NCBI GenBank assembly: GCA_964619055.1
Contig: CAZUDB010000002.1
Coordinates: 29,723 to 93,722 of the forward strand
Direction of reading: 5' to 3'
Length of the DNA stretch: 64,000 nt
Origin: an uncultured Rhodospirillaceae bacterium
GTDB lineage: Bacteria > Pseudomonadota > Alphaproteobacteria > Rhodospirillales > Defluviicoccaceae
Part shown: positions 1 to 64,000 of the stretch, one piece after another
Layout of the letters: every line of letters begins with the position of its first letter
How positions within the stretch are numbered: position 1 is the stretch's first letter
Program-made: the position numbers and the translations under genes
Notes under the pieces: model-generated
The model's input: the letters and a program-made list of their open reading frames with translations, nothing else
Database searches by the model: none
Told to the model about the DNA's origin: nothing

Positions 1-646
1 CCAGGTTGATCAGGCCGGGCATGATCATTAGGTCCGTGACGCCGCGAACACCCGAGTGCAGGACATCGTCAGCCATTTTGAAGGCGTCCGCGAATGTGGT
101 GCGCTCGTTGGCAACGCGGAACAGGTTTTGGTTGGGGATGATGATCAGCGTATCGACGAACTGCTCCAGCTCTTCGATGCCCGATTCGGCGATCCGCATC
201 CGGTGGGCACCTTCGAAGTGGAATGGTTTGGTGACCACGCCGACAGTGAGAATACCCTGTTCGCGCGCGGCGCGGGCCACGACCGGGGCCGCGCCAGTGC
301 CTGTACCGCCGCCCATGCCGGCGGCGATGAAGGCCATGTTGGAGCCTTTCAACTCCTCCACCAGCTCCTCCAGGGCCTCCTCGGCGGCGATGCGCCCGAT
401 CTCCGGGCGGGAACCGGCGCCCAAGCCTTGGGTGATGGTGGTGCCAAGCTGAACCCGACGCTCGGACGCCGACTGGGTCAAGGCCTGGGCATCTGTGTTG
501 GCGACCACGAATTCCACGCCCTGGAGGGACGAGCGGATCATGTTGTTGACGGCATTGCAGCCGGCGCCGCCGACCCCGATCACCGTGATCTTCGGCCGCA
601 GATCAGGCGGGCTGTCAAACGACGGAATGCTGAGGTTAATCGCCAT
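1..646 (-). CDS. ftsZ: Cell division protein FtsZ, N-terminal ~215 aa (gene continues beyond window start)
   Basis: The minus-strand ATG (cat at 644-646) follows a GGAGA SD. It reads [36 protein letters not shown]... and contains the tubulin signature [13 protein letters not shown]. It has no stop in the window, so it is absent from the ORF track. Confidence 0.92.
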
Positions 647-690
647 GTCTGTCTCCATGTTGTCGGTCTTTCAGTGTTGTGAGCCTCGCG

Positions 691-1956
691 TTAGAAGTTC
701 TGCTTGAGCCAATGGCCGATACGTCCCAAGCGGCCCTGGGGAACGTCGGGGGGTGGCGCCTCGGTCATGAAGCTGTCGTCGCCGGTTTCGGCCGCATAAC
801 GAATGAGGCCCACGACCGTCGCGAATGCGGGGCCCGTTGCCGCCTCAGGCAGCCCCGGTAGGGTGCGGGTGCGCCCGGCTCGCACGCGCTTGCCCATAAT
901 CATGCCGGCCAGATCCGCAGCTCCCGGAAGCTGACTGGCGCCGCCGATGAGTACGACCTGGCGCCGGGCCACGCTATCCAGCCCGGCATCTTCCAGCCGA
1001 GTTCGTACCATCTCGAAGATCTCCTCCAGGCGCGGGCGAATGATGTTGACCAGGAGTGAGCGCTGAACCTGGCTCGGCTCACTCGCCTCCGCATCGATGG
1101 GTGGAACTTCGATCAACTGACGTTCGTCGGATGGAGACGGCAGACAGGTTCCCCAAAGCGTCTTCACCCGCTCGGCATGGGCCAGCGGGGTCGAAAGCCC
1201 GCTGGCGATATCGTTGGTGACCTGGGCTCCGCCGACAGGCAGGATGTCGGTGTGGATCAGCTCGCCATCGAAGAACACGGCAACGGAGGTCGTGCCGCCA
1301 CCCATGTCGATCACGGTGACTCCGAGCGTGCGCTCGTCGTCGGCGAGGCAACCGAATGCCGAGGCGTAACCGCTAACCGCCCGGCCGGCCACGTCCAAAT
1401 GGCAACGGTCGACACATGAGGCGAGGTTGCGAAGAGGGCCCGATTGGGCTGTCACCAAGTGCAGGTTGACGCCCAACTCATGCCCGAAAAGGCCGCGCGG
1501 GTCCGCAACGCCGCGCGCACCGTCAACTGTGAAACCGACCGGAATGACGTGAACGACGTCATGGTCCGGTGCCAGATGGTTGGCGTAAGCTGCTGGGCCC
1601 AGCAAGCGGCGAACGTCGCCGTCACTGATCTCATGGCCGCCGACGGCGATGTCGTAGGCGATCAGGCATGATCTCGGGGCGCCAGCCGACAGGTTGACCC
1701 AAACCTCGCGAATGTTCTCGCCGGCCATCCGCTCGGCCTGCTCCACGGTCGCCCGGATCGAGGCTTCGGCCTGCTCCAGATCGACGATGGAGCCGCGGCG
1801 GAGACCTTCAGAGGCTTGGTGACCAAGGCCGACAACACGCAGGGCGTCGCCCACGGGGCGCGCAATGATGCAGGCGATCTTGGTCGTGCCGATATCAAGC
1901 CCGGCCACGAGGCCCCCTTTCAATCGCGGTGCAAGTGTTTTTGATCGCCTTGTCAT
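691..1956 (-). CDS. ftsA: Cell division protein FtsA (actin-like ATPase)
   Basis: ORF 691..2040 contains GLDIGTTKIACII and the VIDMGGGTTS actin-fold motifs. I chose the internal start MTRRSK at 1956, 16 nt after the ftsQ stop, because the longer ORF start overlaps ftsQ. dcw synteny supports the call. Confidence 0.9.
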   Translation of the reverse strand: MTRRSKTLAPRLKGGLVAGLDIGTTKIACIIARPVGDALRVVGLGHQASEGLRRGSIVDLEQAEASIRATVEQAERMAGENIREVWVNLSAGAPRSCLIAYDIAVGGHEISDGDVRRLLGPAAYANHLAPDHDVVHVIPVGFTVDGARGVADPRGLFGHELGVNLHLVTAQSGPLRNLASCVDRCHLDVAGRAVSGYASAFGCLADDERTLGVTVIDMGGGTTSVAVFFDGELIHTDILPVGGAQVTNDIASGLSTPLAHAERVKTLWGTCLPSPSDERQLIEVPPIDAEASEPSQVQRSLLVNIIRPRLEEIFEMVRTRLEDAGLDSVARRQVVLIGGASQLPGAADLAGMIMGKRVRAGRTRTLPGLPEAATGPAFATVVGLIRYAAETGDDSFMTEAPPPDVPQGRLGRIGHWLKQNF

Positions 1957-1972
1957 TGCCCTTGGGCTCCAG

Positions 1973-2851
1973 TCACGTGTCTTGACCCTGATCGGTGGGG
2001 ATGGCGTCCTCGATGGCCGGGGGCGCCGCCTGGCGCACAATCACCTGGTCGGGAAAGCGCAGATCCAGCAGACCCACACCGCGATCCAGGACGCCGTGAC
2101 GTTTTTGGTACTTGGCAAGTCGCGCCCACGCCTCCGCGGCGTCCTCCTCCGGAAGGCGAATCTCAATGCCGCCGTTCAAGTGGACGTTCCAGCGCCGATC
2201 GCCCACGCGCACGGCAGATTCCACGCGCGCGTACAGCGGTGATTCGGTCTCCAGCAGCGCCAAGAGAGTATCCGCGTGGTCCTGCGCCCCGGAGCCGACC
2301 ACCACCAGTAGGTCAGCGAACCGCTCCAGCTCATGGCGTTGGATCACGGCGCCCGATGCGTCGATGAGGGCATAGGTGCCTTCGTATTGCCATATCGCCA
2401 GCGGCTGGCGTTCGACGACACGGACAATCAACGTATCGGGCAGCATCCGTTCAACGTCCGCTTCGGCCACCCACGGCAGGGACAAGACCCGGCTTCGCAC
2501 TTGGTGGAGGTCGACGAACAGAATCGGCTCACCGCGATCAACGCCGATGGCTTCACCGAGGCTGTTGCGGGCGGTTTCTTTGCGGCCGATGACAAACACC
2601 TCGTCCACACGAAAGCCGAGGTCGGCCGTGCTCTGGATCAAGGCGATGCTGGCCTCATCCATCAACCGATGGGGCAGGCGTTGCTGCCAGACCCAGAACA
2701 CGCCGCCAGCGATCCCAGCGAGGACGGTGGCGGCGAGGGTTGCTCGGACCGTCCAAGTTCGCCACCACGGCACGACCCGGGGGCGCTTCTGGCCGCGACG
2801 CGGACGGCCCGGCGCAGCGGTGTCATCGGAACGCGCAGTCAGCCATCGCAT
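1973..2851 (-). CDS. ftsQ: Cell division protein FtsQ (POTRA + FtsQ domains)
   Basis: 292-aa protein with an N-terminal basic tail and one TM (ATVLAGIAGGVFWVW), followed by a POTRA-like region. It sits between ddl and ftsA. Confidence 0.8.
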   Translation of the reverse strand: MRWLTARSDDTAAPGRPRRGQKRPRVVPWWRTWTVRATLAATVLAGIAGGVFWVWQQRLPHRLMDEASIALIQSTADLGFRVDEVFVIGRKETARNSLGEAIGVDRGEPILFVDLHQVRSRVLSLPWVAEADVERMLPDTLIVRVVERQPLAIWQYEGTYALIDASGAVIQRHELERFADLLVVVGSGAQDHADTLLALLETESPLYARVESAVRVGDRRWNVHLNGGIEIRLPEEDAAEAWARLAKYQKRHGVLDRGVGLLDLRFPDQVIVRQAAPPAIEDAIPTDQGQDT

Positions 2852-3744
2852 GCCGCGTTCTCCACCATCCAGGTCACAAGGCTCGGAAATGAGATGCCGA
2901 CGTGGGCGGCCTGCTCCGGCACTAGCGAGGTCGGCGTCATGCCGGGTTGTGTATTGACCTCCAGGCAGTACGCGGTGGTGCCGTCATAGCGGAAATCGGC
3001 GCGGGACACTCCGCGGCAGCCCAGGACGCGATGGGCAGCGACCGCCAGCTCCAGGACGTGTGCCGTCAAGGCGGCGGGAATGTTGGCTGGGACCACATGC
3101 TGCGAGCCGCCAGGCTGATACTTGGCGTCGTAGTCGTAAAAGCCACGTCCGGTCGTAATTTCGGTGACGGCCAGGGGGCGATCGCCCATGACCGCCACGG
3201 TCAACTCTTGGCCAGGGATGAACTGCTCGACCATCACGTGGGTGCCGAAGGGCCAGCTCTCGGCATCGACGAAAACGGCGTCGTTGCATCCTTCGTGCAC
3301 GATGCGGACACCGACGCTGGAGCCTTCGTTAAGGGGTTTGATGACGAACGGCTGTTCCATCGCTGTGCCGGCCGCGAGGGCTGCGCGATCGACGATGCGA
3401 TGCTCCGCCACCGGAATACCAACGCTCGCGAAGGCCTGCTTGGCGGCGGGTTTGTCCATGGCCAAGGCCGACGCCAGCACACCGGAATGGGTGTAAGGAA
3501 TCGCAAGAACGTCGAGCAGTGCCTGAACGCGGCCGTCCTCGCCGAAGCGCCCGTGGAGGGCGTTGAAAACCACGTCCGGACGCGGCTCAAGCGCTTGGAG
3601 TAGTGTTCCTGGATCACGGGGTACGTCGATCCTTCGGACCGTGTAGCCCGCCTGCTCAAGGGCGTCGGCGCAGGCCTGACCCGACACGAGGGAGACGTCC
3701 CGCTCGGCGGACCAGCCGCCCATGAACACAGCCACCGTTGTCAT
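2839..3744 (-). CDS. ddl: D-alanine--D-alanine ligase
   Basis: 301 aa starting [22 protein letters not shown] with ATP-grasp motifs (FVIKPLNEGSSVGV, CLEVNTQPGMT). dcw synteny. Confidence 0.92.
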   Translation of the reverse strand: MTTVAVFMGGWSAERDVSLVSGQACADALEQAGYTVRRIDVPRDPGTLLQALEPRPDVVFNALHGRFGEDGRVQALLDVLAIPYTHSGVLASALAMDKPAAKQAFASVGIPVAEHRIVDRAALAAGTAMEQPFVIKPLNEGSSVGVRIVHEGCNDAVFVDAESWPFGTHVMVEQFIPGQELTVAVMGDRPLAVTEITTGRGFYDYDAKYQPGGSQHVVPANIPAALTAHVLELAVAAHRVLGCRGVSRADFRYDGTTAYCLEVNTQPGMTPTSLVPEQAAHVGISFPSLVTWMVENAACDG

Positions 3745-4687
3745 GTGTTGCCCCCCCCGGTTGGTGCGGCGCTTGGCTCAAGTGGCACGCCAAGGCGCCG
3801 AATCTCCCAATCCAGCTCAACGCCGGTAGCGTCCCGGACGCGGCGCCGGACTTCCTCGCCGAGGGCTTCCAGATCCGCCGCGGACGCACCGCCGGCATTG
3901 ATCAGGAAGTTGCAGTGCTTCTCAGAGACGGCCGCACCCCCGATGCGAAGCCCGCGGCAGCCCGCAGCATCAATCAATTCCCAAGCTTTGCAGCCATCGG
4001 GATTGCGAAAGGTACTACCGCCGGTGCGAACCTTGACGGGCTGGGCCGATTCCCGAGCCTGCCGGATTGCCGCCATCCGTCCGGCGATGGCTGTTGGGTC
4101 GCCCGTGGTGCCGCGCAGCCGGGCAGAAACGAACAGCCAACTCTCCGGCGCGCTGCAATGCCGATAGCCGAAGCCCAACTCGACGGCGGAAGCGTGATGG
4201 ATAGTGCCATCGCGATCGATGGCGGTGGCATCGATCACCACATCCCGAATTTCGGTGCCAAAGGCGCCTGCGTTCATCCGCAGTGCCCCGCCGATGGTTC
4301 CCGGCACGCCGGTCAAGAATTCGAGCCCGGCGATACCGGCCTTGCGTGCCGTCACGGCGACGTTGACATCGAGCGCCGCGGCCCCGGCTTCGATCTCGTT
4401 CCCGTCCGGTGTGATTTGGGCAAATGACCGTCCCAGACGGATCACCACACCGGGTACGCCGCCATCACGAACCAGAATGTTCGAGCCGACGCCAACAACG
4501 GTCACCGACACGTCCTCCGGCAATCCGGCCAGGAATGCCGCCAGATCGGCCGCATCGGTGGGGCGAAACAGCACCTCAGCGGGACCGCCGACGCCGAACC
4601 ACGTGATCGCCGCGAGCGGCGCGTTCTCCGTCAGCCGGCCATGTGCCGGCGGCAGCCGGTCGATCAGTCGAGGGTGCTCGGTGCCAA

Positions 4688-4691
<4 letters not shown>
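3741..4691 (-). CDS. murB: UDP-N-acetylenolpyruvoylglucosamine reductase
   Basis: 316 aa with an FAD-binding PCMH-type region ([23 protein letters not shown]) and the MurB C-terminal [10 protein letters not shown] motif. Confidence 0.92.
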
Positions 4692-6135
<1,444 letters not shown>

Positions 6136-6139
<4 letters not shown>

Positions 6140-7296
6140 GACGCGCCTCCTTTGCTCGTGGCGCTCTCCCGAGTGTGGCCCGCGATGAGACCGCAGACCA
6201 ACTCTGCGAGCCGATCCGCAGCGTCGGGCCGGCCAAGCGTGACGGCGGCGCCTGCGGCCTCGGCCAGTTGCTCGGGAGCGCCGAGCAAGTCCGCTAGCAT
6301 GGCGGTCACCGCCTCGACCGTGAACGTGTCCTGGGGGACAAGCCAACCGCCTTTCGCGTCGGCGACGGCCTTGGCGTTGGCCGTCTGATGATCGTCGATG
6401 GCCGAAGGCAGGGGCACCAGGATCGCAGGGCGACCAATGGTCGTAAGGTCCGCGACTGTGGAGGCGCCGGCCCGAGAAATCACCAGGTGTGCGGTGGCGA
6501 GCCGATCGGGTAGGTCGTCGTAAAACGTGGCAAGTTCGGCTGCCACGTCGGCCTCGGCATAGACCGCACGCGCGCGCTCAAGGTCTTCAGGCCGACACTG
6601 CTGGACGACGCGCAGCCTTTGGCGCATGACCGGATCAAGGCCGACGATGGCGGCGGGTACCACATCACTCATTACCCGAGCGCCCTGACTCCCGCCGAGG
6701 ATCAGCAGGTTCAGGGTCTCCGTCGCGCCAAATGGGGGAAACGGTTCTGCGGCCGCCGCTTGAATCGCCGGGCGGACCGGCATCCCGGTGTGGACGACCC
6801 GGTCGCGGGCCGCGACCGGAATACGCTGGGTCGCCGTCGTCGAAACGGCGACCCGTGTGACACGCGCCGCCAGAAAACGGTTGGCGCGGCCCAGAACGGC
6901 GTTCTGCTCGTGGATCACCGTCGCGGCCCCACTCGTCAGCCCGGCCACCATGGCCGGTATCGACGCGTAGCCGCCAAACCCGACAACGGCCGCCGGAGAC
7001 AGCGTCCCAAACAGTCGTCTGGCTTGCCAAGCGCCGAATGCCAGCGACGCCAAGGCCGTCAGACGGGCGATCGGGCTCCGGCCGGCCAAGCCCGCGGAAC
7101 GCACGTGGTGCGTTTCAATGTCGCCGAACGTGGCGGCAACGCTGCTCCCGCGCTCATCGGTCACCCATGCGAGCCGAACTCGACGGCGGCCCAGAGCATC
7201 GGCCAACGCTGCCGCCGGGAAAACATGACCGCCCGTTCCACCGGCCGTCACCACGACTAAAGGCGCTGTTTCTGGAAGGGTCAGCGGGGCGGTCAT
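6136..7296 (-). CDS. murG: UDP-N-acetylglucosamine--N-acetylmuramyl-(pentapeptide) pyrophosphoryl-undecaprenol GlcNAc transferase
   Basis: 386 aa GT28 protein with [12 protein letters not shown] near the N-terminus and [11 protein letters not shown] in the C-domain. Its start overlaps the ftsW stop. Confidence 0.92.
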
Positions 7297-8447
7297 CGAA
7301 CGCCTCCGCTGGGTGTGAGAACGAGGGGCCGGTGACCGGGGTTCTCACGCGTTAAGGCCAGGATCATGCCGAGCGCCCAGGCCAGCGCCAGGGTCGACGA
7401 GCCGCCATAGGAGATAAGGGGCAGCGGAATACCCTTCGGCGGGATTAGATGAAGGGTCGACGCCATGTTGATCAAGGCTTGCAAGCCGAATTGGGCCAAA
7501 AGCCCGCTGGCGGCGACAACGGCGAACAGATCCTCCTGGCGCAACGCGCGGGTAAAGCCGCGCAGGACCACAAAGCTGAACAGCGCCACAACCCCGAGGC
7601 AGACGACGACTCCGAACTCCTCCCCAGCAACGGCCAGAATGAAGTCGGCATGGGCGTCCGGCAGCGCTTCCTTGACTTGGCCTTCGCCGGGACCGCGGCC
7701 AAGGAGTCCGCCGGCGCGGAACGCATCCAGTGCTCGCGAAACCTGAAAGCCGTCGGAGCCGACCGCGGGATCCATGAAGTGATCGACCCGCATCCGAACA
7801 TGGTCAAACGAGAAGTAGGCACCGATGCCGGTGGCGATGGCGATCAGGCCCATGATGCCGACCAGGATCAAAGGCAGGCCGATCAGGAACATCTGCACAC
7901 ACCATGTGCCGACGACCATGAGCGTCATGCCAACGTCCGGCTGCAGCAGCAAAACACCGGCGACGGCCGCCGTCAGCAGCGTAGCCAAGGTATAGCCCGG
8001 CACACCGGGCTGCTGGCGGCCCGCTGCGATCAGGACGGCGGCAACGACCGCAAAGGCCGGTTTCAGGGCCTCCGACGGCTGAACCGAGAAACCGCCAAGA
8101 CGAAGCCAGCGGGTGGCCCCTTTGACCTCGTCGCCAATCATCAAGGTCGCTAAGGTCGCGGCCAGCGCCAAGACGAACACAATCGCTGCCATTCGCCTGA
8201 GCGTCCGCGGCGGCAACAGCGACGTGGCCAGCATGGTCACGATGGCCAGTGGAACAAACACGAGCTGACGGAGCACGAAGTGAAACGGATCAAGGCCGAT
8301 GCGTTCGGCGACGGCCGGTGAGGCCGCGAACGCCAGCACGACGCCCAGGACTGCGATCGCGAACACCGCACTGAGTGTCCAGCGGTCGACGGTCCACCAC
8401 CAGCGGGCGAGCACGCTAGTGTCCGTCCGGGCAAAGGCGGTCGTCAC
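7293..8447 (-). CDS. ftsW: SEDS-family peptidoglycan glycosyltransferase FtsW
   Basis: 384 aa polytopic membrane protein with SEDS motifs (PSEALKPAF, DFILAVAGEEFG, IPLPLISYGGSS). Confidence 0.9.
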   Translation of the reverse strand: MTTAFARTDTSVLARWWWTVDRWTLSAVFAIAVLGVVLAFAASPAVAERIGLDPFHFVLRQLVFVPLAIVTMLATSLLPPRTLRRMAAIVFVLALAATLATLMIGDEVKGATRWLRLGGFSVQPSEALKPAFAVVAAVLIAAGRQQPGVPGYTLATLLTAAVAGVLLLQPDVGMTLMVVGTWCVQMFLIGLPLILVGIMGLIAIATGIGAYFSFDHVRMRVDHFMDPAVGSDGFQVSRALDAFRAGGLLGRGPGEGQVKEALPDAHADFILAVAGEEFGVVVCLGVVALFSFVVLRGFTRALRQEDLFAVVAASGLLAQFGLQALINMASTLHLIPPKGIPLPLISYGGSSTLALAWALGMILALTRENPGHRPLVLTPSGGVR

Positions 8448-9877
8448 GGCCCGCCCTCCTGTGAAGCATCGTTTTGCACGGCCAGGCGTTGAACCAACTG
8501 GCGGAAGGCGTCGCCACGGGCCTCGAAGTTTCGAAACTGATCAAAGGAGGCACAGGCCGGCGATAACAGGACCACCGCCTGTGGGTCCAATCCGGCGGGA
8601 GTTTGGCTGATCGCGGCCGTGCGTGCGCCTGTGACAGCCTTTTCCAGCGTGTGCGCCCGTGTGATCGGAACGCGTCCATGCAGCCAGCCGGCGAACCTAT
8701 CCTCGGCCTCGCCGATCAGGAAGGCGTGGCGGACGCGATCCAGATAGGGGGCCACGGCCTCGAGGCCGGCCTCCTTCGGCCGCCCGCCTGCGATCCAATA
8801 GATGTGCTCGTAGCAGGCCAGCGCACGGGCCGCGGCCTCGGGATTGGTTGCCTTGCTGTCGTTGACGAAGGTCACGCCGTTGAGCGTGCCGACGATCTCC
8901 TGACGGTGGGCGAGGCCAGGGAAGGAGGCAATAGCCTGGGCAGCAATCTCGCGTGGCACACCGGCGGCGCGGACGGCGGCAAACGCCGCGGCGGCATTCT
9001 GGGCGTTGTGGTCGCCGGGCAACGCGGCGGCCGTATCCAAGTCCAGCACCGCAACCGGTCCACTGGGGTCAACAGCGTCAAACAGCACGGCGCCCTGCAC
9101 GAACGCGCCCACCTCCACGTTGGTTCGACCGGAAATCGTCAGCACCTGCGAGCCGTTGGTCCGCGCCGCCATATCATCGGCGATGCTGCGGGCCAGTGGA
9201 TCGTCAATGCCAATGACGGCTGTCGCTCGCGGCGATTGGCGGGCGAAAATCCGGCGTTTGGCGCCGATATAGCCCTCCAGCCCGCCGTGGCGATCTAGAT
9301 GATCGGAACTGACATTCAGGAGGATGGCGACGAAACAGTCGAGGGAGGGCGTCAGATCCAGTTGAAACGAGGACAACTCCAACACGTAAAGCCCGTCTGG
9401 GCCGAGCGGATCCAGGGCCAGGACTGGCGTGCCGATGTTGCCGCCCATCTGGTGCGGCCGATCCGCCGTGGCCAGGATGTGCGCGATCAGCGCCGTCGAC
9501 GTCGACTTCCCGTTCGTGCCGGTGATACCAATGATGTGGGCATTCGGCATGGCACGGCAAAACAACTCCACATCGCCGATGACCGGACAGTCATCACGGT
9601 TGGCCTGTTCCACGACCGGGTGCGGTGCGGGGAAATAGAGGGGAATTCCGGGGCTTAAAACCAACCCATAGGCACGGTCCAGAGCCCACTTGACCGGGTC
9701 CTCGAAGGACACAGAAGCCGGCAGCTGCTCGATTGCGGTCGTCCGAGCCTCCCGGTTATCGTCCCAGGCCCAGACCTCGAAGCCGGCAGCGACCAGCGCC
9801 GTTACGGTGGCGCAACCACTGCGGCCGAGACCGAGGACGCCAATGGGCTGTTGCGGAAGGGACGACAGGTCGATCAT
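8444..9877 (-). CDS. murD: UDP-N-acetylmuramoylalanine--D-glutamate ligase
   Basis: 477 aa with GLGRSG Rossmann-like N-terminus and Mur ligase P-loop GTNGKSTST. dcw synteny. Confidence 0.92.
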   Translation of the reverse strand: MIDLSSLPQQPIGVLGLGRSGCATVTALVAAGFEVWAWDDNREARTTAIEQLPASVSFEDPVKWALDRAYGLVLSPGIPLYFPAPHPVVEQANRDDCPVIGDVELFCRAMPNAHIIGITGTNGKSTSTALIAHILATADRPHQMGGNIGTPVLALDPLGPDGLYVLELSSFQLDLTPSLDCFVAILLNVSSDHLDRHGGLEGYIGAKRRIFARQSPRATAVIGIDDPLARSIADDMAARTNGSQVLTISGRTNVEVGAFVQGAVLFDAVDPSGPVAVLDLDTAAALPGDHNAQNAAAAFAAVRAAGVPREIAAQAIASFPGLAHRQEIVGTLNGVTFVNDSKATNPEAAARALACYEHIYWIAGGRPKEAGLEAVAPYLDRVRHAFLIGEAEDRFAGWLHGRVPITRAHTLEKAVTGARTAAISQTPAGLDPQAVVLLSPACASFDQFRNFEARGDAFRQLVQRLAVQNDASQEGGP

Positions 9878-9887
9878 GACACCTCCA

Positions 9888-10976
9888 TCAACGCAACTTC
9901 AGCGTCGACAGCCCGGCGAGTGCCAGGATTGAGGCAATGATCCAAAACCGGATGACGATGGTCGGTTCGTGCCATCCCTTCTTTTCGAAGTGGTGGTGCA
10001 GCGGGGCCATCCGGAACACACGCTTGCCCGTGAGCTTGTAGGACGCCACCTGCACAATCACGGATACCGCTTCCAGCACGAACAGGCCACCAACGACGGC
10101 CAGCACGATTTCGTGCTTGACGATGACAGCGACGCTGCCGAGCGCACCACCCAGCGACAGGGAGCCCGTGTCGCCCATGAACACTTTTGCTGGTGGCGCA
10201 TTGAACCATAGGAAGCCGAGTCCGGCGCCGACGAGGGCGCCACAGAATACCGCCAATTCACCACTGCCCGGGACCGAGTGAAGCTGCAGGTAGTTCGCGA
10301 ACACGGCATTGCCGACCAGATAGGCAATCAACGCGAACACGCCGGCGGCGATCATGGTCGGTACGATGGCCAATCCGTCCAGGCCATCCGTCAGGTTGAC
10401 GGCGTTGGACGTTCCCACCATCACGAGGGTCGCAAAGATCAGGAACGCCCAGCCAAGATCGATGAGCACGTTCTTGAAAAACGGCACCGCCAGCATGTCT
10501 TGCAGCGGCTCCGGCGTGAGTTGGGTAATGGCTGCTGCCGCAAGCACCGCCACCAGAGCTTGGCATAGCAGCTTCATGCGTCCGGCCAGTCCACGGCTGT
10601 TCTTCAGGGCGACCTTTCGATAGTCGTCGGCGAATCCGACAGCGCCGTAGGTGACGGTGACCAGCAGTGCGATCCAGACGAAGCCATTGGTCAGGTCGGC
10701 CCACAAGAGTGTCGAGCCGACCAGTGCGACGAGGATCAGAACCCCGCCCATTGTCGGCGTGCCGCGTTTGGTTAGCAGGTGGCTTTCCGGTCCGTCCTCG
10801 CGTATCGGCTGGCCCCCGCTCTGGCGCGAGCGCAGCTGGCGGATCAACCAGGGCCCCAGCACGAAGCTGATCACCAGGGCCGTGACCACCGCACCTCCGG
10901 TCCGAAACGTCAGGTAGCGAAAGACGTTGAAGACGGCAAACTCATCGGCCAACGGGAACAGGAGCAGGTAAAGCAT
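9888..10976 (-). CDS. mraY: Phospho-N-acetylmuramoyl-pentapeptide transferase
   Basis: ORF 9888..11084 was trimmed to [13 protein letters not shown] at 10976, 1 nt after the murF stop. MraY motifs are present ([39 protein letters not shown]). Confidence 0.92.
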
Positions 10977-10977
10977 G

Positions 10978-12414
10978 TCAGTCTCCGTTGGCCACCGGGC
11001 GACGATCGTCGTTGAGGGCGGTGAGCGCGTCGACGACCAGACCCATGCGACTGCCGGCGGACCCTTTGACCACGACGACGTCACCGGCCTGCATCATTGC
11101 GGGGAGAAGTGCCGCCAACTCGGCTGACGTGGCGGCGTGCTGGCCGCGGCGTTCATCGGGCAGGGCGGCATGGAGCTCCGCCATCAGCGGGCCTGCAGTG
11201 AATACCAGATCAAAGCCGGCATCGAGCAACAGGTCCGCGAGCCGGGTATGTTCCCAAACTTCTGCTTCGCCCAATTCCAGCATGTCGCCGAGGGCAGCGA
11301 TCCGACGGCCGCCGTTTACGGTCGGCATCGTGGCAGCCGTAGCAAAGGCAGCGGCCATGGAGGTGGGGCTTGCATTGTAGCTGTCGTCGATAAGCGTTAA
11401 CGAGCCGCCGCCGACTGAGATGGCATGACGCTGACCACGCCCCTTGCTGACGGTGAGGTCGGTTAGTGCGGCTGCGGCCGACGGGACGTCAGCGCCAAGG
11501 ACAAACGTCACAGCCAGCACGCAAAGGCTATTAATGATCCAATGGGGGCCGGGCGCACCGACGCGATAGGTCTGGGCCTGCCCGCCGATCTCGGCTGACA
11601 CCGTCGAGCCTTCGGCGTCACTTGCGGCTTCGATCAACTGTGCGCCGGACGCCGGGGCCTCGCGTCCGAAGCCGAAAATGCGGTCGATACCAGCCGCGGC
11701 GGCCGCCGCCTCGAGACGACGAATGTGCTCGTTATCGAAGTTGAGGACGGCGGCACCGCCGGGCACGACCCCTGCAAAAATCTCGGCCTTCGCGTCGGCA
11801 ATGGCTTCCACGGAGGCGAAGTTGCCGATGTGGACCGCAGCCACGGTGGTGATCACCGCGACGTGAGGGCGAACCAAACGGGAGAGGGGGGTGATTTCGC
11901 CCGCGTGGTTCATCCCGATCTCCAGGACCGCGAAATCCGTGTCGCGCGGCAGTCGTGCCAAGCTTAGCGGGACACCCCAGTGGTTGTTCAAGTTGCCGCG
12001 GTTGGCGGCAACGCGGCCCTGATCGGCCAAAACCGCTTGTAGCGCTTCCTTAACGCCGGTCTTGCCGACGCTGCCCGTGACCGCGATGACCTGACCACGC
12101 AGGCGGGAGCGGGCCGCCTTGCCCAGGCCGTGAAGGCCCGAAAACGTATCTGCCACGCGCAGCAACGGTGCCCCTGAAGGCAGCCCTGAAACGTCCCGAT
12201 GGACCATAGCCGCTGCGGCGCCCCGTTCCAGGGCGGCGAGGACGAAATCGTGCCCGTCATGATTGGGGCCGGCGAGCGCGACAAACAGATCTCCCGGTGC
12301 AATCGAGCGACTGTCGATAGAAACTCCGGTTGCGGTCCATGTTCGCTCCGTCCGTCCTGCCGTCGCGTTTGCCGCTTCATCGGATGTCCACAAGTTCATG
12401 CCTGCCGTTGTCAT
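10978..12414 (-). CDS. murF: UDP-N-acetylmuramoyl-tripeptide--D-alanyl-D-alanine ligase
   Basis: 478 aa with Mur ligase P-loop [10 protein letters not shown]. Its start overlaps the murE stop. Confidence 0.9.
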
Positions 12415-13910
12415 CGCGCGGCCTCCGCGACCAAGCGGCGCGTCTCGGCGGCGTCGTCGAAGGGGAGGACCTGATCGCCGACAATCTGACCGGTCTCATG
12501 GCCCTTGCCGGCGACAACCAGCAGGTCGCCCGCGCGAAGGGCGTCGATGGCGTGGGCAATAGCTTGAGACCTGTCGGCGATCTCCAGGGCGCTGGGGCAG
12601 GCGGCGAGAATCTGGCGACGGATTGTCCCGGCGTCCTCGGTGCGCGGATTGTCGTCGGTAACGATGCAAGCGTCAGCCAGCGCCGCCGCGATGGCGCCCA
12701 TCTCCGGACGCTTGCCCGCGTCGCGATCACCCCCGCACCCGAACACGACCGACAACCGGCCGGCGGTATGCGGGCGAAGCGCCGTCAACACTGTCGCCAG
12801 CGCATCGGGGGTGTGGGCATAGTCAACATAGACGGCAGCACCGTTGGCCAGCACGGCCGTCCGCTCGACCCTGCCCGGAACTGGAGCCAGCGACGGTAAG
12901 GTTGCCGTCGCCTCCGGCGGCTTGGCCCCGGTCGCCAGCGCCAGCGCGAGTGCACAGAGGACGTTCGAGACTTGAAAGTCCCCTACCAGCGGCACTGTCA
13001 CCGTCGTGGTATGGTCAAGGACCCGCAGGTCCAACGCTTGGCCTTCCGGGCCCGGTCGGGCCGCCGTAGCGCGAACGTGAGTGCCATGCCATCCGTAGCT
13101 CAGTACGGATAGCCCCCGCTCGGTCGCCGACGCAGCGAAGGGGAGCGCGTGCTCGCTGTCGGCGTTCACGACACACCCGCCATCGTCGGCGAGCAGCTCG
13201 CGGACTAGACGCAGCTTGGCGTCGCGGTAGGCCGTCATGGTACCGTGGTAGTCCAAGTGATCCCTGGACAGGTTGGTGAAGGCCGCCGCTTTGATCAGGA
13301 CACCATCCAGGCGGTACTGATCAAGTCCGTGGCTGGACGCCTCCAGGGCGAGATGATCGACGCCGCATTCGGCAAGTTGCGCGAGCGTGGCGTGGAGAGA
13401 CACGGGATCGGGCGTCGTCAGGCTGCCGCGGATGTCCATATCCGGCGCCTGTATCCCAAGCGTACCGAGGCCGGCGGAACGATGGCCGAGCAGGCTCCAG
13501 ATCTGACGCAGGAGCCACACCACGGAGGTCTTACCATTCGTGCCCGTAACGGCGGCGACGGTTGCAGGCTGCCGCTTGTAAAACCGCGCGGCCATTAGCG
13601 CCAGCCGGCGTCTGGGCTCGGTGTCTTCGATGATGGGGACGGTGAGCCCAGGTGGGCAAACCGTCCCCTTTGACGTCAGCACCGCTGCGGCGCCGCGTGA
13701 AACGGCATCGGAAATGAAAGCCCGCCCGTCATGGTGGGTGCCGGGCAATGCCGCGAACAGCCAACCCGGGCGAACCGCGCGAGAATCGGCTGTTAGCCCG
13801 GCCACATCGACGCTGACGTCATGACTCAGAGTTGCCTTGCCATCCGCGATGGCAAATTCCTCATCTTGCAGCAGCTCACTCAAATCCAACCCGTCGCCCC
13901 CTGGTGTCAT
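12411..13910 (-). CDS. murE: UDP-N-acetylmuramoyl-L-alanyl-D-glutamate--2,6-diaminopimelate ligase
   Basis: ORF 12411..14045 was trimmed to MTPGGDGLDLSELL at 13910, which overlaps the ftsI 3' end by 35 nt. P-loop GTNGKTSV and a DNPR motif (TDDNPRTED, typical of meso-DAP-adding MurE) are present. Confidence 0.85.
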   Translation of the reverse strand: MTPGGDGLDLSELLQDEEFAIADGKATLSHDVSVDVAGLTADSRAVRPGWLFAALPGTHHDGRAFISDAVSRGAAAVLTSKGTVCPPGLTVPIIEDTEPRRRLALMAARFYKRQPATVAAVTGTNGKTSVVWLLRQIWSLLGHRSAGLGTLGIQAPDMDIRGSLTTPDPVSLHATLAQLAECGVDHLALEASSHGLDQYRLDGVLIKAAAFTNLSRDHLDYHGTMTAYRDAKLRLVRELLADDGGCVVNADSEHALPFAASATERGLSVLSYGWHGTHVRATAARPGPEGQALDLRVLDHTTTVTVPLVGDFQVSNVLCALALALATGAKPPEATATLPSLAPVPGRVERTAVLANGAAVYVDYAHTPDALATVLTALRPHTAGRLSVVFGCGGDRDAGKRPEMGAIAAALADACIVTDDNPRTEDAGTIRRQILAACPSALEIADRSQAIAHAIDALRAGDLLVVAGKGHETGQIVGDQVLPFDDAAETRRLVAEAAR

Positions 13911-15690
13911 TGATCGCCTGCTGCATGGACACCAGCACGGGGCGCTTGCGCGCGTTGGTCCGCGGACTGTTACGAGCCTCCAAGAGATCGGAGGCCGCCG
14001 GCTCAACACCCAACAGGGGCGCGATCCGAGCGCTGATGCTGCCAACCAACGGTGCTGCGACCCAGCCGCCGGTGGCGTAGTTATGGGTTTCTTTGGTTCC
14101 CTTGGGTTCGTCGAGCAGCGCCATCACCACGTAACGCGGAGCATCGATGGGAAACACGCCGATGAACGACGAAATCCGGGCGTCGCGGCGGTAGCGCCCA
14201 CCCACCTGCTTTTCCGCAGTGCCTGTTTTGCCGCCCAGCCGAAGCCCGACGATATCGGCTTTGCGGCCGGTGCCGCGCAGCACGACAAGGCGCATCAAGG
14301 CCCGCACCTGCTCGGACGTGGACGGCTGGAACACGCGTCGGCCGGGCTCCGGCTCGACAGATGTCATCGAGGCTTCCTGAAGGTAGGCCGACACCGGCGC
14401 CCGCCGCTGGATCAACGTGGGGTCGCGAAATACACCGCCGTTGGCCACCGCGGCGAAGGCCGCCGTGAGTTGAAGCGGGCTGACCGCGATGCCGTGTCCG
14501 AATCCAATTGTCATCGTGTTGACGTCACGCCAGGTCTTGGGGACAAGGGGTTCACCAACCTCCGGCAGTTCCACTGCGGCCGGCGTTAACAAACCAAGAT
14601 CACCAAGGTACTTGCGCTGGAGGGAGGAGCCCACGTCAAGGGCCATATGTGCGGCGCCAATATTCGATGAATGAACAAGGATTTCCGGAACCGACAACCA
14701 CTTGTTCTGTGCGTGGAAGTCTCGGATACTATATCTTGAGACGCGAATCGGACGGCTCGCGTCATAGCCGCTCTCGAGCGACGTGACGCCGCTGTCGAGT
14801 GCCATGGCGGCCGTCAGCACCTTGAAGGTGGAACCGAGTTCGTAGACACCCTGAGCCGCGCGATTGAAGCGGGTGTCGTCAGGCGCATCCCCCGGCGCGT
14901 TGGGATCGAAGTCTGGCAGAGAGACCATGGCCATCACGGCGCCGGTACGGGCATCTAGCACGATGCCGGTGCCGCCGATAGCGCGAAACATTTTGACGGC
15001 TGCCGCCAGTTCCGCGCGAACGATGCTCTGGATTCGAATGTCGAGCGTCAAGGGCAAGGCATGCCCATTTGCCAGGGAGGAGCCAAACATTCGCTCCACA
15101 CCGGCAAGGCCGGTGTTGTCCACGTCGCAGAAGCCGAGGATATGGGCGGCCAGCGATCCTTGCGGATAGACCCGCCGTTCATCGGCCTGAAAGGCGATTC
15201 CCGGCAGGCCCAGGCGGTTGACGGCGAACTGCTCTTTGGGCGTGAGGTGACGCTTTATGTAGACAAACCGGCCCTGCCCCCGCAACCGCTCGGCCAGGAC
15301 CGACCGGTCAACGCCAGTGAGCACCCGAACCAAAGCGTCTGCCGCTTCATCGGCATCCAGGACTTCCTCCGGGTCCGCATACAGCGAGGCGGTCGGCAGG
15401 CTGGTGGCCAGGACAATGCCATTGCGATCAAGAATGTCGGCACGGATCATGCCGCCGCTTTCGGCATGGCCAGCCCTGGGATGTTCGAGCGGCCCGTCAA
15501 TCGTTACCTCGATCAGTCGTCCGGCAACGACCAGGAACGCCATGGCGAACACCATGCCGACCACGAGCAGTCGGCTGCGGGCCACGTCCAACGCCTTGGC
15601 GCGCAGTCCGTCGAGCCGAATGGCCTGGCGCTGGCCGCTGGACTGAAGGGATGGCGCCGGGTGGAACGCGTCGGGCGTTGGTCTCGTCAT
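13876..15690 (-). CDS. ftsI: Peptidoglycan D,D-transpeptidase FtsI (PBP3, class B PBP)
   Basis: 604 aa with an N-terminal TM, a PBP dimerisation region and a transpeptidase domain carrying STFK (ELGSTFKVLT), SSN (HSSNIGA) and KTGT motifs. Confidence 0.92.
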   Translation of the reverse strand: MTRPTPDAFHPAPSLQSSGQRQAIRLDGLRAKALDVARSRLLVVGMVFAMAFLVVAGRLIEVTIDGPLEHPRAGHAESGGMIRADILDRNGIVLATSLPTASLYADPEEVLDADEAADALVRVLTGVDRSVLAERLRGQGRFVYIKRHLTPKEQFAVNRLGLPGIAFQADERRVYPQGSLAAHILGFCDVDNTGLAGVERMFGSSLANGHALPLTLDIRIQSIVRAELAAAVKMFRAIGGTGIVLDARTGAVMAMVSLPDFDPNAPGDAPDDTRFNRAAQGVYELGSTFKVLTAAMALDSGVTSLESGYDASRPIRVSRYSIRDFHAQNKWLSVPEILVHSSNIGAAHMALDVGSSLQRKYLGDLGLLTPAAVELPEVGEPLVPKTWRDVNTMTIGFGHGIAVSPLQLTAAFAAVANGGVFRDPTLIQRRAPVSAYLQEASMTSVEPEPGRRVFQPSTSEQVRALMRLVVLRGTGRKADIVGLRLGGKTGTAEKQVGGRYRRDARISSFIGVFPIDAPRYVVMALLDEPKGTKETHNYATGGWVAAPLVGSISARIAPLLGVEPAASDLLEARNSPRTNARKRPVLVSMQQAINDTRGRRVGFE

Positions 15691-16103
15691 TGATCCGATC
15701 TCCGATATGCGGCCGACCGCGCCGGTTCGGCGGTGGAGCGTGGTGGCCCGGCCAGGGGAATCCGTGGGTCGGATTCGGCTAGGGGTCCTTCGGCTTCGAT
15801 CTCGGCCTCGACCGGCGGCACGAGGGCATAGAACGAGGCCACTTGGTCAGGGCGGATGGGTTGCAGATCCAGATGGAGACGGGCCAGTCGGCGAAGCCGG
15901 TCCGGATCATTCAGGTGGGTCCATTCGGCACGCAGCACATGGATGGCCCGTCGCTCGCTTAACACTGCCGCTTCAAGAGCATCGGCGCGGTCGGCAAGAC
16001 CCTGCACCGCTGCCTTTACAGAAAATAGAATGGCGGCGAGCGCGATGGCGACGACCACGAACAGAGCGGTCGTTCTGCGCACCAACGTCGTCCAGGCGCT
16101 CAT
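15687..16103 (-). CDS. ftsL: Cell division protein FtsL-like (small bitopic membrane protein)
   Basis: ORF 15687..16247 was trimmed to MSAWTTLVRRTTALFVVVAIALAAILF at 16103 (ATGA overlap with the rsmH stop). It has a single TM followed by a helical region. The call rests mainly on its position between rsmH and ftsI. Confidence 0.6.
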   Translation of the reverse strand: MSAWTTLVRRTTALFVVVAIALAAILFSVKAAVQGLADRADALEAAVLSERRAIHVLRAEWTHLNDPDRLRRLARLHLDLQPIRPDQVASFYALVPPVEAEIEAEGPLAESDPRIPLAGPPRSTAEPARSAAYRRSDQ

Positions 16104-17107
16104 GACCGCCTCCCGGGTGTGGCCTCGGGCGTTGCGAGGCCGTGGCTCGCGGGCGTCCAAGCCGCCGCGGACGTCCGTTCCGCCGCTCGCAGTCGTGCCG
16201 AGCGTGCACGGGGGTTTTGCTGAACCTCCGCAGCTGACGGCTTCCACACACCACGACGGAGCAAGCGGAAGGTGGGCGGTGGCGCAGAGGCGGGCTCAGC
16301 TTCCGGCAAGTGGCGCGAGCGACCCGGCGTCATGTGGGCTCGGACGCGCAGAAAATCCTTCACGCGGCGATCCTCCAGCGAATGGTAGGACACGACCGCC
16401 AAGCGGCCGCCGGGCGCCAGGATCCGCTCGGCCGCATCCAGGCCGCGATCGAGTTCGCCCAGTTCGTCGTTGACGTAAATGCGGAGCGCCTGAAACGTCC
16501 GGGTGGCTGAATCGATGGGGCCCGACGAGAATCCGATGGCGCGATGAACGATATCGGCGAGCTGCGCGGTTGTTCGGATTGGCGCCGCTTGCCGAGCGCG
16601 GACGATTGCCGCGGCGATCCGCCGCGATGCCCGCTCCTCCCCGTAGCGCCAGATCAGCGACGCCAATTCACCCTCGTCGGCAAGCGCGACCACATCCGCG
16701 GCCGGTTCGCCGACACGCGGGTCCATGCGCATGTCCAGCGGGCCGTCGCGGCGGAAGGAAAAGCCGCGTTCCGACACCTCCATCTGATCCGATGAGACGC
16801 CAAGATCGAAGGCCACGCCATCGACGGCATGCACGCCCTGTTCGGCGAGCAGACGATCCAATTCCCCGAAGCGGCCGGACAGCAGTGCCAATCGCCCACC
16901 ATGGCGACGAAGCAAACCCGCAGCGCGGCCATGCGCATCCGGGTCGCGATCGATTCCCCACACTTGAGCCGCGCCCGCCGCCAGGATTGCCTCGGCGTAG
17001 CCGCCATCACCGAAGGTGGCGTCTGTAACGGTGGCGCCGGGGCGGACCGCGAGGGCGGAGACGATCTCGGCAACCATCACCGGCAGGTGGATGGCCGTGG
17101 CGATCAT
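16100..17107 (-). CDS. rsmH: 16S rRNA (cytosine1402-N4)-methyltransferase
   Basis: 335 aa with HLPVMVAEIV, DATFGDGGY (SAM binding) and DLGVSSDQ motifs typical of MraW/RsmH. Confidence 0.92.
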   Translation of the reverse strand: MIATAIHLPVMVAEIVSALAVRPGATVTDATFGDGGYAEAILAAGAAQVWGIDRDPDAHGRAAGLLRRHGGRLALLSGRFGELDRLLAEQGVHAVDGVAFDLGVSSDQMEVSERGFSFRRDGPLDMRMDPRVGEPAADVVALADEGELASLIWRYGEERASRRIAAAIVRARQAAPIRTTAQLADIVHRAIGFSSGPIDSATRTFQALRIYVNDELGELDRGLDAAERILAPGGRLAVVSYHSLEDRRVKDFLRVRAHMTPGRSRHLPEAEPASAPPPTFRLLRRGVWKPSAAEVQQNPRARSARLRAAERTSAAAWTPASHGLATPEATPGRRS

Positions 17108-17589
17108 CGCTCACTGCTTCCCGAGCCAAGGGGCAGCGTCGCGCCGCGCTCGCGGGCACGGCTGAATGCCTCCTGCCGGCGAAGGTCGTAGGCGCCGGGA
17201 TTCCAGATCTGCAGCCGCCGGCCGCGGCCCACGAACAATGCCTCAGCGTCGAGGGCCGCGTGCTCAATCAAGTCCGCCGGCAGGACAATCCGCCCCTCGG
17301 GATCGAATGGCAGCGGATGGGCACTTTCCAGAACGATAACGTTCAAGTCGTCGCCGTCGTCGGAGAACAAGTCCTGATTGTCGATGCTGTCGGCAATCCG
17401 CGCCATGTCGGCTTCGCTGCACCCTTCGATGGCCGGCCCCTTAAAGGACGGAAAGGCATAAATGCCAGTAAAAGCTTGCGGCTCGCGCGGGGTGAGGTCG
17501 CGGGCAAAGGCCTCCCGAAAGGGCTTGGGCACCGAGACCCGCCCCTTGCGATCGATCCTATTGATGTGACGGCCGACAAGAAGTGCCAT
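17104..17589 (-). CDS. mraZ: Transcriptional regulator MraZ
   Basis: ORF 17104..17727 was trimmed to MALLVGRHINRIDRKGRVSVP at 17589. It has two SpoVT/AbrB-like halves (DRKGRVSVP and DPEGRIVLP) and is the first gene of the dcw cluster. Confidence 0.85.
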   Translation of the reverse strand: MALLVGRHINRIDRKGRVSVPKPFREAFARDLTPREPQAFTGIYAFPSFKGPAIEGCSEADMARIADSIDNQDLFSDDGDDLNVIVLESAHPLPFDPEGRIVLPADLIEHAALDAEALFVGRGRRLQIWNPGAYDLRRQEAFSRARERGATLPLGSGSSER

Positions 17590-17707
17590 CCCGGCCCTGC
17601 CTGAGTCCCATTCCGAATGCCCGCGTTCGTGCGCCCGCTTTTTGAACAGTGGGCTGCCGAGGTGGCACTCGGTTCTCGCCAAAAGGGTATTGTCGTTTGG
17701 GATATCA

Positions 17708-17732
17708 TGGGATTTTTTGGGCGTCAATGGGA
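17708..17732. promoter_or_regulatory. Putative MraZ operator: three TGGGN repeats with 5-nt spacers
   Basis: The plus strand reads TGGGA-ttttt-TGGGC-gtcaa-TGGGA (17708-17732), about 120-140 nt upstream of the mraZ start. Further TGGGT (17759) and TGGGA (17829) copies follow. The spacing matches the TGGGN-N5 repeat operator described for E. coli MraZ. The orientation relative to the gene is uncertain. Confidence 0.4.
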
Positions 17733-18032
17733 TTAATTGAAAAAATCAAGAAAACAGATGGGTAAGAGAGAAGAATCTCACGGTTGAGTAAGAGATTGAT
17801 CGAACGGGGGCCATAGATCTCGAAACGGTGGGATAGTATTCGCCCTGTGCGATCGGTCGAAGGAACCGCGAATGTTAAGAGGCAATTAACATCTGCGTTC
17901 GTTCATTTTATGTTCTTGTTTTGATCCAAAATTGGCGGTCGTTGACATCGAGGGCGGCGGCCGCGATCGCCGTCGATTGTCGCGACTCAAACGTGCGTGT
18001 GCGCTTGACCAGCGGCCCGTGGGATCTCGAGT

Positions 18033-18444
18033 GGATGGGTCAGACGGCCTGTAAGCCGGGTTCTGTCCCCGCGATCGCCGCGGGGGATGGCCATTCATCT
18101 GGGACGTCCGTTGCCGAACGCCTCGCGCGACCGACCCGGACGGCGGCTCGAAAACTCGCCTGCCGGTGAACCGGCGTGCCGTCCCTACTTGGTCTTGCTC
18201 CCGGTGGGGTTTACCATGCCGTCGCCGTTACCGGCGGCGCGGTGCGCTCTTACCGCACCTTTTCACCCTTGCCGGCAGCCGTTCCGATCGCCGTGGAACG
18301 GGTGCAGGCGGTTTGCTTTCTGTGGCACTTTCCCTGGGGTCGCCCCCGCCGGGCGTTACCCGGCACCGTGTTTCCGTGGAGCCCGGACTTTCCTCCCCCG
18401 CCTTGTCACAGGCGAAGGCGACCATCCGGCCGTCTGACCCGAGC
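18033..18444 (-). ncRNA. rnpB: RNase P RNA, bacterial type A
   Basis: The reverse complement contains the universal elements GGAGGAAAGTCCGGGCTCC, ACAGAAAGCAAACCGCC, GGTAAGAGCGCACC, GGTAAACCCCACC, AGCAAGACCAAGTAGGG, AGATGAATGGCC and ACAGAACCCGGCTTACAGGCC. The P1 stem is formed by GGGTCAGACGGCC (18440-18428) pairing with GGCCGTCTGACCC (18049-18037). Confidence 0.93.
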
Positions 18445-18473
18445 CAAAAATGGTAACAGGTTCGACGACCGCG

Positions 18474-19169
18474 TCAATCATGCGTGCTCGGCGGTCGCTC
18501 AACCAGGGCAGCCAAGCCGTGGACGCGACGCGCCGTTTCAAAGTCGATGCGGCCGTTGACACGGCTGGGGCGAAAGTGACGCTGAAATGCGCGAACGGCG
18601 TGCGGAAGGTGGGACACATCGTAGCCGATCGTGGTCAAGTCTCGGCGTATCACATCCGGGTCCATGAGGCATGCATCGGCTTCCGCGGGCCAAAGGCCGA
18701 TGCCCGCCGCCGCCAGGGTCGGCCAATCGAACAACTCGCCCGGGTCTTTCTTCCGTGCCGGCGCCACATCCGAATGGCCGACCACGTTTCGCTCGGCAAT
18801 GGGCCACCGACCCAGGATATCGACACACAGATCGAGACACGCCGCCATTTGATTGTCGGGGAACGGCCGGTAGCCGAACTCGTGGCCCGGGTTGACCAGC
18901 TCGATTCCGATGGAGCGGGCATTGATGTCGCGATGTCCACGCCAGAAGGACACCCCGGCGTGCCAAGCCCGCAGGTTTTCGTCCACAAGTGCGAACAGCG
19001 TACCATCTTCATCGATCAGCCAGTGCGCGCTGACCTGGGCCTCGGGATCGCACAGGCGCGCGATGGCCGCGTCCGCCGACGTCATCCCCGTGTAGTGCAG
19101 CACGAGTGTGTCGACGAGCGCGCCGGGCGGACGGGTATCAAAGTTGGGAGAACGGATTTCGGTCATCAC
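18474..19169 (-). CDS. N-acetylmuramoyl-L-alanine amidase (AmpD/amidase_2 family) with C-terminal peptidoglycan-binding domain
   Basis: 231 aa with SPNFDTRP, LVLHYTGM, WHAGVSFWRG and IGIELVNPGHE motifs of AmpD-like zinc amidases. The C-terminal AVRAFQRHFRP...VNGRID resembles PG_binding_1. Confidence 0.8.
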   Translation of the reverse strand: MMTEIRSPNFDTRPPGALVDTLVLHYTGMTSADAAIARLCDPEAQVSAHWLIDEDGTLFALVDENLRAWHAGVSFWRGHRDINARSIGIELVNPGHEFGYRPFPDNQMAACLDLCVDILGRWPIAERNVVGHSDVAPARKKDPGELFDWPTLAAAGIGLWPAEADACLMDPDVIRRDLTTIGYDVSHLPHAVRAFQRHFRPSRVNGRIDFETARRVHGLAALVERPPSTHD

Positions 19170-19181
19170 CGCAGCGTCCGG

Positions 19182-20060
19182 TCAGGGGGCAGGGCGTCTT
19201 GCGACCGGCGATGAAGCGGGACGGAGGAACTGGATCATGGCAACGCCGCCGAGCGTCACAAGACCGCCGCCCACCGTCGCCCAGGTCAGCGGCTCATCGA
19301 GCAGCAGGGCGGCTAGACCGACGGCGAGGACCGGGGCCAAGAACGTGATCGGGACGACTTGGTTCACCGCGTGCTTTCCAATCAGGTAATACCACAATCC
19401 ATAGGCTGCGATCGACGACGCCACGGCTGTGTAAAAGACGGCGCCGTAGCCACGCCAATCGGCGCTGACGAGGGCCGCGATTTGCCCCTGCTCCAGCAGC
19501 AGGGACATCACCAGAAGCTGGGGCGCGGCAAGGAGTCCGAGCCACGCGCTTAAAACAAACGGGCGAATATCACCCAACCGTTTGATCAAAATGTTGGCGC
19601 CCGCCCACGCCGCTGCCGCAATGACCACCAACGTCAAGTGGCTGAGGCTTGGCGGCTCTGCTGGCGTGCCGGCCAGCAGCCAGATCCCCGAAAAGGCGAG
19701 ACCCATCCCGGCCATCTGCCAAGGACCGATCCGCTCCCCGTAGACAAGCCGTGCAAACAGGGTGCTGAACGGCACGCCGAGTTGGATAGCGATCGCCGCC
19801 GGGCCAGCATCCACGCCGGACAAGCCCACAAACAACAGCCCGAAATGGCAGCAGCCCAGAACGACCGACAACAAAAGCATCTGGCGAAAGCGTGACCCGA
19901 GCGGCCGCAGCCAGGGGATCAGGAGCAGCGCCACGAGTGAGAAACGCAGCGCTAGAAAAAACAAGGGCGGCATCTCGCCGACGCCCGTCTTCGCAACGAC
20001 GAAGTTGAGAGCCCAGATCAAAACAACGCTCCAGGCCGCCGTCCAGTCCAGAACGCTCAC
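19182..20060 (-). CDS. EamA/DMT-superfamily transporter
   Basis: 292 aa, about 10 TM segments in two EamA-like halves. Confidence 0.7.
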   Translation of the reverse strand: MSVLDWTAAWSVVLIWALNFVVAKTGVGEMPPLFFLALRFSLVALLLIPWLRPLGSRFRQMLLLSVVLGCCHFGLLFVGLSGVDAGPAAIAIQLGVPFSTLFARLVYGERIGPWQMAGMGLAFSGIWLLAGTPAEPPSLSHLTLVVIAAAAWAGANILIKRLGDIRPFVLSAWLGLLAAPQLLVMSLLLEQGQIAALVSADWRGYGAVFYTAVASSIAAYGLWYYLIGKHAVNQVVPITFLAPVLAVGLAALLLDEPLTWATVGGGLVTLGGVAMIQFLRPASSPVARRPAP

Positions 20061-20113
20061 TGCGCAAAGATCCCGCCGTTGGTGGGGAAGGCGCGAACCG
20101 CCATCTGGCAGAT

Positions 20114-20929
20114 CTAACGCAACTGGCGTTCTTTTTCGATCGCCTCATAGGCGGCGTTGATCGACGCCATTTTTTCGTTGGCGAGCTGCACGGCCTCCTC
20201 CGGGAGTCCTTTCGCCACCAGAATGTCCGGGTGGTTGAGACGGATCAGGCGCCGCCAGGCCTGCTTCACCTCATCGTTGGAGGCCGTTGGGGCCACTTCG
20301 AGCACTGAGTATGGGTCCAACGTCATGGTGGCATTGAACATGGCGCTGATCCGCTCGAATGGCCGACCGCCGAGTCCGAAGATATCTGCCACCTGCCGGA
20401 GGAACGCCATTTCGGCCGATGAAATCACGCCATCAGCCTTGGCAATGTGGAACAGGCCGGCCAGCAACTCCTCCAGCACCTGGGGCTCGCCGTGGAACAC
20501 GGTGGCGATCTGCTCGGCATAGGGTTCAAAGCCGTGAGCGTCGCGCTTGGCCTGATTAAAGATGGCGCCGACTGTCTTCAGGTCCTCCGGCGCAATCTGG
20601 AAGACATCCCGGAACGCATTAATCTCAGCGCGGGTCACACGGCCGTCGGCCTTGGCCATTTTGGCGGCGAGCACGACGATTCCGATCCCGAACGCGGTTC
20701 GACGGGCATCGGGACCACTGGCCCCGGGTGAACGTCGCGCCGGTCCGGGAGGATCGCCGGGTCCCCAGCCACCACCTTCGCCACGAAGAAGCTCTAGCGG
20801 GTCGGCCCCGACCTGTTCACTGCGAATCCGATCGTAGGCATGGCCCGCCACGCCGCCAATAACCGCACCCAGCGGGCCGCCGAGCCAGAACCCGCCGACG
20901 CCACCGATAACTTTGCCCCAAATGCTCAT
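20114..20929 (-). CDS. djlA: Co-chaperone DjlA (TM + TerB-like domain + C-terminal J domain)
   Basis: ORF 20114..21007 was trimmed to MSIWGKVIGGVGGFWLGGPLGAVIGG at 20929. The C-terminal J domain reads DPYSVLEVAPTASNDEVKQAWRRLIRLNHPD. Confidence 0.8.
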   Translation of the reverse strand: MSIWGKVIGGVGGFWLGGPLGAVIGGVAGHAYDRIRSEQVGADPLELLRGEGGGWGPGDPPGPARRSPGASGPDARRTAFGIGIVVLAAKMAKADGRVTRAEINAFRDVFQIAPEDLKTVGAIFNQAKRDAHGFEPYAEQIATVFHGEPQVLEELLAGLFHIAKADGVISSAEMAFLRQVADIFGLGGRPFERISAMFNATMTLDPYSVLEVAPTASNDEVKQAWRRLIRLNHPDILVAKGLPEEAVQLANEKMASINAAYEAIEKERQLR

Positions 20930-21186
20930 AACAGCCGCCGATATCAGCCGCCCAAGTCGGTGCGGGAAAGTCCCGCGTCCGATCGTTGCGCCCACATAGG
21001 CGGCCACTCACCATAGCCGGTCCCGCGCCCACAGCAAACCACGGTTGGCGATTCCGGTCGCGACCATGGTCCGGACACGCCTGCAGGCGCGCGAAGGGCA
21101 AAGTGCGCCAAGCATTGCGCAGCGCGCGATTCGATCAAACTTTCCCGGCAGTTGACGTCGCTTGAGAGCGCACCGGTGCAGTGCGG

Positions 21187-21825
21187 TTACGGGCGGTGAA
21201 GCTGGTTGTCGAGCACCTTGTCCTCGTAGGTCTGAACGACATCCTGCAGTTCGACGCGATAGGCGCCGATGAACGGCTCGCGATATCCTAGAACATCTCC
21301 GAAGCTGACCGATCGCAGTCGATCGAGAACCTCGTTGCCGACCCGGAACAGCTCCCCATTTGCGGCCTCGCAAGCCTCGAGTTGGCTGGTGGTTTCGGCC
21401 AAATCTGTGGTCAGTACTTGGCGTTCCACCTCCTTCTGGCGGGCCACGTCCGCCACCTCAGTGTACGCGATTTGCCACTTTTCGTTGTTTTCCAGAAGGG
21501 TGTTGCGATACTCACCTTCCTGCTTCATACGGTCGTTGAATTCCTTCAAAGCGGCCTCATAGCGCACCTCGACCTGAGCCACGCGGTTCTCGGCCGCGCG
21601 CGCAACGTCCTCGATGGATGCCTCCAGCTGTTGCACTTGGCTTTGCAAGGCGGTGCGCTCGTTTTGCAGTGTGGTCACCTGCGCATTGGCTTGGCGAAGG
21701 GCTTGTCGCAACCGCTGCTCCAGCTCCGATTGGGCGGTCACAGCGGCGGGCCAAGCCAACAGCCCGGCCAGCAGCACGGCAGCCGAAAGAAGTACCAACG
21801 GTCGCGAGAGCCTAGAAGCGCGCAT
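21187..21825 (-). CDS. Secreted coiled-coil protein of unknown function (last gene of the TonB/TpsB operon)
   Basis: 212 aa with a signal peptide (LVLLSAAVLLAGLLAWPAAVTAQ) followed by heptad-rich Q/E/R/L sequence. Its start overlaps the porin stop by 14 nt. Confidence 0.6.
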   Translation of the reverse strand: MRASRLSRPLVLLSAAVLLAGLLAWPAAVTAQSELEQRLRQALRQANAQVTTLQNERTALQSQVQQLEASIEDVARAAENRVAQVEVRYEAALKEFNDRMKQEGEYRNTLLENNEKWQIAYTEVADVARQKEVERQVLTTDLAETTSQLEACEAANGELFRVGNEVLDRLRSVSFGDVLGYREPFIGAYRVELQDVVQTYEDKVLDNQLHRP

Positions 21826-23665
21826 TAAGGTCGACCTGTATCACGTCAATGGACAGGGGCGGGCCTGCGATTTCCTCACTGCTCAACCACCGCGCCGCCA
21901 GCCAGGTGTTGTCAGCGATGCCAAGCTGGCCGCGGAGAAAGAAGCCTTTGGCATTGGTGCCGCCCAAGTGAAAATCCGAGTCTGTAAAGCCGTCAACCGC
22001 CGCGTCGCTTTCCAGATACTTGTAGCCGATACCAAACTTCCAGTCCCACAACTCATCAATTTTCGGATACCCGACGGAAAGCTGCACAGTGAAACCTTGG
22101 GAGCCTACATCAGCGTCCTCCACGGGCACAGTCTGGCTGTTATGAACAAGAACAAGCCCACCGCTTGAGGCCAGCTTGTTCTTATTGAACGACAGATTAT
22201 TGACGTACTCGGCATCAAAAATCACGTGGATTGGAGTAAACTTCGTATAATCAAACTTGAGATTGAGTGCCAAGATGTTGAAACCCGTGGCAAGGCCGAA
22301 ATATTGCGGATTGCCAAACAGCGCTTGGTCCGCGGGAGATATGTTTCGCAGGGCAAAGAGGGTGTTACCCTTTTGAGAGAATTGCTGCCGCGTGATATCC
22401 GTCGGGCAATCGTCGTTTTGGAACGCCAGTTCGCAATCGCCAAGCTTGCCTCTCATATTGCTGAAGAAGTAATTAGCGATACCAAAGCCGACTTCGAGGT
22501 CTTCCCGTACATCGAAATCGACACCGATTTGTGATCCAATTAAATAGCGGTTGCGGCTGTCTTCTTTCTCGAGTCGAACGGACGAGAAGTTGAAGGCGGT
22601 GTTGTAAACCGGAAATCCGCCCACCGTGAAAAAGGGTCGTATCTGCGGGGTGGCTTCGAATTGGCCGCTGACCGAGAGGCCGTCAAACTGCACGTCGTCA
22701 TCCCAGATCAGGTTTGTGCGGAAGAACGGGTTCGGGGCCCGGCCCACGTCGATCGTCACCTCATCGATGGGCTTGAAGCGGAGATAGGCCTGATCCAGCC
22801 AGATCTGATACTTGCTGAAGTTACCGCCTTGGGCTCGCGAAGAGGCCGAGCCAAGGGTTTGGTTCGTCGACACCGGGCCGTTGTCGCTACCCGTCGCCAG
22901 TCTGATCCGGGTGGTCACGGGGTCGGCGATCTTGGCTTCCAGACCGACGCGAGCGCGAAGGCGGAAGAGCTGACGGTCCTCAGTCGTGTTGAATGTGGGC
23001 GGAATATCGACAGCCGCCGTATTGAATGGTGTCGGTACGAGGATCGGGTCGCCGGTATTAATCTCGTTCACATCGATAAAGTTGTTGAAGTTCTCGCTTC
23101 CAAAAAAGACCTGTTCGAAGCGGAAGCGAACATCGCCAAACAGCTTGATCCTGGAGGTCCACTCCGGAAACGAGTCCGGGGCGGCCCAACTTTGCGCGCG
23201 GGCCTCGATGAGCACGTCCTGCTTGATATCTTCTGTGATCTGGCGTTTGACCGGTTCAGGAATATAGGGAACGCGTACGGTGCCCGGGTCGGCCAGAACC
23301 ACGCCCACCGGCCGGCCCGCAGCGGCCTCCGCCTGCGCTTGTGCCAACAGGGCCTGTGCTGTTGCCTCGTCGATTACCTTGTTCTGCACGAGAAGGCGGA
23401 TCAGGTTCATGACAACCGTCTCGGACTGCGATGGCGAAAAGGGCGTTGGCGCCACCGGAGGTTCCGTCGGCGGCAGGCTCAATCCGGGTGGCTCAAATGG
23501 CTCCGTGATCACGGTGCTGGGATCGGGGATGCCTTGCCCATATCCCGGCGTGATCGTGGCGATGAAAAGAAGCCCGGCGATCGTTCCGGTCCACACCCTC
23601 AGACCGCACGTTCCTGGCTGCTGACGTCGGTCCTTGCCCGTCGCCGGCCGTCGTTGTTCGGCCAT
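21812..23665 (-). CDS. Putative outer-membrane porin-like beta-barrel protein
   Basis: ORF 21812..23761 was trimmed to MAEQRRP at 23665, which has a GAGAGGGGAG SD. It has a hydrophobic leader, a Pro-rich segment, a helical LIRLLVQNKVIDEATAQALL segment and then long alternating aromatic/polar beta-strand patterns. The C-terminus ends in ...DLNARF. Confidence 0.6.
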   Translation of the reverse strand: MAEQRRPATGKDRRQQPGTCGLRVWTGTIAGLLFIATITPGYGQGIPDPSTVITEPFEPPGLSLPPTEPPVAPTPFSPSQSETVVMNLIRLLVQNKVIDEATAQALLAQAQAEAAAGRPVGVVLADPGTVRVPYIPEPVKRQITEDIKQDVLIEARAQSWAAPDSFPEWTSRIKLFGDVRFRFEQVFFGSENFNNFIDVNEINTGDPILVPTPFNTAAVDIPPTFNTTEDRQLFRLRARVGLEAKIADPVTTRIRLATGSDNGPVSTNQTLGSASSRAQGGNFSKYQIWLDQAYLRFKPIDEVTIDVGRAPNPFFRTNLIWDDDVQFDGLSVSGQFEATPQIRPFFTVGGFPVYNTAFNFSSVRLEKEDSRNRYLIGSQIGVDFDVREDLEVGFGIANYFFSNMRGKLGDCELAFQNDDCPTDITRQQFSQKGNTLFALRNISPADQALFGNPQYFGLATGFNILALNLKFDYTKFTPIHVIFDAEYVNNLSFNKNKLASSGGLVLVHNSQTVPVEDADVGSQGFTVQLSVGYPKIDELWDWKFGIGYKYLESDAAVDGFTDSDFHLGGTNAKGFFLRGQLGIADNTWLAARWLSSEEIAGPPLSIDVIQVDLNARF

Positions 23666-23767
23666 CCGTACTCCCCTCTCTTGTCCTGACCGCCCGCTGG
23701 CCGCGGGCGAATTGGTCCCGTCAAGGTTGGTTTGACGGCGGCGCACGATGGCACCGCCCATGGCGAT

Positions 23768-24493
23768 CTATCCCGCGGTTGCGGCCCGCGCTGCGGTGCG
23801 GATTTTGACGTGCACCAATCCCGAGGACGACAGCAGGTCCTGGGGCGGGGGCCGGTCCAGGACCACGCCTTGCAAGGCCTGTCCCGCCAGCACCGTATCG
23901 ATTTCCGGAACGCCCGTGCTTTCCAACAGCTGGACACGGACAATTCGTCCCGATGAATCAACCCAAACATCCATTCGGGTCCCCCTGAACTGCGAAAAGC
24001 GCAGCTTGTCGTGGCGGCGGATGGCCGATGTAATGCTGCGCTGGACGACGCCGGCATACCACCGCTCGGCCGTTGCGCCGCCCTGACCATCGCGGCCAAG
24101 GCGCGACCCACCGGGCCGGCCGACGAGCCCGAACGCATCACCGGGTCCGGTTCCTTCGGCATCAATGCCCAGATCGCCGGCTGGCGGCGGCTCGTCCAAC
24201 TGCTCAATGGGCTCGGGCTCCAGGGGCTCCGGCTCCTGAATTTCGGGCTCGACGATTTCCTCCTCCTCGGGGGGCGGCGGTTCCTCCTCCACTTCGGGCG
24301 GCGGCGGCGGCGGTGGAGTGTTGAGAAGCGTCACCATCTGCTCTGGCGGGGGGGCTGTCGGCTGCGAGTCCTGAAGGGTCGAGACGAAGACCAGCAGTAG
24401 GGCAGCGGAACCTCCGCCCAAGACCAGCGTGATCAAGCCGAGCATATTGCGCTGCAGCCAGTTGCCTCGCTGTTCCTCGTCCGTGTCCAGCAT
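23768..24493 (-). CDS. tonB: Energy transducer TonB
   Basis: 241 aa with an N-terminal TM, a Pro/Glu-rich rod (PPPPPPPEVEEEPPPPEEEE...EPEPLEPEPIE) and a C-terminal TonB_C-like domain. Confidence 0.8.
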   Translation of the reverse strand: MLDTDEEQRGNWLQRNMLGLITLVLGGGSAALLLVFVSTLQDSQPTAPPPEQMVTLLNTPPPPPPPEVEEEPPPPEEEEIVEPEIQEPEPLEPEPIEQLDEPPPAGDLGIDAEGTGPGDAFGLVGRPGGSRLGRDGQGGATAERWYAGVVQRSITSAIRRHDKLRFSQFRGTRMDVWVDSSGRIVRVQLLESTGVPEIDTVLAGQALQGVVLDRPPPQDLLSSSGLVHVKIRTAARAATAG

Positions 24494-24522
24494 GGCTATA
24501 AACGTCCCGTCCTCGCCTGACC

Positions 24523-24930
24523 TCAGCCGCTTGTGAGGGCCTTGGTGGCCAAACCGATTTTGGTGATGTCCAAGCGCGCGAGCAGGTCGAGAACATCAAT
24601 GACAAGCTGATACGCGGTGTCACCGTCGCCCTTGACAACCACTGGGAACTCCCCCTCGGCCGCTTGGGCCGTACGAAGGCGGCTTTCCAGTTCGCTCAGC
24701 GTCACGGCATAGGTGTCGAGGAAGATTGTCCCATCCCGCGTCACCACGATCGCCTTTGTGCTCGGCTTACCAAGGTTTGGTGCCTCGCTCGCTTTCGGCA
24801 AATCGACCCGGATGCCCTGGATCGCTACCGTTGTCATGATGATGAAAATGATCAGCAACACGTAGGCAAGATCGAGCATCGGCGTGATGTTGATCTCGTC
24901 GTACGGTTTCTCTTCATCCTGCTGTTTCAT
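24523..24930 (-). CDS. exbD: Biopolymer transport protein ExbD/TolR
   Basis: 135 aa. The sequence EINITPMLDLAYVLLIIFIIM followed by a periplasmic domain is the typical ExbD architecture. Confidence 0.85.
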   Translation of the reverse strand: MKQQDEEKPYDEINITPMLDLAYVLLIIFIIMTTVAIQGIRVDLPKASEAPNLGKPSTKAIVVTRDGTIFLDTYAVTLSELESRLRTAQAAEGEFPVVVKGDGDTAYQLVIDVLDLLARLDITKIGLATKALTSG

Positions 24931-24935
24931 CGGAT

Positions 24936-27032
24936 CTATTCCGCGGCAATGCGATCGTCGTTCGCATAACGATCGGGAGCGAACGTCTCGGCGAGCCGGG
25001 TGACGAACTCATCGATGAAGACCTGCATGTCCGCCTGGACGGTCTTGATGCGCGTCAGCAGGTAGTTGTACCCAAACAGGGCGGGAATGGCGACGGCGAG
25101 ACCGGCGACCGTGGCTGTGAGGGCCGCCGCAACACCCGGGGCGATGGCATTGATGTTGACTTCTCCCACAGCGGCGATGCCGGCAAACGTGATCATGACG
25201 CCGATACAAGTGCCGAATAGCCCGAGAAATGGTCCGCCGGAGATGGCGATGGTCAGCATCACCATCATGCGGTTGAGCTTCTGGGATTCCATTACCATCC
25301 GGCCGTCGATCCGTGCACGCACGGCGGCTAGCATCTGGGGGCTCAGGATCAGGCCACTCTGAGCGTCCGCCTGTTGGCGGCTGCGGCGATTGACGCGTCC
25401 ACGCAACTCGAGACAGCCGGACGAATAAAGCCGGTAAAGCGATGATGACCGCAGTTTTCGTTTGGTTTTGGCTGGCAGCTCCTGGCCGCCGCCTAGAAGC
25501 TGGTCCGGGTCCATGGTTTCGAGCAGATCGAGATCATTGGCGACCTTCTCGAACGTGGCGCGAAACACGTCGTTGGCTTTGTCTTGCCGGCTCACGAACA
25601 CGCCTTTGGCATACATAACGACCCAACTGATGACCGCCATGACGAACAGGATGGCGATAACCACCCATCCGTCAAAGGTCACAGATTTGAGGATGATGGC
25701 GAAGTAACCAGTGAGCCAGCTTGAGGATTCCTCTTCGACGGCAAGCGTGACGAGACCGGTCTCCGTTCCTTCCGAAGCGACCATGCCCGCAATTTCCGTG
25801 GGCGTGCGCGCCACCCGTGCAATGCGGAGCTCGTCGATCTCGCCAACAAAGCCCGTTGTGCTGGGTGTGGCTTGGGCAGGCTGCGTAGTGGGCGAGGGGG
25901 TGGCTGCCGTGGCGGGCGGTGCCGTCGTTGGGTCGCCCGCCTCCGACGTGGCTGGTTCGGCAGCGGCGGTGTCCGCCTCAGGGGTCTCTGGACTTGGTTC
26001 TGCCGTCGCGTCGTTGACCTCAGCCGGTGCCGCTGCCACGTCTGCGGGTGCTGCCGCTACGCGTGGCGCCGGCGCAAACGGGTCTCCGCCAAGGGTGATC
26101 GGGCCGCCGATGCCCGGGAACGTGGCCGTTACAGTGGCGGTTGGTTGGCCATCCACGTAAAGACTAACCTCATCCTCGGCACCCGTAACCGCCACGTGTT
26201 GCCACGCTCCGGGCGCCAGCGGCACATCCGACACGATGCGGATTGGACCGTCCGGTCGGCCGATCTCGACGAACGGCGTCGCGCCGTCCACACCGATCAA
26301 AAAAGAGGCCGAGCCGAAGCGACGACTAAGGACGATGGCGTTCTCGCGTCCCTCATCGACCTTCAGCCACATCGAGACCGTCAAAGGCGCGCCGTCGGGA
26401 AAGCTGAGCCACTGCGTGGCCGGGATTTCGATCGTTGTCGCCCCGTCAAACTTGGCAGCGTTACCGATCTGGCCGGCGGGACTAGCCAATCCCGGCGTCG
26501 CGGCGTGATTGCCGTACTCTGTCGAGTCCAGTGGCGGCTCACCTAACTCGGAGAAGTGATAGACCAGGACCGTATCGGCATCGAAGGTCTGAGCCGGATT
26601 TCCCACGGCCGCAGCTTCCGGATTGCCATAGTACACCCAGAGGTCTTGGGTGGTTCCCGGCTGGATATCGCGGCCGTCCAGCCAAACGAGCCCGATGCCC
26701 TGCAAGGCATCATACTTTTCAATGTGAAAGGTGACGGGGGTCTCTGCATCGTCGGCGGTGACAAAGCGGATGTCGATGCCGTTTTCATGGGCTCGGAAGA
26801 AGGGAAACGCCGGATCGGACAGCCGGACCAAAAGCGGTATGCGCTCAATGGCCCCATCAACGGGCGGAGTGACGGCTGTGGTGTCGACCGTAATACGCTT
26901 TCGCAGCGGCCAAGCATCGTCCCACCAAGCATGGGCGACGCTCGTTAGCGCCATGCCGATCGCCAGGACTAACCAAAACAATCGCTGGGCGGCGACGGCC
27001 CGCGTGCGGTCCATAATACGATGGCTTGCCAT
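24936..27032 (-). CDS. exbB: MotA/TolQ/ExbB proton-channel protein with N-terminal periplasmic DUF2341 + LamG (concanavalin-like lectin) modules
   Basis: 698 aa. After the signal/TM it reads WWDDAWPLRKRITVD, the typical DUF2341 start. A LamG-like region follows (LSFPDGAPLTVSMWLKV...WQHVAVTG...VSLYVDG...GEIDELRIARVART), interrupted by an Ala/Pro/Thr-rich tract. Then come three TMs with the MotA_ExbB core (GGPFLGLFGTCIGVMITF...AAALTATVAGLAVAIPALFGYNYL). Confidence 0.8.
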   Translation of the reverse strand: MASHRIMDRTRAVAAQRLFWLVLAIGMALTSVAHAWWDDAWPLRKRITVDTTAVTPPVDGAIERIPLLVRLSDPAFPFFRAHENGIDIRFVTADDAETPVTFHIEKYDALQGIGLVWLDGRDIQPGTTQDLWVYYGNPEAAAVGNPAQTFDADTVLVYHFSELGEPPLDSTEYGNHAATPGLASPAGQIGNAAKFDGATTIEIPATQWLSFPDGAPLTVSMWLKVDEGRENAIVLSRRFGSASFLIGVDGATPFVEIGRPDGPIRIVSDVPLAPGAWQHVAVTGAEDEVSLYVDGQPTATVTATFPGIGGPITLGGDPFAPAPRVAAAPADVAAAPAEVNDATAEPSPETPEADTAAAEPATSEAGDPTTAPPATAATPSPTTQPAQATPSTTGFVGEIDELRIARVARTPTEIAGMVASEGTETGLVTLAVEEESSSWLTGYFAIILKSVTFDGWVVIAILFVMAVISWVVMYAKGVFVSRQDKANDVFRATFEKVANDLDLLETMDPDQLLGGGQELPAKTKRKLRSSSLYRLYSSGCLELRGRVNRRSRQQADAQSGLILSPQMLAAVRARIDGRMVMESQKLNRMMVMLTIAISGGPFLGLFGTCIGVMITFAGIAAVGEVNINAIAPGVAAALTATVAGLAVAIPALFGYNYLLTRIKTVQADMQVFIDEFVTRLAETFAPDRYANDDRIAAE

Positions 27033-28670
27033 CTACAAACCAGCCGAGAGCGTGAAAACCACGTTCTTCTCGTCCTCTTCCTCAAGGCCGACCCGGGTAA
27101 TGGGGAAAGCAATGTCGACGGAACCGCTGACCGTATCGAACAGATCAAATCGTGTGCCAATGCCGGCGCTGAGCAGCCGGAAATTGGCGATTTGCTCGGG
27201 TAGCGGATCGATCACCTTTGCGTCGGCCCCATCCAAAAATGCATAAAAGCGCCACTCATCGACAACATCCAGGCCAGCCAAGTCGTTGACGATCGGAGCA
27301 AGGGAAGGAGCGCGCAATTCGAAGCCGCCGAAAATGCCCTCGTCGGCAAGCGCGGATGACTCGAAGAACCCGCGCACTGTGGTCAGCCCACCGAGAGATA
27401 GCTGCTCATTGATGATCAAGGGGCTACCGGCAAGTTGGCCGCCGACCCGCCCCTGGATTTGAATGTCGTAGGGTAAGGTGTGCGTGTGCTCAAGTCCAGC
27501 TTTTAGATATATGAATGACGGATTTGCGCCAAATCGGTTGCGCTGCACTTCTGTGGCATCGCTGCCCAATTGCCCAAACCCGAAGATAGCATCGACACTA
27601 AATAATGTAGATGAGTTGAGCGTGGTCAGTGCTGCAAAATATGAAAGGGTTCCTGGAAAGTACTTTACGGGGACATCATCTTGTGTGATTTCAAATTCGT
27701 CGGTGAATTCTTTATATTGCAGCGTTACTGAAACATTGTGGAAGAAATCGGGCGCTCCCGGCAAGTCCCAGATCGCACGGGTGCCGATGGAGAAGCCGTC
27801 GCCGATTACGCTAGCATCACCTGCAGACACGACATCGCTGTCCGACGAAAAGCCGAATGCTTCGACGCTTAGGCCTGGAACGATTGGAATGGGCGCGGTG
27901 TAGGACGCGGAGAAGAACTCCGAGTCCAGTCTCCGTTGCGGTGCAACCTGGTAAAACAACCGCAGCGAGTGATCGAGCTGAAATAAGTTATCGTAGCGCA
28001 CCAGCGCGTTGAGGCGGAGCGGTTTGGTCGTGCTGGTGTTGCGGTTGTTTAGTTCCAAGCGGGCGTGTAGCGGCAGGCGTTCATCGACAACCAAGTCCAC
28101 GTCGAAGCTCCGGGCTTCTACGTCCGGCTGCCCTGGAACGAACTGAACTTCGCGGTCACCTGTGTTGAGGGCGGCAATCTCCAGGATCGCCTGTGACAGG
28201 TCGGGGACTGAGCCTTCGGCGAGCGAGGGCACACCATCCTTGATGGCTTGCGGTGTTGTGTAGCGGGCGTTTCGCACGCGCAACCGTCCCACCCGAAACT
28301 CGGTGACCTCGATCCGGATCACGCCCGAGCGAAAGTCCTGGTCCAGCGGCACTGTCACCGCGACCACCTGACGTCCGCTATCCAGGTAAGCCTCTTCGAT
28401 GGATGCCCGCGCCGCTTCCACATCCGCGTCCGTTTTGCCTGGGCCGAGGAAAGGATAAACAATCGTCTCGATCAGCGGGGCGGGGAGCGCCGTGACGCCC
28501 GTGACAGCCACCTCGTAAATGTCAAACTGCGAGGAAGCCAAGGCGGTTTCGGGCTGTGCGCGCGTACTGCCATTCGCGAACGCGGTCGCACACAATACGA
28601 GGACCGCAATGCACAACGACCGGGCTGACGCGGTCCTAACTTGAAGCGGCATGGCCTTAATACCCCGCAT
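27033..28670 (-). CDS. ShlB/FhaC/HecB-type two-partner-secretion transporter (TpsB, Omp85 superfamily)
   Basis: 545 aa with a signal peptide and a POTRA-like region (YEVAVTGVTALPAPLIETIVYPFLG...IRIEVTEFRVGRLRV), followed by a 16-strand-type barrel region. Its stop abuts the exbB-like start (27033/27032). Confidence 0.72.
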   Translation of the reverse strand: MRGIKAMPLQVRTASARSLCIAVLVLCATAFANGSTRAQPETALASSQFDIYEVAVTGVTALPAPLIETIVYPFLGPGKTDADVEAARASIEEAYLDSGRQVVAVTVPLDQDFRSGVIRIEVTEFRVGRLRVRNARYTTPQAIKDGVPSLAEGSVPDLSQAILEIAALNTGDREVQFVPGQPDVEARSFDVDLVVDERLPLHARLELNNRNTSTTKPLRLNALVRYDNLFQLDHSLRLFYQVAPQRRLDSEFFSASYTAPIPIVPGLSVEAFGFSSDSDVVSAGDASVIGDGFSIGTRAIWDLPGAPDFFHNVSVTLQYKEFTDEFEITQDDVPVKYFPGTLSYFAALTTLNSSTLFSVDAIFGFGQLGSDATEVQRNRFGANPSFIYLKAGLEHTHTLPYDIQIQGRVGGQLAGSPLIINEQLSLGGLTTVRGFFESSALADEGIFGGFELRAPSLAPIVNDLAGLDVVDEWRFYAFLDGADAKVIDPLPEQIANFRLLSAGIGTRFDLFDTVSGSVDIAFPITRVGLEEEDEKNVVFTLSAGL

Positions 28671-28795
28671 CGGCCAAGGACGGCTCGGCGGTTGAGCGAG
28701 ATGGATGCCAAGATGGGCGGATCACGTTCACGCCCTTTGGCCAGGGCTGTCTAAACCTGTTTTCGTGCCCATACAAGCGTATGTTCACTCATAAT

Positions 28796-28813
28796 ATGAC
28801 AATTGTGTTACAG
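28796..28813 (-). promoter_or_regulatory. Candidate Pho box for the minus-strand TpsB/TonB operon
   Basis: The minus strand reads CTGTAAC-acaa-TTGTCAT, scoring 5/7 and 6/7 against the CTGTCAT direct-repeat consensus with 11-bp phasing. It lies about 125-140 nt upstream of the tpsB-like start. No convincing -10 follows it. Confidence 0.3.
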
Positions 28814-29185
28814 TAACGTGTACTTCGAGGGTATTAACCTTCATGTTGAACACGTTGTGATCATAGTAAACTGATTCGCGCCGTATATATTTAATAGCTT
28901 AACATACTCGACAGGTTGGTCTTTTCTTGGCTACTGCGTCGCAAAGTGCCTTGCCATCATAGTATAGTAATTCCGGGTGATCGCATGCTAATGGAAGAGG
29001 ACATCAAGCTTCATGCCATGATGTAACCGTGGCGGAAGCTCGCGCTTTCGATCACAGACTGTACAACCCAAGTGGCGTTCACCGCGGTTGTGTTTTCTTT
29101 TGACATTAAATCACCCCCATTTGGGGAATTCTTCTGATATTGTTTTCTGAGCATCGGCTACACTGTCGCGACATTTTAAACTGAC

Positions 29186-29231
29186 TTATCATAAACCTGT
29201 CACCGAGATGTCATCGAGTCTGCAGTAAGAT
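29186..29231 (+). promoter_or_regulatory. Pho box (three 11-bp-phased CTGTCAT-like repeats) plus -10 element upstream of the PstS-like gene
   Basis: TTATCAT (29186), CTGTCAC (29197) and ATGTCAT (29208) are spaced exactly 11 bp apart with A-rich spacers. TAAGAT at 29226-29231 lies 11 nt after the last repeat. Extra CTGTCGC (29163) and CTGACTT (29181) copies sit upstream. Confidence 0.55.
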
Positions 29232-29416
29232 GCTGACTGCGGATGCGCGATTCAGCGGGTGGATTCACTGAAAAACTCAATCGCGACCTTGGTCACGCAA
29301 TGTTGTGTTGAAAAGCAAAGTCATCGTGGGCTGAGCGAATGTTTATCAGCGACGGCAGGCTGAATTGCGATCTGCACTTGGACGATGAATTGAATTTTGG
29401 TCAACTTGGGAGAAAT

Positions 29417-31270
29417 ATGATGGATCGCAAGGTCCTTTTGGGTTCGGTCTGTGCCGCCGCTGTGGTAGTGGCAATGGGGTCGAACACGCCCAGCGCTGTT
29501 GCGCAAGAGCAGATCTTTGGCGGTGGCGCCTCATTGCCGTCCGTCGTGGTCCGCAAGCTCATGAATTGCTTCGCCATTCCCATTGAAAATACCAGCGGCA
29601 CACCCAGTTTCAACGATCCGTTCTGCTCCATCCCGCGGGGTGCGAACGCGTACGTGAGTTACGCGACGGTGGGCAGCAGCCGTGGCCGTGAAGGCTTCGT
29701 TGCTGAAGATTCCCGCGCCCTGGCCCGCAGCCAGCGTCCGAGCACGGGGGTCGTCATTCCGTACTCCAGCACGGCGGGTTCCGACTACGGCACGGACATT
29801 CCGTCGCCTCCGGGCTTCGTGGATGGTGACAACACGCTGCCCAACGGTGTTCTGGTGTTCGACGACAACCGCAACACCTTCAGCCCGGACAGCAACTTCG
29901 ACGACCCGGTCACGGGCCCTCAGCAAACCGGCCTTGCCGGCCTTGGCTTTGACCCTGCGCCTGGCCCGAACCCGGTCGGCTTCTGGCGTCTTCATTACAC
30001 CACCTCCGAAGAGCCCATCTTCCAAAGCACGGCCCAAGGCGGCAGCGGCGTCTTCCGCCAAACCTACGATTGCTACGAAGGCGATGCGAGCAACAACCCC
30101 AACGGTCGTTGCAATCGCAACAAGGAAGCGACCAACGGCAAGCCGTTGCAGATCCCGTTGCTGGCTGTTGGCGTGACGATCGCCTACAACGTGCCCGAGT
30201 TCTGTGATCAGCCGGCCGATGTGGACCCCAACTGCACCAGCCGTTCTCCGTTGCCGCGTCCGCCGTTCCCGGTGAAGGACCCCACACAGCCGGTTCCGAC
30301 TCCCAGCGGCCAAAACCGCCTCGTCATCTCCGAAGGTGCGGCGTGCGGTCTGTTCACCGGCAAAATCGACAGCTGGTCTCACCGCTCGATCTCACAGTAC
30401 TTCAACAACCCGCGTCTGCCGGATGAGGCCGTGACTGGCGTCATTGTCCGTGCAGATGGTAGTGGTACGCAGTTCCTGTTCTCGTCCTGGCTGGATGCGG
30501 TCTGCGACGGTATCGGCAACGTCAAGTTCAACGGTGGTGCCAACGCGTCACCGAATTACGACCAGGACGTGGGTATCTACGAAGTGCCCGGTAACGAGGG
30601 TGTCGCCAACATCGTAGCCGCTAATGACTGGTCGGTTGGCTTCATGACGCCGGGCCTGACCGACCTCTCATCGGACGAGATTGACAGTGCCGGATTCACG
30701 GCGACCGAAATCGGAACGACGGGCAACACGCTGACCGACGCGGGCGGAGTGAAGGACACGCCGGTCTCGGCTCGCATCATCAACCGTGCCGGTAAGGCCC
30801 AACTTCCGACATCTGAGAACGTCCGCGAAACCATCTCAGTCAATTCGGAGCCCCCGCGCTGCAACACGAACGCTGGCGGAAACGTCGTCGCCGGTGAGCC
30901 GTGCTTGGAGCCGGAGAATTGGGGCTTGGCGTTCGATGTGGTCGATCCGGTCGGTCGGGACACGTTCTACCCGATCGTCGGCTTCAACTGGCTGAACCTC
31001 TATGAATGCTATCAGCGTCGTCCCGTGGCGCAGATCATTCAGGAGTTCCTGACGTTCTACTACCGCCAAAACAGGTTCCAAATCACTCGGATCCTGGAAA
31101 ACAACGGCTTTGCCAACCTGCCCGCCGACTGGCAGAGCGCCGTTGAAACCATCATCGTTGCCGGCAACACCCGGCCTTCCGGTGTTGCGGCCTTCGGTAA
31201 CGTGAACGCCGATTGCCTTGGCTTGGCCGGTGCTGGCCGCGGCTGGCAGCCCGGTTTCCCGCCGACCTGA
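29417..31270 (+). CDS. Large secreted PstS-family (phosphate-binding, PBP type 2) protein with long insertions
   Basis: ORF 29339..31270 with start at ATGATG 29417 after a GGGAGA SD. Signal peptide MMDRKVLLGSVCAAAVVVAMGSNTPSAVAQ. PstS-like motifs are GGGASLPSVV, VGSSRGREGF and VRADGSGTQFLFSSWL. It is 617 aa, against about 320-370 aa for ordinary PstS. Confidence 0.65.
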   Translation: MMDRKVLLGSVCAAAVVVAMGSNTPSAVAQEQIFGGGASLPSVVVRKLMNCFAIPIENTSGTPSFNDPFCSIPRGANAYVSYATVGSSRGREGFVAEDSRALARSQRPSTGVVIPYSSTAGSDYGTDIPSPPGFVDGDNTLPNGVLVFDDNRNTFSPDSNFDDPVTGPQQTGLAGLGFDPAPGPNPVGFWRLHYTTSEEPIFQSTAQGGSGVFRQTYDCYEGDASNNPNGRCNRNKEATNGKPLQIPLLAVGVTIAYNVPEFCDQPADVDPNCTSRSPLPRPPFPVKDPTQPVPTPSGQNRLVISEGAACGLFTGKIDSWSHRSISQYFNNPRLPDEAVTGVIVRADGSGTQFLFSSWLDAVCDGIGNVKFNGGANASPNYDQDVGIYEVPGNEGVANIVAANDWSVGFMTPGLTDLSSDEIDSAGFTATEIGTTGNTLTDAGGVKDTPVSARIINRAGKAQLPTSENVRETISVNSEPPRCNTNAGGNVVAGEPCLEPENWGLAFDVVDPVGRDTFYPIVGFNWLNLYECYQRRPVAQIIQEFLTFYYRQNRFQITRILENNGFANLPADWQSAVETIIVAGNTRPSGVAAFGNVNADCLGLAGAGRGWQPGFPPT

Positions 31271-31292
31271 TCACGCGTCACGTCCGGAAGAG

Positions 31293-31316
31293 CCAATGGG
31301 CATCCGTGCCCATTGG
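31293..31316 (+). other. Perfect 10-bp stem hairpin immediately after the PstS-like stop
   Basis: CCAATGGGCA-tccg-TGCCCATTGG. Confidence 0.6.
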
Positions 31317-31337
31317 CCCTCCGGCTTAGTGTGTTAC

Positions 31338-31384
31338 GAACCCCGGACTCCCGCCGCAACGCGGGGTCCGGGGTTTGCTTTTGT
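31338..31384 (+). terminator. Rho-independent terminator candidate
   Basis: The stem GAACCCCGGAC...GTCCGGGGTT is followed by TGCTTTTGT. Confidence 0.55.
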
Positions 31385-31580
31385 CACCCGAGAGCGTGCT
31401 GTTTGCTCCATTTCCGTGCTCCGGCAAAGCGAGTGTACAGCGGTCTCGATTCCGTCCGCTCATGAACGGGGCTTCGATTTCCAAGTCGCGATACAAAAGC
31501 CTTGACTTGCCGCTTCAACGCTCAGAGTGACGACGAACATAGCGCTCCGAAGACCAGGACTTGGGAGACCGGCAAACAGC

Positions 31581-32618
31581 ATGCATATCGCGATCTTTGC
31601 CCTTGCCATCGGTGCTGTTATCTCAGCACCGACGCCAGCGATGGCAACCCTCGAAAACCACGGCCCTTGGCCGTCAGCCGTGGCCGCACCCCCCGCCCAG
31701 GAACCGGTCGAAAGCGTGGTGCGGATTGCCAGTACCAGCCCCTTCACCCTCCGCGACGCCGGTAGCGACGCGCCATCCGAGCAGGCCGTGGGCTATTACG
31801 TCGCACCGCGCCATTCGGCAGCCGCCAAACCTACCCCCGGCGTGGTTCTGCTCCACGGTGCCGGCGGCGTCATCGGCGCCCGTGAACTCACCTACGCCCG
31901 ACAGTTTGCCCGCCAAGGGGTGGCGGCTCTCGTCATCGACGCTTTCGCTTCCCGCCGTGACCGGGCGCATTCGTTTGCCGATCGCCTCATCCACATCACC
32001 GAAACCATGGTCCTGTCAGATGCATTCGCAGGCCTTGATTGGCTTGCAGGGCAACCCGCCGTGGATGCGACCAAGGTGGCGCTCATAGGCTTTTCCTATG
32101 GTGGCATGGCCAGCGTGTTCGCGGCCTATCGCCAGGTAACCGACCGACTGTCGCGCCAGGGGCGCCAGTTTGCAGCGCACGTCGCCTTCTACGCGCCCTG
32201 CATCGTGCGGTTCGAAGATCCGGTTACGACGGGCGCTCCTGTCTTGATGTTGTGGGGCGGGCAGGACGAGATTGTTGATGCCGAACGCTGCCAGTTCATT
32301 GCCGCTGACCTGCGCCGTGGCGGCAGCCAGGTCGAGGTGGTGATCTATCCCGATGCCATGCACCAATGGGATGGACGGTCAAACCGGCCATGGCGAACGC
32401 CGCGTGGATTGGCCGAGTGCTCGTTTTCCGTCGGCCGAGACGGCTCCGTGAGTGATAACCGGACGTTTTTGCCGATGCGTGGTCCGACAACCCGCAAACT
32501 TATTCTGGCCGCCTGCGCCGATAGCCGCGGCTATCTAATCGGCCGTGACGACGATGTTCGACAGCAGTCCAACGCGGCTGTCGCCAGTTTCCTCAATCCG
32601 ATCCTGTTTCCCGAATGA
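31581..32618 (+). CDS. Dienelactone hydrolase-family alpha/beta hydrolase, secreted
   Basis: ORF 31527..32618 with start at MHIAIFALAIGAVISAPTPAMA (signal peptide). It has VVLLHGAGGV, the nucleophile elbow GFSYGG and a late WGGQDEIV...H region. Confidence 0.65.
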   Translation: MHIAIFALAIGAVISAPTPAMATLENHGPWPSAVAAPPAQEPVESVVRIASTSPFTLRDAGSDAPSEQAVGYYVAPRHSAAAKPTPGVVLLHGAGGVIGARELTYARQFARQGVAALVIDAFASRRDRAHSFADRLIHITETMVLSDAFAGLDWLAGQPAVDATKVALIGFSYGGMASVFAAYRQVTDRLSRQGRQFAAHVAFYAPCIVRFEDPVTTGAPVLMLWGGQDEIVDAERCQFIAADLRRGGSQVEVVIYPDAMHQWDGRSNRPWRTPRGLAECSFSVGRDGSVSDNRTFLPMRGPTTRKLILAACADSRGYLIGRDDDVRQQSNAAVASFLNPILFPE

Positions 32619-32658
32619 AGGTTTGCGCGGTCACAAGCCGATCTCTCCGGGTCGCGAG

Positions 32659-33738
32659 TCAGCGTACCGACACAGAGGCGCGTGGCATTAAAACGGTATA
32701 GTCAAAGTCCAGAACGACACTTGGATCGTAATTGCCGTCAGCATCCTTATAAGGAAAGCCCTTGCAGTTCCGGTTTTTAACTGCGACCGTTCGCAGCCGC
32801 AGAGCACCAAAATCTGCGTAGCCCGGTACCTCCATCTTATTTAGCACCTCGGACCAAGCGTAGATCGTGTCGCCGGCGAACGTCGGTGCCGTGTGGCGTC
32901 CCCCATTGATGGCGGCAACCCGAATTCCGTTGGCGAGCCCATTGAAGGTCAGAGCGCGCGCGAGACTGATGATGTGGCCACCATAGATCAGGCGTTTGCC
33001 GAAGCGGCTCTCCTTTTGGATAACTGCGTCGAAATGGACCCGGGCCGTGTTCTGGTAGAGCCGGGTGGCCATCTGATGCTCGGCCTCCTCAATCGTCATA
33101 CCGTCCACGTGGTCAATGCGCTCACCAACCGCATAATCATCCCATAGGTAGGGGCTGCCGGCCAAGATTGTGTCGTAGCGTTCCACATGGAGTTGGTAGG
33201 GAACGAGCAGGTCGCCAATGTCTAGCGCTTCCGCCAGTTCCGGGATGACCGGCTCCGTCGATGGCGGCCCGGCTTGACGCTTTTGGACCATGACCCATCG
33301 AGTGTATTCCAGAACCACCTGTCGATCCTGGTTCAGCCCCGTGGTACGGACGTAAACGATACCGGACTTGCCATCTTTGTTCTCGCGCAGGCCGATGACT
33401 TTTGACACGGCGCGGACGGTGTCCCCCGGGAACACCGGTTCGCCGAACCGGCCTTCCGCATAGCCGAGATTGGCTACGGCATTGAGCGAGATGTCCGGAA
33501 CCGTTTTTCCGAAAACCATGTGAAAAATCAGGATACTATCGACAGGTGCATGATCGAGGCCCAAGCTGCGGGCGAATTCCGCCGAGGAGTTGACGACGGA
33601 GCGGTTGCCGTAGAGCGCGATGTAGAGGCTGACATCGCCGTCGGTCACGGTCCGAGGCGTCGCGTGGATAATCTCCTGACCGAGAGAAAAGTCCTCGAAG
33701 AAGTTTCCCGAGCTGGTCTTGACGGTCGTTGTGTTCAT
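32659..33738 (-). CDS. mch: Mesaconyl-CoA hydratase (double hot-dog MaoC-type enoyl-CoA hydratase)
   Basis: 359 aa. The sequences GNFFEDFSLGQEIIHATPRTVTDGDVSLY, IFHMVFGKTVPDISLNAVANLGYA and YGGHIISLARAL...DTIYAWSEVL closely resemble the Chloroflexus-type Mch as I remember it. The gene is adjacent to mcl. Confidence 0.78.
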   Translation of the reverse strand: MNTTTVKTSSGNFFEDFSLGQEIIHATPRTVTDGDVSLYIALYGNRSVVNSSAEFARSLGLDHAPVDSILIFHMVFGKTVPDISLNAVANLGYAEGRFGEPVFPGDTVRAVSKVIGLRENKDGKSGIVYVRTTGLNQDRQVVLEYTRWVMVQKRQAGPPSTEPVIPELAEALDIGDLLVPYQLHVERYDTILAGSPYLWDDYAVGERIDHVDGMTIEEAEHQMATRLYQNTARVHFDAVIQKESRFGKRLIYGGHIISLARALTFNGLANGIRVAAINGGRHTAPTFAGDTIYAWSEVLNKMEVPGYADFGALRLRTVAVKNRNCKGFPYKDADGNYDPSVVLDFDYTVLMPRASVSVR

Positions 33739-33793
33739 TGGGGCTCCCTGCTCAGGCGTTTCGTGGGCTAAGGGACTTGAGTGACGTCTTGGG

Positions 33794-34843
33794 TCAATCG
33801 AGACCGTACTGGGTGGCCAGATCCGGATCCTTGCGTGCGACGAGGCGGGCCAAGTCGACGATCACCTTGGCCTGCTTCCAGGTGGCGTCATCTTGCATTT
33901 TTCCGTCGATCATCGCGACGCCCGAGCCGTCCGGCATGGCGTCAAGAATGCGCTTGGCGAAGGCGACTTCGCCCGCGTCCGGACTGAACACCCGCTTGGC
34001 GATCGCGATTTGATTGGGGGCAAGCGACCAAGCGCCGGCGCAGCCCATCAAAAACGCATTTCGGAACTGCGCTTCGCAGCCGGCTTCGTCCTTAATGTCG
34101 CCGAAGGGTCCGTAGAAGGCGCGCAATCCGCACGAGACGCAGGCGTCAACCATCCGCGCGACGGTGTAGTGCCACAGGTCCTGCTGCAGGAATGCGCGGC
34201 TGGTCTCGCCCTCGGCCGGATCCGCGAGTACGCCATAGAACGGATGGCCGCCGCCGACGCGGGTCGTCTTCATGCCACGAGAGGCCGCCAAGTCGGCTGG
34301 GCCAAGGCTCATGCCGTGCATTCGGGGACTGGAACACGCGATTTCGTCCACATTCTTCACGCCCTGGGCGGTTTCCAAGATGGCGTGGATCAGGATGGGC
34401 TTGGAGAGCCCGTGCCGCGCTTCTAGTTGGGCTAGCAACTGATCGACAAAATGGATATCCCATGGCCCCTCGACCTTTGGCACCATGACAACGTCGAGCT
34501 TGTCGCCCACGGCCTCGACGATCGCCATCATATCATCGAGGAACCACGGGCTATTGAGCGCGTTGACTCGCGTCCAAAGCGCTGTGTCACCGAAGTCGGT
34601 GACGGCGGCGACCTCGATAAATCCGGCCCTGGCGGCATCCTTCGCGTCCGCCGGGATCGCATCCTCCAGATTGCCGAGAATGACATCCACCTGAGCTGCC
34701 ATGTCCGGCACGCGTGCCCGAATTTTCTCGATATGGGGGGGGAAGAAGTGAATCATCCGCTCGGGCCGGATCCGCAGCTCGCGGAACGGAAGGGGCGCTC
34801 CTGCGGCCAGCGGCTTGTAAAACTCGCGCGGCGTCTTCAACAT
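33794..34843 (-). CDS. mcl: L-malyl-CoA/beta-methylmalyl-CoA lyase (HpcH/CitE family), Chloroflexus type
   Basis: ORF 33794..34999 was trimmed to [46 protein letters not shown] at 34843, preceded by GGAGGGG SD. This gives about 349 aa. It carries [21 protein letters not shown] and [26 protein letters not shown]. Confidence 0.82.
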
Positions 34844-35170
34844 ATTCCCCTCCATTTTTTCATTTCCTTCGCACCCGCACAAGAGGTAGCACCCCCAGGC
34901 GCGCCCGTCAAACGCCAGAAAGACCCTTGGCGGACCCGCCCGACGGATGCCAGCTCCAAACCGCTCCGGTCCGAATCGAGAAGCTGGTTGGGCCTGCACG
35001 AACGCTGCCGGGAGGTGGTGCGGTGCTGGCGAACAATGCCGAGCGCGCCGCCGTGTCCTTGAATTCTTGATGACAAGGGTGTTCCCGAATAGTCATCCTG
35101 GTTCCCTGTTTGTAAGGTGATCAGGTGCGGCGGTGTTTCGGTCAGGTGAAGGCCCGCACTCGGCGATTCA

Positions 35171-36154
35171 ATGAACGTCATTCACGAGCCTCGGTTGCAA
35201 TTTCGATCCATCTGGATCTCGGACATTCACCTCGGAACCCGAGGCTGCAATGCCGACATGCTGCTGGATTTTCTTCGGCAGACGGAATCGGATTACCTCT
35301 ACCTGGTCGGCGATATCATCGATTTCTGGCGGCTTCGCAAGACGTGGTATTGGAAACAAACTCATAATGACGTTATTCAAAAAATCCTTCGAAAAGCCCG
35401 CAAAGGAACGAGGATAATCTACATCCCCGGAAACCACGACGAGAATTTTCGGGACTTTACAAATCACAGATTCGGACGTGTTGCCGTCCTCCATGACACC
35501 TTTCATACCATGGTAGATGGTCGTAAATTTCTGGTCATGCATGGCGACCATTTCGATGGTGTCGTCAAATATGCGAAATGGCTCGCTTATCTTGGCGATA
35601 CGGCTTACGTCTGGCTGCTGAACGTGAACACATGGATGAATTATGTTCGGCGAAAGCTGGGTTTTTCATATTGGTCGTTGTCTGGGTATTTGAAGCATAA
35701 GGTCAAAAACGCGGTTGAATTCGTCAGCAACTACGAAAATGCTGTTGTTTCGGAGGCACGGCGCCGTGGCGCCGACGGCGTGATTTGCGGCCACATTCAC
35801 ACGGCCGAGATCCGCGAAATAGACGGGATTGTCTATTGCAACGACGGCGACTGGGTTGAAAGTTGCACAGCGTTGGTGGAGCATTTCGACGGACGGCTTG
35901 AGATCCTACGTTGGTCCGAAGTTTTCGACGTTCGCCAAGCTGAAGGGGCCGCTGGGTCTGAACCGGCAAAGCCTGCTGTTGCCGAGCACGGGATGGCCAG
36001 GGGCTCAGCCTCGGTCCTTGCTGTGCAGCGACTACTGTTGGCGGAAACTGAACGCGCCGGGACGGCGAGGGTTGATCAAGAATGCGGATCTGCATCGTCT
36101 CGGATGCCTGGTTTCCTCAAGTCAATGGCGTTGTTCGCACGCTCCACACGTTAA
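35171..36154 (+). CDS. plcP: LpxH-like calcineurin-type metallophosphoesterase; likely phosphate-starvation phospholipase C PlcP
   Basis: WISDIHLGTRGC, YLVGDIIDFW, IPGNHDE, MHGDHFD and CGHIHTAEI are the metallophosphoesterase motifs. The gene is immediately followed by, and overlaps, a GT4 gene. This is the plcP-agt arrangement known in Alphaproteobacteria. Confidence 0.62.
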   Translation: MNVIHEPRLQFRSIWISDIHLGTRGCNADMLLDFLRQTESDYLYLVGDIIDFWRLRKTWYWKQTHNDVIQKILRKARKGTRIIYIPGNHDENFRDFTNHRFGRVAVLHDTFHTMVDGRKFLVMHGDHFDGVVKYAKWLAYLGDTAYVWLLNVNTWMNYVRRKLGFSYWSLSGYLKHKVKNAVEFVSNYENAVVSEARRRGADGVICGHIHTAEIREIDGIVYCNDGDWVESCTALVEHFDGRLEILRWSEVFDVRQAEGAAGSEPAKPAVAEHGMARGSASVLAVQRLLLAETERAGTARVDQECGSASSRMPGFLKSMALFARSTR

Positions 36155-37098
36155 GCCAGCGGCTGGAGCAGCGTGGGTACGAGCCGCGCTTTGTGACACC
36201 GGATCGTTTTCGAAGCACGCCCTGTCCTACCTATCCCGAGATCCGTCTGGCTATGACTCGGCCCTCGGCCGTGGCCGATATGATAAATGCCATCGAGCCA
36301 AGCGCCGTTCATATCGCAACCGAGGGACCCCTTGGCTGGCTCGCGCGCCATTACTGCCTTAGGCGAGGCTATCCGTTCACCACGGCCTATCACACGCGCT
36401 TCCCCGAATACGTCAAGCCGCGTTTCGGCATTCCGCACTCTTGGAGCTATCGCGTGCTCCGCCACTTCCATGGCCAGTCAGCCGGCATCATGGTGTCGAC
36501 GCCGAGCATCGAAGCGGAGCTTCGGGCGCGCGGATTCGATACCCCAATTAGGCGCTGGACACGCGGCGTCGACCTAACGCTGTTTCGGATTCGCCACGAT
36601 GTCGACTTGCGGCTCCCGCGGCCGATTTCCTTGTTTGTCGGCCGGCTCGCGGTCGAGAAGAACGTGGAGGCCTTCCTGAAACTCCAGCTGCCGGGCAGCA
36701 AGGTCGTGATCGGAGATGGCCCAATGCGGGCCCAATTACACTCCCATTATCCAAACGCACATTTTGTTGGACCGCAGTTTGGGGAAGATTTGGCACGCTA
36801 CTATGCCGGATCGGACGTTTTGGTGTTTTCGAGTCGGACCGACACGTTCGGTCTTGTCATCCTGGAAGCGTTGGCCTCGGGCCTGCCCGTCGCCGCCTAT
36901 CCGGTGCCGGGACCGCAGGACGTTCTGGATGGTTTCGACGTCGGCGTCCTTGACAACGATCTTGGCGCCGCCGTGAAGCGGGCCCTAATGATCGATCGCC
37001 CGCGCTGCCGGGCTTGGGCTGAACGCTTTTCGTGGGATGCCAGCGCGGATCAATTCCTTAGCAATCTCGCGGTGTTTCGCCCCACGGGTCAAACCTGA
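36082..37098 (+). CDS. agt: GT4-family glycosyltransferase; likely diacylglycerol glycosyltransferase (Agt-like)
   Basis: 338 aa starting MRICIVSDAWFPQVNGVVRTL, with a C-terminal GT1-fold E-x7-E-like region (SRTDTFGLVILEALASGLPV). It overlaps the plcP-like gene by 73 nt. Confidence 0.6.
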   Translation: MRICIVSDAWFPQVNGVVRTLHTLSQRLEQRGYEPRFVTPDRFRSTPCPTYPEIRLAMTRPSAVADMINAIEPSAVHIATEGPLGWLARHYCLRRGYPFTTAYHTRFPEYVKPRFGIPHSWSYRVLRHFHGQSAGIMVSTPSIEAELRARGFDTPIRRWTRGVDLTLFRIRHDVDLRLPRPISLFVGRLAVEKNVEAFLKLQLPGSKVVIGDGPMRAQLHSHYPNAHFVGPQFGEDLARYYAGSDVLVFSSRTDTFGLVILEALASGLPVAAYPVPGPQDVLDGFDVGVLDNDLGAAVKRALMIDRPRCRAWAERFSWDASADQFLSNLAVFRPTGQT

Positions 37099-37154
37099 CG
37101 GCAACGACACTGCCGCCCGACATTGTCCGGCGAGCGGGCAGTGCTGCAATTCGG

Positions 37155-37385
37155 CTAGGTTTTGCCCAGCTCCAGTTTCCGATCCGGACCGTGATAGTCA
37201 TCAGCCCCCATGGCGAGCGCCCAGCACGCCAATCGCACAGTTCTCGGCACATCTATTTTTTGACCGTCCCGCTCACCTTTCTCGTAATACTGGACGATGC
37301 GGCGTTTTAGTCCGAGTGCCGCTGCCGCTTCTTTTTGTGATAGGTTTAGAGATTTGCGCCATCTCTTAAAGTCTGCTGGAGTCAT
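37155..37385 (-). CDS. Small XRE-family helix-turn-helix DNA-binding protein
   Basis: 76 aa. The sequence FKRWRKSLNLSQKEAAAALGLKRRIVQYYEKG is a classic HTH_XRE. Confidence 0.7.
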   Translation of the reverse strand: MTPADFKRWRKSLNLSQKEAAAALGLKRRIVQYYEKGERDGQKIDVPRTVRLACWALAMGADDYHGPDRKLELGKT

Positions 37386-37486
37386 GCTATGGTTGTGCTT
37401 GTCGTGTCGTGGAACGCTCTAAAGCCAATGACCCACTGCGAATTTTGCGCGCTTTGAGCAGCTTCAGGGCGTTGCATAAGCACCAA

Positions 37487-37553
37487 GTGCGCATTTGTCA
37501 ATTCTTAGACGCACAGTGTGCGCAACAGTTGACGGATGCGCACCATGTGCGTA
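37487..37553. promoter_or_regulatory. Cluster of GTGCGCA/TGCGCAC half-sites forming two adjacent palindromes (candidate operator)
   Basis: GTGCGCA occurs at 37487 and 37518. There is a perfect palindrome CGCACA-g-TGTGCG at 37510-37522. TGCGCAC at 37537 and GTGCGTA at 37547 form an imperfect palindrome. The cluster lies 100-170 nt upstream of the XRE gene. Confidence 0.3.
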
Positions 37554-37917
37554 AACTATTTTTAGTTGTGGCTGTTTTGGGTGAGGGAGCGGCCACAGCT
37601 CTGTTGGCTCGGGTTTTGACGTGCATGCGATCAAGGCCCCCTGGATAGGACAAATGTCATGCTAGGCCATCTGATCCTCGCCCGTGCGTATGTACAAAGC
37701 GAGCGCATTGATTTGGTTAGCGCGGGTGAACGAGCGTGCGCTTTGGATGAACTGAAACGCCGGTTTCGCCGTGCGCTTCATCAAGTCAGCTTGGGAGTCC
37801 TGTAGACCCGCCCCGGGCGCAAGCCGACAGTTGGCTGATTTGCCCCGAACTGAAACCGCAGTGGATCGTTTCAGTGGGCTCAGGCGCTAAGCTGGGCTTT
37901 TACTTGGACGGACTTCT

Positions 37918-39783
37918 CTAAAGGCCGTACCAATTAGGTACAAATAAGCTAAATGTTGCCCACAGGACGAAAATCAACGGCACGCCGGCGCGGGTGAAAT
38001 CGGTAAACTTGTAGTGGCCGGGACCAAGAACCAGAAGGTTCGTCTGGTAGCCAAGTGGTGAGGCAAAGGAGCAATTGGCGGCAAAGATCACCGCAAGAGC
38101 GAACGGCTCCGGTGAAACGCCAAGCTCCAACGCAATATCAACGGCAATCGGCGTGAACAGGACGGCGGCGGTTTTGGTCGTGACGATGTTCGACAAACCG
38201 GCGACCGTGAGAAAGAACAGCGACAGCACGACGGCTGGACCGGCGCCTTCGAGGGCGTTGACGAGATGGCGCGCGACGAAGGTGGCGCCGCCCGTCTCCT
38301 GCAGGGCAACACCAAGGGCCAGCGCAGCCCCGATCGTGGTGACGATACGGGGGTCGACGGCACGCCCGGCCTGGCGAATGTTGAGGACCCCGGTCCCCAC
38401 CATCAGAGCCGCGCCCGTCAGCGTCGTGACAACAAGCGGCACCAAACCGGCCGCGGACAGCCCGATGGCGACCACGAACACGGCCGCAGCCAGCCAGGCC
38501 CGTCCCGGGGATGACAATTCTTCCGCCGACCATTCGATCAGGATGATATCACGATTGGCCTTAAGGGCTTCGACGTCGGAGGCGTGGCCCTGGACCAAGA
38601 GCACATCGCCCGCTTCCAGCCGGATATCGGTCATCTTGGCCCGTATCATGCGCGCGCGACGCTGTATACCGAGGACCACGCAATGGGTTTGGTGATGAAA
38701 GGCAATCTGCTTGAGGGTCTGGCCCTCATAGCGGGACGCCGGCGCCACCATTACCTCGGCCACCACCTGGGAGTCGCCTGCGAGAGGGCCGTCTTCGTCC
38801 TCCCGACCGCGACCGGCGGTGCGCTCGCCGCCCCGCGCCCGCGTGTCGAGTTGCGGGTGAATGCGGGCGGCTTTGCGACTGAGCGCTTCCGTTAAAGCCT
38901 TACGCGTTGCCGCAACCACCAGGACATCGTCCGGGCGCGCCTCATATCGCTCGAAGGGCGGCAGTACAGCCTCTTCGCCGCGCTGCACCATGCGCACCGT
39001 CATGTCCGGCAAGCTGGAGAACAGGCCACCCGGCGCGCCTTTGCCTACCAACGGTGAGTCCGCCGCCACGGCTAACTGCGCAATGAATTGGCGCCCGCTT
39101 CCGGCCAATAGGGATTCCGCCAGGCGAGCTCGCGGCGGCAGCAGCATGGGCGCCACCAGCGTCAAGTAGAGCAGGCCCATGGCGGCCATGATGACGCCGG
39201 AGATGCTGAAATCGAAGAAACCGAAGGGCCGGACCCCGAGCTCGATCATGGCGCTGTTCACGAGCAAATTTGTGGACGAGCCCACGAGCGTTGTCATACC
39301 GCCGAGCACGGCGGCATAGGACAGCGGGATCATGAGCTTGCTCGGTGAGTCGCCAAATCGGGTGGCGACTCCCTGCATGATCGGAATGAAGATCACGACC
39401 ACGGGGATATTGTTCAGAAACGCACTGACCGCGGTGGCGACCACCAAAACCAATAAAATGGTTACAACGCGGAGACCACCGCCGATTTTGATCACCGAGC
39501 GTGCGACCAGATCGAGCACGCCGGCCCGAACCATCGCTTGCCCCATCACCAGTAGGGCCAGCACAGTGATCAACGCTGGGTTGGCAAAACCGGCCAAGAG
39601 GCGGGCGGCGCTAAGACGGTTTCCACCTTCGCCGTCAGGAAGCGGAAACACGGTAAATAGGATAAGCAGCGCACACACGACGCCCATGGAGACAACTTCC
39701 ATCGGCGCGGCTTCCGATGCGTACAATGCAAGCGCAACGATGACGATGACGAACGTTGCCCACATTAAGATGGATGGTTCCAT
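37918..39783 (-). CDS. SLC13/DASS-family anion permease with two central TrkA-C (RCK C-terminal) domains
   Basis: 621 aa. N- and C-terminal polytopic halves flank a soluble region with two repeats (PLVGKG...VRMVQRGEE...DDVLVVA and YEGQTLKQI...VLGIQRR...GDVLLVQG). Confidence 0.82.
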   Translation of the reverse strand: MEPSILMWATFVIVIVALALYASEAAPMEVVSMGVVCALLILFTVFPLPDGEGGNRLSAARLLAGFANPALITVLALLVMGQAMVRAGVLDLVARSVIKIGGGLRVVTILLVLVVATAVSAFLNNIPVVVIFIPIMQGVATRFGDSPSKLMIPLSYAAVLGGMTTLVGSSTNLLVNSAMIELGVRPFGFFDFSISGVIMAAMGLLYLTLVAPMLLPPRARLAESLLAGSGRQFIAQLAVAADSPLVGKGAPGGLFSSLPDMTVRMVQRGEEAVLPPFERYEARPDDVLVVAATRKALTEALSRKAARIHPQLDTRARGGERTAGRGREDEDGPLAGDSQVVAEVMVAPASRYEGQTLKQIAFHHQTHCVVLGIQRRARMIRAKMTDIRLEAGDVLLVQGHASDVEALKANRDIILIEWSAEELSSPGRAWLAAAVFVVAIGLSAAGLVPLVVTTLTGAALMVGTGVLNIRQAGRAVDPRIVTTIGAALALGVALQETGGATFVARHLVNALEGAGPAVVLSLFFLTVAGLSNIVTTKTAAVLFTPIAVDIALELGVSPEPFALAVIFAANCSFASPLGYQTNLLVLGPGHYKFTDFTRAGVPLIFVLWATFSLFVPNWYGL

Positions 39784-39897
39784 CAGGAGACGACTCCGTT
39801 GCTTCCAACCATCGATCCGACGGACCTGACGGGGTCGTCGCGATTGAGCGCAAGGACGATCATGATTGCGTATTGCCTTAAAAGAACTGTGGGCCGA

Positions 39898-40371
39898 TCA
39901 GACGTGCTCGGTCTTGGCCGCGATGACGCGCTGCTCCAATTGCTGAAAGCGGCTGGTAAGGTTTGCGAGGCGCTCCGATAACGAACGCATGACGGCCAGG
40001 GCGGCGTCGGGATTCTCAACAATCAGGCGGAGAAACACATCAACGTCAATCTTGAGGACTTCGAGATGTGATGATGCACGAATGGTTGCAGTGCGGGTTT
40101 GGTTAAGGATGATCGCCATCTCGCCGAAAAGCTCGTGGCGACCGAGGCTACCCACCTGGGTCTCGCTGCCTGCGGCACCGGTCAGGACGTCCACCTCCCC
40201 GCTTTCGATGACGTAAGCGCCATCGGCCGCGTCACCTTCCCGAAACAGCTCCTCGCCTCGTTCAAACGTCAAATAAGTGCTTGAAAACGCGAGTAGCTTT
40301 AGCTTGGCCATATCTAGGTGGCCAAACAGTGGGATGCCGCGGAGGATGGCGATCGCGTCACCGTATTGCAC
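39898..40371 (-). CDS. Standalone cyclic-nucleotide-binding (CAP effector) domain protein
   Basis: 157 aa. The beta-roll reads LRGIPLFGHLD...GEELFREGDAADGAYVIESGEVDV...LFGEMAIILNQTRTATIRA and is followed by a C-terminal helix. Confidence 0.8.
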   Translation of the reverse strand: MQYGDAIAILRGIPLFGHLDMAKLKLLAFSSTYLTFERGEELFREGDAADGAYVIESGEVDVLTGAAGSETQVGSLGRHELFGEMAIILNQTRTATIRASSHLEVLKIDVDVFLRLIVENPDAALAVMRSLSERLANLTSRFQQLEQRVIAAKTEHV

Positions 40372-40472
40372 GCCGCTGTCGTCCTTTCTCCGTCCGACAT
40401 CCGAACACCGTATTCGGTGGGCGGCAGTTTACCGGCCTGTCCAGTGTTCCATCAACCATCTCGCTGTCCTGA

Positions 40473-43133
40473 TCAGGATGCGGTGACGCTGACTTGCGCC
40501 ACGGCGGCCCCGTCCGGCGGGTTGTCATGATCCTCTTCGTCCGGTTTGCCGTCCCTGACGACCCGTCCATGATCCATCACCAGCACCCGGTCAAATGCCG
40601 ATGCGTCAACTTCACTGTTCAGCACCCAAACGACCGCCCCCCGCTCAGCCACGACTGCCCGCATGATCGCGGTCTGGCTCGCGGGGTCAAGCGTGGCCGT
40701 AGCATGGTCCAGGACCAGAAGGTCGGGCTGCTTCAACAGTGCCCGCGCCAACAGCATTTTTTGTCGTTGTGCCGCTGACAACCGGCTGCCGCCGATACCG
40801 ACCTGGTGATCGAACCCGATTGCCACGATGGCTCGCCGCAAGCCGATCCGCGTGATCACATCCTCAATGAGGCCGCCCACCAGCCGCTGCGCTTGAAGTC
40901 GCCCGTAGACCAAGCGTCCGAACAAGACGTTGTCCTGAACCGAGGCAGCTGGGTTGTATTGGTCGGGCTCGAAAAACGCAACGGCGTGCTGAAGGTCCGC
41001 AGGAAGATCCTGAGCGAAGGCGTGGCGCGCAGCCAATAGACGTGGGGTGGTCTCGCCGGTGATCAACCCCAAGCGATGTCGCGCTGGGATCAACTTGAAA
41101 GGTAAAGACAGCAGCAGTTTGCGATCTTCCCGTGACAACCGATCCAGCCGCTGAGGATTGGCCCGCCGCAACACCCCCTGGTAGGTTGGCAGAGCGTCGA
41201 CGCTGATGAAGCTGAATCGCTCAAACAATTCGTCGCCCGGCTGTGCTCCCTGGAACAACTCCAGCATGATCTTGGCTACCTGCAGACCGTCGGAAACGAG
41301 GACTTCCTCCAGTTCGAAGCGGCGCAATACGGACAGCATGTATGGGTTTTCGGCGATGTGCTCCAGATCAAACACGGGACCGATCGGCGTCCCAAACAGC
41401 AGGTTCTCCGCAAGTGTCATGTTGTTGTTGTACTTGTCGCGGTCGAACGGCTCGACCAACCCGGTGTAGGCGGCGTCCTCAAGGCGATCGCGAAGCTCGC
41501 GCCGGGCGTCCAAGATTTGCTGGGACAAGCCCTCGTGCGATGCGGGGTCGATGCGTCCCTGTAGGCCGAAGCCAAACAGATCGTCGTCCATGCCCACAAG
41601 GCTCAGCACGGTCACGGCACGATCGGATAGATCCTCCAAGTCACGGGCATCTGCGTCGCGCAGGTCGATCCAAAGCCCATCCGGTTGGCTAACAGTGCTG
41701 CCTGATTGCTGGGCTTCCTGGATCCGCCGCTTGCGGGTGGACGACTGAGCCGGAGACTCCTTAGGCATGTCGATGGGAATCGGCTGGTGCTTCAGCCCAT
41801 AATAGAGGTTGTCACCAATTGACCCCTGGAATAGGTGCCCGGATTGGCCGACGTAAGCGATGCGTCGGCCCGTGACCGTTTGCGAGATTGTAGCAAGGTC
41901 GATGTCGCCAATGCGAATGCTGCCCGAGGTCGGGATCAGGAGCCGAGCGATCAGTTTGGCGAGCGAACTGGCGCCAGATCCTTCTTGACCAACGATGGCA
42001 ACGCGTTCTGACAGATCGAACGAGAATGACGCGCGGTCGACAACCCTGATGCCATCCTCTTCTTCGAGGGTGACTCCATTGGCTACGACCGTACCACTGA
42101 GCCGCGGGACCACGCCGTCCGCAGGCGTCTGTAGGCTTTCGTCTAAGATGCCCGGTGGATCAAACTGTTCGACCAGCTGGTCATACTTAATTCGTGTATC
42201 TTCCTTAATTTGATACCACTTGAGCAGTTCTTTCCAAGGAGAAGAGAGGTCCTTATAGGCAGCAAGTACGGCAACAAGCGCACCAAATGTGAGATCTCCA
42301 GTAATAACTAGGTATCCACCAATAGAAAAAAAGAAAAATGGCGTCAATTGACCGATAAAATTATTAAGAAATTTGATAAAAAACTTCTTTTTATAGATTT
42401 TGTATCGGATTTCGTAGATGGTTCCGAGCCATCTGGAGATATCTGCTTTTTCATATTCAGCAGTGTCGTTGGAGTGGACGTTCTCAATTCCCGATACCAC
42501 TTCCCCAAGACGTTCCGATAATTTTCTGACAGTTTGAACACGCTGCTTCGCAAGCACATTAACCTGTCGCTGCAACTTCGGAATGATGTACGCTTGAACA
42601 GGCGACAGGGCCATGGCAGCCAGACCAAGCTTCCAGTCTTGGGCGAACATGAACGCTAGGATCGTCAGCATCGTTCCGCCTTCAAAGGCCGGTGTCGCAA
42701 AGGCCTCGCCCACGAAACCGCCGACGGGCTCCACCTCTGCAGTGATCATGGCGATGATCTCGCCCTGGGAGGTCTTGCGGAAGCGAGGCAACGGAAATCT
42801 GAGAACACGACTGAACAGCTGATAGCGAAGGCGCCGCAACATCCGTTCACCAAGCTGGCCTTTATAGACATTAATATAATACCGAAAAATAAATCGAACA
42901 AAAACTAACAATAAAAACAAACCACACAGCATAAAAAGATATTGGATCTGCATAAGATCAAATCCAAATACTGTTTTCGGAAAATCAGTACTGCCAATCG
43001 CCTCGTTTACTATAATTTTCGGAACCTCGAGTGAGGCGTATAAAAATGGAAATGATGATATCGTAAGTATAAGGAGGAGTATTTGCTCCTTGCGGCTGTA
43101 TTTAAAGATGTAGCTGAACAGCGTTGGTTGCAT
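40473..43133 (-). CDS. ABC exporter-type fused permease/NBD protein with degenerate ATPase motifs and a large NBD insertion
   Basis: 886 aa with an N-terminal 6-TM ABC_membrane-like region. The NBD has Walker A GQEGSGAS (Lys replaced), Q-loop YVGQSG, signature LSAAQ and Walker B LLVLDHATATLD (catalytic Glu replaced by His). About 330 aa lie between the Q-loop and the signature. Confidence 0.78.
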   Translation of the reverse strand: MQPTLFSYIFKYSRKEQILLLILTISSFPFLYASLEVPKIIVNEAIGSTDFPKTVFGFDLMQIQYLFMLCGLFLLLVFVRFIFRYYINVYKGQLGERMLRRLRYQLFSRVLRFPLPRFRKTSQGEIIAMITAEVEPVGGFVGEAFATPAFEGGTMLTILAFMFAQDWKLGLAAMALSPVQAYIIPKLQRQVNVLAKQRVQTVRKLSERLGEVVSGIENVHSNDTAEYEKADISRWLGTIYEIRYKIYKKKFFIKFLNNFIGQLTPFFFFSIGGYLVITGDLTFGALVAVLAAYKDLSSPWKELLKWYQIKEDTRIKYDQLVEQFDPPGILDESLQTPADGVVPRLSGTVVANGVTLEEEDGIRVVDRASFSFDLSERVAIVGQEGSGASSLAKLIARLLIPTSGSIRIGDIDLATISQTVTGRRIAYVGQSGHLFQGSIGDNLYYGLKHQPIPIDMPKESPAQSSTRKRRIQEAQQSGSTVSQPDGLWIDLRDADARDLEDLSDRAVTVLSLVGMDDDLFGFGLQGRIDPASHEGLSQQILDARRELRDRLEDAAYTGLVEPFDRDKYNNNMTLAENLLFGTPIGPVFDLEHIAENPYMLSVLRRFELEEVLVSDGLQVAKIMLELFQGAQPGDELFERFSFISVDALPTYQGVLRRANPQRLDRLSREDRKLLLSLPFKLIPARHRLGLITGETTPRLLAARHAFAQDLPADLQHAVAFFEPDQYNPAASVQDNVLFGRLVYGRLQAQRLVGGLIEDVITRIGLRRAIVAIGFDHQVGIGGSRLSAAQRQKMLLARALLKQPDLLVLDHATATLDPASQTAIMRAVVAERGAVVWVLNSEVDASAFDRVLVMDHGRVVRDGKPDEEDHDNPPDGAAVAQVSVTAS

Positions 43134-43239
43134 AGGTATGTGTAGGTCTTGAAGAGCCTCAGAAAATATTGGGATTATAAGTCGACGTCATCGCGGCGCG
43201 GCTGCCATCGATACGAGCCGGATGTGATTTCCAGCGGTT

Positions 43240-45162
43240 TTAAGACGGCTTTGCGCTCGTCGACTCGAAAACGCGAACCACGTCGACGTCGAGGGTCCGG
43301 GTATCGGCGTCTTTCACCAACCAGTCACCGCTCGCGTCCTTTACAAAGCCCAGCTCCGACAGGACCTGCACGGCGGGGCCATTGCGCCCGGTGGCCCGGA
43401 ACCGAACCCACAGCGATGTGCCAAGGTTTGCTGTGCGTGCCAGAAGCGACGCAAACAAGGCTTGTTCCAACATTCGGCCTTGAACACGACATGACAGCAT
43501 GAACTCCTCCACAACGACACGATTGTCCGCATGTCGGACAACCGCAAAACCGACCGTTCCATAATCGCCAAATCGATCTCGGCATCGAAGAACCAGCTTG
43601 TCGGTTACGTTCGATGAGATCAAGTCTTCGACTTCCTTACTTGAGTACTTAGAGCCCGAATAATTGAGTTGGTTCGTCCGTTGAACGAGCTCGATGACTC
43701 TCGCCACGTCGTCGTCGGCGATTGGGTCAATTTGCAACTCTATCTCACAAGACTTTAGAAAACCAAGGTAATCGTTACCCCATTGGCATTGGTCTCGCCG
43801 GCGTGCCAGGTCTTCATGATAAAGGCGACGGCGATTACCAGCCTCGCGGCTGGCACTGCCGGCAAAACGCGGATCGGACAACAGGCGCGGCGCCATCTCC
43901 GGCGTTACAGTCAGCACCTCCGGAAGGGCTGAGGATACCTCGGTACGTTCGAACGGGGAATCGTCCACAAATGCGAAGGAGTCGAGCCCCAGATTCAGGT
44001 GCCTCGCGATTTGGAGCAGATGCTGGCTTTTGGGTCCCCAATCGATTTGCGGATGGAGCACAAGATCAGCAATGCCGAATCGCTCAAGTTGCGTCCAGGC
44101 GACCTCCAGATCGTTGCGGCTCGCGACACTGATCAAAATGCCGCGGGCATCGAGGCGGCGCATCGTCTCGACTATCTCGGGGCGCAAGCGCAGATGTTGG
44201 CCGCGACGATGGTCCGATTCCACGAGGACGCCATCCCACAGCGTGTTGTCCAAATCGAAAACGACGCACTTTATCGGCGGACCTCCCGATGGGGAGGGCG
44301 CCTCGGTTGCGGCCGCCGGGATGGCGCGTTGCCAATCGGCCTGATCAATGCCGGCCACAAAATCGAGAGTGAGAAAAACGAGCCTCGGTGCCGTATCGGC
44401 TTCAGGCTGAATGGAAATCTTGGATGGTTGGTTGGCGCCCAGAAGGTGAGCAAAGTGCTCACGCCCAATGATGTGAAGGCTGTATCCAGGCGGCGCTTTG
44501 AGCCGTGCGAGCATTGGCGGCAGCGGCTCCCCGTTCGGTCCGAGGGGGTGATCGTTCTTGATGCGATAGGTCACGCCGAGGACGATAGCCTCTGGTTGTG
44601 GGTTATAAAGTTCCGCAACGAACGCCTCCGGCGCGTCCGACACGGTCGTCGCCATCGCTGAGTTGTTCGGCGCCATGCACCGTCGCAGCATTAGCTTTTT
44701 CGCGACGCGGCGGGGATCCGGGGGAAGTGTTTTGCCGGTGGGATCGCGGACCAGGGATGGATCGTGATGGAGCGCACGGGTCCACGCCGCGAGTCGATGA
44801 TTCGGTGAAAAGGCAAGCACTCGTTCGCGCCGGATGATGCGGGCCATCGGCTCCAGTACCGTGTTGGCGTCGGCCTCGATTTTTCCCCAGGTCGCGAAGG
44901 CCAGATCGACGCCGTAGCTGCGCAAGGACGCGAAGCGGCGATCGCGGCGAAAGCCCCAAGTCAACCGCCGGCACCCGCCGTCCGCCCGCGGCATATAAAG
45001 GGCGCAGCTCTCGTAGCACTGCGGTGCCGCACACTCCATGCAATGCTCGCCCCACCATAGGAAGGACAGGGCGCGGACCGCCTTGATGGGCTGATACGTG
45101 GCGATCAGTCGTTCGGGCGAGACCTGATGGCGGGTCCGATCGTACTGGTCAAAATCAAACAT
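43240..45162 (-). CDS. FkbH-like HAD-IIIC family protein with N-terminal Cys-rich domain and C-terminal GNAT-like domain
   Basis: ORF 43240..45288 was trimmed to MFDFDQY at 45162. The HAD motif I is IKCVVFDLDNTLWDGV. The N-terminal motif is CMECAAPQCYESC. The C-terminal region (VVEEFMLSCRVQGRMLEQ) looks like the FkbH acyltransferase-like end. Confidence 0.72.
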   Translation of the reverse strand: MFDFDQYDRTRHQVSPERLIATYQPIKAVRALSFLWWGEHCMECAAPQCYESCALYMPRADGGCRRLTWGFRRDRRFASLRSYGVDLAFATWGKIEADANTVLEPMARIIRRERVLAFSPNHRLAAWTRALHHDPSLVRDPTGKTLPPDPRRVAKKLMLRRCMAPNNSAMATTVSDAPEAFVAELYNPQPEAIVLGVTYRIKNDHPLGPNGEPLPPMLARLKAPPGYSLHIIGREHFAHLLGANQPSKISIQPEADTAPRLVFLTLDFVAGIDQADWQRAIPAAATEAPSPSGGPPIKCVVFDLDNTLWDGVLVESDHRRGQHLRLRPEIVETMRRLDARGILISVASRNDLEVAWTQLERFGIADLVLHPQIDWGPKSQHLLQIARHLNLGLDSFAFVDDSPFERTEVSSALPEVLTVTPEMAPRLLSDPRFAGSASREAGNRRRLYHEDLARRRDQCQWGNDYLGFLKSCEIELQIDPIADDDVARVIELVQRTNQLNYSGSKYSSKEVEDLISSNVTDKLVLRCRDRFGDYGTVGFAVVRHADNRVVVEEFMLSCRVQGRMLEQALFASLLARTANLGTSLWVRFRATGRNGPAVQVLSELGFVKDASGDWLVKDADTRTLDVDVVRVFESTSAKPS

Positions 45163-45522
45163 GACGTCATTACCCGAGGCCAAACGGTCCCATACGGGGC
45201 CGGCCATGCAACGGAGGATTGGACGTCGGCGATTCGGTCGCCCGTCCGATTGAAGCGTTCGATTTCTGTGCCTTGATAGACAGACCAAACGTCAGTCTAT
45301 AGTGGTGGGTCCGCCACATGATTGCGATAAATATATCGCGAGAGACGGCGTAGAAGCACGAGCACCTTGACCTTACGCCGTTTTTGGGGCGAGGGTTGGC
45401 CCGACGAGAGCGATTTTCGGTGCGGTCCGCGTTCACCCTTGCGCGACTACTTTCTCGCTTTAGCATGGCAGCCCTCACTGACGTTTGAACCGCAGTGAGA
45501 CTCGTGGGCGATGTAAGCACGC

Positions 45523-46755
45523 ATGCCAAATGGTCACGGTCATCATCGGCTGCTCATCTACAGCCACGACTCTTTCGGGCTTGGTCACCTACGGCGATGC
45601 CGGGCGATTGCTCATGCCCTGGTTGACCGGCGATCTGACCTTTCCGTCCTGATCCTATCCGGATCGCCCATCATCGGCAGCTTTAGCTTTCGCAACCGTG
45701 TTGATTTTGTGCGCATTCCCGGTGTCATCAAACTCCGGGATGGCGATTATTCACCGCTGAAGCTGAACATCGGCATCGAACAGACCCTGCAGTTGAGGGC
45801 GTCGATCATCAGCCATACGGCCGAAGTGTTCGCGCCGGACGTCTTTCTGGTCGACAAGGAACCGCTTGGTTTGCGTGGCGAGGTCCGCGAAACCCTGGCT
45901 ATGCTGAAAGCGCGTGGCATCCCGCTTGTGTTGGGGCTTCGCGACGTCATGGACGATCCAGCCACGCTCGCCGAGGAATGGCGGCGCAAAAATGCCGTGC
46001 CCGCGCTTGCGGGGCTTTACGACCACATCTGGGTCTACGGTCTGCCCGAGATTTGTGACCCGTTGCAGGGCGTGCCTGTGCCAGCGGCTGTCCACAACAA
46101 GGTGCATTTCACGGGCTACATCCGCAGGACGCTGCCCGACGGCACCACGACCGCTGAACCGTGGACGTCGGCTGACACCGAGCCCTACATTCTGGTTACG
46201 ACGGGTGGCGGCGGCGATGGCGCGGCGGTCATCGACTGGGTCTTGAAGGCCTATGAGCATGACCCAAGGATCCCTTGGCGGGCGCGGGTGGTTTTTGGGC
46301 CGTTTATGCATTCGCGGGTGCAGTCGGCGTTTCGTGAGCGAGTCGCCCGGCTCGAATCCGTTGACGCCATCACCTTCGATGCCAACTTGGAAACTTTGAT
46401 TGCCCATGCGGCGGGGATCGTGGCCATGGGCGGCTATAACACCTTTTGCGAAATTCTGTCCTTCGACAAACCGGCACTGCTCGTCCCGCGTACGGTGCCA
46501 CGGCTGGAGCAGGCAATCCGGGCGGAGCGTGCTAGTGTCCTCGGGCTGGTTCGGACGTTACCTTTAGACGGCGATCGCGATCCCATCTTGATGGCGGCCG
46601 CGATTCGCGCACTCCCGTTCCAGCCCCGTCCATCACAGACCGACATTCCCGCCCTTTTGGATGGACTGAGTGAGATTGGCGCGCTTGTAGACGGGTGGCT
46701 CGACACATCGCTGGCGCGGCCCGACCGGCCGGCAGCGGTTCGATTGCCGGCCTGA
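45523..46755 (+). CDS. Glycosyltransferase, GT28-like fold (COG4671-type predicted glycosyltransferase), copy 1
   Basis: 410 aa with N-terminal LLIYSHDSFGLGHLRRCRAIAHAL and a C-terminal GGYNTFCEILSF motif typical of the MurG/UDP-glycosyltransferase C-domain. Confidence 0.7.
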   Translation: MPNGHGHHRLLIYSHDSFGLGHLRRCRAIAHALVDRRSDLSVLILSGSPIIGSFSFRNRVDFVRIPGVIKLRDGDYSPLKLNIGIEQTLQLRASIISHTAEVFAPDVFLVDKEPLGLRGEVRETLAMLKARGIPLVLGLRDVMDDPATLAEEWRRKNAVPALAGLYDHIWVYGLPEICDPLQGVPVPAAVHNKVHFTGYIRRTLPDGTTTAEPWTSADTEPYILVTTGGGGDGAAVIDWVLKAYEHDPRIPWRARVVFGPFMHSRVQSAFRERVARLESVDAITFDANLETLIAHAAGIVAMGGYNTFCEILSFDKPALLVPRTVPRLEQAIRAERASVLGLVRTLPLDGDRDPILMAAAIRALPFQPRPSQTDIPALLDGLSEIGALVDGWLDTSLARPDRPAAVRLPA

Positions 46756-46756
46756 C

Positions 46757-48085
46757 GTGCCCGAGGGTGCACCCCCATCGCCCCGGAGCGGCTCGATCGC
46801 GATAATCCTTAAAGGCTATCCCCGCCTGTCGGAGACATTCATCGCCCAGGAGATACGCGGCCTGGAACGCCGCGGCTTGTCACTGCGCCTTTACTCCCTT
46901 CGCCACCCCACGGACCATGCCACGCATCCGATCCATGCCGAGATCGAGGCACCCGTCGTCTATCTGCCCGAGTATCTTCACGACGCGCCGCGCCGTGTTG
47001 CGGCCGCTTGGCTGACCGTTCGACGTTGGCCGGGCACCCATGCTGCGCTTGTGCTGTGGCGACGCGATTTGACGGGTGATCCCAGTCGTAATCGGATCCG
47101 CCGTTTCGGCCAGGCGTGCGTCTTGGCCGCCGAACTCGCCGATGACGTGACCCATCTGCATGCTCATTTTCTGCATACGCCGGCATCGGTCACACGCTAT
47201 GCGGCAGTGATGCGCAGCTTGTCTTGGAGTGTTTCCGCCCATGCCAAGGACGTGTGGACGTTGCCCGACTGGGAGAAGCGCGAGAAGATCGCCTCCAGTC
47301 AATTCGTCGCTGCCTGCTCTGCTTACAACGCGGATCACCTGGCCGCTCTCGCACCGACGCCATCTCGCGTTCATCTCCTGTACCACGGCCTCGATTTGGA
47401 TCGGTTTCCACCGGCCGCGCGGATAAGGAGCGAACGCACTGGCGCTGATCCGAGAGACCCAGCAATCATCCTTTCGGTTGGGCGCCTAGTGGCCAAAAAG
47501 GGCTATGATGTGCTGCTTCAGGCGTTGGCGGCCTTACCCCCGGACTTGGCTTGGCGCTTCGTCCACATCGGAAGTGGACCATGTCAACCGGCGTTGGCTC
47601 GCCAATCTGCCGCCTTCGGCCTTACCGAGCGTGTCCAATGGTTGGGGGCGCAGTCCCAAAAGACCGTGCTGCGCTGTTTGCAAACGGCGGACCTGTTCGC
47701 ACTGGCATCCCGCATTACGGCTGACGGGGATCGCGACGGCTTGCCCAATGTCCTAATGGAGGCCCAGAGCCAGGGTTTGGCCTGTGTTGCCACGCGTGTT
47801 GCGGCAATTCCGGAGTTGATCACCCAAGAGCCCCGAAACCAGGCAACTGGTATGCTGGTCGCGCCAGATGACCCGCAAGCCCTATCCGAGGCGATCGCTC
47901 AGCTGATTGCAGATCCGGACCTGCGCGCCCGACTGGGCAGCGCTGGCGAAGCGCGGGTTCGCTCCAATTTCGATATGACCACGGGGCTCGACCGACTGGC
48001 TCAGTTACTGGCGCCCGGCCGCTTGCCTTCGAACAGCCCCGACAATGAGGTGAAAGCGTGCGCATCATCTTCCATGCGCCCCTGA
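46757..48085 (+). CDS. GT4-family glycosyltransferase
   Basis: 442 aa with GTG start 1 nt after the preceding stop. The C-terminal reads GRLVAKKGYDVLL...DGLPNVLMEAQSQGLACVAT. Confidence 0.78.
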   Translation: MPEGAPPSPRSGSIAIILKGYPRLSETFIAQEIRGLERRGLSLRLYSLRHPTDHATHPIHAEIEAPVVYLPEYLHDAPRRVAAAWLTVRRWPGTHAALVLWRRDLTGDPSRNRIRRFGQACVLAAELADDVTHLHAHFLHTPASVTRYAAVMRSLSWSVSAHAKDVWTLPDWEKREKIASSQFVAACSAYNADHLAALAPTPSRVHLLYHGLDLDRFPPAARIRSERTGADPRDPAIILSVGRLVAKKGYDVLLQALAALPPDLAWRFVHIGSGPCQPALARQSAAFGLTERVQWLGAQSQKTVLRCLQTADLFALASRITADGDRDGLPNVLMEAQSQGLACVATRVAAIPELITQEPRNQATGMLVAPDDPQALSEAIAQLIADPDLRARLGSAGEARVRSNFDMTTGLDRLAQLLAPGRLPSNSPDNEVKACASSSMRP

Positions 48086-49242
48086 AGCCTCCATCTCATC
48101 CGGTCCCCTCGGGCGATCGCCAGATGGCACGATTGTTCATGGCGGCGTTGGCTGCGGCCGGCCATGTGGTTAAGCTCGCGCCAGCGTTTCGGACATACGA
48201 CGGTTCCGGCGACCCTGCTCGCCAAGCACGGATCGCGGACCTAGGCCACAGTCTCGCCCAGCGGTGGCTCCAGCGCTGCGCTGCTGGTGATCCGTCCAGT
48301 CGGCCTGACCTTTGGTTCACCTACCATCTGTACCACAAAGCCCCCGATGTGTTGGGGCCAGCGATCAGCCAGGCCCTCGGCTGCGCGTACGTCGTTGCCG
48401 AAGCCTCCTATGCACCGAAGCGTATGGGTGGCCCGTGGGACCGGGGGCATCGAGCAGTTGCTGCCGCGCTCTCGAGGGCGGACCTGGTTCTGACGCTCAA
48501 CGAAGCCGACGCGCCGTGCCTGCTGCCCCTTCTCAAGCCCACATGCCGCCATGTTCTGTTCACCCCCTTTTTGGATGCCGCACCCCTGTTTGATGCCGCC
48601 AAATCGCGGTCCTGGCACCGCGCCGCGCTCAGTTGCCGTTGGGCTCTAGACCCGAGCGAGCCCTGGTTGATCGCCATGGCGATGATGCGCCCAGGCGCGA
48701 AACTGGCATCCTATCGCCTGTTGGCGGACGCTCTCGGTAGGACCACCCACCGGCGGTGGCGCTTGATCATTGTCGGCGATGGTCCGGCCGCGCCGGAGGT
48801 GCGAAACGCCTTTTCGCGAATTGCAGGGCGAGTGGTGTTCACCGGACAACTGGCGGCCGCGGACGTTGCTGCGCATTTGGCCGCCTGTGATCTTACGGTT
48901 TGGCCCGCCGTGGACGAGGCCTACGGGATGGCACTGCTCGAAGCTCAAGCGGCCGGATGTCCGGTTGTTGCCGGACGGACCGGTGGCGTACCTCGGATCG
49001 TCGCTCATGCGCGGACAGGTTGTTTGGTTCCCGTTGGCGACGTCTATGCGTTCGCGGACGCTGTGGGTGGCCTTCTGGAGGACCGCGAGGTCCTTTCCCG
49101 TTTGCGTTCGACGACCTGGAGCTACGTGAACGAACATCACAGCCTCCCGGCGGCAAGCCAGCGGCTCGATGCCCTACTTCGTCGGGCTAAAGGGCGCGCT
49201 GTTTCCGAGGCTTTGAAACGCGGGCTGATCTCCGCACACTAA
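48058..49242 (+). CDS. GT4-family glycosyltransferase
   Basis: 394 aa with GTG start overlapping the previous gene by 28 nt. It starts MRIIFHAPLKPPSHPVPSGDRQMAR and carries EAYGMALLEAQAAGCPVVA. Confidence 0.75.
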   Translation: MRIIFHAPLKPPSHPVPSGDRQMARLFMAALAAAGHVVKLAPAFRTYDGSGDPARQARIADLGHSLAQRWLQRCAAGDPSSRPDLWFTYHLYHKAPDVLGPAISQALGCAYVVAEASYAPKRMGGPWDRGHRAVAAALSRADLVLTLNEADAPCLLPLLKPTCRHVLFTPFLDAAPLFDAAKSRSWHRAALSCRWALDPSEPWLIAMAMMRPGAKLASYRLLADALGRTTHRRWRLIIVGDGPAAPEVRNAFSRIAGRVVFTGQLAAADVAAHLAACDLTVWPAVDEAYGMALLEAQAAGCPVVAGRTGGVPRIVAHARTGCLVPVGDVYAFADAVGGLLEDREVLSRLRSTTWSYVNEHHSLPAASQRLDALLRRAKGRAVSEALKRGLISAH

Positions 49243-49264
49243 GGGGCACTCTGGAGCAGCCGTC

Positions 49265-50428
49265 ATGTCCCTGCGCGTCTTGTTTTATGTCCAACACCTG
49301 TTGGGGATCGGCCACCTAAAACGGGCCGCCGCGCTTGCCGACGCCATGGTGCGGGACGGCTTACAGGTCCGCGTTGTGCTCGGTGGGTCGCAGGTACCGG
49401 GTATCCGTTTCGATGGTTGCGCTAGGGTTACACTGCCCGCCATTCGTTCCTTTGATAGCACATTTTCTAAGTTGGTGACTGACGGCGGTGAGCCCCTGGA
49501 TGACGACTTTCGTGACCGCCGGCGCGATCGGCTCCTCTACGAGTTCGCCACCGCCCGCCCCGATGTCGTTTTGATCGAGCAGTTTCCCTTTGGCCGTCGA
49601 GCCTTTCGGTTCGAGTTGATGCCGCTGATTGCCGCAGCCCGCTCAGCACGCCCGGAGCCGCGGCTGCTCAGTTCCGTTCGCGACATTGTGGTACGCAAGC
49701 GAGATCCGGCCCGCAACGACGACATGGTCCGTTTGGCGCAGCGCTGGTTCGACCTTGTGCTTGTGCATGGAGATCCGGAGCTGGCTCCACTGACGGACTC
49801 CCTGCCCGAGGCGACCGCCCTCACAGATAAGCTTTGCTACACAGGATATGTCTGCCGGCGGCATGTTCCTGCCGCGACCGCGTCAGCGTCATTGCGGAAG
49901 GCAAGGGCGGGAACGGGGGAGGTTATCGTTTCCGTTGGCGGCGGTGCCGTGGGCGAGGCCCTGTTGCGGTGCGCGTTGCAGGCACGCCCGATCAGCTCAC
50001 TGGCGAACCGGCCGTGGCGGCTGATTGCGGGCCCCAATCTGCCGGCGGGCACCTTCTCCGATCTCGTGTGGGCGGCGCCGGACGGGGTCATCGTGAACCG
50101 GTGGCGCGACGATATGCCGATCCTGTTGCGCAATTGCATCGTGTCCGTATCGCAAGCGGGCTACAACACCGTTTGTGACCTCCTTCAGGCGAGTACATCT
50201 GCGGTTCTGGTGCCGTTTGCAGACGGTGCGGAAACCGAGCAGACGATCCGCGCCGAGGCGCTTGCCAAATGCAATGCCGCCGTTATGGTCCATCCGAACG
50301 CGTTGACGCCGAAGACTCTCGCTGAGGCGATTGCCACGGCAACATCACGGCCTCCCATGCCTGCGGGCTTGGTGGCGCTGGACGGCGCTGCTATGGCGGC
50401 CCGGGTGGTGGCTTCTAGGCCGTCGTGA
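49265..50428 (+). CDS. Glycosyltransferase, GT28-like fold (COG4671-type), copy 2
   Basis: 387 aa with VLFYVQHLLGIGHLKRAAALADAM and SQAGYNTVCDLL. It is a paralogue of 45523..46755. Confidence 0.7.
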   Translation: MSLRVLFYVQHLLGIGHLKRAAALADAMVRDGLQVRVVLGGSQVPGIRFDGCARVTLPAIRSFDSTFSKLVTDGGEPLDDDFRDRRRDRLLYEFATARPDVVLIEQFPFGRRAFRFELMPLIAAARSARPEPRLLSSVRDIVVRKRDPARNDDMVRLAQRWFDLVLVHGDPELAPLTDSLPEATALTDKLCYTGYVCRRHVPAATASASLRKARAGTGEVIVSVGGGAVGEALLRCALQARPISSLANRPWRLIAGPNLPAGTFSDLVWAAPDGVIVNRWRDDMPILLRNCIVSVSQAGYNTVCDLLQASTSAVLVPFADGAETEQTIRAEALAKCNAAVMVHPNALTPKTLAEAIATATSRPPMPAGLVALDGAAMAARVVASRPS

Positions 50429-50515
50429 TGGCGTGCGGATCGCTGGCTAATGAGACAGCGCAACCGCTTTGCTTTGGTGGTGTTCGGCGACGAGTGAAAA
50501 CCGCCGGGGGTTGGC

Positions 50516-51313
50516 ATGACCGGTTGGGAAGGCCTGACGGACGAATTGGATGCTTGGTCGAGCGCCGGCCGTGTCGCGACCCTGTGGTGGCGCGACGACG
50601 ATGCAACGCGGGCGTCGCCTGACCTGGAGCGACTCCTGGATTTGAGCGACCGATTCGGTGTGCCGGTTGCTTTGGCGGTTATTCCGCGAGACATCGATCC
50701 CTCATTAACCTCTGCGATAGTGGGCCGAGCCGCAGTCGCCACACTTCAGCACGGCTGGAGCCACGACGATCACGCGGTCGACGGCGATCGCAAAGAGGAG
50801 CACGGGCCGGACCGACCCCGTGATGTCGTGCTCGATGAATTGGCTGAAGGATGGAGGCGGATCCGTACCCTTCCCGGCAGCTTGCCTGTATATGTCGCCC
50901 CGTGGAATCGCCTCGATCCTTCGTTGATCTCGCATCTTCCGTCCGTTGGCTTGCATGCCGTATCGACCGATCATGCGCGCTCGGCCGCTGAACCAGAGGC
51001 TGGGGTGCGCCGTACGAACATTCACTGTGATCCCATCGATTGGCATGGCGGTGGCCGCTTCGGAGGTGACGAGGCTGCGTTGGGGCAGGTAATCGAACAT
51101 CTTGCCAACCGTCGCACCAACCGCGTCGATGCCTATGAGCCGACGGGACTTATGACCCACCACCAGTTTCATGACCCCGAATGTTGGACGTTCGTTGGCC
51201 GACTGCTTGCGCATACGCTTGCCCATCCGGCCGCTCGGTGGCTTTCCGCGCGCGACGCATTTTGGCCCGATGGCGACGTGCCGACGGTGCATGTGGCCGA
51301 GCGTCGCACATGA
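50516..51313 (+). CDS. Polysaccharide deacetylase-like protein (divergent)
   Basis: 265 aa with ATLWWRDDDAT...GVPVALAVIP...LQHGWSHDDH, resembling a NodB/DUF2334-type deacetylase layout. The assignment is by motif resemblance only. Confidence 0.5.
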   Translation: MTGWEGLTDELDAWSSAGRVATLWWRDDDATRASPDLERLLDLSDRFGVPVALAVIPRDIDPSLTSAIVGRAAVATLQHGWSHDDHAVDGDRKEEHGPDRPRDVVLDELAEGWRRIRTLPGSLPVYVAPWNRLDPSLISHLPSVGLHAVSTDHARSAAEPEAGVRRTNIHCDPIDWHGGGRFGGDEAALGQVIEHLANRRTNRVDAYEPTGLMTHHQFHDPECWTFVGRLLAHTLAHPAARWLSARDAFWPDGDVPTVHVAERRT

Positions 51314-51821
51314 CCGCAGCCACACTGACTTATCCATGGGACGACGTGGCCGCTGACTATCTCCGGGCGGGCGTCGGGCTCGGCCTCACGTTGGTTCCAC
51401 TTATCGCTTTGGAGACCGCAATACCGGTAGCGGCAGTTCTGTCGGGGGCCGCGTTGCTGTTTGGCGCGTTCGCGGTTCGTACCATCAATCTGCACTTGTC
51501 CCGGATTGAGGTGGATGACGTGGGACTCCGCCATGCAGGTTTAGTGACGCGCGCAATCCGCTGGTCCGATCTGGACGGCTTGACGCTTGCCTTCTATGCG
51601 CATCGGCGTGATCGCAGCGAAGGTTGGATGCGCCTTCGCTTGAGTGGCCAGGGCCAGCGTTTGGCGGTCGAGTCGGGACTTCAAGGTTTTGAGGCCTTGG
51701 CCGAACGCGCTTTGCGGGCGGCGCGGGACAATGGCATCACATTAGACGAAAGGTCGCTTGCTAACCTGGAAACCCTTGGCGTCAACCGGCAAGCGGATGG
51801 AGCGCTGCTCGGGAGGCTGCC

Positions 51822-51825
<4 letters not shown>
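51310..51825 (+). CDS. Two-TM membrane protein of unknown function
   Basis: ORF 51181..51825 was trimmed to MTAATLTYPW at 51310 (ATGA overlap with the deacetylase stop). It has two hydrophobic helices followed by a soluble domain. Its stop overlaps the GTG start of the ABC ATPase. Confidence 0.5.
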
Positions 51826-53747
<1,922 letters not shown>

Positions 53748-53893
53748 CGGTGGCCGCTTTAACGGTTCGCCGTGCTTCTTGTTGTGTTATGGACGAGGTA
53801 TGGTGCTCCGGTCGTAGGACAATGATCGGACCAAAAACGAACCAGACGGTGACTCGCTGAATCGCCAAGATCTGGATAGCGGAGAACGAGAGT

Positions 53894-55819
53894 ATGTCAG
53901 GGTCTCATACGCCGATCCTTACAAAGATCGTGAGCGTCAATGTCGTCGTTCTCATCTGCCTCTTGGCGAGTTCCAAGGGTCTGGCCACCACTTATATGGA
54001 GCCGCCGGTTCTGAAGTCACGTGTGGAGGCGGGTCAGCTGCCGCCAGTTCGGGACCGGCTTCCCAAGGAGCCGTTTGTCGTTGATCTGGCTGCCGAAAAC
54101 AAACAGCCGGGCAACTATGGCGGTACCCTGAAGACAATGATGGGCCGCGAGAAAGACACCCGTATGATGGTTGTTTACGGCTATGCCCGTCTGGTCGGGT
54201 ATGGCCCTGATTGGGCTCTGCGCCCGGACATATTGGCGCGAGTCGACAATGACGGAGATCGCAGCTTCACCTTCCATCTGCGTCCGGGCCACAAGTGGTC
54301 TGATGGTGCCCCGTTCACGTCTGAGGATTTTCGCTACGTTTGGGACGATGTTCTGACCAACGAAGAAATGTCTCCTGGCGGATTGCCGGCCTTTCTTTTG
54401 GTCGATGGCCGACCGCCGGTGTTCGAGGTTATCGACGAGGTGACGGTGCGTTACACCTGGGACAAGCCAAATCGTGGCTTTCTGCCGGCATTGGCCGGCG
54501 CCCGGCCCGAGTATCTTTATTTGCCTGCGCATTTTTTGAAGCCGTTCCACGCCAAGTATGCCGAGCCCGAGGCCTTGAAAGCGAAAATCGCCGAAGAAGG
54601 CCAGCGGAATTGGATCGCTTTGCATTTTAGAAAAGCTCAGCCCTACAAGAACGACGATCCGGAATTGCCGTCGCTGCAGCCGTGGATCCTCGAAACAGCC
54701 CCGCCCTCAAACTTGTTCTCGTTTCGGCGGAACCCGTACTTCCACCGCGTCGATCCGACCGGAAAACAGCTCCCCTACATTGACGAGGTGAAGTTCACGG
54801 TCGTCAATTCGAAGCTGATTCCGGCCAAGGCAGCCGCGGGCGACAGCGATTTGCAAGCGCGCGGTCTCGGATTTGAGAACTACGCAATCCTGAAGCAAGG
54901 AGAAGAGGATCGGGACTTTAAAGTCCGCCTGTGGCGTTCCGCAGCTGGCTCCGAAATGGCGCTCTACCCAAACTTGAATGTCACGGATTCGAACTGGCAA
55001 ATGCTCATTCGCAACGCCGATTTTCGGCGTGCTCTTTCGCTTGGGATCAATCGCGAAGAAATCAACCAAACCATCTATTTTGGCTTGGCCGAAACCGGCA
55101 ACAACACCGTCTTGAAAGAAAGCCCACTGTACAAAAGCGAGTTTGCGCAGGCGTGGACTGAATTCGACACCAAGAAAGCGGCGGCGCTTTTGGACCAGAT
55201 CGGCCTGTCGAACAAGGATGATCGCGGTGTTCGTTTGCTTCCCGATGGCCGGCCGGCGGAAATCATCGTAGAGACCGCCGGCGAGGATCCGACGGAAACT
55301 GATATTCTGCAACTGATCCGCGATACGTGGACGCCGCTCGGCATCAAGCTCCACATCAAGCCACTGCAGCGTGAGGTGTTTCGCAACCGGATTTTTGCAG
55401 GCGAGACCCTGTTGGCGATTTGGAAGGGCATGGAGAACGCGGTTCCGACCGCGGACATGGTGCCGTTTGAGCTGGCTCCGACCCATCAAATGCAATATGC
55501 GTGGCCTAAATGGGGCCTCTACGCTGAGACCCGCGGCCAGGCGGGAGAGGAAATCGATCTGGATGCTGTTCAGGAATTGGCAGCGCTCTTTCAGAAATGG
55601 GAGCAGGCTCCGGACAGCGAAACCCGGCGTGACATCTGGCAGCAGATGCTCGCCATTCATGCGGAGCAACAGTTTACGATTGGCATCGTTCGTGGCGTTC
55701 CACAACCGGTCGTAGTGAACTTGGCGCTGCGCAACGTCCCCGAAAGCGCGATCTACAATTGGGAACCTGGTGCTCATTTTGGGGTCCACCGTCCGGATAC
55801 GTTCTGGTTCGCCCGCTAA
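53894..55819 (+). CDS. Family-5 (peptide/nickel-type) periplasmic substrate-binding protein
   Basis: 641 aa with a signal peptide and SBP_bac_5-like sequence (YGGTLKTMM, FTFHLRPGHKWSDGAPFTSEDF). Confidence 0.85.
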   Translation: MSGSHTPILTKIVSVNVVVLICLLASSKGLATTYMEPPVLKSRVEAGQLPPVRDRLPKEPFVVDLAAENKQPGNYGGTLKTMMGREKDTRMMVVYGYARLVGYGPDWALRPDILARVDNDGDRSFTFHLRPGHKWSDGAPFTSEDFRYVWDDVLTNEEMSPGGLPAFLLVDGRPPVFEVIDEVTVRYTWDKPNRGFLPALAGARPEYLYLPAHFLKPFHAKYAEPEALKAKIAEEGQRNWIALHFRKAQPYKNDDPELPSLQPWILETAPPSNLFSFRRNPYFHRVDPTGKQLPYIDEVKFTVVNSKLIPAKAAAGDSDLQARGLGFENYAILKQGEEDRDFKVRLWRSAAGSEMALYPNLNVTDSNWQMLIRNADFRRALSLGINREEINQTIYFGLAETGNNTVLKESPLYKSEFAQAWTEFDTKKAAALLDQIGLSNKDDRGVRLLPDGRPAEIIVETAGEDPTETDILQLIRDTWTPLGIKLHIKPLQREVFRNRIFAGETLLAIWKGMENAVPTADMVPFELAPTHQMQYAWPKWGLYAETRGQAGEEIDLDAVQELAALFQKWEQAPDSETRRDIWQQMLAIHAEQQFTIGIVRGVPQPVVVNLALRNVPESAIYNWEPGAHFGVHRPDTFWFAR

Positions 55820-55865
55820 GGTAACGGCGGCCGGCGACGGGGCGGTGTAGGGTTTTTGGTAGATC

Positions 55866-56864
55866 ATGCTGACGTATCTCGGCCGCCGGTTGTTGACCAT
55901 GGCACTTACGCTGCTCGCCATCAGCGGCCTTGTGTTCATCATTATCCAGCTGCCTCCTGGCGACTATTTAAGCGCGTACATCGCGGAGCTTGAAGCACAA
56001 GGCGAGCTGGTTCCTCGTGAAAAAATTGATTTTTTGCGGGAACAGTACGGCTTAGACAAGCCAATGTATGAACAGTATTTTTTGTGGCTTTTGGGTTTAC
56101 TTCAAGGGGATTTGGGTTACTCTTTCGAGCATAATCTTCCGGTATCTGAGGTGGTTGGTGATAGACTACTTCTTACGCTTGTTTTGAATTTTGCAACAAT
56201 CCTCTTCATTTACGTCGTAGCATTTCCGATCGGTGTGTACTCGGCGACTCACCAATACAGCTGGGGAGACCACGGACTTACCTTTCTCGGATTTTTGGGC
56301 CTTGCCACGCCAAACTTCCTGCTTGCGCTGATCCTGATGTATCTGGCCAACGTGTGGTTTGGGACATCTATCGGCACCCTGATTGGCGAGGAGTACATCA
56401 ACGCGCCCTGGTCTGTGGACAAAGCGCTGTCAGTCCTGGAGCACCTGTGGGTGCCGGTGATCGTCATTGGCACATCCGGAACGGCCGGTATGATCCGGCG
56501 GCTTCGCGCCAATCTGCTGGACGAGCTGCAGAAGCAGTATGTCACGACAGGCCGGGCTAAGGGCCTGCCGCCGGGTCGGCTGCTCGTCAAGTATCCGCTG
56601 CGCATGGCGCTGAACCCGTTCATTGCCGATATCGGCAATTTGCTGCCACAGGTCGTCTCCGGTTCCGTGATCGTGTCGGCCGTGATGTCATTGCAGACAA
56701 CCGGACCCATGCTGCTGCAATCCCTGCAGAGCCAGGACATGTATCTGGCTGGTTCTTTCCTGATGTTTCTCGCCGTTTTAACGGTAATCGGCATGTTCGT
56801 GTCCGACGTGCTGCTGGCCGCACTCGATCCACGGATCCGGCTGGGTGGAGGCACCAGCAGATGA
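55866..56864 (+). CDS. ABC importer permease (DppB/YejB-like)
   Basis: 332 aa starting MLTYLGRRLLTMALTLLAISGLVFIIIQLPPGD, with the EAA-loop region QYVTTGRAKGLPPGRLLVKYPLR. Confidence 0.9.
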   Translation: MLTYLGRRLLTMALTLLAISGLVFIIIQLPPGDYLSAYIAELEAQGELVPREKIDFLREQYGLDKPMYEQYFLWLLGLLQGDLGYSFEHNLPVSEVVGDRLLLTLVLNFATILFIYVVAFPIGVYSATHQYSWGDHGLTFLGFLGLATPNFLLALILMYLANVWFGTSIGTLIGEEYINAPWSVDKALSVLEHLWVPVIVIGTSGTAGMIRRLRANLLDELQKQYVTTGRAKGLPPGRLLVKYPLRMALNPFIADIGNLLPQVVSGSVIVSAVMSLQTTGPMLLQSLQSQDMYLAGSFLMFLAVLTVIGMFVSDVLLAALDPRIRLGGGTSR

Positions 56865-58015
56865 CGAGCAGGCTGCCTCACTACGTCTCGGATGCCCCCT
56901 TCGACGTCCATTCGGTGGAGGAGCTGACACCCGAGCAAGAGAAGCTCTATATGGCGTCGCAATGGCGCATGATCTGGTGGCGGTTTCGCCACCATCGCTT
57001 GGCCGTTGCCGCAGCGCTCATTCTGCTGATCGCATATGTGTCAATCCTGTTCACCGAGATTATCGCCCCTTACGACCTCAACACTCGGAACACGGGCCAC
57101 ATCTACGCGCCACCCCAGATGGTCAGACTGTTCCATGAGGGTGAGCTGGTCGGTCCGTTCGTCTACGGCCTTAACTATGAGCTGAATCTGGAGACGTTGA
57201 AGCGGGAGTACATGGTCGACCGGACCCAGGTAGAGCGCTTGCGTTTTTTCTGTCGCGGCGATCCTTACGCGTTCTGGGGCTTGATCGATGCTGACTTCCA
57301 TCTGGTCTGTCCTGCTAGGGATGGCACGTTGTTCCTGCTCGGGACCGACCGGCTGGGGCGGGATATCTTTTCTCGAATCATCTATGGAGCGCGGATCTCG
57401 CTGACGGTGGGGTTGATTGGAATCACTATAAGCTTCGTGCTCGGTATAACCATTGGCGGCTTGGCCGGTTACTTCGGTGGATGGGTGGATAACATCGTCC
57501 AGCGCGTTATCGAGGTCCTAAGATCATTGCCCGAATTACCGCTATGGATGGCGTTGTCGGCTGCCTTGCCGATCACGTGGAGCCCGATTCTTGTCTATCT
57601 CGGCATCACGGTGATCCTCGGTTTGCTGGATTGGCCCGGACTGGCGCGAGCCGTGCGTTCGAAACTGCTAGCACTCAGGGAAGAGGATTTTTGTGAGGCA
57701 GCGCGCCTGATGGGAGCCAAGCCGGGCCGGGTGATCAGCCGTCACTTGCTTCCGAACTTCATGAGCCACTTGATCGCGTCTGCGACTTTGTCGGTTCCGT
57801 CCATGATCCTCGGCGAAACAGCCCTCAGTTTCCTGGGTCTTGGGCTCAGACCACCCATTACGAGTTGGGGTGTGTTGCTGACCGAGGCTCAGAACATTGA
57901 GGCTGTGGCCATCTACCCATGGCTGCTGACGCCCATGGTTCCAGTGATCATCGTCGTGCTCGCCTTCAACTTCATGGGGGATGGCTTGCGTGACGCCGCC
58001 GATCCATACAGTTGA
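56861..58015 (+). CDS. ABC importer permease (DppC/YejE-like)
   Basis: 384 aa with an ATGA overlap with the preceding permease. It carries GTDRLGRDIFSRIIYGARISL and EDFCEAARLMGAKPGRVISRHLLPN. Confidence 0.9.
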   Translation: MTSRLPHYVSDAPFDVHSVEELTPEQEKLYMASQWRMIWWRFRHHRLAVAAALILLIAYVSILFTEIIAPYDLNTRNTGHIYAPPQMVRLFHEGELVGPFVYGLNYELNLETLKREYMVDRTQVERLRFFCRGDPYAFWGLIDADFHLVCPARDGTLFLLGTDRLGRDIFSRIIYGARISLTVGLIGITISFVLGITIGGLAGYFGGWVDNIVQRVIEVLRSLPELPLWMALSAALPITWSPILVYLGITVILGLLDWPGLARAVRSKLLALREEDFCEAARLMGAKPGRVISRHLLPNFMSHLIASATLSVPSMILGETALSFLGLGLRPPITSWGVLLTEAQNIEAVAIYPWLLTPMVPVIIVVLAFNFMGDGLRDAADPYS

Positions 58016-58021
58016 TTGCCG

Positions 58022-58066
58022 GGTGGAGGTATGGCGTTAAGCGCCCGTGCCAACTCACCTTTTTTT
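58022..58066 (+). terminator. Rho-independent terminator candidate after the ABC operon
   Basis: An imperfect compound hairpin (GGTGGAG...GGCGttaaGCGCC...CTCACC) is followed by T7 (58060-58066). Confidence 0.4.
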
Positions 58067-58191
58067 GGTTGCGGCAATGTGTTCGGCGGACGGGGTAAAA
58101 GCGCTGGTTGAGGCTGGAACGGTTTCGTACAGTACACATGCTGAAGCAGCGGTATACGAGATGAACAGATCCGAGGCCGGGGAGGGCGTCG

Positions 58192-58827
58192 ATGCGACCA
58201 CGGATTGGGGCCATCGGTAGGACCATCGGCCTTAGCGTTGTGGTGACGTGTCTCAGCGCCGGAGTTTTGTCGGCCGATGGCGACTTGGACGCGCATCCAC
58301 CGGTCCAGGATGCCGCCGATCTGAGCCGTGAGGAGGCGATCGACTATTATGAGGGGATGGTTGACCGCATGGAGCGGCGCTATGCCATCTCTCAAGATCC
58401 CACCGCTATGAACTATCGGCGTTGGTACCTCTACAACGACGCTCCCTACCGCTCCGCGACGCACGGCAATCGCTATGTCAACAGCTACGCCAACGGCATC
58501 GCACGACGGGCAGGTTACGGACACCTACAGCCGGGTGAGAGTTTGCCACCGGGATCGATTCTGGCAAAAGACAGTTTCTCGGTAACAACCATTCGCGAGC
58601 GGCTGCCGGGAGCGTTGTTCATCATGGAGAAGCTGAAAGCTGGCGTCAGTCCAGACACCGGAGACTGGCGCTACGCCATGATCATGCCCGATGGCAGCTA
58701 CTTCGGCGACACCAGCGGTATCGCGCCGGAGAATGTCGAATTCTGCACGGGCTGCCATGCGCAGCGTGCAGACACGGACCATGTGTTTTTTGTCCCGGAC
58801 GATGCCCGTCTGCCGATGGGCCGATGA
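58192..58827 (+). CDS. Cytochrome P460-family periplasmic haem protein
   Basis: 211 aa with a signal peptide and a single C-terminal CxxCH (FCTGCHAQRADTDHVF). It also has YRSATHGNRYVNSYAN, GSILAKDSF and GDWRYAMIMPDGSY, matching the P460 family layout as I remember it. Confidence 0.62.
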   Translation: MRPRIGAIGRTIGLSVVVTCLSAGVLSADGDLDAHPPVQDAADLSREEAIDYYEGMVDRMERRYAISQDPTAMNYRRWYLYNDAPYRSATHGNRYVNSYANGIARRAGYGHLQPGESLPPGSILAKDSFSVTTIRERLPGALFIMEKLKAGVSPDTGDWRYAMIMPDGSYFGDTSGIAPENVEFCTGCHAQRADTDHVFFVPDDARLPMGR

Positions 58828-58936
58828 CGGCAAGCGGTGAACGAGTCGCAATGATCCACCAACGAGACGGCTTTCCAATTGTGCGTCAAGTATCCGTGTG
58901 GCCCGATCTACGGCGGGCGTTCACTGGGCCCGCTGG

Positions 58937-59776
58937 CTAGACGATGTCATTGTTGTCGGCGTCCGAATGCGGGCCCGAGGACAGTGGCCTCTTGCTACGC
59001 GTTCCGAATTGCTGACCCACTTCAGCTTCCAAGGCGGTGCGATCCCGGATCGTGAACTGACCTGCACCCAGTTCGATGATTCCGTGCCGAACCCAATGTC
59101 GGAACGCTGACGTTACCGCCGATCTGCTTGTTCCGATCATGTCGGCCAACTGGCTCGGCGCCACGTTGACGGTGACGACGATGCTGTTCCCGGCTGTGAT
59201 GCCGAAATGGTCAGCCAAGCTGAGCAAGCGCTTGGCGAGGCGGGGACGCACGTTAAAGATATGGATGTCCTCGACGGTCACATCTGTGGCGCGCAGCCGC
59301 TCGCAGATCAGGCGCAAGAGCTTCATGCACACTTGCGGATTGCGTTCCAAAAAACTGATGAAATCAGCTTTCTCAATGATCACAAGGCCGGTCTCCACCA
59401 TAGCTTTGGCGTTAGCCGTCCGGTCGCCACCATCGATCACGGAGATCTCACCGAATATTTCGCCCCGTTCCATCACGGCGAGCATGATCGGCCGCGTATC
59501 GGCCGAAGCCGTGAAGATGGCGACCTGCCCGTGGTCGATCATCATCACCGCGTCGCCCGGATCACCTTTCCGGAAGATCAAGCGTTGGGCTGGGACCGTT
59601 TCGTAGCGAGAGGCTCGGGCCAACCGGCTAACTTCGATGGGCGGCAAAAAGTCATTCAGCGACTGTCGGTGCATGCAGTATCGAATGCACGCCTCAGTCT
59701 GCATGGCTTCCCCCGCCTCCCTGGTTAACTCATTCAAATTGTCATCCACGTCAATATCATGGCCATTTGGGGGCAA
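58937..59776 (-). CDS. Crp/Fnr-family transcriptional regulator
   Basis: It has a cNMP-binding beta-roll (IFRKGDPGDAVMMIDHGQVAI...IFGEISVIDGGDRTANAKA) and a C-terminal HTH (SQLADMIGTSRSAVTSAFRHW). The true start may be the internal Met at 59704 (MQTEAC...). Confidence 0.8.
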   Translation of the reverse strand: MPPNGHDIDVDDNLNELTREAGEAMQTEACIRYCMHRQSLNDFLPPIEVSRLARASRYETVPAQRLIFRKGDPGDAVMMIDHGQVAIFTASADTRPIMLAVMERGEIFGEISVIDGGDRTANAKAMVETGLVIIEKADFISFLERNPQVCMKLLRLICERLRATDVTVEDIHIFNVRPRLAKRLLSLADHFGITAGNSIVVTVNVAPSQLADMIGTSRSAVTSAFRHWVRHGIIELGAGQFTIRDRTALEAEVGQQFGTRSKRPLSSGPHSDADNNDIV

Positions 59777-60065
59777 GGAGTGGTTGGCAGTCGTCGACGA
59801 CGTTAGAGTTTATAGCTGTTTCCGTCAGATGCGCATCTTCGCGGCCTTTCGGCCGAGGGAGCACGTGAGTGAGATGCCATAATCCCACAATCGCTGGCCC
59901 TGGCCTGTGGGGAGAACCCCGCGCATCCATATCTTTTGCCAAATGGGGTGGTAAGGAACATTGCGACGACCAATTACTCACTGTGTTTGCACTTTCGCTA
60001 GCGAATCTAGCAATCATCCGGCAGAAAAACGTCGTGAATGTGGGCCACAGCGAGCCAGAGCAAAT

Positions 60066-60079
60066 TTGATTGCGCTCAA
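60066..60079. promoter_or_regulatory. FNR/CRP-like box TTGAT-N4-CTCAA
   Basis: TTGATtgcgCTCAA has one mismatch to TTGAT-N4-ATCAA. It lies in the intergenic region between the Crp/Fnr gene and the coxS-like gene, about 208 nt upstream of 60287. Confidence 0.3.
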
Positions 60080-60286
60080 CCAATCCAGATATCTAATTTT
60101 CGGCTCCAGTCATCAAGGTGTGACATCATCGATTGGCGTGCAATGGCGATCTGCGGCGACGATTGAACCCGCGACCGAGCGCCCCCACGGCGATGCACCG
60201 TGCCTGGCTTGCGATGAGCGGAAAGACCTGCCGTTGGAAGCGCTAAGCCCGGAAATTCTGACCGAAGATCGTGGAGAAGCCAGCTA

Positions 60287-60769
60287 ATGGAAACCGTTGC
60301 CTTCGACGTCAACGGCCGGTCCGTACAACTCAACGTCGAGCCTAGAACGTTGTTGGTCGATGTGCTGCGCGATCAGCTCCGGCTGACAGGGACTCATGTG
60401 GGATGCGATACCAGCCAGTGCGGGGCCTGCGTCGTGTTGCTGGGCGGTCGAAGCGTTAAGTCCTGCTCTCTTTTGGCGGTCCAGGCCGATGGGGGGGCCA
60501 TTACCACCATCGAGGGGCTGGCTCAGAACGGCGTTCTCCATCCCATGCAGGCAGCTTTTCAGGCCCATCACGCCCTACAGTGCGGCTATTGCACTCCGGG
60601 CCTTGTGCTATCAGCAATCGACCTGGCGCGCGTTTGTCCCGATGCCGATGAAGCGATCATTCGGCGGTGGATCTCGGGCCACTTGTGTCGATGTACCGGC
60701 TACCAGTCCATCGTTGCCGCGATCGAGGCTGGACTGCGCGCCATGCAGCGGGCTGAGCCGGCCCTGTAA
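60287..60769 (+). CDS. (2Fe-2S)-binding small subunit of a xanthine dehydrogenase/aerobic CO dehydrogenase-family molybdoenzyme (CoxS-like)
   Basis: 160 aa with both cluster motifs: [12 protein letters not shown] and QCGYCTPG...CRCTGY. Confidence 0.9.
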
Positions 60770-60782
60770 CGGAGGTCAGTGC

Positions 60783-61607
60783 TTGCAGCCATTCTCCTGG
60801 TATCGAGCAACCACGCTCCAAGCTGCCGTCGCCAGGCTTGGCGACGAACCCGATGCCCGATTCATCGCCGGTGGCATCGGCCTGATCCCGGCCATGAAGG
60901 CTCGACAGGTCAAAGTAGCAACGCTGATCGATATCAGCGGCCTCACGGCTTTGCGCGAGATCTCGGAAGTCGGCGGCCGGCTCCGCATTGGCGCCCTCAC
61001 CAGCCACCAGGAAGTCGCACGATCGCCCCTGGTTCGTGCACGGTGTCCGGCTTTGGCAAGCTTGGCACAATCGATTGGCGACCCGCAGGTCCGCCACCGA
61101 GGAACCCTCGGCGGTGCACTGGCCACAAATGATCCCGCTGGCGACTGGCCGACGGCGGCTTTAGGCCTTGACGCTGAAATCGAAACCGACCGGCGTACTA
61201 TTTCCGCTGGGCGGTTCCTGTTGGGTCCGTACGCAACGGCGCTGGCGCGCGATGAGGCTATTGTGGCGGTGACGTTTCGCGTGCCCAAGGCCTCCGCGTA
61301 CCTGAAAGTGATCCGAAAGTCGCTCCGCTACGCGTTCGTCGGTGTGTTCATTGCGCGTTTTGCGCTGCAGCCGCGCGGAAGCAGCAGCGACGTTCGGGTT
61401 GCCGTTACGGGAGGGGCCGGGGGGACGTTCCGTTTGGCGGCTGCGGAAGCGGCATTGGCGGTCCAATTCGAAGAGGATGCTCTTGCCGACCTGGTAGCTC
61501 CCACGGAGCGGTTCGCGACGGACCTGCATGGTTCGGCGGCCTATCGCGAACATCTTTTCCGCGTGTTGGTACGTCGCGCGGTTGCCGCCACTCGATCGGA
61601 TCCATAG
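60783..61607 (+). CDS. FAD-binding medium subunit of a xanthine dehydrogenase/CO dehydrogenase-family enzyme (CoxM-like)
   Basis: This is the frame of ORF 60396..61607. I chose the TTG start at 60783, 7 nt after a GGAGG SD and 14 nt after the coxS-like stop. It has FIAGGIGLIPAMK, the GTLGGALATNDPAGDW FAD_binding_5 motifs and a CO_deh_flav_C-like end (DLHGSAAYREHL). Confidence 0.8.
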   Translation: MQPFSWYRATTLQAAVARLGDEPDARFIAGGIGLIPAMKARQVKVATLIDISGLTALREISEVGGRLRIGALTSHQEVARSPLVRARCPALASLAQSIGDPQVRHRGTLGGALATNDPAGDWPTAALGLDAEIETDRRTISAGRFLLGPYATALARDEAIVAVTFRVPKASAYLKVIRKSLRYAFVGVFIARFALQPRGSSSDVRVAVTGGAGGTFRLAAAEAALAVQFEEDALADLVAPTERFATDLHGSAAYREHLFRVLVRRAVAATRSDP

Positions 61608-61651
61608 GCCGTACCCAGCCCGCAATGAGCATTTGCGAGGTGGCGGTGATT

Positions 61652-62041
61652 TCACATGATGGCAAGCAAGATCATGACAGCGGCGAACCACAGCAACGTG
61701 ATGACCAGACCATCGGTCCGACGGGTCCGCAAGCGCGGCGAGGCCGCGCTGCCAGGAGCGACCGTGGAACGGGCGCGTCGACCTTGGCGGTGGGATACTG
61801 CAGCTGCCGCGTCGGCGCGGCGGCGGCGAAGCATGTCGACGTTATCGCGGCGGCGGGCATGGTCGGCGCGAATGGCCTCATGAGCCGCAACGATCTCGCT
61901 AAACCGCTGGTCGGCGTCGGGGTCGTCGCGGTTGACGTCCGGATGGTAGCGTTTGGCGAGCGCCAAATACGCTCTGTGAGCGGCGTCCTCCGACGCATCC
62001 CGGCCCACTCCTAATACGGCGTAAGGATCATCGTTGGTCAT
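61652..62041 (-). CDS. J-domain protein with C-terminal membrane anchor
   Basis: 129 aa with DPYAVLGVGRDASEDAAHRAYLALAKRYHPD (HPD motif) and a C-terminal hydrophobic LVITLLWFAAVMILLAIM. Confidence 0.72.
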   Translation of the reverse strand: MTNDDPYAVLGVGRDASEDAAHRAYLALAKRYHPDVNRDDPDADQRFSEIVAAHEAIRADHARRRDNVDMLRRRRADAAAAVSHRQGRRARSTVAPGSAASPRLRTRRTDGLVITLLWFAAVMILLAIM

Positions 62042-62441
62042 CGCGGATCGTTCATACCCAATGCTGCATCCACCCTACGGCTTCATTCACAGCGCTCATC
62101 CCGATCAGCTTAAACCTGGGTACCCGACGTGATTGTGATCGTTTATAGCCAAATGAACGGGCATTGGGCGAGTGTCTGCAATGACAACGCATCCGCATTC
62201 AGCCTTTTTTTTACGGCATCTCTATAGCCTTGGATGGGCGCCGAGCACTTCTTTGGTGGCTGGCTGATATGGGCACCCCGAGTCGTATGGCGGCATTGCC
62301 CAAGCGGTGTTCGGTTAGAGGGTTAGTTCATGGTATACACCTGCGATAAGAAGAAGGCCGAGGCAAAGCCGACGGCTAGCGATCGCAGAGGACCCCGTCG
62401 TCCATAGAACGTCGGACGCGGACCTTGGATATGGGACAGGG

Positions 62442-64000
62442 ATGACGAACGAGGCACCACTAGCGAACTCGGTTGCCGATGCGCGCTGCGGGGTCTTCGT
62501 CGGTCGCGCAGGCATACCGGAGATTGCGCAGTCGTTACCGCCCGCGATCTCGAAAGCGGACCGCGCGCGCGACCAGGGACGGACTAGCTCGCTTGCCGTT
62601 TGGCGGAAGGTGCGTACGGTCCTCGCCAACGGTATTCCGTTCCCGTTTTCGAAGGTTCGCGTCAAGTCTCGACGCTGGGCGATGCCCGCACTCTATGCCG
62701 ACGGTCACGTGCGACCCGACATGCGTGTGGACGCAGCGTTTTTGTCCAGTTTGAGCCGACAACGGTCCCTGTTCATGCGGGCACTCAACAATGAGGCGCT
62801 GGCTCTAAGGTCGTTGCCGGACATCGACATCTCGATCGTAACCCACAACAGTGAGCAGTGGCTGGACGATTTTCTGGCTAGCCTCGAAGAAACCGTATAC
62901 CCGAAGGCTCGTCTAAACCTGATGTTTCGTGACCACGAGTCGACAGATGCATCCGTCGCCAGATTGGAGCGTTTTCGCACTGAGCGGGGCCATGTGTATC
63001 GGACCATTTCGATTGATCAACGCGAGAACTCAGGCTTCGGGTGCGGTCATCACCTCAATATTGTGCGTGGTGAGGCGCCGTTCATATTAGTTGTCAATGT
63101 AGATATGGAATTCGAGCCTCACGCCTTGCTGAGCGCCGTCACTATGGCGATCACGGACCGACTCGATGTTGGGAAATGGGAATTTCGCCAGAAACCGTTC
63201 GAGCATCCAAAATATTACGATCCTGTAACTTTAGAAACAGCGTGGTGCTCACACACTTGTGTTTTGATGCGGCGTAGTGCCTATTTAGAGACGGGCGGTT
63301 ACGAACCGAAGATTTTTATGTATGGAGAAGATGTTGAGCTTTCTTTTCGGTTCAGAGATCATGGGTGGCGCTTACGGTATTGGCCTCATTCGGTCGTTTG
63401 GCACTATACATATAAGTTTGCGAATGAAATTAAGCCACTACAATTTCAGTGCTCAACATTGACAAATGCACTTTTACGTATACGCTACGGGTCTTTTTGG
63501 TCTATTATGGCAATCGTGCGACTTTATATAAAGCAATATGCCGTCCCGTCATTGCCCGAGGGTCGCCGGATATTGACAATGAATTTAGCGGCTATTTTTG
63601 CCTTGTCGACCTATTTCGTTTTGACGCGCCACCGGTCGGGCCGCTTTCCGTTTTTTGATTGGGATTATGAGTTGCGCCGCGATGGCGCGTTTTACGCATA
63701 CCCGCCGTCGCACATGACGGAAGCCGAAGCCTTGCGAGATGGGCCTTTGGTCTCGGTCATCATTCGCACGCAAAGCGGTCGTGTCGATTTGCTGCGCCAA
63801 GCTTTGCTATCTGTTGGCCACCAGACCTACCACGCTGTGGAAGCTGTGGTAGTCGAGGATGGCGGCGATGCGACTCAGAAAATGTGCGAGACCATGGCGC
63901 AGCAAGGATTGATCAATGTTCAATACCTGAGCATTGCCAAGAGCGGCCGCTCTGTTGCTGGCAACAGGGGATTGGCAGCAGCTCGCGGGACCTACTTCTT
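62442..64000 (+). CDS. Two-domain GT2-family glycosyltransferase (3' end beyond window; start uncertain)
   Basis: This frame is open from 62319 to the window end and is absent from the ORF track because it has no stop. ATG candidates lie at 62442, 62682, 62721 and 62775. The first GT2 domain has DISIVTHNSEQWLDDFL...VVNVDMEFEP...YGEDVELSFR. The second begins PLVSVIIRTQSGRVDLLRQALLSVGHQTY...VVVEDGGD. Confidence 0.7.
   Translation, partial: MTNEAPLANSVADARCGVFVGRAGIPEIAQSLPPAISKADRARDQGRTSSLAVWRKVRTVLANGIPFPFSKVRVKSRRWAMPALYADGHVRPDMRVDAAFLSSLSRQRSLFMRALNNEALALRSLPDIDISIVTHNSEQWLDDFLASLEETVYPKARLNLMFRDHESTDASVARLERFRTERGHVYRTISIDQRENSGFGCGHHLNIVRGEAPFILVVNVDMEFEPHALLSAVTMAITDRLDVGKWEFRQKPFEHPKYYDPVTLETAWCSHTCVLMRRSAYLETGGYEPKIFMYGEDVELSFRFRDHGWRLRYWPHSVVWHYTYKFANEIKPLQFQCSTLTNALLRIRYGSFWSIMAIVRLYIKQYAVPSLPEGRRILTMNLAAIFALSTYFVLTRHRSGRFPFFDWDYELRRDGAFYAYPPSHMTEAEALRDGPLVSVIIRTQSGRVDLLRQALLSVGHQTYHAVEAVVVEDGGDATQKMCETMAQQGLINVQYLSIAKSGRSVAGNRGLAAARGTYF

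What the first reader, a model, noticed from the sequence alone, without database searches (positions are those of the whole stretch)
21187..31270. TpsB-type Omp85 + lectin-fused ExbB/ExbD/TonB + porin + coiled-coil operon facing a giant PstS-like exoprotein: candidate undescribed phosphate-starvation outer-membrane system
**Seen in the sequence.**
- Six minus-strand genes are packed with gaps of 0-100 nt or overlaps. Junctions are 27033/27032, 24936/24930, 24523/24493, 23768/23665 and a 14-nt overlap at 21812-21825.
- In order they encode a ShlB/FhaC-type TpsB transporter, an ExbB carrying periplasmic DUF2341+LamG modules, ExbD, a Pro/Glu-rich TonB, a ~617-aa porin-like barrel ending NARF, and a signal-peptide coiled-coil protein.
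- The window has no TpsA-like gene (no TPS domain or haemagglutinin repeats). It also has no plug-containing TonB-dependent receptor.
- The only nearby secreted candidate partner is the divergently transcribed 617-aa PstS-like protein.
- The shared 745-bp AT-rich intergenic region has Pho-box-like repeats facing both ways.

**Established knowledge.**
- TPS and TonB systems can cooperate, as in Haemophilus HxuCBA.
- As I recall, the Pho-regulated pdtA/pdtB TPS genes of P. aeruginosa PAO1 sit next to exbB2-exbD2.

**Inference.** I cannot match the combination of TpsB, lectin-fused ExbB, porin and double-size PstS homologue to a described system. It may be a Pi-starvation-induced, PMF-energised machine. 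It could display or secrete a phosphate-binding scavenger and import its ligand across the outer membrane.
Basis: partly seen in the sequence, partly recalled or inferred. Interest (0 to 1): 0.8.

Follow-up and report, generated by a model that had tools for sequence, protein, structure and literature searches.

The report
Phosphate-starvation envelope module with DING protein
This is a compact copy of a widespread but functionally unstudied phosphate-starvation gene cluster already known from Pseudomonas aeruginosa (pdtB-exbB2-exbD2-tonB4-PA0696-PA0697), here paired with an unusually large DING-type phosphate-binding protein instead of the usual giant secreted adhesin.

Summary
Six tightly packed minus-strand genes encode a TpsB, a DUF2341+LamG-ExbB, an ExbD, a TonB-like protein, a Porin_5 barrel and a signal-peptide coiled-coil protein. 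They face a 617-aa PstS-like gene across a 746-bp AT-rich spacer that carries Pho boxes. The window has no TpsA and no TonB-dependent receptor.

The operon is not undescribed. It is the orthologue, gene for gene, of P. aeruginosa PA0692-PA0697. That cluster belongs to the PhoB/sigma-VreI regulon and is strongly induced by phosphate limitation, but its mechanism has never been worked out. I found the same six genes in the same order in 61 of 80 species genomes from Alpha-, Beta- and Gammaproteobacteria, Verrucomicrobiota and Anaeromyxobacter. A giant TpsA lies within 10 kb in 35 of 49 full-length loci.

The "double-size PstS" is a single DING-family phosphate-binding fold with about 240 residues of insertions. 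Its subfamily is rare, and in 8 of 9 informative contexts besides the window it sits inside such clusters. Three loci also carry a TpsA, so it looks like an accessory, not a proven TpsB cargo.

Verdict: a new variant of a known but uncharacterised system. Phosphate-starvation control is likely. Coupling between the DING-like protein and the cassette is plausible. Export by the TpsB is unsupported.

The parts
27033..28670 (-). PdtB-like TpsB (Omp85 type Vb transporter), first gene of the operon
   Evidence: Pfam ShlB and POTRA_2. Best solved relative is CdiB 6wim, with the L6 motif SLGG..VRGF conserved. phmmer E=4e-100 to the P. paraeruginosa orthologue in L056. The stretch between signal peptide and POTRA1 is short, variable and low-complexity across the family.
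24936..27032 (-). ExbB2-like proton-channel subunit with N-terminal periplasmic DUF2341 and LamG domains
   Evidence: Pfam DUF2341, Laminin_G_3 and MotA_ExbB. It scores higher against TolQ than ExbB models, below both cut-offs. At least 592 species genomes encode a relative. The L056 orthologue has the same architecture.
24523..24930 (-). ExbD2-like / TolR-like subunit
   Evidence: Pfam ExbD 1.6e-26. Best NCBIfam model is TolR, 89 bits, below cut-off.
23768..24493 (-). TonB4-like protein: N-terminal membrane anchor, Pro/Glu-rich and Gly-rich linker, TonB-type C-terminal domain
   Evidence: Family alignment A4. The profile matches HasB 2m2k at 1.1e-5, TonB at 4e-3 and TolA at 0.1. Orthologues hit Pfam TonB_2. 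The anchor lacks a conserved His.
21812..23665 (-). PA0696-like Porin_5 outer-membrane barrel (617 aa from the ATG at 23665; the ORF extends to 23761)
   Evidence: Pfam Porin_5 7e-179. No solved relative by sequence. It has a conserved N-terminal motif NxT[VI]NLIxLLVxxGV...QAExEA followed by VRVTYVPExVKxQIRDEVKQEV. It ends in ...NARF.
21187..21825 (-). PA0697-like periplasmic coiled-coil protein with signal peptide and a conserved C-terminal domain
   Evidence: Alignment A6. Only generic coiled-coil matches in PDB. E=6e-17 to the L056 orthologue.
28671..29416 (.). Shared divergent promoter region, AT-rich
   Evidence: GC 0.469 against 0.611 for the window. No Rfam family. No sigma-70 consensus promoter.
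28796..28813 (-). Pho-box-like site facing the TpsB operon, about 125 nt upstream of its ATG
   Evidence: CTGTAACACAATTGTCAT, 3 mismatches. Similar sites lie 60-110 nt upstream of TpsB in L011, L020, L025, L030 and L031.
29186..29214 (+). Three Pho-box half-sites at 11-bp spacing facing the DING-like gene, about 200 nt upstream of its ATG
   Evidence: TTATCAT-aaac-CTGTCAC-cgag-ATGTCAT.
29417..31270 (+). Enlarged DING-family phosphate-binding protein (617 aa) with signal peptide
   Evidence: AF2 model with pLDDT 80 and pTM 0.83. Foldseek top hits are PfluDING, S. maltophilia PBP and HPBP, E 6e-17. The family profile scores 258 bits on DING against about 155-160 on E. coli PstS. RADGSGT, VGSS and GGGAS motifs and four DING cysteines are conserved. 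Only 7 library representatives at E<=1e-30.

Best explanation
The region is a compact, directly PhoB-controlled copy of the Pdt/ExbB2 envelope module, known from P. aeruginosa as pdtB-exbB2-exbD2-tonB4-PA0696-PA0697. It is transcribed divergently from an enlarged DING-family phosphate-binding protein.

**Shown**
- All six proteins are homologous to, and collinear with, the Pseudomonas genes and with the same cassette in dozens of other genomes.
- The seventh protein has a single PstS/DING fold with an essentially intact phosphate-binding motif set.
- Its subfamily is found almost only in such loci.
- Pho boxes face both ways in the spacer.

**Inferred**
- Under phosphate limitation PhoB switches on both transcription units.
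- A TolQR/ExbBD-like proton motor carries a ring of periplasmic DUF2341-LamG domains. Through the TonB4-like protein it delivers energy to one or both outer-membrane barrels (TpsB and Porin_5).
- The coiled-coil protein is a periplasmic structural partner.
- The DING-like protein leaves the cytoplasm by Sec. It acts outside the inner membrane as a high-affinity binder of phosphate or a phosphorylated ligand, and its function depends on the cassette.
- The TpsB's normal client is a giant PdtA-type TpsA. In this genome that gene is either elsewhere or lost.

I consider delivery of the scavenged ligand through the TonB-energised Porin_5 more likely than export of the DING-like protein through the TpsB. 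Neither step is demonstrated.
For: **Homology and synteny**
- phmmer E-values against P. paraeruginosa L056: TpsB 4e-100, ExbB 2e-124, ExbD 1e-37, TonB 1e-20, Porin_5 5e-122, coiled-coil 6e-17. The Pfam architecture is identical.
- 61 of 80 species loci have all six genes in order. The 80 loci were selected on the ExbB protein, so this is not an unbiased census.

**Phosphate control**
- Three Pho-box matches in 746 bp, against 0.07 expected.
- Pho boxes 60-110 nt upstream of TpsB in five other loci, against about 0.2 expected.
- PA0692-PA0699 are up in sigma-VreI/PhoB conditions.
- PA0696, PA0698 and PdtA are among the most Pi-limitation-enriched proteins.

**DING identity**
-.

**Linkage of the DING-like subfamily to the cassette or its TpsA**
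- L001, L003, L116/L117, L118, L120, L018 and L031, L034, L085.
- The position varies: divergent from TpsB, first gene before TpsB, or between YbjN and TpsA. That argues against simple inheritance of one arrangement.
- Control: 29 of 32 loci from the metagenome scan, mostly ordinary PstS, have neither cassette genes nor a TpsA.

**TpsA as the usual client**
- TPS-domain giants lie within 10 kb in 35 of 49 full-flank loci.
- pdtA/pdtB are reported as a functional TPS pair.
- Llamas et al. note genomes in which tpsA genes lie apart from the tpsB-exbBD-PA0696 cluster.
Against: - No experiment exists for any step in this organism, and the source genome could not be retrieved. Whether a TpsA or an Hxc-type type II system exists elsewhere is therefore unknown.
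- In Pseudomonas the DING protein is secreted mainly by Hxc, not by PdtB. The neighbourhood link could reflect shared regulation only.
- Only 3 of the 80 cassette loci from species genomes carry the DING-like gene, so it is dispensable for the cassette.
- One relative (L002) does not have TpsB upstream.
- Larger PstS-like proteins of a more distant type occur without the cassette (L086 and L087).
- The residue equivalent to PstS Asp56 is Glu in the window protein. I placed this by motif, and the ligand could differ from orthophosphate.
- Porin_5 has no recognisable plug or proven TonB box.
Confidence: 0.6

Rival explanations
1. One reading: the TpsB exports or displays the PstS-like protein as a non-canonical cargo that takes the place of a TpsA, powered by the TonB-like motor.
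For: - There is no TpsA within about 20 kb on the coiled-coil side and 33 kb on the DING side of the locus in the window, and none within 10 kb in the DING-like loci L018 and L034.
- No type II secretion system is visible in the window.
- DING proteins are extracellular in Pseudomonas, so some export route is needed.
- This TpsB subfamily shows no conserved sequence where FhaC-type transporters carry their N-terminal plug helix. That comparison rests on my own knowledge of FhaC.
Against: - The DING-like protein starts its binding-protein fold right after the signal peptide and has no TPS domain.
- It has four conserved cysteines, expected to form periplasmic disulfides. That is awkward for a transporter that, by established knowledge of type Vb secretion, handles unfolded chains.
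- L031, L116/L117 and L118 carry the DING-like protein, the cassette and a TpsA together, and L003 carries the DING-like protein, the cassette tail and a TpsA start.
- Pseudomonas DING uses Hxc.
Confidence: 0.12
2. Co-regulated neighbours only. The cassette serves solely a PdtA-type TpsA encoded elsewhere. The DING-like protein is an independent Pho-regulon scavenger, periplasmic or secreted by a type II system, that merely shares a Pho-regulated island.
For: - In PAO1 and SBW25 the island also holds Hxc, and DING secretion depends on hxcR.
- The DING-like gene is absent from 77 of the 80 cassette loci.
- Its position in the locus is variable.
- Other phosphate-stress candidates lie nearby in the window: a metallophosphoesterase and a glycosyltransferase at 35171-37098.
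Against: - A subfamily this rare (7 representatives at E<=1e-30 among 1.84 billion) occurs in cassette or TpsA loci in 8 of 9 informative contexts, across divergent lineages (window identity to the relatives is 23-36% for most of them) and in different positions.
- In several of these no full type II system is visible; only an isolated GspK-like gene appears in L018 and L116.
Confidence: 0.25
3. The cassette is a Tol-Pal-like envelope-maintenance device for phosphate-starved cells, with no transport role. It would consist of a TolQRA-like motor, outer-membrane anchors and a CpoB-like coiled-coil protein.
For: - ExbB and ExbD score better against TolQ and TolR models than against ExbB and ExbD models.
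- The last gene is a signal-peptide coiled-coil protein, like the N-terminal part of CpoB (the CpoB comparison is from my own knowledge).
- PpiC-type isomerase and lytic transglycosylase genes follow the cassette in many loci.
Against: - All Tol scores are far below the family cut-offs.
- There is no TolB or Pal homologue.
- The C-terminal domain of the TonB-like protein is nearer HasB/TonB than TolA.
- The constant partners are a secretion-type Omp85 and, usually, a giant secreted TpsA.
Confidence: 0.05

Closest known systems
P. aeruginosa PA0692-PA0697 (pdtB-exbB2-exbD2-tonB4-PA0696-PA0697), part of the PUMA3/sigma-VreI and PhoB regulon
   Same: All six proteins are homologous, in the same order and with the same domain architecture, including the DUF2341-LamG ExbB and the Porin_5 barrel. 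The cluster is linked to phosphate starvation. Its function is still unknown there too.
   Different: The window lacks pdtA, phdA, vreAIR, hxc, PA0698 (YbjN) and PA0699 (PpiC isomerase). Control seems to be direct, through Pho boxes, with no ECF sigma factor. The neighbouring phosphate-binding protein is a 617-aa DING-like form transcribed divergently.
DING proteins and LapA/LapB of Pseudomonas (PfluDING/Psp, PA14_55410, PA0688/PA0689)
   Same: PstS-type fold nearest to DING structures. Conserved phosphate-binding motifs and four cysteines. A mature N-terminus QIFGGGASLP that resembles DINGGGATLP. Induced by phosphate limitation and placed next to a PdtA-type TpsA in SBW25.
   Different: About 240 extra residues in insertions, including a roughly 95-residue Asp/Asn/Pro/Gly-rich segment predicted disordered. 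Glu replaces the Asp56-equivalent residue. No Hxc type II system nearby. Sequence identity to solved DING structures is only about 17-18%.
Haemophilus HxuCBA and Serratia HasA-HasR-HasB (a secreted binder plus an outer-membrane receptor with a dedicated TonB paralogue)
   Same: As a working analogy: a two-partner secretion gene beside TonB-system genes. A dedicated TonB paralogue whose C-terminal domain is closest to HasB. A secreted-type high-affinity binding protein in the same locus.
   Different: There is no plug-containing TonB-dependent receptor; the candidate receptor is a Porin_5 barrel of unknown structure. The ligand is phosphate-related, not haem. Nothing has been shown experimentally. 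This is an analogy only, not a claim of membership.
Canonical two-partner secretion (FhaC/FhaB, ShlB/ShlA, CdiB/CdiA)
   Same: The TpsB has the POTRA_2 and ShlB domains and the L6 VRG[FY] motif. Related loci encode TPS-domain giants.
   Different: The TpsB is always fused into an operon with a proton motor, a second barrel and a coiled-coil protein. Its Pfam scores are weak (about 54 bits). No TpsA lies in this window.

Membership tests
PdtB-ExbB2-ExbD2-TonB4-PA0696-PA0697 cassette (P. aeruginosa PA0692-PA0697) | All six proteins homologous to the Pseudomonas ones | tested here: met
   phmmer against P. paraeruginosa L056 gives 4e-100, 2e-124, 1e-37, 1e-20, 5e-122 and 6e-17.
PdtB-ExbB2-ExbD2-TonB4-PA0696-PA0697 cassette (P. 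aeruginosa PA0692-PA0697) | Same gene order and strand, tightly packed | tested here: met
   61 of 80 genome loci share the order.
PdtB-ExbB2-ExbD2-TonB4-PA0696-PA0697 cassette (P. aeruginosa PA0692-PA0697) | ExbB carries DUF2341 and LamG; the fifth gene is Porin_5 | tested here: met
   Window, L056.
PdtB-ExbB2-ExbD2-TonB4-PA0696-PA0697 cassette (P. aeruginosa PA0692-PA0697) | Induction by phosphate limitation through PhoB | tested here: inconclusive
   Pho-box matches are enriched in the spacer. Expression cannot be measured here. It is shown for the Pseudomonas orthologues.
PdtB-ExbB2-ExbD2-TonB4-PA0696-PA0697 cassette (P. aeruginosa PA0692-PA0697) | Adjacent PdtA-type TpsA and VreAIR (PUMA3) signalling genes | tested here: not met
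   None in the 64 kb. These are also absent from 14 of 49 full-flank loci, so they are frequent companions, not part of the six-gene core.
Two-partner secretion (type Vb) | TpsB with two POTRA domains, a 16-strand ShlB barrel and the L6 VRGY/F motif | tested here: met
   POTRA_2 and ShlB. CdiB alignment with SLGG..VRGF. The number of POTRA domains and strands was not modelled.
Two-partner secretion (type Vb) | Cognate TpsA with an N-terminal TPS domain | tested here: not met
   No TPS-like ORF in the window at E<=10. The rest of the genome is not available.
DING family of phosphate-binding proteins | PstS-type two-lobe fold, closer to DING than to PstS | tested here: met
   Foldseek top 8 hits are DING-type proteins (PfluDING, S. 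maltophilia PBP, HPBP), E 6e-17 to 2e-14. Profile score is 258 bits on DING against about 155-160 on E. coli PstS.
DING family of phosphate-binding proteins | Phosphate-binding residues (PstS T10, S38, D56, R135, S139, G140, T141 equivalents) | tested here: inconclusive
   R345, S349, G350 and T351 align to the RADGSGT motif of PstS. S87 (VGSS) and the GGGAS motif are conserved in the family. I assigned these PstS equivalents by motif and from memory of PstS numbering. The D56 equivalent reads as E198 in the window. Ligand binding was not measured.
DING family of phosphate-binding proteins | Mature N-terminus DINGGG and two disulfides | tested here: inconclusive
   The N-terminus is QIFGGGASLP, a partial match like LapA's VTGGG. 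Four cysteines (C310, C363, C531, C600) align with the PfluDING cysteines.
DING family of phosphate-binding proteins | Size about 38-40 kDa; secretion by the Hxc type II system | tested here: not met
   617 aa with insertions. No type II genes in the window.
TonB-dependent uptake system | ExbB-ExbD-TonB energiser | tested here: met
   The motor scores nearer TolQR models and the anchor lacks the conserved His.
TonB-dependent uptake system | Outer-membrane receptor with a plug domain and a TonB box | tested here: not met
   No Plug or TonB_dep_Rec protein in the window. Porin_5 has only a conserved N-terminal motif of unknown role.

The most novel reading that the evidence does not exclude
The cassette is a "phosphophore" system. 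The DING-like protein reaches the cell surface or the medium, captures phosphate or a phosphorylated or mineral-bound ligand, and docks on the plug-less Porin_5 barrel. The dedicated TonB4-ExbB2-ExbD2 motor then uses the proton-motive force to strip and import the ligand, or to recycle the binder. This would be analogous to HasA-HasR-HasB for haem. The TpsB/TpsA pair, where present, would provide the extracellular scaffold. It would be the first TonB-type energised outer-membrane uptake route for phosphate, and it would give the long-puzzling DING proteins a defined pathway.
Probability: 0.18. Interest if true: 0.85.

Novelty: new variant of a known kind. Interest (0 to 1): 0.55.

Why it matters
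The PA0692-PA0699 genes are among the most strongly phosphate-starvation-induced genes of P. aeruginosa, and they have been annotated as "uncharacterised putative TonB system" for more than fifteen years.

- The same six-gene cassette is conserved across at least four phyla. It is therefore a general envelope machine, not a Pseudomonas virulence oddity.
- A rare enlarged DING subfamily is embedded in such loci at several different positions, often without any full type II secretion system nearby. That offers a concrete, testable link between two unexplained items: the ExbB2/TonB4/Porin_5 module and DING proteins.
- The compact version here has no TpsA, no ECF signalling genes and apparently direct Pho boxes. 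It is the simplest genetic context in which to ask what the motor and the two barrels do.

Tried and rejected
- **AF2 with the four close homologues** failed (pLDDT 29). It succeeded only with a 54-sequence alignment.
- **Tandem-duplicated PstS** rejected. The model and Foldseek show one fold with insertions.
- **Metagenome scan with the DING-like alignment** returned 32 distant relatives, mostly ordinary PstS, and none of the close relatives. It served only as a control.
- **L002's upstream ORF** is not a TpsB fragment, so L002 is not counted as linked.
- **Source organism** could not be found. There was no exact-match contig for P0001 and no names in the cluster tables. I could not look for a TpsA or Hxc elsewhere in the genome.
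- **Spacer features**: no Rfam family, no sigma-70 consensus promoter, and only weak two-copy repeats.
- **Porin_5 and the coiled-coil protein** have no informative solved relatives by sequence.
- **Lipoprotein reading of the DING-like signal peptide** rejected. The Cys lies inside the hydrophobic core and is absent from homologue P0004.
- **Type II secretion as a constant companion** rejected. Only isolated GspK-like genes appear in L018, L024 and L116.
- **PhoBR beside the cassette**: the pair in Prosthecobacter L047 is suggestive but below the model cut-offs, and the pair in L026 is not PhoB-specific.
- **Literature**: I found no paper that gives a function for exbB2-exbD2-tonB4, PA0696 or DUF2341-ExbB.

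Full report
**1. Observation**

Six minus-strand genes run from 28670 down to 21187, with a 0-nt, 5-nt and 29-nt gap, about 100 nt before the porin's likely ATG at 23665, and a 14-nt overlap.

Pfam and NCBIfam confirm every domain call:
- ShlB and POTRA_2 in the TpsB.
- DUF2341, Laminin_G_3 and MotA_ExbB in the ExbB.
- ExbD.
- Porin_5 at E = 7e-179.
- A weak PstS/PBP_like_2 match for the plus-strand protein. It starts at 29417 behind a good ribosome-binding site.

The Pro/Glu-rich protein has no Pfam hit. An alignment of 17 family members shows a membrane anchor, a Pro-rich and Gly-rich linker and a roughly 90-residue C-terminal domain. The profile of that alignment matches HasB at 1e-5, TonB at 4e-3 and TolA at 0.1.

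The window has no TPS-domain protein. There are zero hits at E<=10, while the same queries find 31 control loci. It also has no plug-type receptor. The long upstream operon is the dcw cell-division cluster. Other large ORFs are transporters, glycosyltransferases and hydrolases.

The 746-bp spacer has GC 0.469 against 0.611 for the window. It contains three of the window's five matches to the Pho-box pattern, where 0.07 are expected; none of 3000 composition-matched shuffles reached three. One site faces the TpsB operon. Three half-sites at 11-bp spacing face the other gene.

**2. What the six-gene operon is**

A paper on the P. aeruginosa sigma-VreI regulon lists PA0692 pdtB (TpsB), PA0693 exbB2, PA0694 exbD2, PA0695 tonB4, PA0696 (putative porin) and PA0697. 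These are followed by PA0698 (YbjN family) and PA0699 (PpiC isomerase). All are induced together, and the TonB system is described as "still uncharacterized" (PMC7035377; PMC2729926).

A scan of one genome per species, using an alignment of LamG-ExbB homologues, found at least 592 relatives. I examined the best 80 loci.
- phmmer with the window proteins shows all six genes, in the same order, in 61 of the 80. The loci were selected on ExbB, so this is not an unbiased census.
- Most of the other loci are cut by contig ends.
- The taxa include Bradyrhizobium, Rhodopseudomonas, Hyphomicrobium, Tepidicaulis, Magnetospirillum, Burkholderia, Achromobacter, Janthinobacterium, Pseudomonas, Alloalcanivorax, Dyella, Steroidobacter, many Verrucomicrobiota and an Anaeromyxobacter.
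- The P. paraeruginosa locus L056 matches every window protein, with E from 6e-17 to 2e-124. Its Pfam architecture is identical, including DUF2341 and LamG on ExbB2 and Porin_5 for the PA0696 homologue.

The operon is therefore a member of a known, widespread cassette whose mechanism has not been characterised.

**3. Usual companions of the cassette**

I clustered the flanking ORFs and annotated representatives.
- A giant protein with a TPS secretion domain lies directly before the TpsB or directly after the cassette tail. It occurs in 35 of 49 loci with full 10-kb flanks.
- A PpiC isomerase occurs in 20 of 49, and a YbjN protein in 11 of 49. Both are minimum counts, because the ORF filter sometimes kept a spurious antisense ORF.
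- FecR, an ECF sigma factor and a VreA-like STN+TonB_C protein occur mostly in Bradyrhizobium-like loci.

pdtA/pdtB are reported as a functional two-partner pair under PhoB and PUMA3 control. Llamas et al. already noted genomes in which tpsA genes lie apart from the tpsB-exbBD-PA0696 cluster. The window lacks all of these companions.

**4. The PstS-like protein**

The subfamily is rare. Only four relatives appeared among 5.8 billion clustered proteins. An exhaustive HMMER pass over 1.84 billion representatives gave 7 at E<=1e-30 and 50 at E<=1e-10.

A 54-sequence alignment gave a usable AlphaFold model, with pLDDT 80 and pTM 0.83. Residues 117-130 and 134-187 are predicted disordered.
- Foldseek places it with PfluDING, the S. 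maltophilia phosphate-binding protein and human HPBP, at E 6e-17 and target TM about 0.74. PstS proteins follow.
- The family profile scores 258 bits on DING and about 155-160 on E. coli PstS.
- The RADGSGT, VGSS and GGGAS motifs are present, and the four DING cysteines are conserved.
- The mature N-terminus QIFGGGASLP resembles DINGGGATLP.
- The residue at the PstS Asp56 position reads as Glu, placed by motif and by my own knowledge of PstS numbering.

It is therefore one DING-type fold with about 240 inserted residues, not a doubled PstS.

**5. Is the DING-like protein tied to the cassette?**

Contexts of relatives:

| Locus | Arrangement |
|---|---|
| L001 | Same seven-gene layout as the window |
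| L003 | Coiled-coil fragment, PpiC, YbjN, DING-like, start of a TpsA |
| L116/L117 | TpsA (divergent), then DING-like, TpsB, ExbB, ExbD, TonB, Porin_5, coiled-coil, PpiC, YbjN |
| L118 | TonB, Porin_5, coiled-coil, PpiC, one small gene, DING-like, TpsA |
| L120 | DING-like, YbjN, TpsB, ExbB |
| L018 Aliidongia | DING-like upstream of the cassette |
| L031 Rhizomicrobium | Two DING-like copies upstream, plus a TpsA downstream |
| L034 Acetobacteraceae | DING-like divergent from TpsB |
| L085 | DING-like followed by a TpsA start |

- L002 lacks TpsB upstream.
- L119 and L121 are too short to tell.
- Of the 32 loci from the metagenome scan, which are mostly ordinary PstS, 29 contain no cassette gene and no TpsA. 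The exceptions are L085 (TpsA start) and L086/L087, which carry larger PstS-like proteins without the cassette.
- Conversely, only 3 of the 80 cassette loci hold the DING-like gene.

The literature gives the Pseudomonas counterpart. In SBW25 the order is hxc, psp (DING), then a 4083-aa haemagglutinin-domain gene. PAO1 has the DING-like lapA and lapB (PA0688, PA0689), numbered just before pdtA (PA0690). Psp is induced by phosphate limitation and secreted mainly through Hxc (PMC2225411).

The DING-like protein is thus a recurrent accessory of the Pdt island. It is not a substitute for the TpsA in general. It may be the only visible exoprotein in compact loci like this one.

**6. Phosphate link beyond this window**

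- Pho-box matches lie 60-110 nt upstream of TpsB, in the right orientation, in L011, L020, L025, L030 and L031. About 0.2 such matches are expected by chance.
- PA0696, PA0698 and PdtA are among the most enriched proteins under phosphate limitation (PMC9769906).
- A PhoB/PhoR-like pair sits beside the cassette in Prosthecobacter L047. PhoB is the best model but the score is below its cut-off.

**7. Mechanism**

Shown: homology, synteny, the fold and the Pho boxes.

Inferred: PhoB-driven divergent transcription. A TolQR/ExbBD-like proton motor whose ExbB subunits carry periplasmic DUF2341-LamG domains. A HasB/TonB-like protein that spans the periplasm to the TpsB and/or the Porin_5 barrel. A periplasmic coiled-coil partner.

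Two features are worth testing.
- Porin_5 has a strongly conserved N-terminal segment, NxT[VI]NLIxLLVxxGV...QAExEA, then VRVTYVPExVKxQIRDEVKQEV. It could be the contact point for TonB4.
- This TpsB subfamily has only a short or low-complexity stretch before POTRA1. By my own knowledge of the structure, FhaC-type transporters carry a plug helix there.

I rank the explanations as follows.
1. A functional coupling in which the DING-like protein works with the cassette in phosphate scavenging. Within this, ligand delivery through the energised porin is more likely than DING export by the TpsB.
2. Co-regulated neighbours only.
3. The TpsB exports the DING-like protein.
4. A Tol-like envelope-maintenance role.

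**8. Novelty and score**

The cassette is known, named and uncharacterised. The DING-TpsA neighbourhood is also published. Three things are new here:
- the breadth and strictness of the cassette's conservation;
- the recognition of an enlarged DING subfamily that lives almost only in these loci;
- this minimal, apparently directly PhoB-controlled, TpsA-less arrangement.

I rate it a new variant of a known kind, with interest 0.55. A specialist would not be astonished. The locus does make the function of exbB2-tonB4-PA0696 and of DING proteins more directly testable.

Noticed in passing
window 35171-37098 (+): A calcineurin-type metallophosphoesterase followed by a GT4 glycosyltransferase, about 4 kb from the DING-like gene. 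This pairing resembles, from my own knowledge, the PlcP/Agt phosphate-starvation lipid-remodelling pair of marine Alphaproteobacteria. No Pho-box match at up to 3 mismatches lies upstream.
   Followed up: partly
window 691-17727 (-): A complete-looking dcw cell-division and cell-wall cluster: MraW, FtsI-type PBP, four Mur ligases and FtsA. The locus therefore sits in core chromosome, not on an obvious island.
   Followed up: partly
window 20114-21007 (-): A DjlA-like co-chaperone (TerB and DnaJ domains) lies directly downstream of the coiled-coil gene. It is not conserved next to the cassette elsewhere.
   Followed up: partly
window 40473-50428: An 886-aa ABC exporter, a 682-aa HAD/acid-phosphatase-like protein and four consecutive glycosyltransferases. 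There is a local GC dip to 0.50 at 42001-44000. This may be a glycolipid or exopolysaccharide locus.
   Followed up: no
window 21812-23665 and Porin_5 genes of L001-L083: The Porin_5 family carries a highly conserved N-terminal periplasmic segment, NxT[VI]NLIxLLVxxGVLxxxQAxxLIxQAExEA. An Ala-rich variable linker follows, then VRVTYVPExVKxQIRDEVKQEV..ENWAxP. Its role is unknown. It is a candidate TonB4 contact or plug.
   Followed up: partly
window 27033-28670 and TpsB genes of the loci: In this TpsB subfamily, the stretch between the signal peptide and POTRA1 is 10-50 residues of variable, low-complexity sequence. No conserved amphipathic helix is visible where FhaC-type transporters have their plug helix.
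   Followed up: partly
L068, L078, L079, L080, L065: In Methylovulum, Uliginosibacterium, Hydrogenophaga and two uncultured proteobacteria, ExbB-ExbD-TonB-Porin_5-coiled-coil occurs without an adjacent TpsB. In L068, L079 and L080 a giant (over 3200 aa) protein of the TpsA cluster directly precedes ExbB.
   Followed up: no
L018 7042-7944, L024 607-1383, L116 20768-21506: An isolated GspK-like (T2SSK_1st) gene sits next to the cassette or the DING-like gene, with no visible remainder of a type II system.
   Followed up: partly
window 29417-31270, protein residues about 97-193: The largest insertion in the DING-like protein is rich in Asp, Asn, Pro and Gly and is predicted disordered. It is not conserved in length among relatives. 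It might bind cations or mineral surfaces, but that is speculation.
   Followed up: no
L006 17789-19630 and similar Bradyrhizobium loci: After the PpiC isomerase and YbjN genes, many alphaproteobacterial loci add a lytic transglycosylase (SLT) and two conserved proteins with no Pfam match.
   Followed up: no

Follow-up and report, generated by a model that had tools for sequence, protein, structure and literature searches.

The locus examined here raises the question of which signal governs two divergently oriented transcription units in an uncultured Rhodospirillaceae-like bacterium: a gene for a rare PstS/DING-like protein, and a TpsB-ExbBD-TonB-porin operon that faces away from it. The window, i.e. 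the whole stretch of DNA analysed (64 kb; C2:29723-93722 of the genome), holds both units, separated by a 746-bp intergenic region (28671-29416). The reading favoured here, to which a probability of roughly 80% is assigned, is that this region contains two outward-facing PhoB-activated promoters, with TAAGAT serving as a sigma-70 -10 element on the plus strand. The flanking genes are as follows:

29417..31270, plus strand: gene for a 617-aa PstS/DING-like secreted phosphate-binding protein (PF12849)
21187..28670, minus strand: divergent operon, recognised from Pfam matches, comprising the next six genes
27033-28670, minus strand: TpsB (ShlB-type transporter; Pfam)
24936-27032, minus strand: DUF2341-LamG-ExbB fusion (Pfam)
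24523-24930, minus strand: ExbD (Pfam)
23768-24493, minus strand: TonB-like protein, without a Pfam or NCBIfam match and named from its position after ExbB/ExbD and the Pseudomonas aeruginosa gene order (PMC7035377)
21812-23761, minus strand: Porin_5 porin (Pfam)
21187-21825, minus strand: coiled-coil protein

The PstS-like protein is double-sized, with large insertions. It matches PF12849 at 28.9 bits (cut-off 27) and TIGR00975 at 70 bits, far under the cut-off of 205, and its best match among solved structures is 4m1v (E = 2e-8), deposited as 'Phosphate-binding protein'. We take 4m1v to be a DING/HPBP-type protein. The motifs GGGASLP and RADGSGT can be seen by eye, and the mature N-terminus, QIFGGGASLP, is similar to the DINGGGATLP signature. 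The reading frame is open from 29339, and the signal peptide, a Shine-Dalgarno sequence (GGGAGA) and the homologues place the start at ATG 29417 or 29420. The protein family is rare: a set of 5.8 billion proteins includes four members, and of 41 relatives one other genome carries it; a metagenome scan with the four-protein alignment returned only distant PstS relatives (24-42% identity over parts) and no new orthologous loci.

The genome (3.29 Mb in 93 contigs, 61% G+C), which has the look of a metagenome-assembled draft and whose one relative in the same genus is a Rhodospirillaceae MAG, encodes a bona fide PhoB whose specificity is predicted to be classical. Its gene adjoins phoU and pstSCAB on contig C45 (order pstS-pstC-pstA-pstB-phoU-phoB), the protein scores 351.7 bits against TIGR02154 (cut-off 296.2), its DNA-binding domain aligns with that of Escherichia coli PhoB (1QQI, 1GXP; E = 8e-29), and the recognition helix, RTVDVHIRRLRKAL, is identical to the E. 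coli one. The upstream regions of canonical pstS were aligned for 13 genomes of the same family, and a PhoB matrix of 11 columns was built from 36 units (7-mer plus spacer) pooled from 12 of them, the genome under study being left out. The family footprint reads nnGTCAY-AAAA-nnGTAAC-nTnA-CTGTCAT-AAAn, followed by a degenerate fourth half-site, 10 nt and TAnnGT; the promoter of the genome's own pstS reads AAGTAAC-aaaa-CCGTCAA-atta-GTGTCAT-ggaa-CTTTCTC-aagttagtca-TAAGGT. When all 6.57 million positions of the two strands were scanned, the best triple was this own pstS promoter (30.3 bits), which lies outside the training set, and other matches placed high in the pair and triple lists (top 14-33) lie before a second pstS and genes for phoX, 5'-nucleotidase, GDPD and PpiC. 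The matrix thus recovers this genome's Pho regulon, and the same motif lies upstream of its own core Pho-regulon genes.

In E. coli the promoters of pstS, phoA and phoB carry CTGTCAT-type 7-bp repeats with an 11-bp period, in a box that replaces the -35 element and lies about 10 nt from the -10. Upstream of the PstS-like gene the following plus-strand elements were located:

29163..29169, plus strand: CTGTCGC, an isolated half-site-like 7-mer at the 10-bp palindrome TGTCGCGACA (5.8 bits, out of phase)
29186..29192, plus strand: half-site 1, TTATCAT (weak), followed by spacer AAAC; 4.5 bits for the core, 6.4 bits with the spacer, in phase with half-sites 2 and 3
29197..29218, plus strand: core 22-bp Pho box CTGTCAC-CGAG-ATGTCAT-CGAG (half-sites 2 and 3), matching both matrix and consensus
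29197-29203, plus strand: half-site 2, CTGTCAC; 9.7 bits for the core, in the top 0.04% of genome 7-mers
29208-29214, plus strand: half-site 3, ATGTCAT; 9.9 bits for the core, in the top 0.04% of genome 7-mers
29226..29231, plus strand: candidate -10 hexamer TAAGAT, 11 nt (29215-29225) past half-site 3
29238..29416, plus strand: predicted 5' UTR of about 179 nt, following from the -10 assignment

On re-reading the sequence, the triple TTATCAT/CTGTCAC/ATGTCAT was found exactly where the first-pass annotation had placed it, with start-to-start distances of exactly 11 bp, and so was TAAGAT, with its 11-nt gap after the last repeat. The array thus holds three phased half-sites of the CTGTCAT type, oriented towards the PstS-like gene, of which the two strongest are promoter-proximal. 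The same annotation had described the 4-nt spacers as A-rich, which is true of AAAC after repeat 1 and wrong for CGAG after repeats 2 and 3; the segments following the repeats are not uniformly A/T-rich, and each CGAG costs about 4.5 bits on the family pstS matrix. Such G/C-containing spacers look like a variant tolerated in this gene family, because the corresponding spacers at two homologous loci (L008 and L010, below) also contain G/C. Two further 7-mers had been put forward as weaker copies, and neither could be retained: CTGACTT (29181-29187) is not a half-site, because it scores -2.2 bits and overlaps repeat 1, and CTGTCGC, despite its 5.8 bits, is offset from repeat 1 by 23 nt, which puts it one base out of phase. 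The palindrome at the latter (29164-29173) was considered and set aside, a palindrome of this size being expected by chance in 746 bp.

Matrix scanning had been named as a check on the original proposal, and the triple outscores shuffled intergenic sequence under every variant of the model (0-9 of 3000 shuffles reach its score; the 746-bp region was shuffled with its dinucleotide content preserved). With spacers scored in full, the triple at 29186 reaches 16.8 bits and ranks 20th in the genome (9/3000 shuffles); with the last spacer dropped it reaches 21.35 bits and ranks 10th (0/3000); and with the 7-mer cores only it reaches 24.0 bits and ranks second (0/3000). The best plus-strand pair alone, spacers scored, is unremarkable at 11.5 bits, a value reached by 310 of 3000 shuffles, and the evidential weight for the triple lies in its cores and their phasing. 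Only eight sites on both strands of the genome match CTGTCAY-N4-CTGTCAY at 13 or more of the 14 positions, none of them at all 14, and 29197-29214 is among the eight. By cores, the pair at 29197/29208 places third among half-site pairs genome-wide. It and the second-placed pair both fall in the intergenic region 28671-29416, each facing its own gene; the chance of a given top site landing in this region is about 1492/6.57 million. No other triple above 11 bits was found within the 64-kb window. The triple is real and far beyond chance, and very probably a genuine PhoB site. Upstream of a plcP-like phosphoesterase and GT4 pair in the window (35171-37098; a phosphate-sparing lipid module), no Pho box of at least 11 bits was found with the matrix.

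Boxes were also found upstream of the homologous gene at the three other loci, the only ones available for comparison, as triples at two of them and as a pair at the third (identities are to the window protein):

L008, uncultured Rhodospirillaceae MAG, 44-52% identity: AATTCAT-cgga-ATGTCAC-ctga-TTGTAAC, 11 nt, TATGGT
L010, 32% identity: ATGTCAT-ccga-CAGTCAC-agcg-CTGTAAT, 10 nt, TAAAAG
L009, 45% identity: two-half-site box TGGTAAC-ataa-ATTTCAT (22.3 bits), with no clear -10 after the box

At every one of these loci the best match lies on the strand of the gene itself, and the distance from the end of the box to the ATG is similar (203 nt in the window, 226 nt in L008, 187 nt in L010 and 208 nt in L009). 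MAFFT alignments of the four upstream regions were uninformative outside the boxes, the flanks being unalignable. The divergent TpsB/ExbB arrangement of the window is shared by L008, in which no strong minus-strand box was found; L010 and L009 lack a TpsB gene beside the PstS-like gene. In L010, PpiC and YbjN genes lie directly upstream of the PstS-like gene, like PA0699 and PA0698.

The other half of the intergenic region carries a site of its own:

28792..28813, minus strand: second, classical two-repeat Pho box, CTGTAAC-ACAA-TTGTCAT-ATTA; 26.2 bits, the second-best pair in the genome
28768..28773, minus strand: possible -10, TATGGG, 11 nt after the position of a degenerate fourth half-site

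None of the 3000 shuffles reached 26.2 bits, and this box, which the first-pass finding on the plus-strand repeats had left unmentioned, outscores the plus-strand triple on the full model. It lies about 385 bp from the plus-strand site and faces the TpsB operon, whose first ATG is at 28670; the region between the two genes is therefore read as a bidirectional, Pho-controlled one. By analogy with the pstS layout, TATGGG may tentatively be taken as the -10 of the minus-strand promoter. In an order-wide search of 200 genomes, the TpsB was found in one other genome (G207). There, the TpsB homologue (L043, G207:C1; 1-853, 1230-1300) has a FecR-like anti-sigma gene immediately before it, and the TpsB upstream region also carries a TTGTCAC-AAAA unit, a combination reminiscent of the vreR/PhoB arrangement in Pseudomonas.

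The geometry of the plus-strand promoter departs in places from the family pattern. A TAnnGT-like hexamer lies 10 nt past the last half-site in 12 of 13 family pstS promoters (TAAGGT in the genome's own); TAAGAT departs from it at position 5, where it has A, and the gap is 11 nt here and in L008 compared with 10 nt in L010 and in the same 12 of 13 promoters. The spacing of PhoB boxes has been reported to be strict (PMC10294691). Together with the CGAG spacers, the length of the gap and the mismatch in the hexamer speak against this precise layout. A sigma-70 consensus scan of the intergenic region gave no promoters and no -35/-10 pair, which fits a PhoB-dependent promoter.

The earlier reading of the element as a candidate PhoB-dependent promoter, in which the box acts as the -35 and drives the PstS-like gene, is supported, and all the computational tests run here fit it. 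Under this reading, phosphorylated PhoB would bind the 22-bp box (29197-29218), a proximal dimer sitting there with help from the weaker upstream unit TTATCAT-AAAC (29186). The box would occupy the place of the -35 element, and PhoB would recruit sigma-70 RNA polymerase to TAAGAT (29226-29231) in a class-II-type promoter. When phosphate is limiting, RNA synthesis would begin near 29238 and give a transcript for the 617-aa secreted protein whose leader is about 180 nt long, and the minus-strand box (28813-28792) would likewise activate the TpsB-ExbB/ExbD-TonB-porin operon. We infer PhoB binding, the sigma factor, the exact -10, the start site and low-phosphate induction from the DNA sequence.

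Compared with the E. coli Pho boxes, the element has the same CTGTCAT-type repeats at 11-bp intervals pointing at the gene, a box that would likewise take the -35 place and a PhoB with the same recognition helix; it differs in the gap to the candidate -10 (11 nt against 10), in having two CGAG spacers where the E. coli ones are A/T-rich, and in having three half-sites instead of an even number. With the pstS promoters of the 13 family genomes it shares GTCAY/GTAAC half-sites and a TAnnGT-type candidate -10 (TAAGGT in the own pstS, TAAGAT here). In pstS, however, the strong sites are distal and the proximal fourth half-site is degenerate, whereas here the two strongest are proximal, and the A-rich spacers of pstS are mostly replaced by CGAG.

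The nearest counterpart of the whole cluster is found in Pseudomonas. The phdA-pdtB-exbB2-exbD2-tonB4-PA0696 operon of P. aeruginosa, which continues to PA0699, is bound by PhoB in EMSA and induced by low phosphate, and pdtB-exbB2-exbD2-tonB4-PA0696-PA0697 is transcribed from the phdA promoter (PMC4971064, PMC7035377). These Pseudomonas genes and the DING gene psp of P. fluorescens are under the control of phosphate starvation and PhoB, and Pho boxes have been demonstrated by EMSA and mutagenesis (PMC4971064, PMC7035377, PMC2225411). The order TpsB-ExbB-ExbD-TonB-porin-coiled coil is alike, a correspondence drawn from domain architecture only. In both cases a two-partner-secretion component accompanies a PstS/DING-type protein; in P. 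fluorescens SBW25, phosphate limitation induces psp, for which a Pho box is predicted, and a giant ORF of haemagglutinin type comes after it (PMC2225411). Unlike its Pseudomonas counterparts, the protein described here has 617 aa with large insertions, and within the window neither a TpsA exoprotein nor vreAIR genes could be seen. The P. aeruginosa pdtA and phdA promoters are sigma-VreI-dependent, with the Pho box upstream of a separate -35 (PMC4971064), whereas here the box would occupy the -35 position.

This last difference bears on an alternative in which PhoB binds the box but an ECF-type sigma factor reads the promoter, so that transcription starts 20-30 nt further downstream and TAAGAT is not the -10. 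The homologous Pseudomonas cluster works in this way (PMC4971064), the FecR-like gene beside the G207 TpsB homologue points in the same direction, and the spacing, at 11 nt, deviates from the 10 nt usual in the family. On the other hand, no ECF sigma or anti-sigma gene adjoins the cluster within the window, no common -35/-10-like motif could be discerned by eye downstream of both boxes, and a TAnnnT hexamer at 11 nt, resembling the family pstS -10, is kept in L008; an ECF-read promoter is accordingly considered unlikely.

The remaining alternatives concern what the plus-strand repeats do, if anything. That they form a PhoB-like site which arose by chance or has no effect on transcription, with the PstS-like gene served by a closer promoter, would be in line with the many inert PhoB sites of E. 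coli (PMC10294691), the poor spacers, an unusually long leader (about 180 nt; that of the genome's own pstS is about 100 nt) and an intergenic AT-richness that inflates matrix matches. Set against this are the genome rank of 2nd to 20th with 0-9 of 3000 same-region shuffles reaching the score, the correct orientation towards a gene of the expected class and the phased box that three homologous loci retain at this distance from the gene although their flanks are otherwise unalignable; an inert site is regarded as very unlikely. Scarcely credible is the proposal that the array is mainly a distal or auxiliary PhoB site for the TpsB operon, acting by cooperative binding or looping with 28813-28792. 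Two sites about 385 bp apart in one region, the minus-strand one being the stronger on the full model, would suit such a role; the direct repeats, however, point away from that operon, the box persists in L010 and L009 even though no divergent TpsB gene lies alongside, and L008 keeps the plus-strand box without a strong minus-strand one. The reading as two outward-facing PhoB-activated promoters is preferred to all three.

If the -10 assignment is right, the leader of the PstS-like mRNA is long, as had been predicted (about 180 nt): from a start site near 29238 to ATG 29417 it would measure about 179 nt. An Rfam scan of 28600-29500 (E <= 1) returned no family, consensus folding of the four homologous leaders gave no pairs, and none of the small ORFs in the intergenic region was convincing. 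Folded singly, the window leader does somewhat better than its shuffled versions (z-score -2.7), whereas that of L008 does not (-1.6). The predicted leader (29238-29376) folds as a long hairpin closed by CGCGATTCAGC (29246-29256) and GCTGAATTGCG (29359-29369), which is not conserved in L008. Across the four homologues the length of the leader (about 180-225 nt) is kept and the sequence is not, and a conserved RNA element receives no support. That the leader carries a second, post-transcriptional layer of control specific to this rare family of giant DING-like proteins is a doubtful proposition; such control could take the form of an undescribed cis-regulatory RNA or a small-RNA target. As a separate observation, the 12-mer ATCGCGACCTTG (29279-29290 in the window; C45:14614-14625) has only four copies in the genome, one of them within the predicted leader of the PstS-like gene and another within that of canonical pstS. 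It may be a chance match, because it is not conserved in relatives.

The plus-strand element adds one more example to a known class of regulatory element, and its biology is textbook. What it would add is the assignment to the Pho regulon, in an uncultured Rhodospirillaceae-like bacterium, of a rare double-sized PstS/DING-like protein and a TpsB-ExbBD-TonB-porin operon, and with it phosphate limitation as a testable condition for studying a cluster that is enigmatic in P. aeruginosa too. Were leader control real, it and the pair of outward-facing boxes would mark the locus out as a phosphate-scavenging module of the outer membrane in a bacterium other than Pseudomonas.

Additional Pho boxes were noted elsewhere in the genome. 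At C16:6672-6715, back-to-back boxes lie between a gene for a PpiC-type isomerase (like PA0699) and one for a 785-aa secreted protein without a Pfam match, both of which are likely further members of the Pho regulon. At C39:1068-1100, a strong box, TTGTCAC-AAGA-TTGTCAC-GATA, lies directly against the start codon (ATG) of an esterase gene with low GC3 and therefore leaves no space for a leader; a further Pho box lies at C39:841.

Follow-up and report, generated by a model that had tools for sequence, protein, structure and literature searches.

The window, which is the whole 64-kb stretch of DNA that was analyzed, carries on its forward strand a gene for a 617-aa protein of the DING/PstS phosphate-binding type, and a six-gene module is read divergently from it on the reverse strand. 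The gene and its flanking signals are as follows.

28796..28812, reverse strand: Pho-box-like pair TGTAACA-caat-TGTCATA, directed toward the TpsB operon (motif scan)
29186..29214, forward strand: triple Pho box TTATCAT-aaac-CTGTCAC-cgag-ATGTCAT in 11-bp phase, with the start codon some 200 bp further downstream
29417..31270, forward strand: coding sequence of the 617-aa DING/PstS-type phosphate-binding protein (open reading frame with profile and fold matches)
29417..29503, forward strand: Sec-type signal peptide MMDRKVLLGSVCAAAVVVAMGSNTPSAVA, with QEQIFGGG after the cleavage site (read from the sequence)
31337..31383, forward strand: intrinsic terminator, made up of a hairpin (-34.7 kcal/mol, z -6.8) and the trailing UUUGCUUUU (folding)

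The open reading frame on the forward strand runs from 29339 or 29417 to 31270, and the start at 29417 was taken as the correct reading, with a GGGAGA ribosome-binding site ahead of it at 29408-29413 and the same MDRKVLLGS start in the orthologues. In the database copy P0002 the start is placed one codon further on (alternative start 29420, 616 aa). The signal peptide region (residues 1-26 of low confidence in the AF2 model) ends in a cleavage site without a lipobox cysteine, and the mature form, with the predicted N-terminus QEQIFGGGASLP, has 588 aa, 62.6 kDa and a pI of 4.5. The DING N-terminus DINGGGATLP aligned immediately past this cleavage site. The protein had been described at first as roughly double the size of a PstS, and its 617 aa amount to 1.7 times the length of the PstS proteins of the same genome (353 and 361 aa). 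The cysteines are gained and lost in pairs, which suggests up to six disulfides for the 617-aa protein.

The promoter region was searched with the pattern TGTCAYN5TGTCAY at no more than one mismatch. All three matches of the 64 kb fell within the 745 bp that precede the gene, against an expectation of 0.76 for the whole window, and only two exact copies were found in the entire genome. The congeneric locus L001 contained a single match, at the equivalent position, while the pstS1 promoter of the same genome carries a similar 11-bp phased array, and a one-mismatch copy precedes the gene of a secreted 5'-nucleotidase by about 160 bp. The more distantly related loci L016 and L017 gave no match to the pattern. 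Judged from these sites, the 617-aa gene is under a predicted phosphate-starvation promoter, and in this lineage the long-form gene and the module have putative back-to-back Pho-box promoters. Half-sites upstream of a plcP-like gene at 35171 were unphased when inspected by eye. Downstream, the terminator has a long loop, which was missed by a simple scan and confirmed by folding, and the gene is therefore monocistronic.

The AF2 model of the 617-aa protein (pLDDT 74, pTM 0.79) displayed a two-lobe Venus-flytrap fold, and Foldseek matched it with a probability of 1.00 to 37 phosphate-binding proteins. The first structural matches were the DING proteins 2q9t and 4f1u (E about 1e-17, TM 0.75-0.77) at a sequence identity of about 18%, E. 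coli PstS was superposed with a TM of 0.80-0.84, and the best single-sequence match in the PDB was 4m1v. The phosphate ligands of E. coli PstS, which we take to be Thr10/Phe11, Ser38, Asp56, Arg135 and Ser139-Gly140-Thr141, plus Asp137, were located by alignment.

29519..29548, forward strand: GGGASLPSVV (residues 35-44), with Ser39 and Leu40 at the PstS Thr10 and Phe11 positions
29672..29698, forward strand: GSSRGREGF (residues 86-94), with Ser87 at the Ser38 position
30005..30010, forward strand: Ser197-Glu198, with Glu198 at the Asp56 position
30449..30493, forward strand: RADGSGTQFLFSSWL (residues 345-359), with Arg345, Asp347 and Ser349-Gly350-Thr351 at the Arg135, Asp137 and Ser139-Gly140-Thr141 positions

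The three PstS motifs reported in the preliminary description were all present, and the anion-binding residues, the loss of which it had named as an argument against its reading, were retained. In the alignment every phosphate-ligand position is kept, with a conservative replacement of Asp56 by Glu. The equivalent position is Asp or Glu throughout the long family, and as a consequence of the replacement the specificity could differ. The ligand of the 617-aa protein would be phosphate. In one orthologue, P0003 (45% identity), most of the ligand residues are gone, and whatever keeps the protein in this lineage can therefore do without phosphate binding.

The additional length is distributed over about eight insertions relative to canonical PstS (residues 58-75, 98-190, 211-240, 263-298, 420-448, 480-491, 585-590 and 607-616), which total 234 aa. 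Their content of Gly, Pro, Asn and Asp was 44%, compared with 27% in the core. This bore out the earlier observation of extra stretches rich in these residues, and the span singled out there (29760-30330) covers the three largest insertions. Four of the insertions have distinct features.

29708..29986, forward strand: largest insertion, residues 98-190 (93 aa), in the N-lobe (alignment to PstS, AF2)
30047..30136, forward strand: insertion of residues 211-240 with a Cys219/Cys232 pair (alignment to PstS)
30203..30310, forward strand: Pro-rich insertion of residues 263-298 with a Cys263/Cys273 pair (alignment to PstS)
30674..30760, forward strand: insertion of residues 420-448 (alignment and AF2)

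The insertion of residues 98-190 is acidic, rich in Gly, Pro, Asn and Asp, and predicted to be disordered (pLDDT below 50), and it matched no Pfam family even at E<=1. The insertion of residues 420-448 was modeled with confidence as a beta-strand-rich excursion of the C-lobe. An NNPNG string at residues 225-229 is not kept in the orthologues. Tandem duplication was considered as the source of the double size and rejected, since there are one set of ligand motifs, one Venus-flytrap fold and eight insertions.

Given the PstS fold and ligand residues, the 617-aa protein could be an accessory periplasmic PstS, that is, a third, starvation-specific binder feeding the PstCAB transporter encoded on contig C28, with its neighborhood reflecting co-regulation only. 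The Sec signal peptide, which is accompanied by no other sorting signal, and the Pho box upstream of the gene would fit this role. Moreover, the genome has a complete PstCAB: a canonical pstS-pstC-pstA-pstB operon lies on C28 together with a second pstS, so that the pst operon itself supplies two PstS, and multiple PstS paralogues are common. Against it stands the result on the PstS equivalog model TIGR00975, where the protein scored 70.4 bits in two partial stretches, below the cut-off of 205 bits, whereas the genuine PstS proteins of the same genome scored 328 and 372 bits. The 234 aa of insertions, including the disordered acidic loop of 93 aa in the N-lobe, also argue against an accessory PstS. 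In the 64-kb window, tblastn with the proteins of the same genome found no match for PstC or PstA, and for PstB nothing beyond generic ABC ATPases (about 30% identity), in agreement with the first report of no adjoining pstCAB. Likewise, PstC and PstA homologues were absent beside the homologues in loci L001, L016, L017, L003 and L024. The homologues are not linked to ABC permeases, a linkage that the preliminary description had named as an argument against its reading, and across families and classes they are linked to TpsB, ExbB, ExbD, TonB and Porin_5 instead. Synteny and co-occurrence tie these homologues to an outer-membrane module and to genes of type II secretion, never to ABC permease genes, which makes an accessory PstS unlikely.

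Profile comparison also pointed to the DING proteins. The family profile matched PfluDING with 170 bits (E 9e-49) and E. coli PstS with about 114 bits (about 1e-31), and the comparison with DING proteins made at the outset was apt in this respect. Placed by its profile, the family of the 617-aa protein consists of proteins of 450-620 aa and is much closer to the secreted DING proteins than to canonical PstS, which again speaks against the accessory PstS. This DING-related family is covered by no curated model. A word-indexed homologue search recovered only three full-length relatives and an exhaustive profile search far more, the family amounting to 60 clusters at E<=1e-30, with 1091 clusters recovered at E<=1e-10. 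Literal DINGGG was found in none of the shorter top matches, and the classical DING proteins fell outside the best 150 representatives. Most likely, the 617-aa protein is not a binding subunit of Pst, the ABC importer that has its own genes elsewhere in the genome.

The divergent module consists of six genes.

27033..28670, reverse strand: TpsB-type Omp85 transporter (POTRA_2 and ShlB), the first gene of the module (domain matches)
24936..27032, reverse strand: ExbB/TolQ-type proton channel with an N-terminal DUF2341 and LamG extension (domain matches)
24523..24930, reverse strand: ExbD/TolR (domain matches)
23768..24493, reverse strand: TonB-like protein with an N-terminal anchor, a linker rich in Pro and Glu and, at the C-terminus, a weak TonB_2 domain (domain match)
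21812..23761, reverse strand: Porin_5 (PF16930) outer-membrane protein, 596 bits, with the C-terminal end LNARF (Pfam)
21187..21825, reverse strand: secreted coiled-coil protein of 212 aa, whose gene shares its first 14 nt with the end of the porin gene

The orthologues of the TonB-like protein gave clear TonB_2 matches. In the Porin_5 protein, alternating Arg residues are conserved in the predicted strands (RxRxRARLG, GDxRxRxE), a pattern that may suggest an anion channel. Its AF2 model (pLDDT 41) was unusable, and the Porin_5 profile had no match among PDB sequences at E<=1, the family having no solved relative. A plug domain of TonB-dependent transporters was found in none of the six genes.

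The TpsB is the only one in the genome, its gene adjoins and diverges from the 617-aa gene, and the window contains no TpsA gene, which together raise the idea that the 617-aa protein is an unconventional cargo of this two-partner-secretion transporter. Two-partner secretion exports unfolded beta-helical cargo, and a folded, disulfide-rich binding protein is a poor TpsB substrate. No TPS domain (PF05860) was found in the whole protein, residues 96-308 had no Pfam match at E<=1, and the model is a Venus-flytrap fold without a beta-helix. Furthermore, the sole PF05860 match of the genome is a canonical protein of 4438 aa on contig C10, the expected cargo, and the TpsB probably serves this giant TpsA and not the 617-aa protein. 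In Pseudomonas, the TpsB equivalent PdtB secretes PdtA (PMC7035377), and the DING protein Psp of P. fluorescens is secreted by the Hxc type II system (PMC2225411). Export of the 617-aa protein through the TpsB is thus very improbable.

An extracellular location is suggested by the relationship to DING proteins, by the Hxc secretion of Psp (PMC2225411) and by type II secretion genes, which often adjoin the relatives of the 617-aa gene and in this genome lie on another contig (GspD secretin, 466 bits). Together with the Pho box, these genes are indirect evidence for a DING-like release to the medium or cell surface when phosphate is limiting. The signal peptide and the predicted disulfides are equally compatible with a periplasmic location.

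The module adjoins the long-form gene in L001 and L019 of the same genus and in L016 and L017 of other families. It is adjacent as well in L003, with the gene order coiled-coil-PpiC-YbjN-PstS-long, and in L024, with the order DING-like-GspE-GspF-...-TpsB-module. The metagenomic relatives P0012 and P0014 are on short contigs with no informative gene neighborhood. In the class sample, the long or DING-like form was found in 4 genomes of 401, all of them among the 6 with Porin_5, and in the phylum sample all six carriers were within the 13 Porin_5 genomes of 401. The Fisher p of the co-occurrence was 3e-10 raw and 1e-5 after thinning to one genome per genus. In the sampled genomes of class and phylum, every long or DING-like form was thus accompanied by the six-gene module in the same genome. 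As to whether the long form always neighbors a TpsB/TonB cluster, the presence of the module held for every sampled carrier genome, whereas direct adjacency was usual only. Conversely, 7 of the 13 Porin_5 genomes of the phylum sample had no detectable long or DING-like PstS, and the module therefore works without such a protein.

The strict co-occurrence at genome level, the frequent adjacency, and the divergent promoters with Pho-box-like sites in both directions would be consistent with functional coupling, in which the 617-aa protein might be handed over to the Ton/porin module. In the form of a haemophore-like partnership, the secreted binder would take up phosphate outside the cell and dock on a Porin_5/TpsB complex, and the ExbB-ExbD-TonB motor would strip and import the phosphate. 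HasA/HasR and HxuA/HxuB/HxuC (PMC4873976) are known analogues of such capture systems, and the alternating Arg of the Porin_5 strands could provide the anion channel. This partnership is doubtful, however, as the module has no plug domain, the Porin_5 model is unusable in a family without a solved relative, about half of the Porin_5 modules have no detectable DING-like partner, and P0003 was kept as a protein with its binding site lost. By analogy, a "phosphophore" can be pictured, a secreted phosphate catcher that would come back to the cell and be unloaded at a TonB-energized complex in which Porin_5 and the Omp85 protein of TpsB type join the lectin-bearing ExbB/ExbD/TonB motor; we regard it as a tentative and rather improbable model.

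Favored here, with moderate confidence, is the reading of the 617-aa protein as a phosphate-starvation-induced, Sec-exported, high-affinity orthophosphate binder of the DING branch. It would be the soluble component of a conserved phosphate-starvation island comprising TpsB, ExbB (DUF2341/LamG), ExbD, TonB, Porin_5, the coiled-coil protein, the type II secretion system and the giant TpsA adhesin. Under this proposal, PhoB would activate the promoter, the protein would be exported by Sec and folded with up to six disulfides, type II secretion would carry it out to the cell surface or into the medium, as for Psp of P. fluorescens, and scarce phosphate would then be captured for re-uptake.

Little has yet been established about what bacterial DING proteins do physiologically, and the present analysis takes a vague association known from a single genus and makes of it a testable hypothesis, broad in phylogenetic terms, of a dedicated apparatus for phosphate scavenging, either extracellular or in the outer membrane. 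The coupling, if real, would put TonB energy to a new use. The phosphophore, if true, would provide a TonB-dependent outer-membrane route for orthophosphate, and a function for the exbB2-exbD2-tonB4-PA0696 block and for bacterial DING proteins generally. If the coupling is not real, the protein would be a natural example of the tolerance of the PstS scaffold to insertions with the ligand site kept. The 617-aa gene is a good handle on phosphate scavenging outside the cell in some bacteria.

Compared with canonical PstS (E. coli, 1ixh; the PstS on C28), the 617-aa protein has the same fold and the same ligand positions, and both probably belong to one regulon. It differs in its greater length, its score below the TIGR00975 cut-off, and its surroundings, where outer-membrane and Ton genes take the place of permease and ATPase genes. 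The HasA/HasR and HxuA/HxuB/HxuC systems have a secreted binder beside TpsB and TonB-ExbB-ExbD genes, as the present locus would, an analogy only. They differ from the present locus in having a plug-domain transporter and a binder of TpsA or haemophore fold instead of a substrate-binding-protein fold.

The P. aeruginosa block pdtB-exbB2-exbD2-tonB4-PA0696(porin)-PA0697-PA0698(YbjN)-PA0699(PpiC) is induced by PhoB/VreI (PMC2729926, PMC7035377), and its exbB2-exbD2-tonB4-PA0696 part was described as "still uncharacterized" (PMC7035377). Its order is that of the window, namely TpsB, ExbB, ExbD, TonB-like protein, putative porin and helical secreted protein, and its YbjN and PpiC genes have counterparts in the related locus L003. 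Regulation by phosphate starvation was reported for this block (PMC2729926, PMC7035377) and is predicted here from Pho boxes. Unlike the P. aeruginosa block, the ExbB here carries DUF2341 and LamG, and no vreAIR-like genes of cell-surface signaling were seen in the window. Porin_5 had no match in 14 control genomes, and the orthology to PA0696 of PAO1 therefore rests on gene order and published annotation only.

With the DING proteins (PfluDING/Psp of P. fluorescens SBW25; PA14_55410 of P. aeruginosa; 2q9t, 4f1u), the 617-aa protein shares the PstS-type Venus-flytrap fold, the GGGA(T/S)LP motif right after the signal peptide, the full set of phosphate ligands and Pho-type regulation, here predicted from Pho boxes. 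Two features of DING membership are absent from it, the mature N-terminus DINGGG, replaced by QEQIFGGG, and the size of ~40 kDa and 370-380 residues, exceeded by its 588 mature residues with about 234 aa of extra loops. It also has Glu at the Asp56 equivalent, and up to six disulfides are predicted, against the two of DING proteins. Like the DING genes, its gene is not encoded with pstCAB and belongs to an island with type II secretion, TpsA/TpsB and exbB-exbD-tonB-porin genes (PMC2225411, PMC7035377). The P. fluorescens DING gene sits between hxc and the gene of a 4083-aa TpsA (PMC2225411), whereas the island here is divided between two contigs. In its components the locus mirrors the hxc-DING-pdtAB-exbB2D2-tonB4-PA0696 phosphate-starvation island of Pseudomonas.

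Translation of the ORF at 29339/29417..31270 (+) from 29417 gave 617 aa with zero stops, and a GGGAGA ribosome-binding site (29408-29413) was found just 5' of the ATG-ATG pair 29417/29420. The shorter start was accepted because the orthologues open with the same MDRKVLLGS. The N-terminus was a classical Sec signal peptide ending at AVA before QE, without a lipobox, and the mature form contained 588 aa (62.6 kDa, pI 4.5). The motifs GGGASLPSVV, GSSRGREGF and a third one occupied residues 35-44, 86-94 and 345-359, which confirmed the preliminary description of a long PstS-family protein. Its statement that no pst transporter genes adjoin also held, as no PstC or PstA homologue was found anywhere in the 64-kb window; a canonical pstS-pstC-pstA-pstB operon and a second pstS were located on contig C28 of the same genome. 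The 617-aa protein could supply this PstCAB as a third, periplasmic PstS, which was considered rather unlikely; the conserved neighbours of its gene are those of a Ton/porin module.

The protein was barely recognised by curated models, with 28.9 bits for PBP_like_2 (cut-off 27) and 70 bits for the PstS equivalog TIGR00975 (cut-off 205). Only three full-length relatives (32-45% identity) were obtained by word-indexed search; an exhaustive profile search gave 60 clusters with E<=1e-30, rising to 1091 with E<=1e-10, and lengths of 450-620 aa were common among them. Every long-family member read carried a signal peptide together with GGGATLP and the SGT motif, and a C-terminal cysteine was conserved as well. 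Against the DING protein of P. fluorescens (PfluDING), a profile of 14 long forms scored 170 bits (E 9e-49), compared with about 114 bits for E. coli PstS; it aligned the DING N-terminus DINGGGATLP with IYGGGATLP of the long family. These scores and the shared N-terminal motif place the 617-aa protein in an uncurated, DING-related family of long, putative phosphate-binding proteins.

A structure was predicted with AlphaFold2 from 24 sequences (mean pLDDT 74, pTM 0.79) and compared by Foldseek. The top matches were DING proteins, namely PfluDING 2q9t/4f1u, HPBP 2v3q/4m1v and an S. maltophilia protein (E 1e-15 to 5e-18, target TM 0.70-0.77), followed by PstS of E. coli, Yersinia, Burkholderia and Mycobacterium (target TM 0.80-0.84). 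From these matches to phosphate-binding proteins a single Venus-flytrap domain was deduced, and tandem duplication was therefore rejected. Comparison with PstS located the insertions and found all ligand positions of E. coli PstS (in the established numbering) occupied in the sequence alignment:

Ligand positions of the 617-aa protein
Ser39/Leu40, in place of Thr10/Phe11
Ser87, in place of Ser38
Glu198, in place of Asp56 (the long family always has Asp or Glu here)
Arg345, in place of Arg135
Asp347, in place of Asp137
Ser349-Gly350-Thr351, in place of Ser139-Gly140-Thr141

The Gly/Pro/Asn/Asp-rich extra stretches noticed earlier were borne out: aligned to 18 ordinary PstS sequences, the extra length consisted of eight insertions, 234 residues in total, with a Gly+Pro+Asn+Asp content of 44% compared to 27% in the core:

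Insertions, residues 58-75, 98-190, 211-240, 263-298, 420-448, 480-491, 585-590 and 607-616

The largest, 98-190, was acidic (pI 4.05), predicted disordered (pLDDT <50) and without any Pfam family match even at E<=1; the C-lobe insertion 420-448 was modelled confidently as beta-strands. Twelve cysteines were counted in the mature product, of which six were invariant across 14 family members and the others were gained or lost strictly pairwise (219/232, 263/273, 482/496). Because cysteines come and go in pairs, up to six disulfides are predicted. What is new is the long, insertion-bearing DING relative; DING proteins themselves were already known.

Differently, nearly all phosphate-ligand motifs were lost in the 582-aa orthologue P0003 (locus L002, 724-2472; 45% identity), where GGATFES, INGTDAV, TTSGHP and RADGTAAP were read, while fold-defining residues, cysteines and insertions were retained. 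P0003 may have lost binding and taken on another role. Downstream of the subject gene, a MaoC/mesaconyl-CoA hydratase-like gene lies beside a CitE/malyl-CoA lyase-like gene (32659-34999 (-)); in L002, too, the hydratase gene adjoins the orthologue, which shows synteny of this flank within the lineage.

The subject gene shares a 745-bp intergenic region with the divergent operon. At 29186-29214 three 7-mers in 11-bp phase were identified, TTATCAT-aaac-CTGTCAC-cgag-ATGTCAT, and the pstS1 promoter of the canonical operon carried a similar array, CGTCAC-n5-CGACAT-n5-CGTCAT. With the pattern TGTCAYN5TGTCAY (<=1 mismatch), three matches were found in the window (0.76 expected), all in this intergenic region, and one of them, 28796-28812 (-), faces the TpsB operon. 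Genome-wide (3.29 Mb), exact matches numbered only two and one-mismatch matches 41, compared with 12 in the reversed-sequence control. Only one match occurred in 12 kb of the congeneric locus L001, and it occupied the equivalent place, about 230 bp 5' of the orthologue. A hairpin (-34.7 kcal/mol, z -6.8) with a U-tract followed 70 nt past the stop codon. The phased array upstream and the terminator downstream mark the gene as a monocistronic unit, probably under PhoB control as judged from the motifs.

Other sites were also recorded. The other exact match (C39:1069-1085) lies immediately 5' of ORF 1090-1818 (+), a 242-aa putative esterase (PF00756) outside the window. Also outside it, C46:3007-4947 (-) encodes a secreted 646-aa 5'-nucleotidase with a PEP-CTERM-like C-terminal sorting tail (VPVPAAIALFGLGLAAFGVIRRRAA); an AT-rich intergenic one-mismatch match (TGTCATAAAATTGTAAT) about 160 bp upstream accompanies this likely Pho-regulon member. 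No phased Pho box was seen in the 170 bp upstream of the calcineurin-type metallophosphoesterase gene (LpxH/PlcP-like), which is followed by a GT4 glycosyltransferase (35171-37098 (+)).

Six tightly packed genes on the minus strand diverge from the subject gene:

Divergent module
(-), TpsB with POTRA_2 and ShlB
24936-27032 (-), ExbB/TolQ-type proton channel with DUF2341 and LamG
(-), ExbD
(-), TonB-like protein
21812-23761 (-), Porin_5, 596 bits
(-), secreted coiled-coil protein

Wherever Porin_5 occurred, tblastn showed the six genes in unchanged order. A long/DING-like PstS gene stood beside the module in congeneric loci L001/L019; in two other families of the class it was a 523-aa form, co-directional after the coiled-coil gene (L016), and a 599-aa form, first of the row (L017). 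A metagenomic contig (L003) had the order coiled-coil-PpiC-YbjN-PstS-long, and in L024 (G266) a 460-aa PBP_like_2 protein preceded GspE, GspF, further genes and the module. In the L017 island (G111; 3976-8975 and 11140-12045), a T2SS-K-like gene stood between those for PstS-long and TpsB; a pseudopilin-like gene (N_methyl) was also present, and two large glycosyltransferases of the TPR/OGT type were encoded upstream.

About 430 N-terminal residues of ExbB hold the DUF2341 and LamG (lectin-like) domains, a fusion kept in every Porin_5 module examined (L016, L017, L019, L024, L026, L027); the function of DUF2341 appendages on ExbB/TolQ-type stators is listed as not known (PMC12505986). The Porin_5 alignment displayed a common N-terminal amphipathic helix (NLIRLLVQ.GVI), a Pro/Ala linker, alternating arginines (RxRxRARLG, GDxRxRxE) ahead of the barrel and a conserved V.VPYIPE strand. 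No solved structure related to Porin_5 was found, and its predicted structure (pLDDT 41) was too low for use.

Porin_5 was rare, in 6/401 sampled genomes of the class and 13/401 of the phylum, and absent from 14 control genomes. Genomes with a long/DING-like PstS (E<=1e-40) were nested within these, 4 in 6 for the class (four different families) and 6 in 13 for the phylum. The raw Fisher p was 3e-10; with the query genome dropped and each genus reduced to a single genome it was 1e-5, and this crude thinning is the sole phylogenetic correction. The converse fails: about half of the Porin_5 modules had no detectable long/DING-like partner. A "phosphophore" that, like a haemophore, would be unloaded at a Porin_5 complex energised by TonB was considered rather unlikely. 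These partnerless modules and the ligand-site loss of P0003 call for caution against a simple obligatory role.

The genome encoded no ShlB-family protein other than the window's TpsB, and the only TPS-domain protein was a 4438-aa ORF outside the window (C10:39029-52345 (-)), therefore the conventional candidate and presumed cargo; the 617-aa protein as cargo of TpsB was considered highly improbable. An ExeA/GspA-like ORF adjoins the 4438-aa ORF and a GspD secretin (466 bits, cut-off 351; C10:23482-25329 (-)) lies 14 kb from it, so the genome provides for type II secretion.

Given the fold with its ligand set, the signal peptide, the promoter motifs and terminator, and the conserved synteny and co-occurrence, we lean slightly towards an exported DING-type phosphate scavenger, induced by phosphate starvation, that belongs functionally to a type II secretion/TpsAB/Ton/Porin_5 island, not to the Pst importer. 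Orthophosphate would be the ligand, and a mechanistic coupling with the Ton/porin genes may exist. The preliminary interpretation was partly supported, through the retained ligand set, the module link and the DING kinship; the extracellular role is putative, and outer-membrane passage would be by type II secretion in analogy with the P. fluorescens DING protein Psp. Through the conserved link to a Ton/porin module that is itself uncharacterised, the long-standing question of what role the DING proteins of bacteria and the tonB4 block play becomes directly testable.

In clinical P. aeruginosa strains, DING and PstS were located on surface appendages (PMC3949141). In P. fluorescens SBW25, psp is flanked by the hxc cluster for type II secretion on one side and by the gene of a 4083-aa TpsA on the other (PMC2225411). 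The next genes in P. aeruginosa are pdtB(TpsB)-exbB2-exbD2-tonB4-PA0696 (putative porin)-PA0697 (helical)-PA0698 (YbjN)-PA0699 (PpiC), all induced through PhoB/VreI, with the Ton part called "still uncharacterized" (PMC2729926, PMC7035377); no later study characterising the module was found in the literature. This phosphate-starvation island has the same layout as the genes here, the likeness to PAO1 being one of gene order and published annotation. With the 4438-aa, ExeA/GspA-like and GspD genes, the counterpart of the hxc-tpsA arrangement is thus kept on C10, separated from the tpsB-Ton-porin half.

Follow-up and report, generated by a model that had tools for sequence, protein, structure and literature searches.

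A probable Rhodospirillales-like copy of the alphaproteobacterial PPP/opt-red locus, a candidate envelope-glycan system

We think it reasonably probable that the genes at 39898-58015 of the window (the whole 64,000-nucleotide stretch of DNA analyzed) are the local copy, in a Rhodospirillales-like bacterium, of the alphaproteobacterial "PPP/opt-red" envelope-glycan locus, working by the mechanism proposed below. By protein comparison, the core is shown to be orthologous, gene by gene, to SMb21252-SMb21271 of Sinorhizobium meliloti pSymB, and the Rhizobium etli layout is alike. The S. meliloti genes (redA = SMb21264, redB = SMb21265) are the proposed "phazolicin-protecting polysaccharide" (PPP) locus of Travin et al. 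2023 (mBio, PMC10128002), whose Data Set S1 supplied gene names and coordinates. The initial annotation had presented the cluster as an undescribed glycoconjugate biosynthesis and export system. Given its orthology to a rhizobial locus that had already been flagged, and for which mutant phenotypes are published, the system is not undescribed; the claim fails only in part, however, because the product and mechanism of the rhizobial loci are unsolved. The PPP/opt-red system remains biochemically unsolved, its product has been isolated in no species, and a 2026 preprint still classes the S. meliloti region as uncharacterized.

All ten open reading frames named by the initial annotation were found, with the expected family signatures, and profile searches bore out their family assignments (Table 1). 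The tight packing described for the rightward unit (1 nt to ~90 nt, or overlap) was also recovered: GTa and GT4a are 1 nt apart, GT4a and GT4b overlap by 28 nt, gaps of 22 nt and 87 nt separate GT4b from GTb and GTb from the deacetylase gene, and the latter meets the 2-TM gene in an ATGA overlap. The right-hand limit of 51825 was drawn too narrowly, as the 2-TM gene runs into the importer ATPase gene through a GTGA overlap and the translationally coupled importer (51822-58015) lies in the conserved unit. Leaving out this Opp/Dpp-type importer was an error; it is a core member.

Table 1. Features of the candidate PPP/opt-red locus in the window
Feature	Positions	Strand	Basis
Stand-alone cyclic-nucleotide-binding (CNB) protein, 157 aa, without DNA-binding domain	39898..40371	-	PF00027 (cNMP_binding), 79 bits
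Type-IV (MsbA/PglK-like) ABC half-transporter, 886 aa	40473..43133	-	ABC_membrane; ABC_tran, the latter split into two stretches
FkbH-like protein, 640 aa; lineage-specific accessory gene	43240..45162	-	TIGR01686, 238.5 bits (cut-off 146.65)
Divergent intergenic region	45163..45522	.	16-bp perfect palindrome GCGATAAATATATCGC at 45324-45339
GTa, COG4671-type GT-B, ortholog of RedA (SMb21264)	45523..46755	+	PF04101 (Glyco_tran_28_C), 23 bits
GT4a, GT4 glycosyltransferase, ortholog of RedB (SMb21265)	46757..48085	+	PF00534, 110 bits
GT4b, GT4 glycosyltransferase, ortholog of SMb21252	48058..49242	+	PF13692 and PF00534 matches
GTb, second COG4671-type GT-B, ortholog of SMb21266	49265..50428	+	PF04101, 45.9 bits
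CE4-fold deacetylase (DUF2334-like), ortholog of SMb21253	50516..51313	+	Fold, motifs; cytoplasmic: no signal peptide (by eye)
Small membrane protein, two predicted TM helices and ~100-aa C-terminal domain	51310..51825	+	Sequence, alignment
Fused double-NBD ATPase, Opp/Dpp/Nik-type (PepT) ABC importer	51822..53747	+	Family profile matches
Divergent family-5 solute-binding protein (SBP), 641 aa	53894..55819	+	PF00496, 189 bits
Two importer permeases (55866-56864 and 56861-58015)	55866..58015	+	BPD_transp_1 matches

Linkage was assessed in 80 related loci, of which 52 have complete flanks. In these 52, the ABC gene is accompanied by the CNB gene without exception, by GT4a in 49, GT4b in 48, GTb in 47, GTa and the importer ATPase in 45 each, the deacetylase in 41, and the 2-TM protein in 32. 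The linkage withstands rearrangement: Rhodospirillales have a divergent layout, Azospirillum a split one, and Rhizobiaceae a colinear one. The ~880-aa ABC family has members in 583 or more species-representative genomes, and the cluster is conserved as a unit in hundreds of species of Alphaproteobacteria. Co-conservation of the ten genes thus holds for the ABC and CNB proteins, the four glycosyltransferases, and the deacetylase (41 to 52 of 52) but not for the FkbH-like gene, and the linkage backs the earlier idea of a co-conserved set of genes for making and transporting a glycan. We consider it quite improbable that the genes are neighbors by descent only, i.e., an ordinary peptide importer, an independent ABC-CNB signaling or transport unit, and glycosyltransferases for LPS or some other known glycan. 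Such an assortment would suit the two loci of 52 in which the ABC-CNB pair has no glycosyltransferase nearby, the lack of GTa in Sneathiella, and the defect in oligopeptide utilization that R. etli opt mutants are said to show. However, the linkage has outlasted several independent rearrangements across orders, the window genes are translationally coupled, and the glycosyltransferases, deacetylase, and ABC protein share one phazolicin phenotype in S. meliloti.

The FkbH-like gene is found in 4 of the 80 related loci and in 3 of the 52 with complete flanks, and its family of ~620-aa proteins is pan-phylum, occurring in unrelated exopolysaccharide loci of other phyla. These observations argue for a plug-in decorator rather than a core part, and we reject its membership in the conserved system. 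The protein combines an N-terminal domain with five invariant cysteines, a HAD-IIIC domain, and an FkbH C-terminal domain and carries the invariant motifs W-x-E-H-C-x-E-C-A-x-P-x-C-x3-C...C-R-R and DxDxT. Since no carrier protein is encoded in the cluster or anywhere on the contig, a glycerate-derived unit, suggested by analogy with known FkbH systems, is not a defining feature of the product. The reading frame extends to 45288, but homologs align only from residue 43, so we place the start at the ATG at 45162, in agreement with the shared control spacer at 45163-45522 described for the two divergent units. In that spacer, an Rfam search returned zero matches and no promoter-like match was found, and operator conservation was absent across 55 related intergenic regions.

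We infer that the PPP/opt-red locus probably builds and exports an envelope sugar compound. Working on the cytoplasmic side of the inner membrane, the two enzymes of the retaining GT4 family and the two COG4671/GT1-like enzymes, whose GT-B fold is of inverting type, would build up a glycan that contains amino sugar and is either short or repeating. The acceptor would not be encoded by the locus. No lipid-carrier-priming enzyme is linked to the cluster, and the sole Bac_transf gene of the genome is on another contig. The reported absence of Wzx/Wzy/Wza, Wzm/Wzt, a GT2 synthase, and an initiating transferase from the cluster was confirmed, and the misfit with the three standard polysaccharide pathways stands. 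GTa and S. meliloti RedA share 52% identity, and the AF2 model of GTa (pLDDT 84) has GT1-family GT-B enzymes as top PDB matches, the nearest structural relatives being GT1 enzymes that glycosylate small molecules. For GT4a, identity to its S. meliloti counterpart (pSymB 838365-839612) is 52-53%, GTb is 44% identical to its S. meliloti counterpart, and GT4b aligns with SMb21252 over its full length (40% identity, E 2e-80).

The deacetylase-like protein of the initial annotation has a CE4 fold in its predicted structure (AF2 pLDDT 94.9), with all five CE4 motifs present and invariant (RDDD, HGxxH, PWNR, DxxDW, and THH). In Foldseek, CE4 deacetylases match best (3rxz first, E 9e-8), with ArnD also matched, and identity to SMb21253 is 38% (E 1e-52). 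This cytoplasmic CE4-type metalloenzyme would take off an N-acetyl group in a step coupled to that of GTb, as a GTb-deacetylase fusion in Defluviicoccus indicates. In the lineage of the window only, the FkbH-like enzyme may add an additional substituent. The 2-TM gene most likely starts at the ATGA overlap at 51310; its product has no match in Pfam, NCBIfam, or the PDB.

It is rather unlikely, in our view, that the product is instead a small oligosaccharide or glycoside, de-N-acetylated in part, which is made, exported, and retrieved via the periplasm and whose level the importer sets together with the cNMP-gated pseudo-ABC protein, in the manner of an osmoprotectant or signal. The four single-step GT-B enzymes, without polymerase, synthase, or chain-length regulator, would fit such a circuit, as would the cytoplasmic location of the deacetylase, the likeness of GTa to small-molecule GT1 enzymes, the coupling of the co-conserved importer to the biosynthetic genes, and the fact that 50 of 81 loci (the 80 related ones and the window) also encode a histidine phosphatase, a cytoplasmic enzyme of a kind that typically goes with sugar-phosphate intermediates. 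However, the S. meliloti phazolicin phenotype also needs the secreted polysaccharide lyase and UDP-sugar dehydrogenase of the locus, which points to a uronic-acid polymer. The importer genes are not among the phazolicin matches in the portion of the list covered here (Data Set S1, PMC10128002), and the SBP has no recognizable sugar-binding relative.

For an exported envelope glycan, the reading we prefer, translocation across the inner membrane would fall to the ABC protein, which has an MsbA/PglK fold and degenerate ATP-hydrolysis motifs (Walker A GQEGSGASS, signature LSAAQ, and Walker B LLVLDHAT). The degeneracy noted previously is real and family-wide, as is a ~300-aa insertion in the nucleotide-binding domain (NBD); both features recur in the S. 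meliloti SMb21268/69 protein (37% identity over 889 aa). Pumping is not expected of a homodimer whose two ATP sites are both degenerate, and the case for export consists of the fold and the requirement for SMb21269. The stand-alone cAMP/cGMP-binding protein would control translocation. Nine orthologs share its intact phosphate-binding cassette (FGE...RTA) without variation, its identity to the S. meliloti neighbor of the ABC gene is 41%, and the CNB-ABC pairing reported earlier proves invariable, the two genes adjoining in 52 of 52 complete loci. A link to cyclic nucleotides is also favored by the adenylate cyclase gene of the S. meliloti and R. etli loci and by cyaA and a putative cNMP phosphodiesterase among the phazolicin-screen matches. 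Family scores of the ABC protein (MsbA, 204 bits; HepA, 172 bits; ChvA, 105 bits) are all far under the cut-offs. The top match to MsbA would accord with a lipid flippase in a cluster making a phosphorus-free membrane glycolipid during phosphate starvation, as would the frequent use of lipid acceptors by GT1- and GT28-like enzymes and the presence in the window of PlcP-like and GT4 (agt-like) genes at 35171-37098 with a PstS/DING-like gene upstream. We nevertheless hold this to be highly improbable: none of the 80 related loci shows a link between the cluster and PlcP or Agt genes, the intergenic region has no Pho-box-like repeat (among 55 related regions, no more than 4 to 9 contain CTGTCA or TGTCAT), and four glycosyltransferases, a deacetylase, and an importer exceed the needs of known glycolipid pathways.

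Within the proposed envelope-glycan system, the co-transcribed Opp/Dpp-type importer may take up a related periplasmic ligand, either a glycan turnover fragment or a peptide. Its ATPase and SBP are 61% and 47% identical to the S. meliloti proteins; NCBIfam matches of the SBP are weak only, and the permeases give Opp4B- and Opp4C-like matches under the cut-offs. The R. etli opt operon reportedly comprises an oligopeptide ABC transporter, two redA homologs, and one redB and is said to be needed for full symbiotic nitrogen fixation and stress resistance; the opt study reportedly tied the importer to oligopeptide uptake, not glycan retrieval.

By analogy with the rhizobial loci, the glycan is likely an envelope barrier or stress protectant. 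Phazolicin strongly depletes transposon insertions in SMb21252, 21253, 21256, 21259, 21264-66, 21269, and 21271, with cyaA and a putative cNMP phosphodiesterase as further matches, and the MIC of smb21252 and smb21265 mutants is 8-fold lower (PMC10128002). Seven of the nine phazolicin-depleted S. meliloti genes are induced during Myxococcus attack (PMC10315480).

The S. meliloti PPP locus resembles the window in carrying orthologs of GTa, GT4a, GTb, GT4b, and the CE4 deacetylase, a ~900-aa degenerate ABC protein with an NBD insertion, an adjoining cNMP-binding protein, and an Opp-type importer. It is colinear, whereas the window is divergent, and it has in addition an adenylate cyclase, a PF14099 polysaccharide lyase, a UDP-sugar dehydrogenase, and two methyltransferases. 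These genes of the rhizobial loci are absent from the window, so the chemistry may differ; a UDP-sugar dehydrogenase paralog (39% identity) is present on another contig only. Conversely, tblastn detected neither the 2-TM protein nor the FkbH-like gene in the Sinorhizobium locus. The R. etli plasmid locus reads adenylate cyclase (present in both rhizobial loci), importer ATPase, SBP, two permeases, GT28-like glycosyltransferase, GT4, another glycosyltransferase, ABC (904 aa), and CNB (155 aa). No FkbH-like gene is annotated there, and in tblastn the S. meliloti operon equivalent to R. etli opt contained neither a deacetylase nor a further GT4.

The ABC protein shares its transmembrane domain family and half-transporter layout with MsbA, PglK, NdvA/ChvA, and HepA but differs in its degenerate Walker A Lys-Ser/Thr, Walker B Glu, and LSGGQ signature, its split NBD, and its obligate pairing with a cNMP-binding protein. 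The deacetylase has the fold, Asp/His-His metal motifs, and cytoplasmic location of NodB and ArnD, CE4-fold de-N-acylases acting on biosynthetic intermediates, but lacks a Pfam PF01522 match and is at most 17% identical to solved CE4 structures. With the glyceryl-ACP-forming enzymes FkbH and OzmB, the FkbH-like protein has in common HAD-IIIC, the FkbH C-terminal domain (above the TIGR01686 cut-off), and DxDxT; it differs in its N-terminal five-Cys domain, its lack of a carrier protein encoded by the cluster or elsewhere on the contig, and the location of its family in polysaccharide rather than polyketide loci. [quoted passage not shown] It modifies the fitness of ΔyejABEF and, as cited there (Perry and Newman 2019), is needed for phenazine tolerance; A. 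tumefaciens orthologs of PPP genes were recovered in that same screen, with pyocyanin, according to Travin et al. (PMC10128002). By these descriptions, the A. tumefaciens cluster is linked to tolerance of one toxic small molecule and to envelope physiology.

We conclude that the initial annotation rightly saw in this region a co-conserved, noncanonical glycan system with a link to cyclic nucleotides, whereas the central place that it gave to the FkbH-like enzyme, its right-hand boundary, and its description of the system as undescribed cannot be kept. All of the genes that it listed are present (see the table). Alignments between the FkbH-like protein and its homologues begin only at residue 43 of the open reading frame, and its start was corrected to the ATG at 45162, which gives the 360-bp divergent spacer described earlier. 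For the 2-TM small membrane protein, the most likely start is at an ATGA overlap. The boundary had been drawn too narrowly, as an Opp/Dpp-type importer immediately downstream belongs to the conserved core. Domain searches of all 14 cluster genes found no Wzx/Wzy-, Wzm/Wzt-, or synthase-pathway domains and no initiating phosphoglycosyl transferase. With no flippase plus polymerase, two-component ABC-2 exporter, or GT2 synthase among these genes, the glycan system is indeed noncanonical. The only PF02397 (Bac_transf) phosphoglycosyl transferase gene of the genome is on another contig (C18), unlinked to the cluster. Upstream of the cluster, a large PstS/DING-like gene and a PlcP-like metallophosphoesterase gene accompanied by a GT4 gene have the look of phosphate starvation genes; they are linked to the cluster in none of the related loci.

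Features of the window and, for cluster genes, occurrence in the 52 comparison loci with complete flanks
Feature	Position	Strand	Match or remark	Loci (of 52)
PstS/DING-like gene, large	29339-31270			
PlcP-like metallophosphoesterase and GT4 genes	35171-37098			
CNB (cyclic nucleotide-binding) protein, 157 aa	39898-40371	leftward	PF00027, 79 bits	52
ABC half-transporter, 886 aa	40473-43133	leftward		
Low-G+C blocks in ABC gene	42200-42550 and 42800-43150		30-41% G+C	
FkbH-domain protein	ATG 45162	leftward	TIGR01686, 238.5 bits (cut-off 146.65)	3
Five-cysteine motif of FkbH-like protein	44975-45042		residues 37-66	
Palindrome in divergent intergenic region	45324-45339		16 bp, perfect	
GTa		rightward	COG4671/GT28-C-like transferase	45
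GT4a		rightward	GT4 gene	49
GT4b		rightward	GT4 gene	48
GTb		rightward	second COG4671-like transferase	47
Deacetylase-like gene		rightward	weak DUF2334-like match	41
2-TM small membrane protein	start 51310 (most likely)	rightward		32
Importer: fused double-NBD ATPase, 641-aa family-5 solute-binding protein (SBP), two permeases	ends 58015		GTGA overlap coupling	45 (ATPase)

In species-representative genomes, at least 583 stretches that encode the ABC family were detected, and 80 loci were taken with 10-kb flanks. Every protein of the window was run on them by tblastn, with counts restricted to the 52 loci whose flanks are complete. The proposed co-conservation is borne out for the core genes, with counts from 52 (CNB) down to 41 (deacetylase). 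The linkage appears to be functional and not just inherited, because the genes stay together through rearrangement: GTb and the deacetylase are fused into one protein of ~645 to 650 aa in Defluviicoccus (L081 4221-6158 in D. vanus; L005 4033-5997), and in Azospirillum the stretch running from GTb through the importer has been relocated past the ABC-CNB pair, and an inserted PAS-GGDEF gene separates the two GT4 genes. From the counts and these arguments, the core therefore comprises the four glycosyltransferases, the deacetylase, the ABC-CNB pair, and the importer, and the FkbH-like gene falls outside it. The inserted PAS-GGDEF gene, which is diguanylate cyclase-like (L009 6240-7292 in Azospirillum aestuarii; L024 6150-7313 in A. 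halopraeferens), is a second tie of the locus to nucleotide second messengers.

All-against-all clustering of open reading frames from the 80 loci plus the window, in which a family was called conserved if present in at least 8 of the 81, also brought out recurrent genes that the window lacks. One, present between GT4b and GTb in 50 loci, encodes a histidine phosphatase of 199 aa (PF00300, 141 bits); the other, a PF12692 methyltransferase gene, lies 3' of CNB in 40. The remaining flanks hold housekeeping genes (xth, lolA, and ftsK). The phosphatase occurs in most marine Rhodospirillales-type loci (e.g., L028 5633-6232) and is absent from the window, Defluviicoccus-like loci, and Sinorhizobium; paralogues elsewhere in the window's genome are weak His_Phos ones only. 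The accessories of the family are the FkbH-like decorator, histidine phosphatase, GGDEF protein, cyclase, lyase, dehydrogenase, and methyltransferases. The dehydrogenase, lyase, cyclase, and methyltransferases of the rhizobial loci are not among the conserved families and therefore look like rhizobial accessories. No UDP-sugar dehydrogenase, PF14099 lyase, adenylate cyclase, or methyltransferase gene was found within 37918-58015 of the window, and the nearest dehydrogenase paralogue of the genome (39% identical) is unlinked, on another contig.

The system cannot be called undescribed, as its core is orthologous to a Sinorhizobium meliloti locus with published mutant genetics. In tblastn searches of plasmid records, GTa matched pSymB-type replicons of Sinorhizobium and Rhizobium plasmids. 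The redA-GT4-redA-like arrangement of the pSymB cluster (SMb21252-SMb21271) is reproduced by GTa, GT4a, and GTb, which are 52%, 52%, and 44% identical to SMb21264, SMb21265, and SMb21266; an exact-sequence look-up (UniRef Q9X6W3) identified the GTa orthologue as RedA. GT4b resembles SMb21252 (40% identity, E 2e-80), and the deacetylase resembles SMb21253 (38%, E 1e-52). The window also has the fused ATPase, SBP, and two permeases of the rhizobial importer, as well as the ABC protein of ~900 aa with an insertion in its nucleotide-binding domain (NBD) and degenerate motifs, followed by a CNB protein of ~155 aa. The S. meliloti locus opens with adenylate cyclase and polysaccharide lyase genes, followed by the importer (ATPase, SBP, and then two permeases) and by the GTa-like, GT4, and GTb-like genes; after an oppositely oriented methyltransferase gene come those for the 903-aa ABC protein, the 155-aa CNB protein, and an FkbM methyltransferase, in that order. 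The GT4-deacetylase pair lies ~5 kb upstream of the main locus. Other S. meliloti candidates were set aside: the msbA2 operon (SMb21188-21191) lies at ~938 kb on pSymB, ~100 kb from the orthologous locus at 822 to 846 kb, and has a different gene set, and the rkp-3/KPS genes SMb20804 and SMb20805 are members of another cluster. The S. meliloti layout recurs on a plasmid of Rhizobium etli (cyclase, opt genes, three glycosyltransferases, ABC, and CNB). We take this R. etli locus to be the opt operon of Vos et al. 2007, which is said to contain two redA genes and one redB gene and reportedly affects symbiosis.

The published genetics includes a phazolicin screen of S. meliloti. Data Set S1 of Travin et al. 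2023 (PMC10128002) gives SMb21264 as redA, SMb21265 as redB, SMb21266 as a second COG4671 glycosyltransferase, SMb21269 as an ABC exporter, SMb21252 as a glycosyltransferase, SMb21253 as a deacetylase, SMb21256 as a nucleotide-sugar dehydrogenase, SMb21259 as a lyase, and SMb21271 as a methyltransferase; all nine are strongly depleted under phazolicin. The authors' name for the proposed product is PPP, the "phazolicin-protecting polysaccharide" (PMC10128002), and the screen also yields the adenylate cyclase CyaA and a putative cyclic nucleotide phosphodiesterase (PMC10128002). Relative to strain R28, the ABC gene of S. meliloti 1021 (L085 16724-19435) is split by a frameshift into SMb21268 and SMb21269; despite this, transposon insertions in SMb21269 are listed as strongly depleted under phazolicin (PMC10128002). 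Myxococcus predation induces seven of the nine PPP genes (PMC10315480). Gilmore and Cava 2022 (PMC9790009) describe in Agrobacterium tumefaciens an "uncharacterised glycan" cluster with an ABC exporter, UDP-GlcNAc dehydrogenase, and glycosyltransferases, cited there as needed for phenazine tolerance, loss of which alleviates the fitness defect caused by deletion of the muropeptide importer YejABEF. A 2026 preprint still gives SM_b21220-SM_b21274 as an uncharacterised EPS region. A specific YejABEF identity found no support for the window's importer, whose parts look generic, of Opp/Dpp/Nik type, and whose SBP is orphan-like.

Within the core, the ABC protein is paired with CNB. The transmembrane domain of the ABC protein is of type IV (PF00664, 97.4 bits; cut-off 28), and its NBD has ~300 inserted residues; in the NBD, none of the active-exporter motifs GxxGxGK[ST], hhhhDE, and LSGGQ is intact (Walker A GQEGSGASS, signature LSAAQ, Walker B LLVLDHAT). 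The insertion and the degeneration are family-wide traits in an alignment of 12 members, all of which, like the S. meliloti protein, lack the Glu after the Walker B Asp; the S. meliloti protein also has the same insertion and dead motifs. The family (~880 aa) is tight, as the best 120 database matches, mostly from Rhodospirillales, Defluviicoccus, Rhodobacterales, and Hyphomicrobiales, are 54 to 69% identical and cover 86% or more of the query. In its 5' portion, the ABC gene has two low-G+C blocks (~60% G+C elsewhere) that encode Lys/Phe/Ile/Asn/Tyr-rich stretches, at the N terminus and, within the transmembrane domain, in the "KKKFFIKFLNNF" segment; the amino acid sequence across them is conserved in relatives. 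The CNB protein scores above the PF00027 cut-off, and its phosphate-binding cassette, FGE...RTA, is intact and invariant (G83, E84, A86, R93, and A95). Its presence in every complete-flank locus, together with this cassette, supports the predicted link to cyclic nucleotides. It is not a CRP/FNR transcription factor: a C-terminal HTH DNA-binding domain was not found in its 157 aa, and the CRP, FtrB, and NtcA models cover only the N-terminal sensor part, with scores far below their cut-offs.

Nor does the divergent intergenic region point to a shared operator. No CRP/Clr box (TGTT-N8-AACA) and no operator common to the 55 related intergenic regions was found, nor was a convincing Pho box, for which single half-site words occur in only 4 to 9 of the 55. 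The window's own region has no Rfam match and no promoter-like match in a promoter scan. It contains a perfect palindrome, GCGATAAATATATCGC. The corresponding pattern, GCGAT-N4-8-ATCGC, occurs in only 1 of the 55 ABC-GTa regions; any operator function would accordingly be lineage-specific.

The AlphaFold model of GTa predicts a GT-B fold (pLDDT 84), closest to GT1-family transferases. For the deacetylase (pLDDT 94.9), Foldseek matched the model to CE4 entries at E 1e-7 to 1e-5 and TM 0.5 to 0.62, the PDB neighbours being a mycobacterial polysaccharide deacetylase, acetylxylan esterases, chitin/peptidoglycan deacetylases, and ArnD. It has the distorted (beta/alpha) barrel and the DD, HxxxH, R, DxxDW, and H motifs of CE4 enzymes, with RDDD, HGxxH, PWNR, DxxDW, and THH, the CE4 metal and acid-base set, invariant in the alignment. 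These relatives came from the fold search only: Pfam PF01522 (Polysacc_deac_1) has no match in the protein, the sole match is to DUF2334 at a below-cut-off E of 0.009, and sequence-profile searches against PDB found nothing significant for it or for the 2-TM protein, for which Pfam, NCBIfam, and PDB gave no relatives of known function. By eye, the deacetylase has no signal peptide. A low-molecular-weight thiol pathway, with an MshA/BshA-like GT4, a phosphatase, and a deacetylase, was rejected, as the GT4 scores 80 bits against a 274-bit cut-off and a ligase or Cys-adding enzyme is lacking.

The FkbH-like enzyme, found in 3 of the 52 loci, is not the central part. It scores above the TIGR01686 cut-off, with the HAD DxDxT residues D303, D305, and T307 invariant, and its family (~620 aa) extends at 40 to 50% identity over Proteobacteria, Acidobacteria, Planctomycetes, and Binataceae. 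The three distant members examined are all in exopolysaccharide loci, one adjoining exosortase EpsH/EpsI, GT4, and TylF genes and two directly upstream of a PF01522 deacetylase gene near Wzy or Wzx genes. In our reading, the enzyme decorates glycans and is portable, its gene having entered between the ABC gene and GTa; the window's closest relatives (L001, L002, L003, and L033) have this insertion too. The N-terminal domain, which is without a Pfam family, has five invariant cysteines (C-x2-C-x4-C-x3-C...C-R-R), and the motif W-x-E-H-C-x-E-C-A-x-P-x-C-x3-C-x-L-Y-x2-R-x-D-x2-C-R-R is invariant in 11 members from several phyla and probably marks a site for a metal or an Fe-S cluster. No dedicated acyl carrier protein gene was found on the window's contig (C2), and the three PP-binding matches of the genome are on contigs C33, C22, and C18. 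On C18 (36459-42704), a PP-binding carrier protein gene lies ~5.5 kb from the sole Bac_transf gene; the two may mark a distinct EPS locus, whose carrier protein could in principle serve the FkbH-like enzyme. The idea that the FkbH-like HAD stands in for the missing histidine phosphatase was rejected, as both genes are absent from Defluviicoccus-like L005-L007 and S. meliloti.

Conserved linkage, orthology, folds, and motifs form the established part of our model. Beyond these, in the most likely reading, the GT-B enzymes would build an amino-sugar-containing glycan on the cytoplasmic face of the membrane, and the CE4 enzyme would de-N-acetylate an intermediate ahead of export, an order suggested by the enzyme being cytoplasmic and, in Defluviicoccus, fused to GTb. 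The MsbA/PglK-fold ABC protein, as a dimer with two degenerate ATP sites, may then carry the product over the inner membrane, with CNB tying this step to cAMP or cGMP, and the importer may take up a related periplasmic ligand. The main rival is that the product is a small oligosaccharide that is exported and then reimported, which is favored by the lack of a polymerase in the cluster, the histidine phosphatase in most loci, and the tight coupling to the importer. For the rhizobial product, the linked dehydrogenase and lyase suggest a uronic-acid-containing polymer. More boldly, and in our estimate improbably, the core might constitute a fourth envelope-glycan route of Proteobacteria, with GT-B-only assembly, cytoplasmic de-N-acetylation, no linked lipid-carrier priming enzyme, a nonhydrolysing ABC-fold translocator gated by a separate cAMP/cGMP-binding protein, and a dedicated importer retrieving the product or its fragments. 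If so, second-messenger control would bear directly on the translocation of the glycan instead of on transcription.

The locus family spans at least several hundred alphaproteobacterial species, including plant symbionts, plant-associated Azospirillum, and marine Rhodospirillales, and its rhizobial members affect antibiotic tolerance. What the window contributes is the split into core and accessory genes, with the FkbH-like insertion as a lineage-specific accessory; the split indicates the genes that experiments should target, as well as the differences that are likely to encode decorations specific to a lineage. The rhizobial PPP/opt-red locus has linked genes for a UDP-sugar dehydrogenase, a PF14099 lyase, an adenylate cyclase, and methyltransferases, whereas the window does not. 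Without the lyase or a linked dehydrogenase, the window's product may differ from the rhizobial one, besides any FkbH-dependent decoration. Overall, the locus is a member of a family already known genetically, with one lineage-specific accessory.
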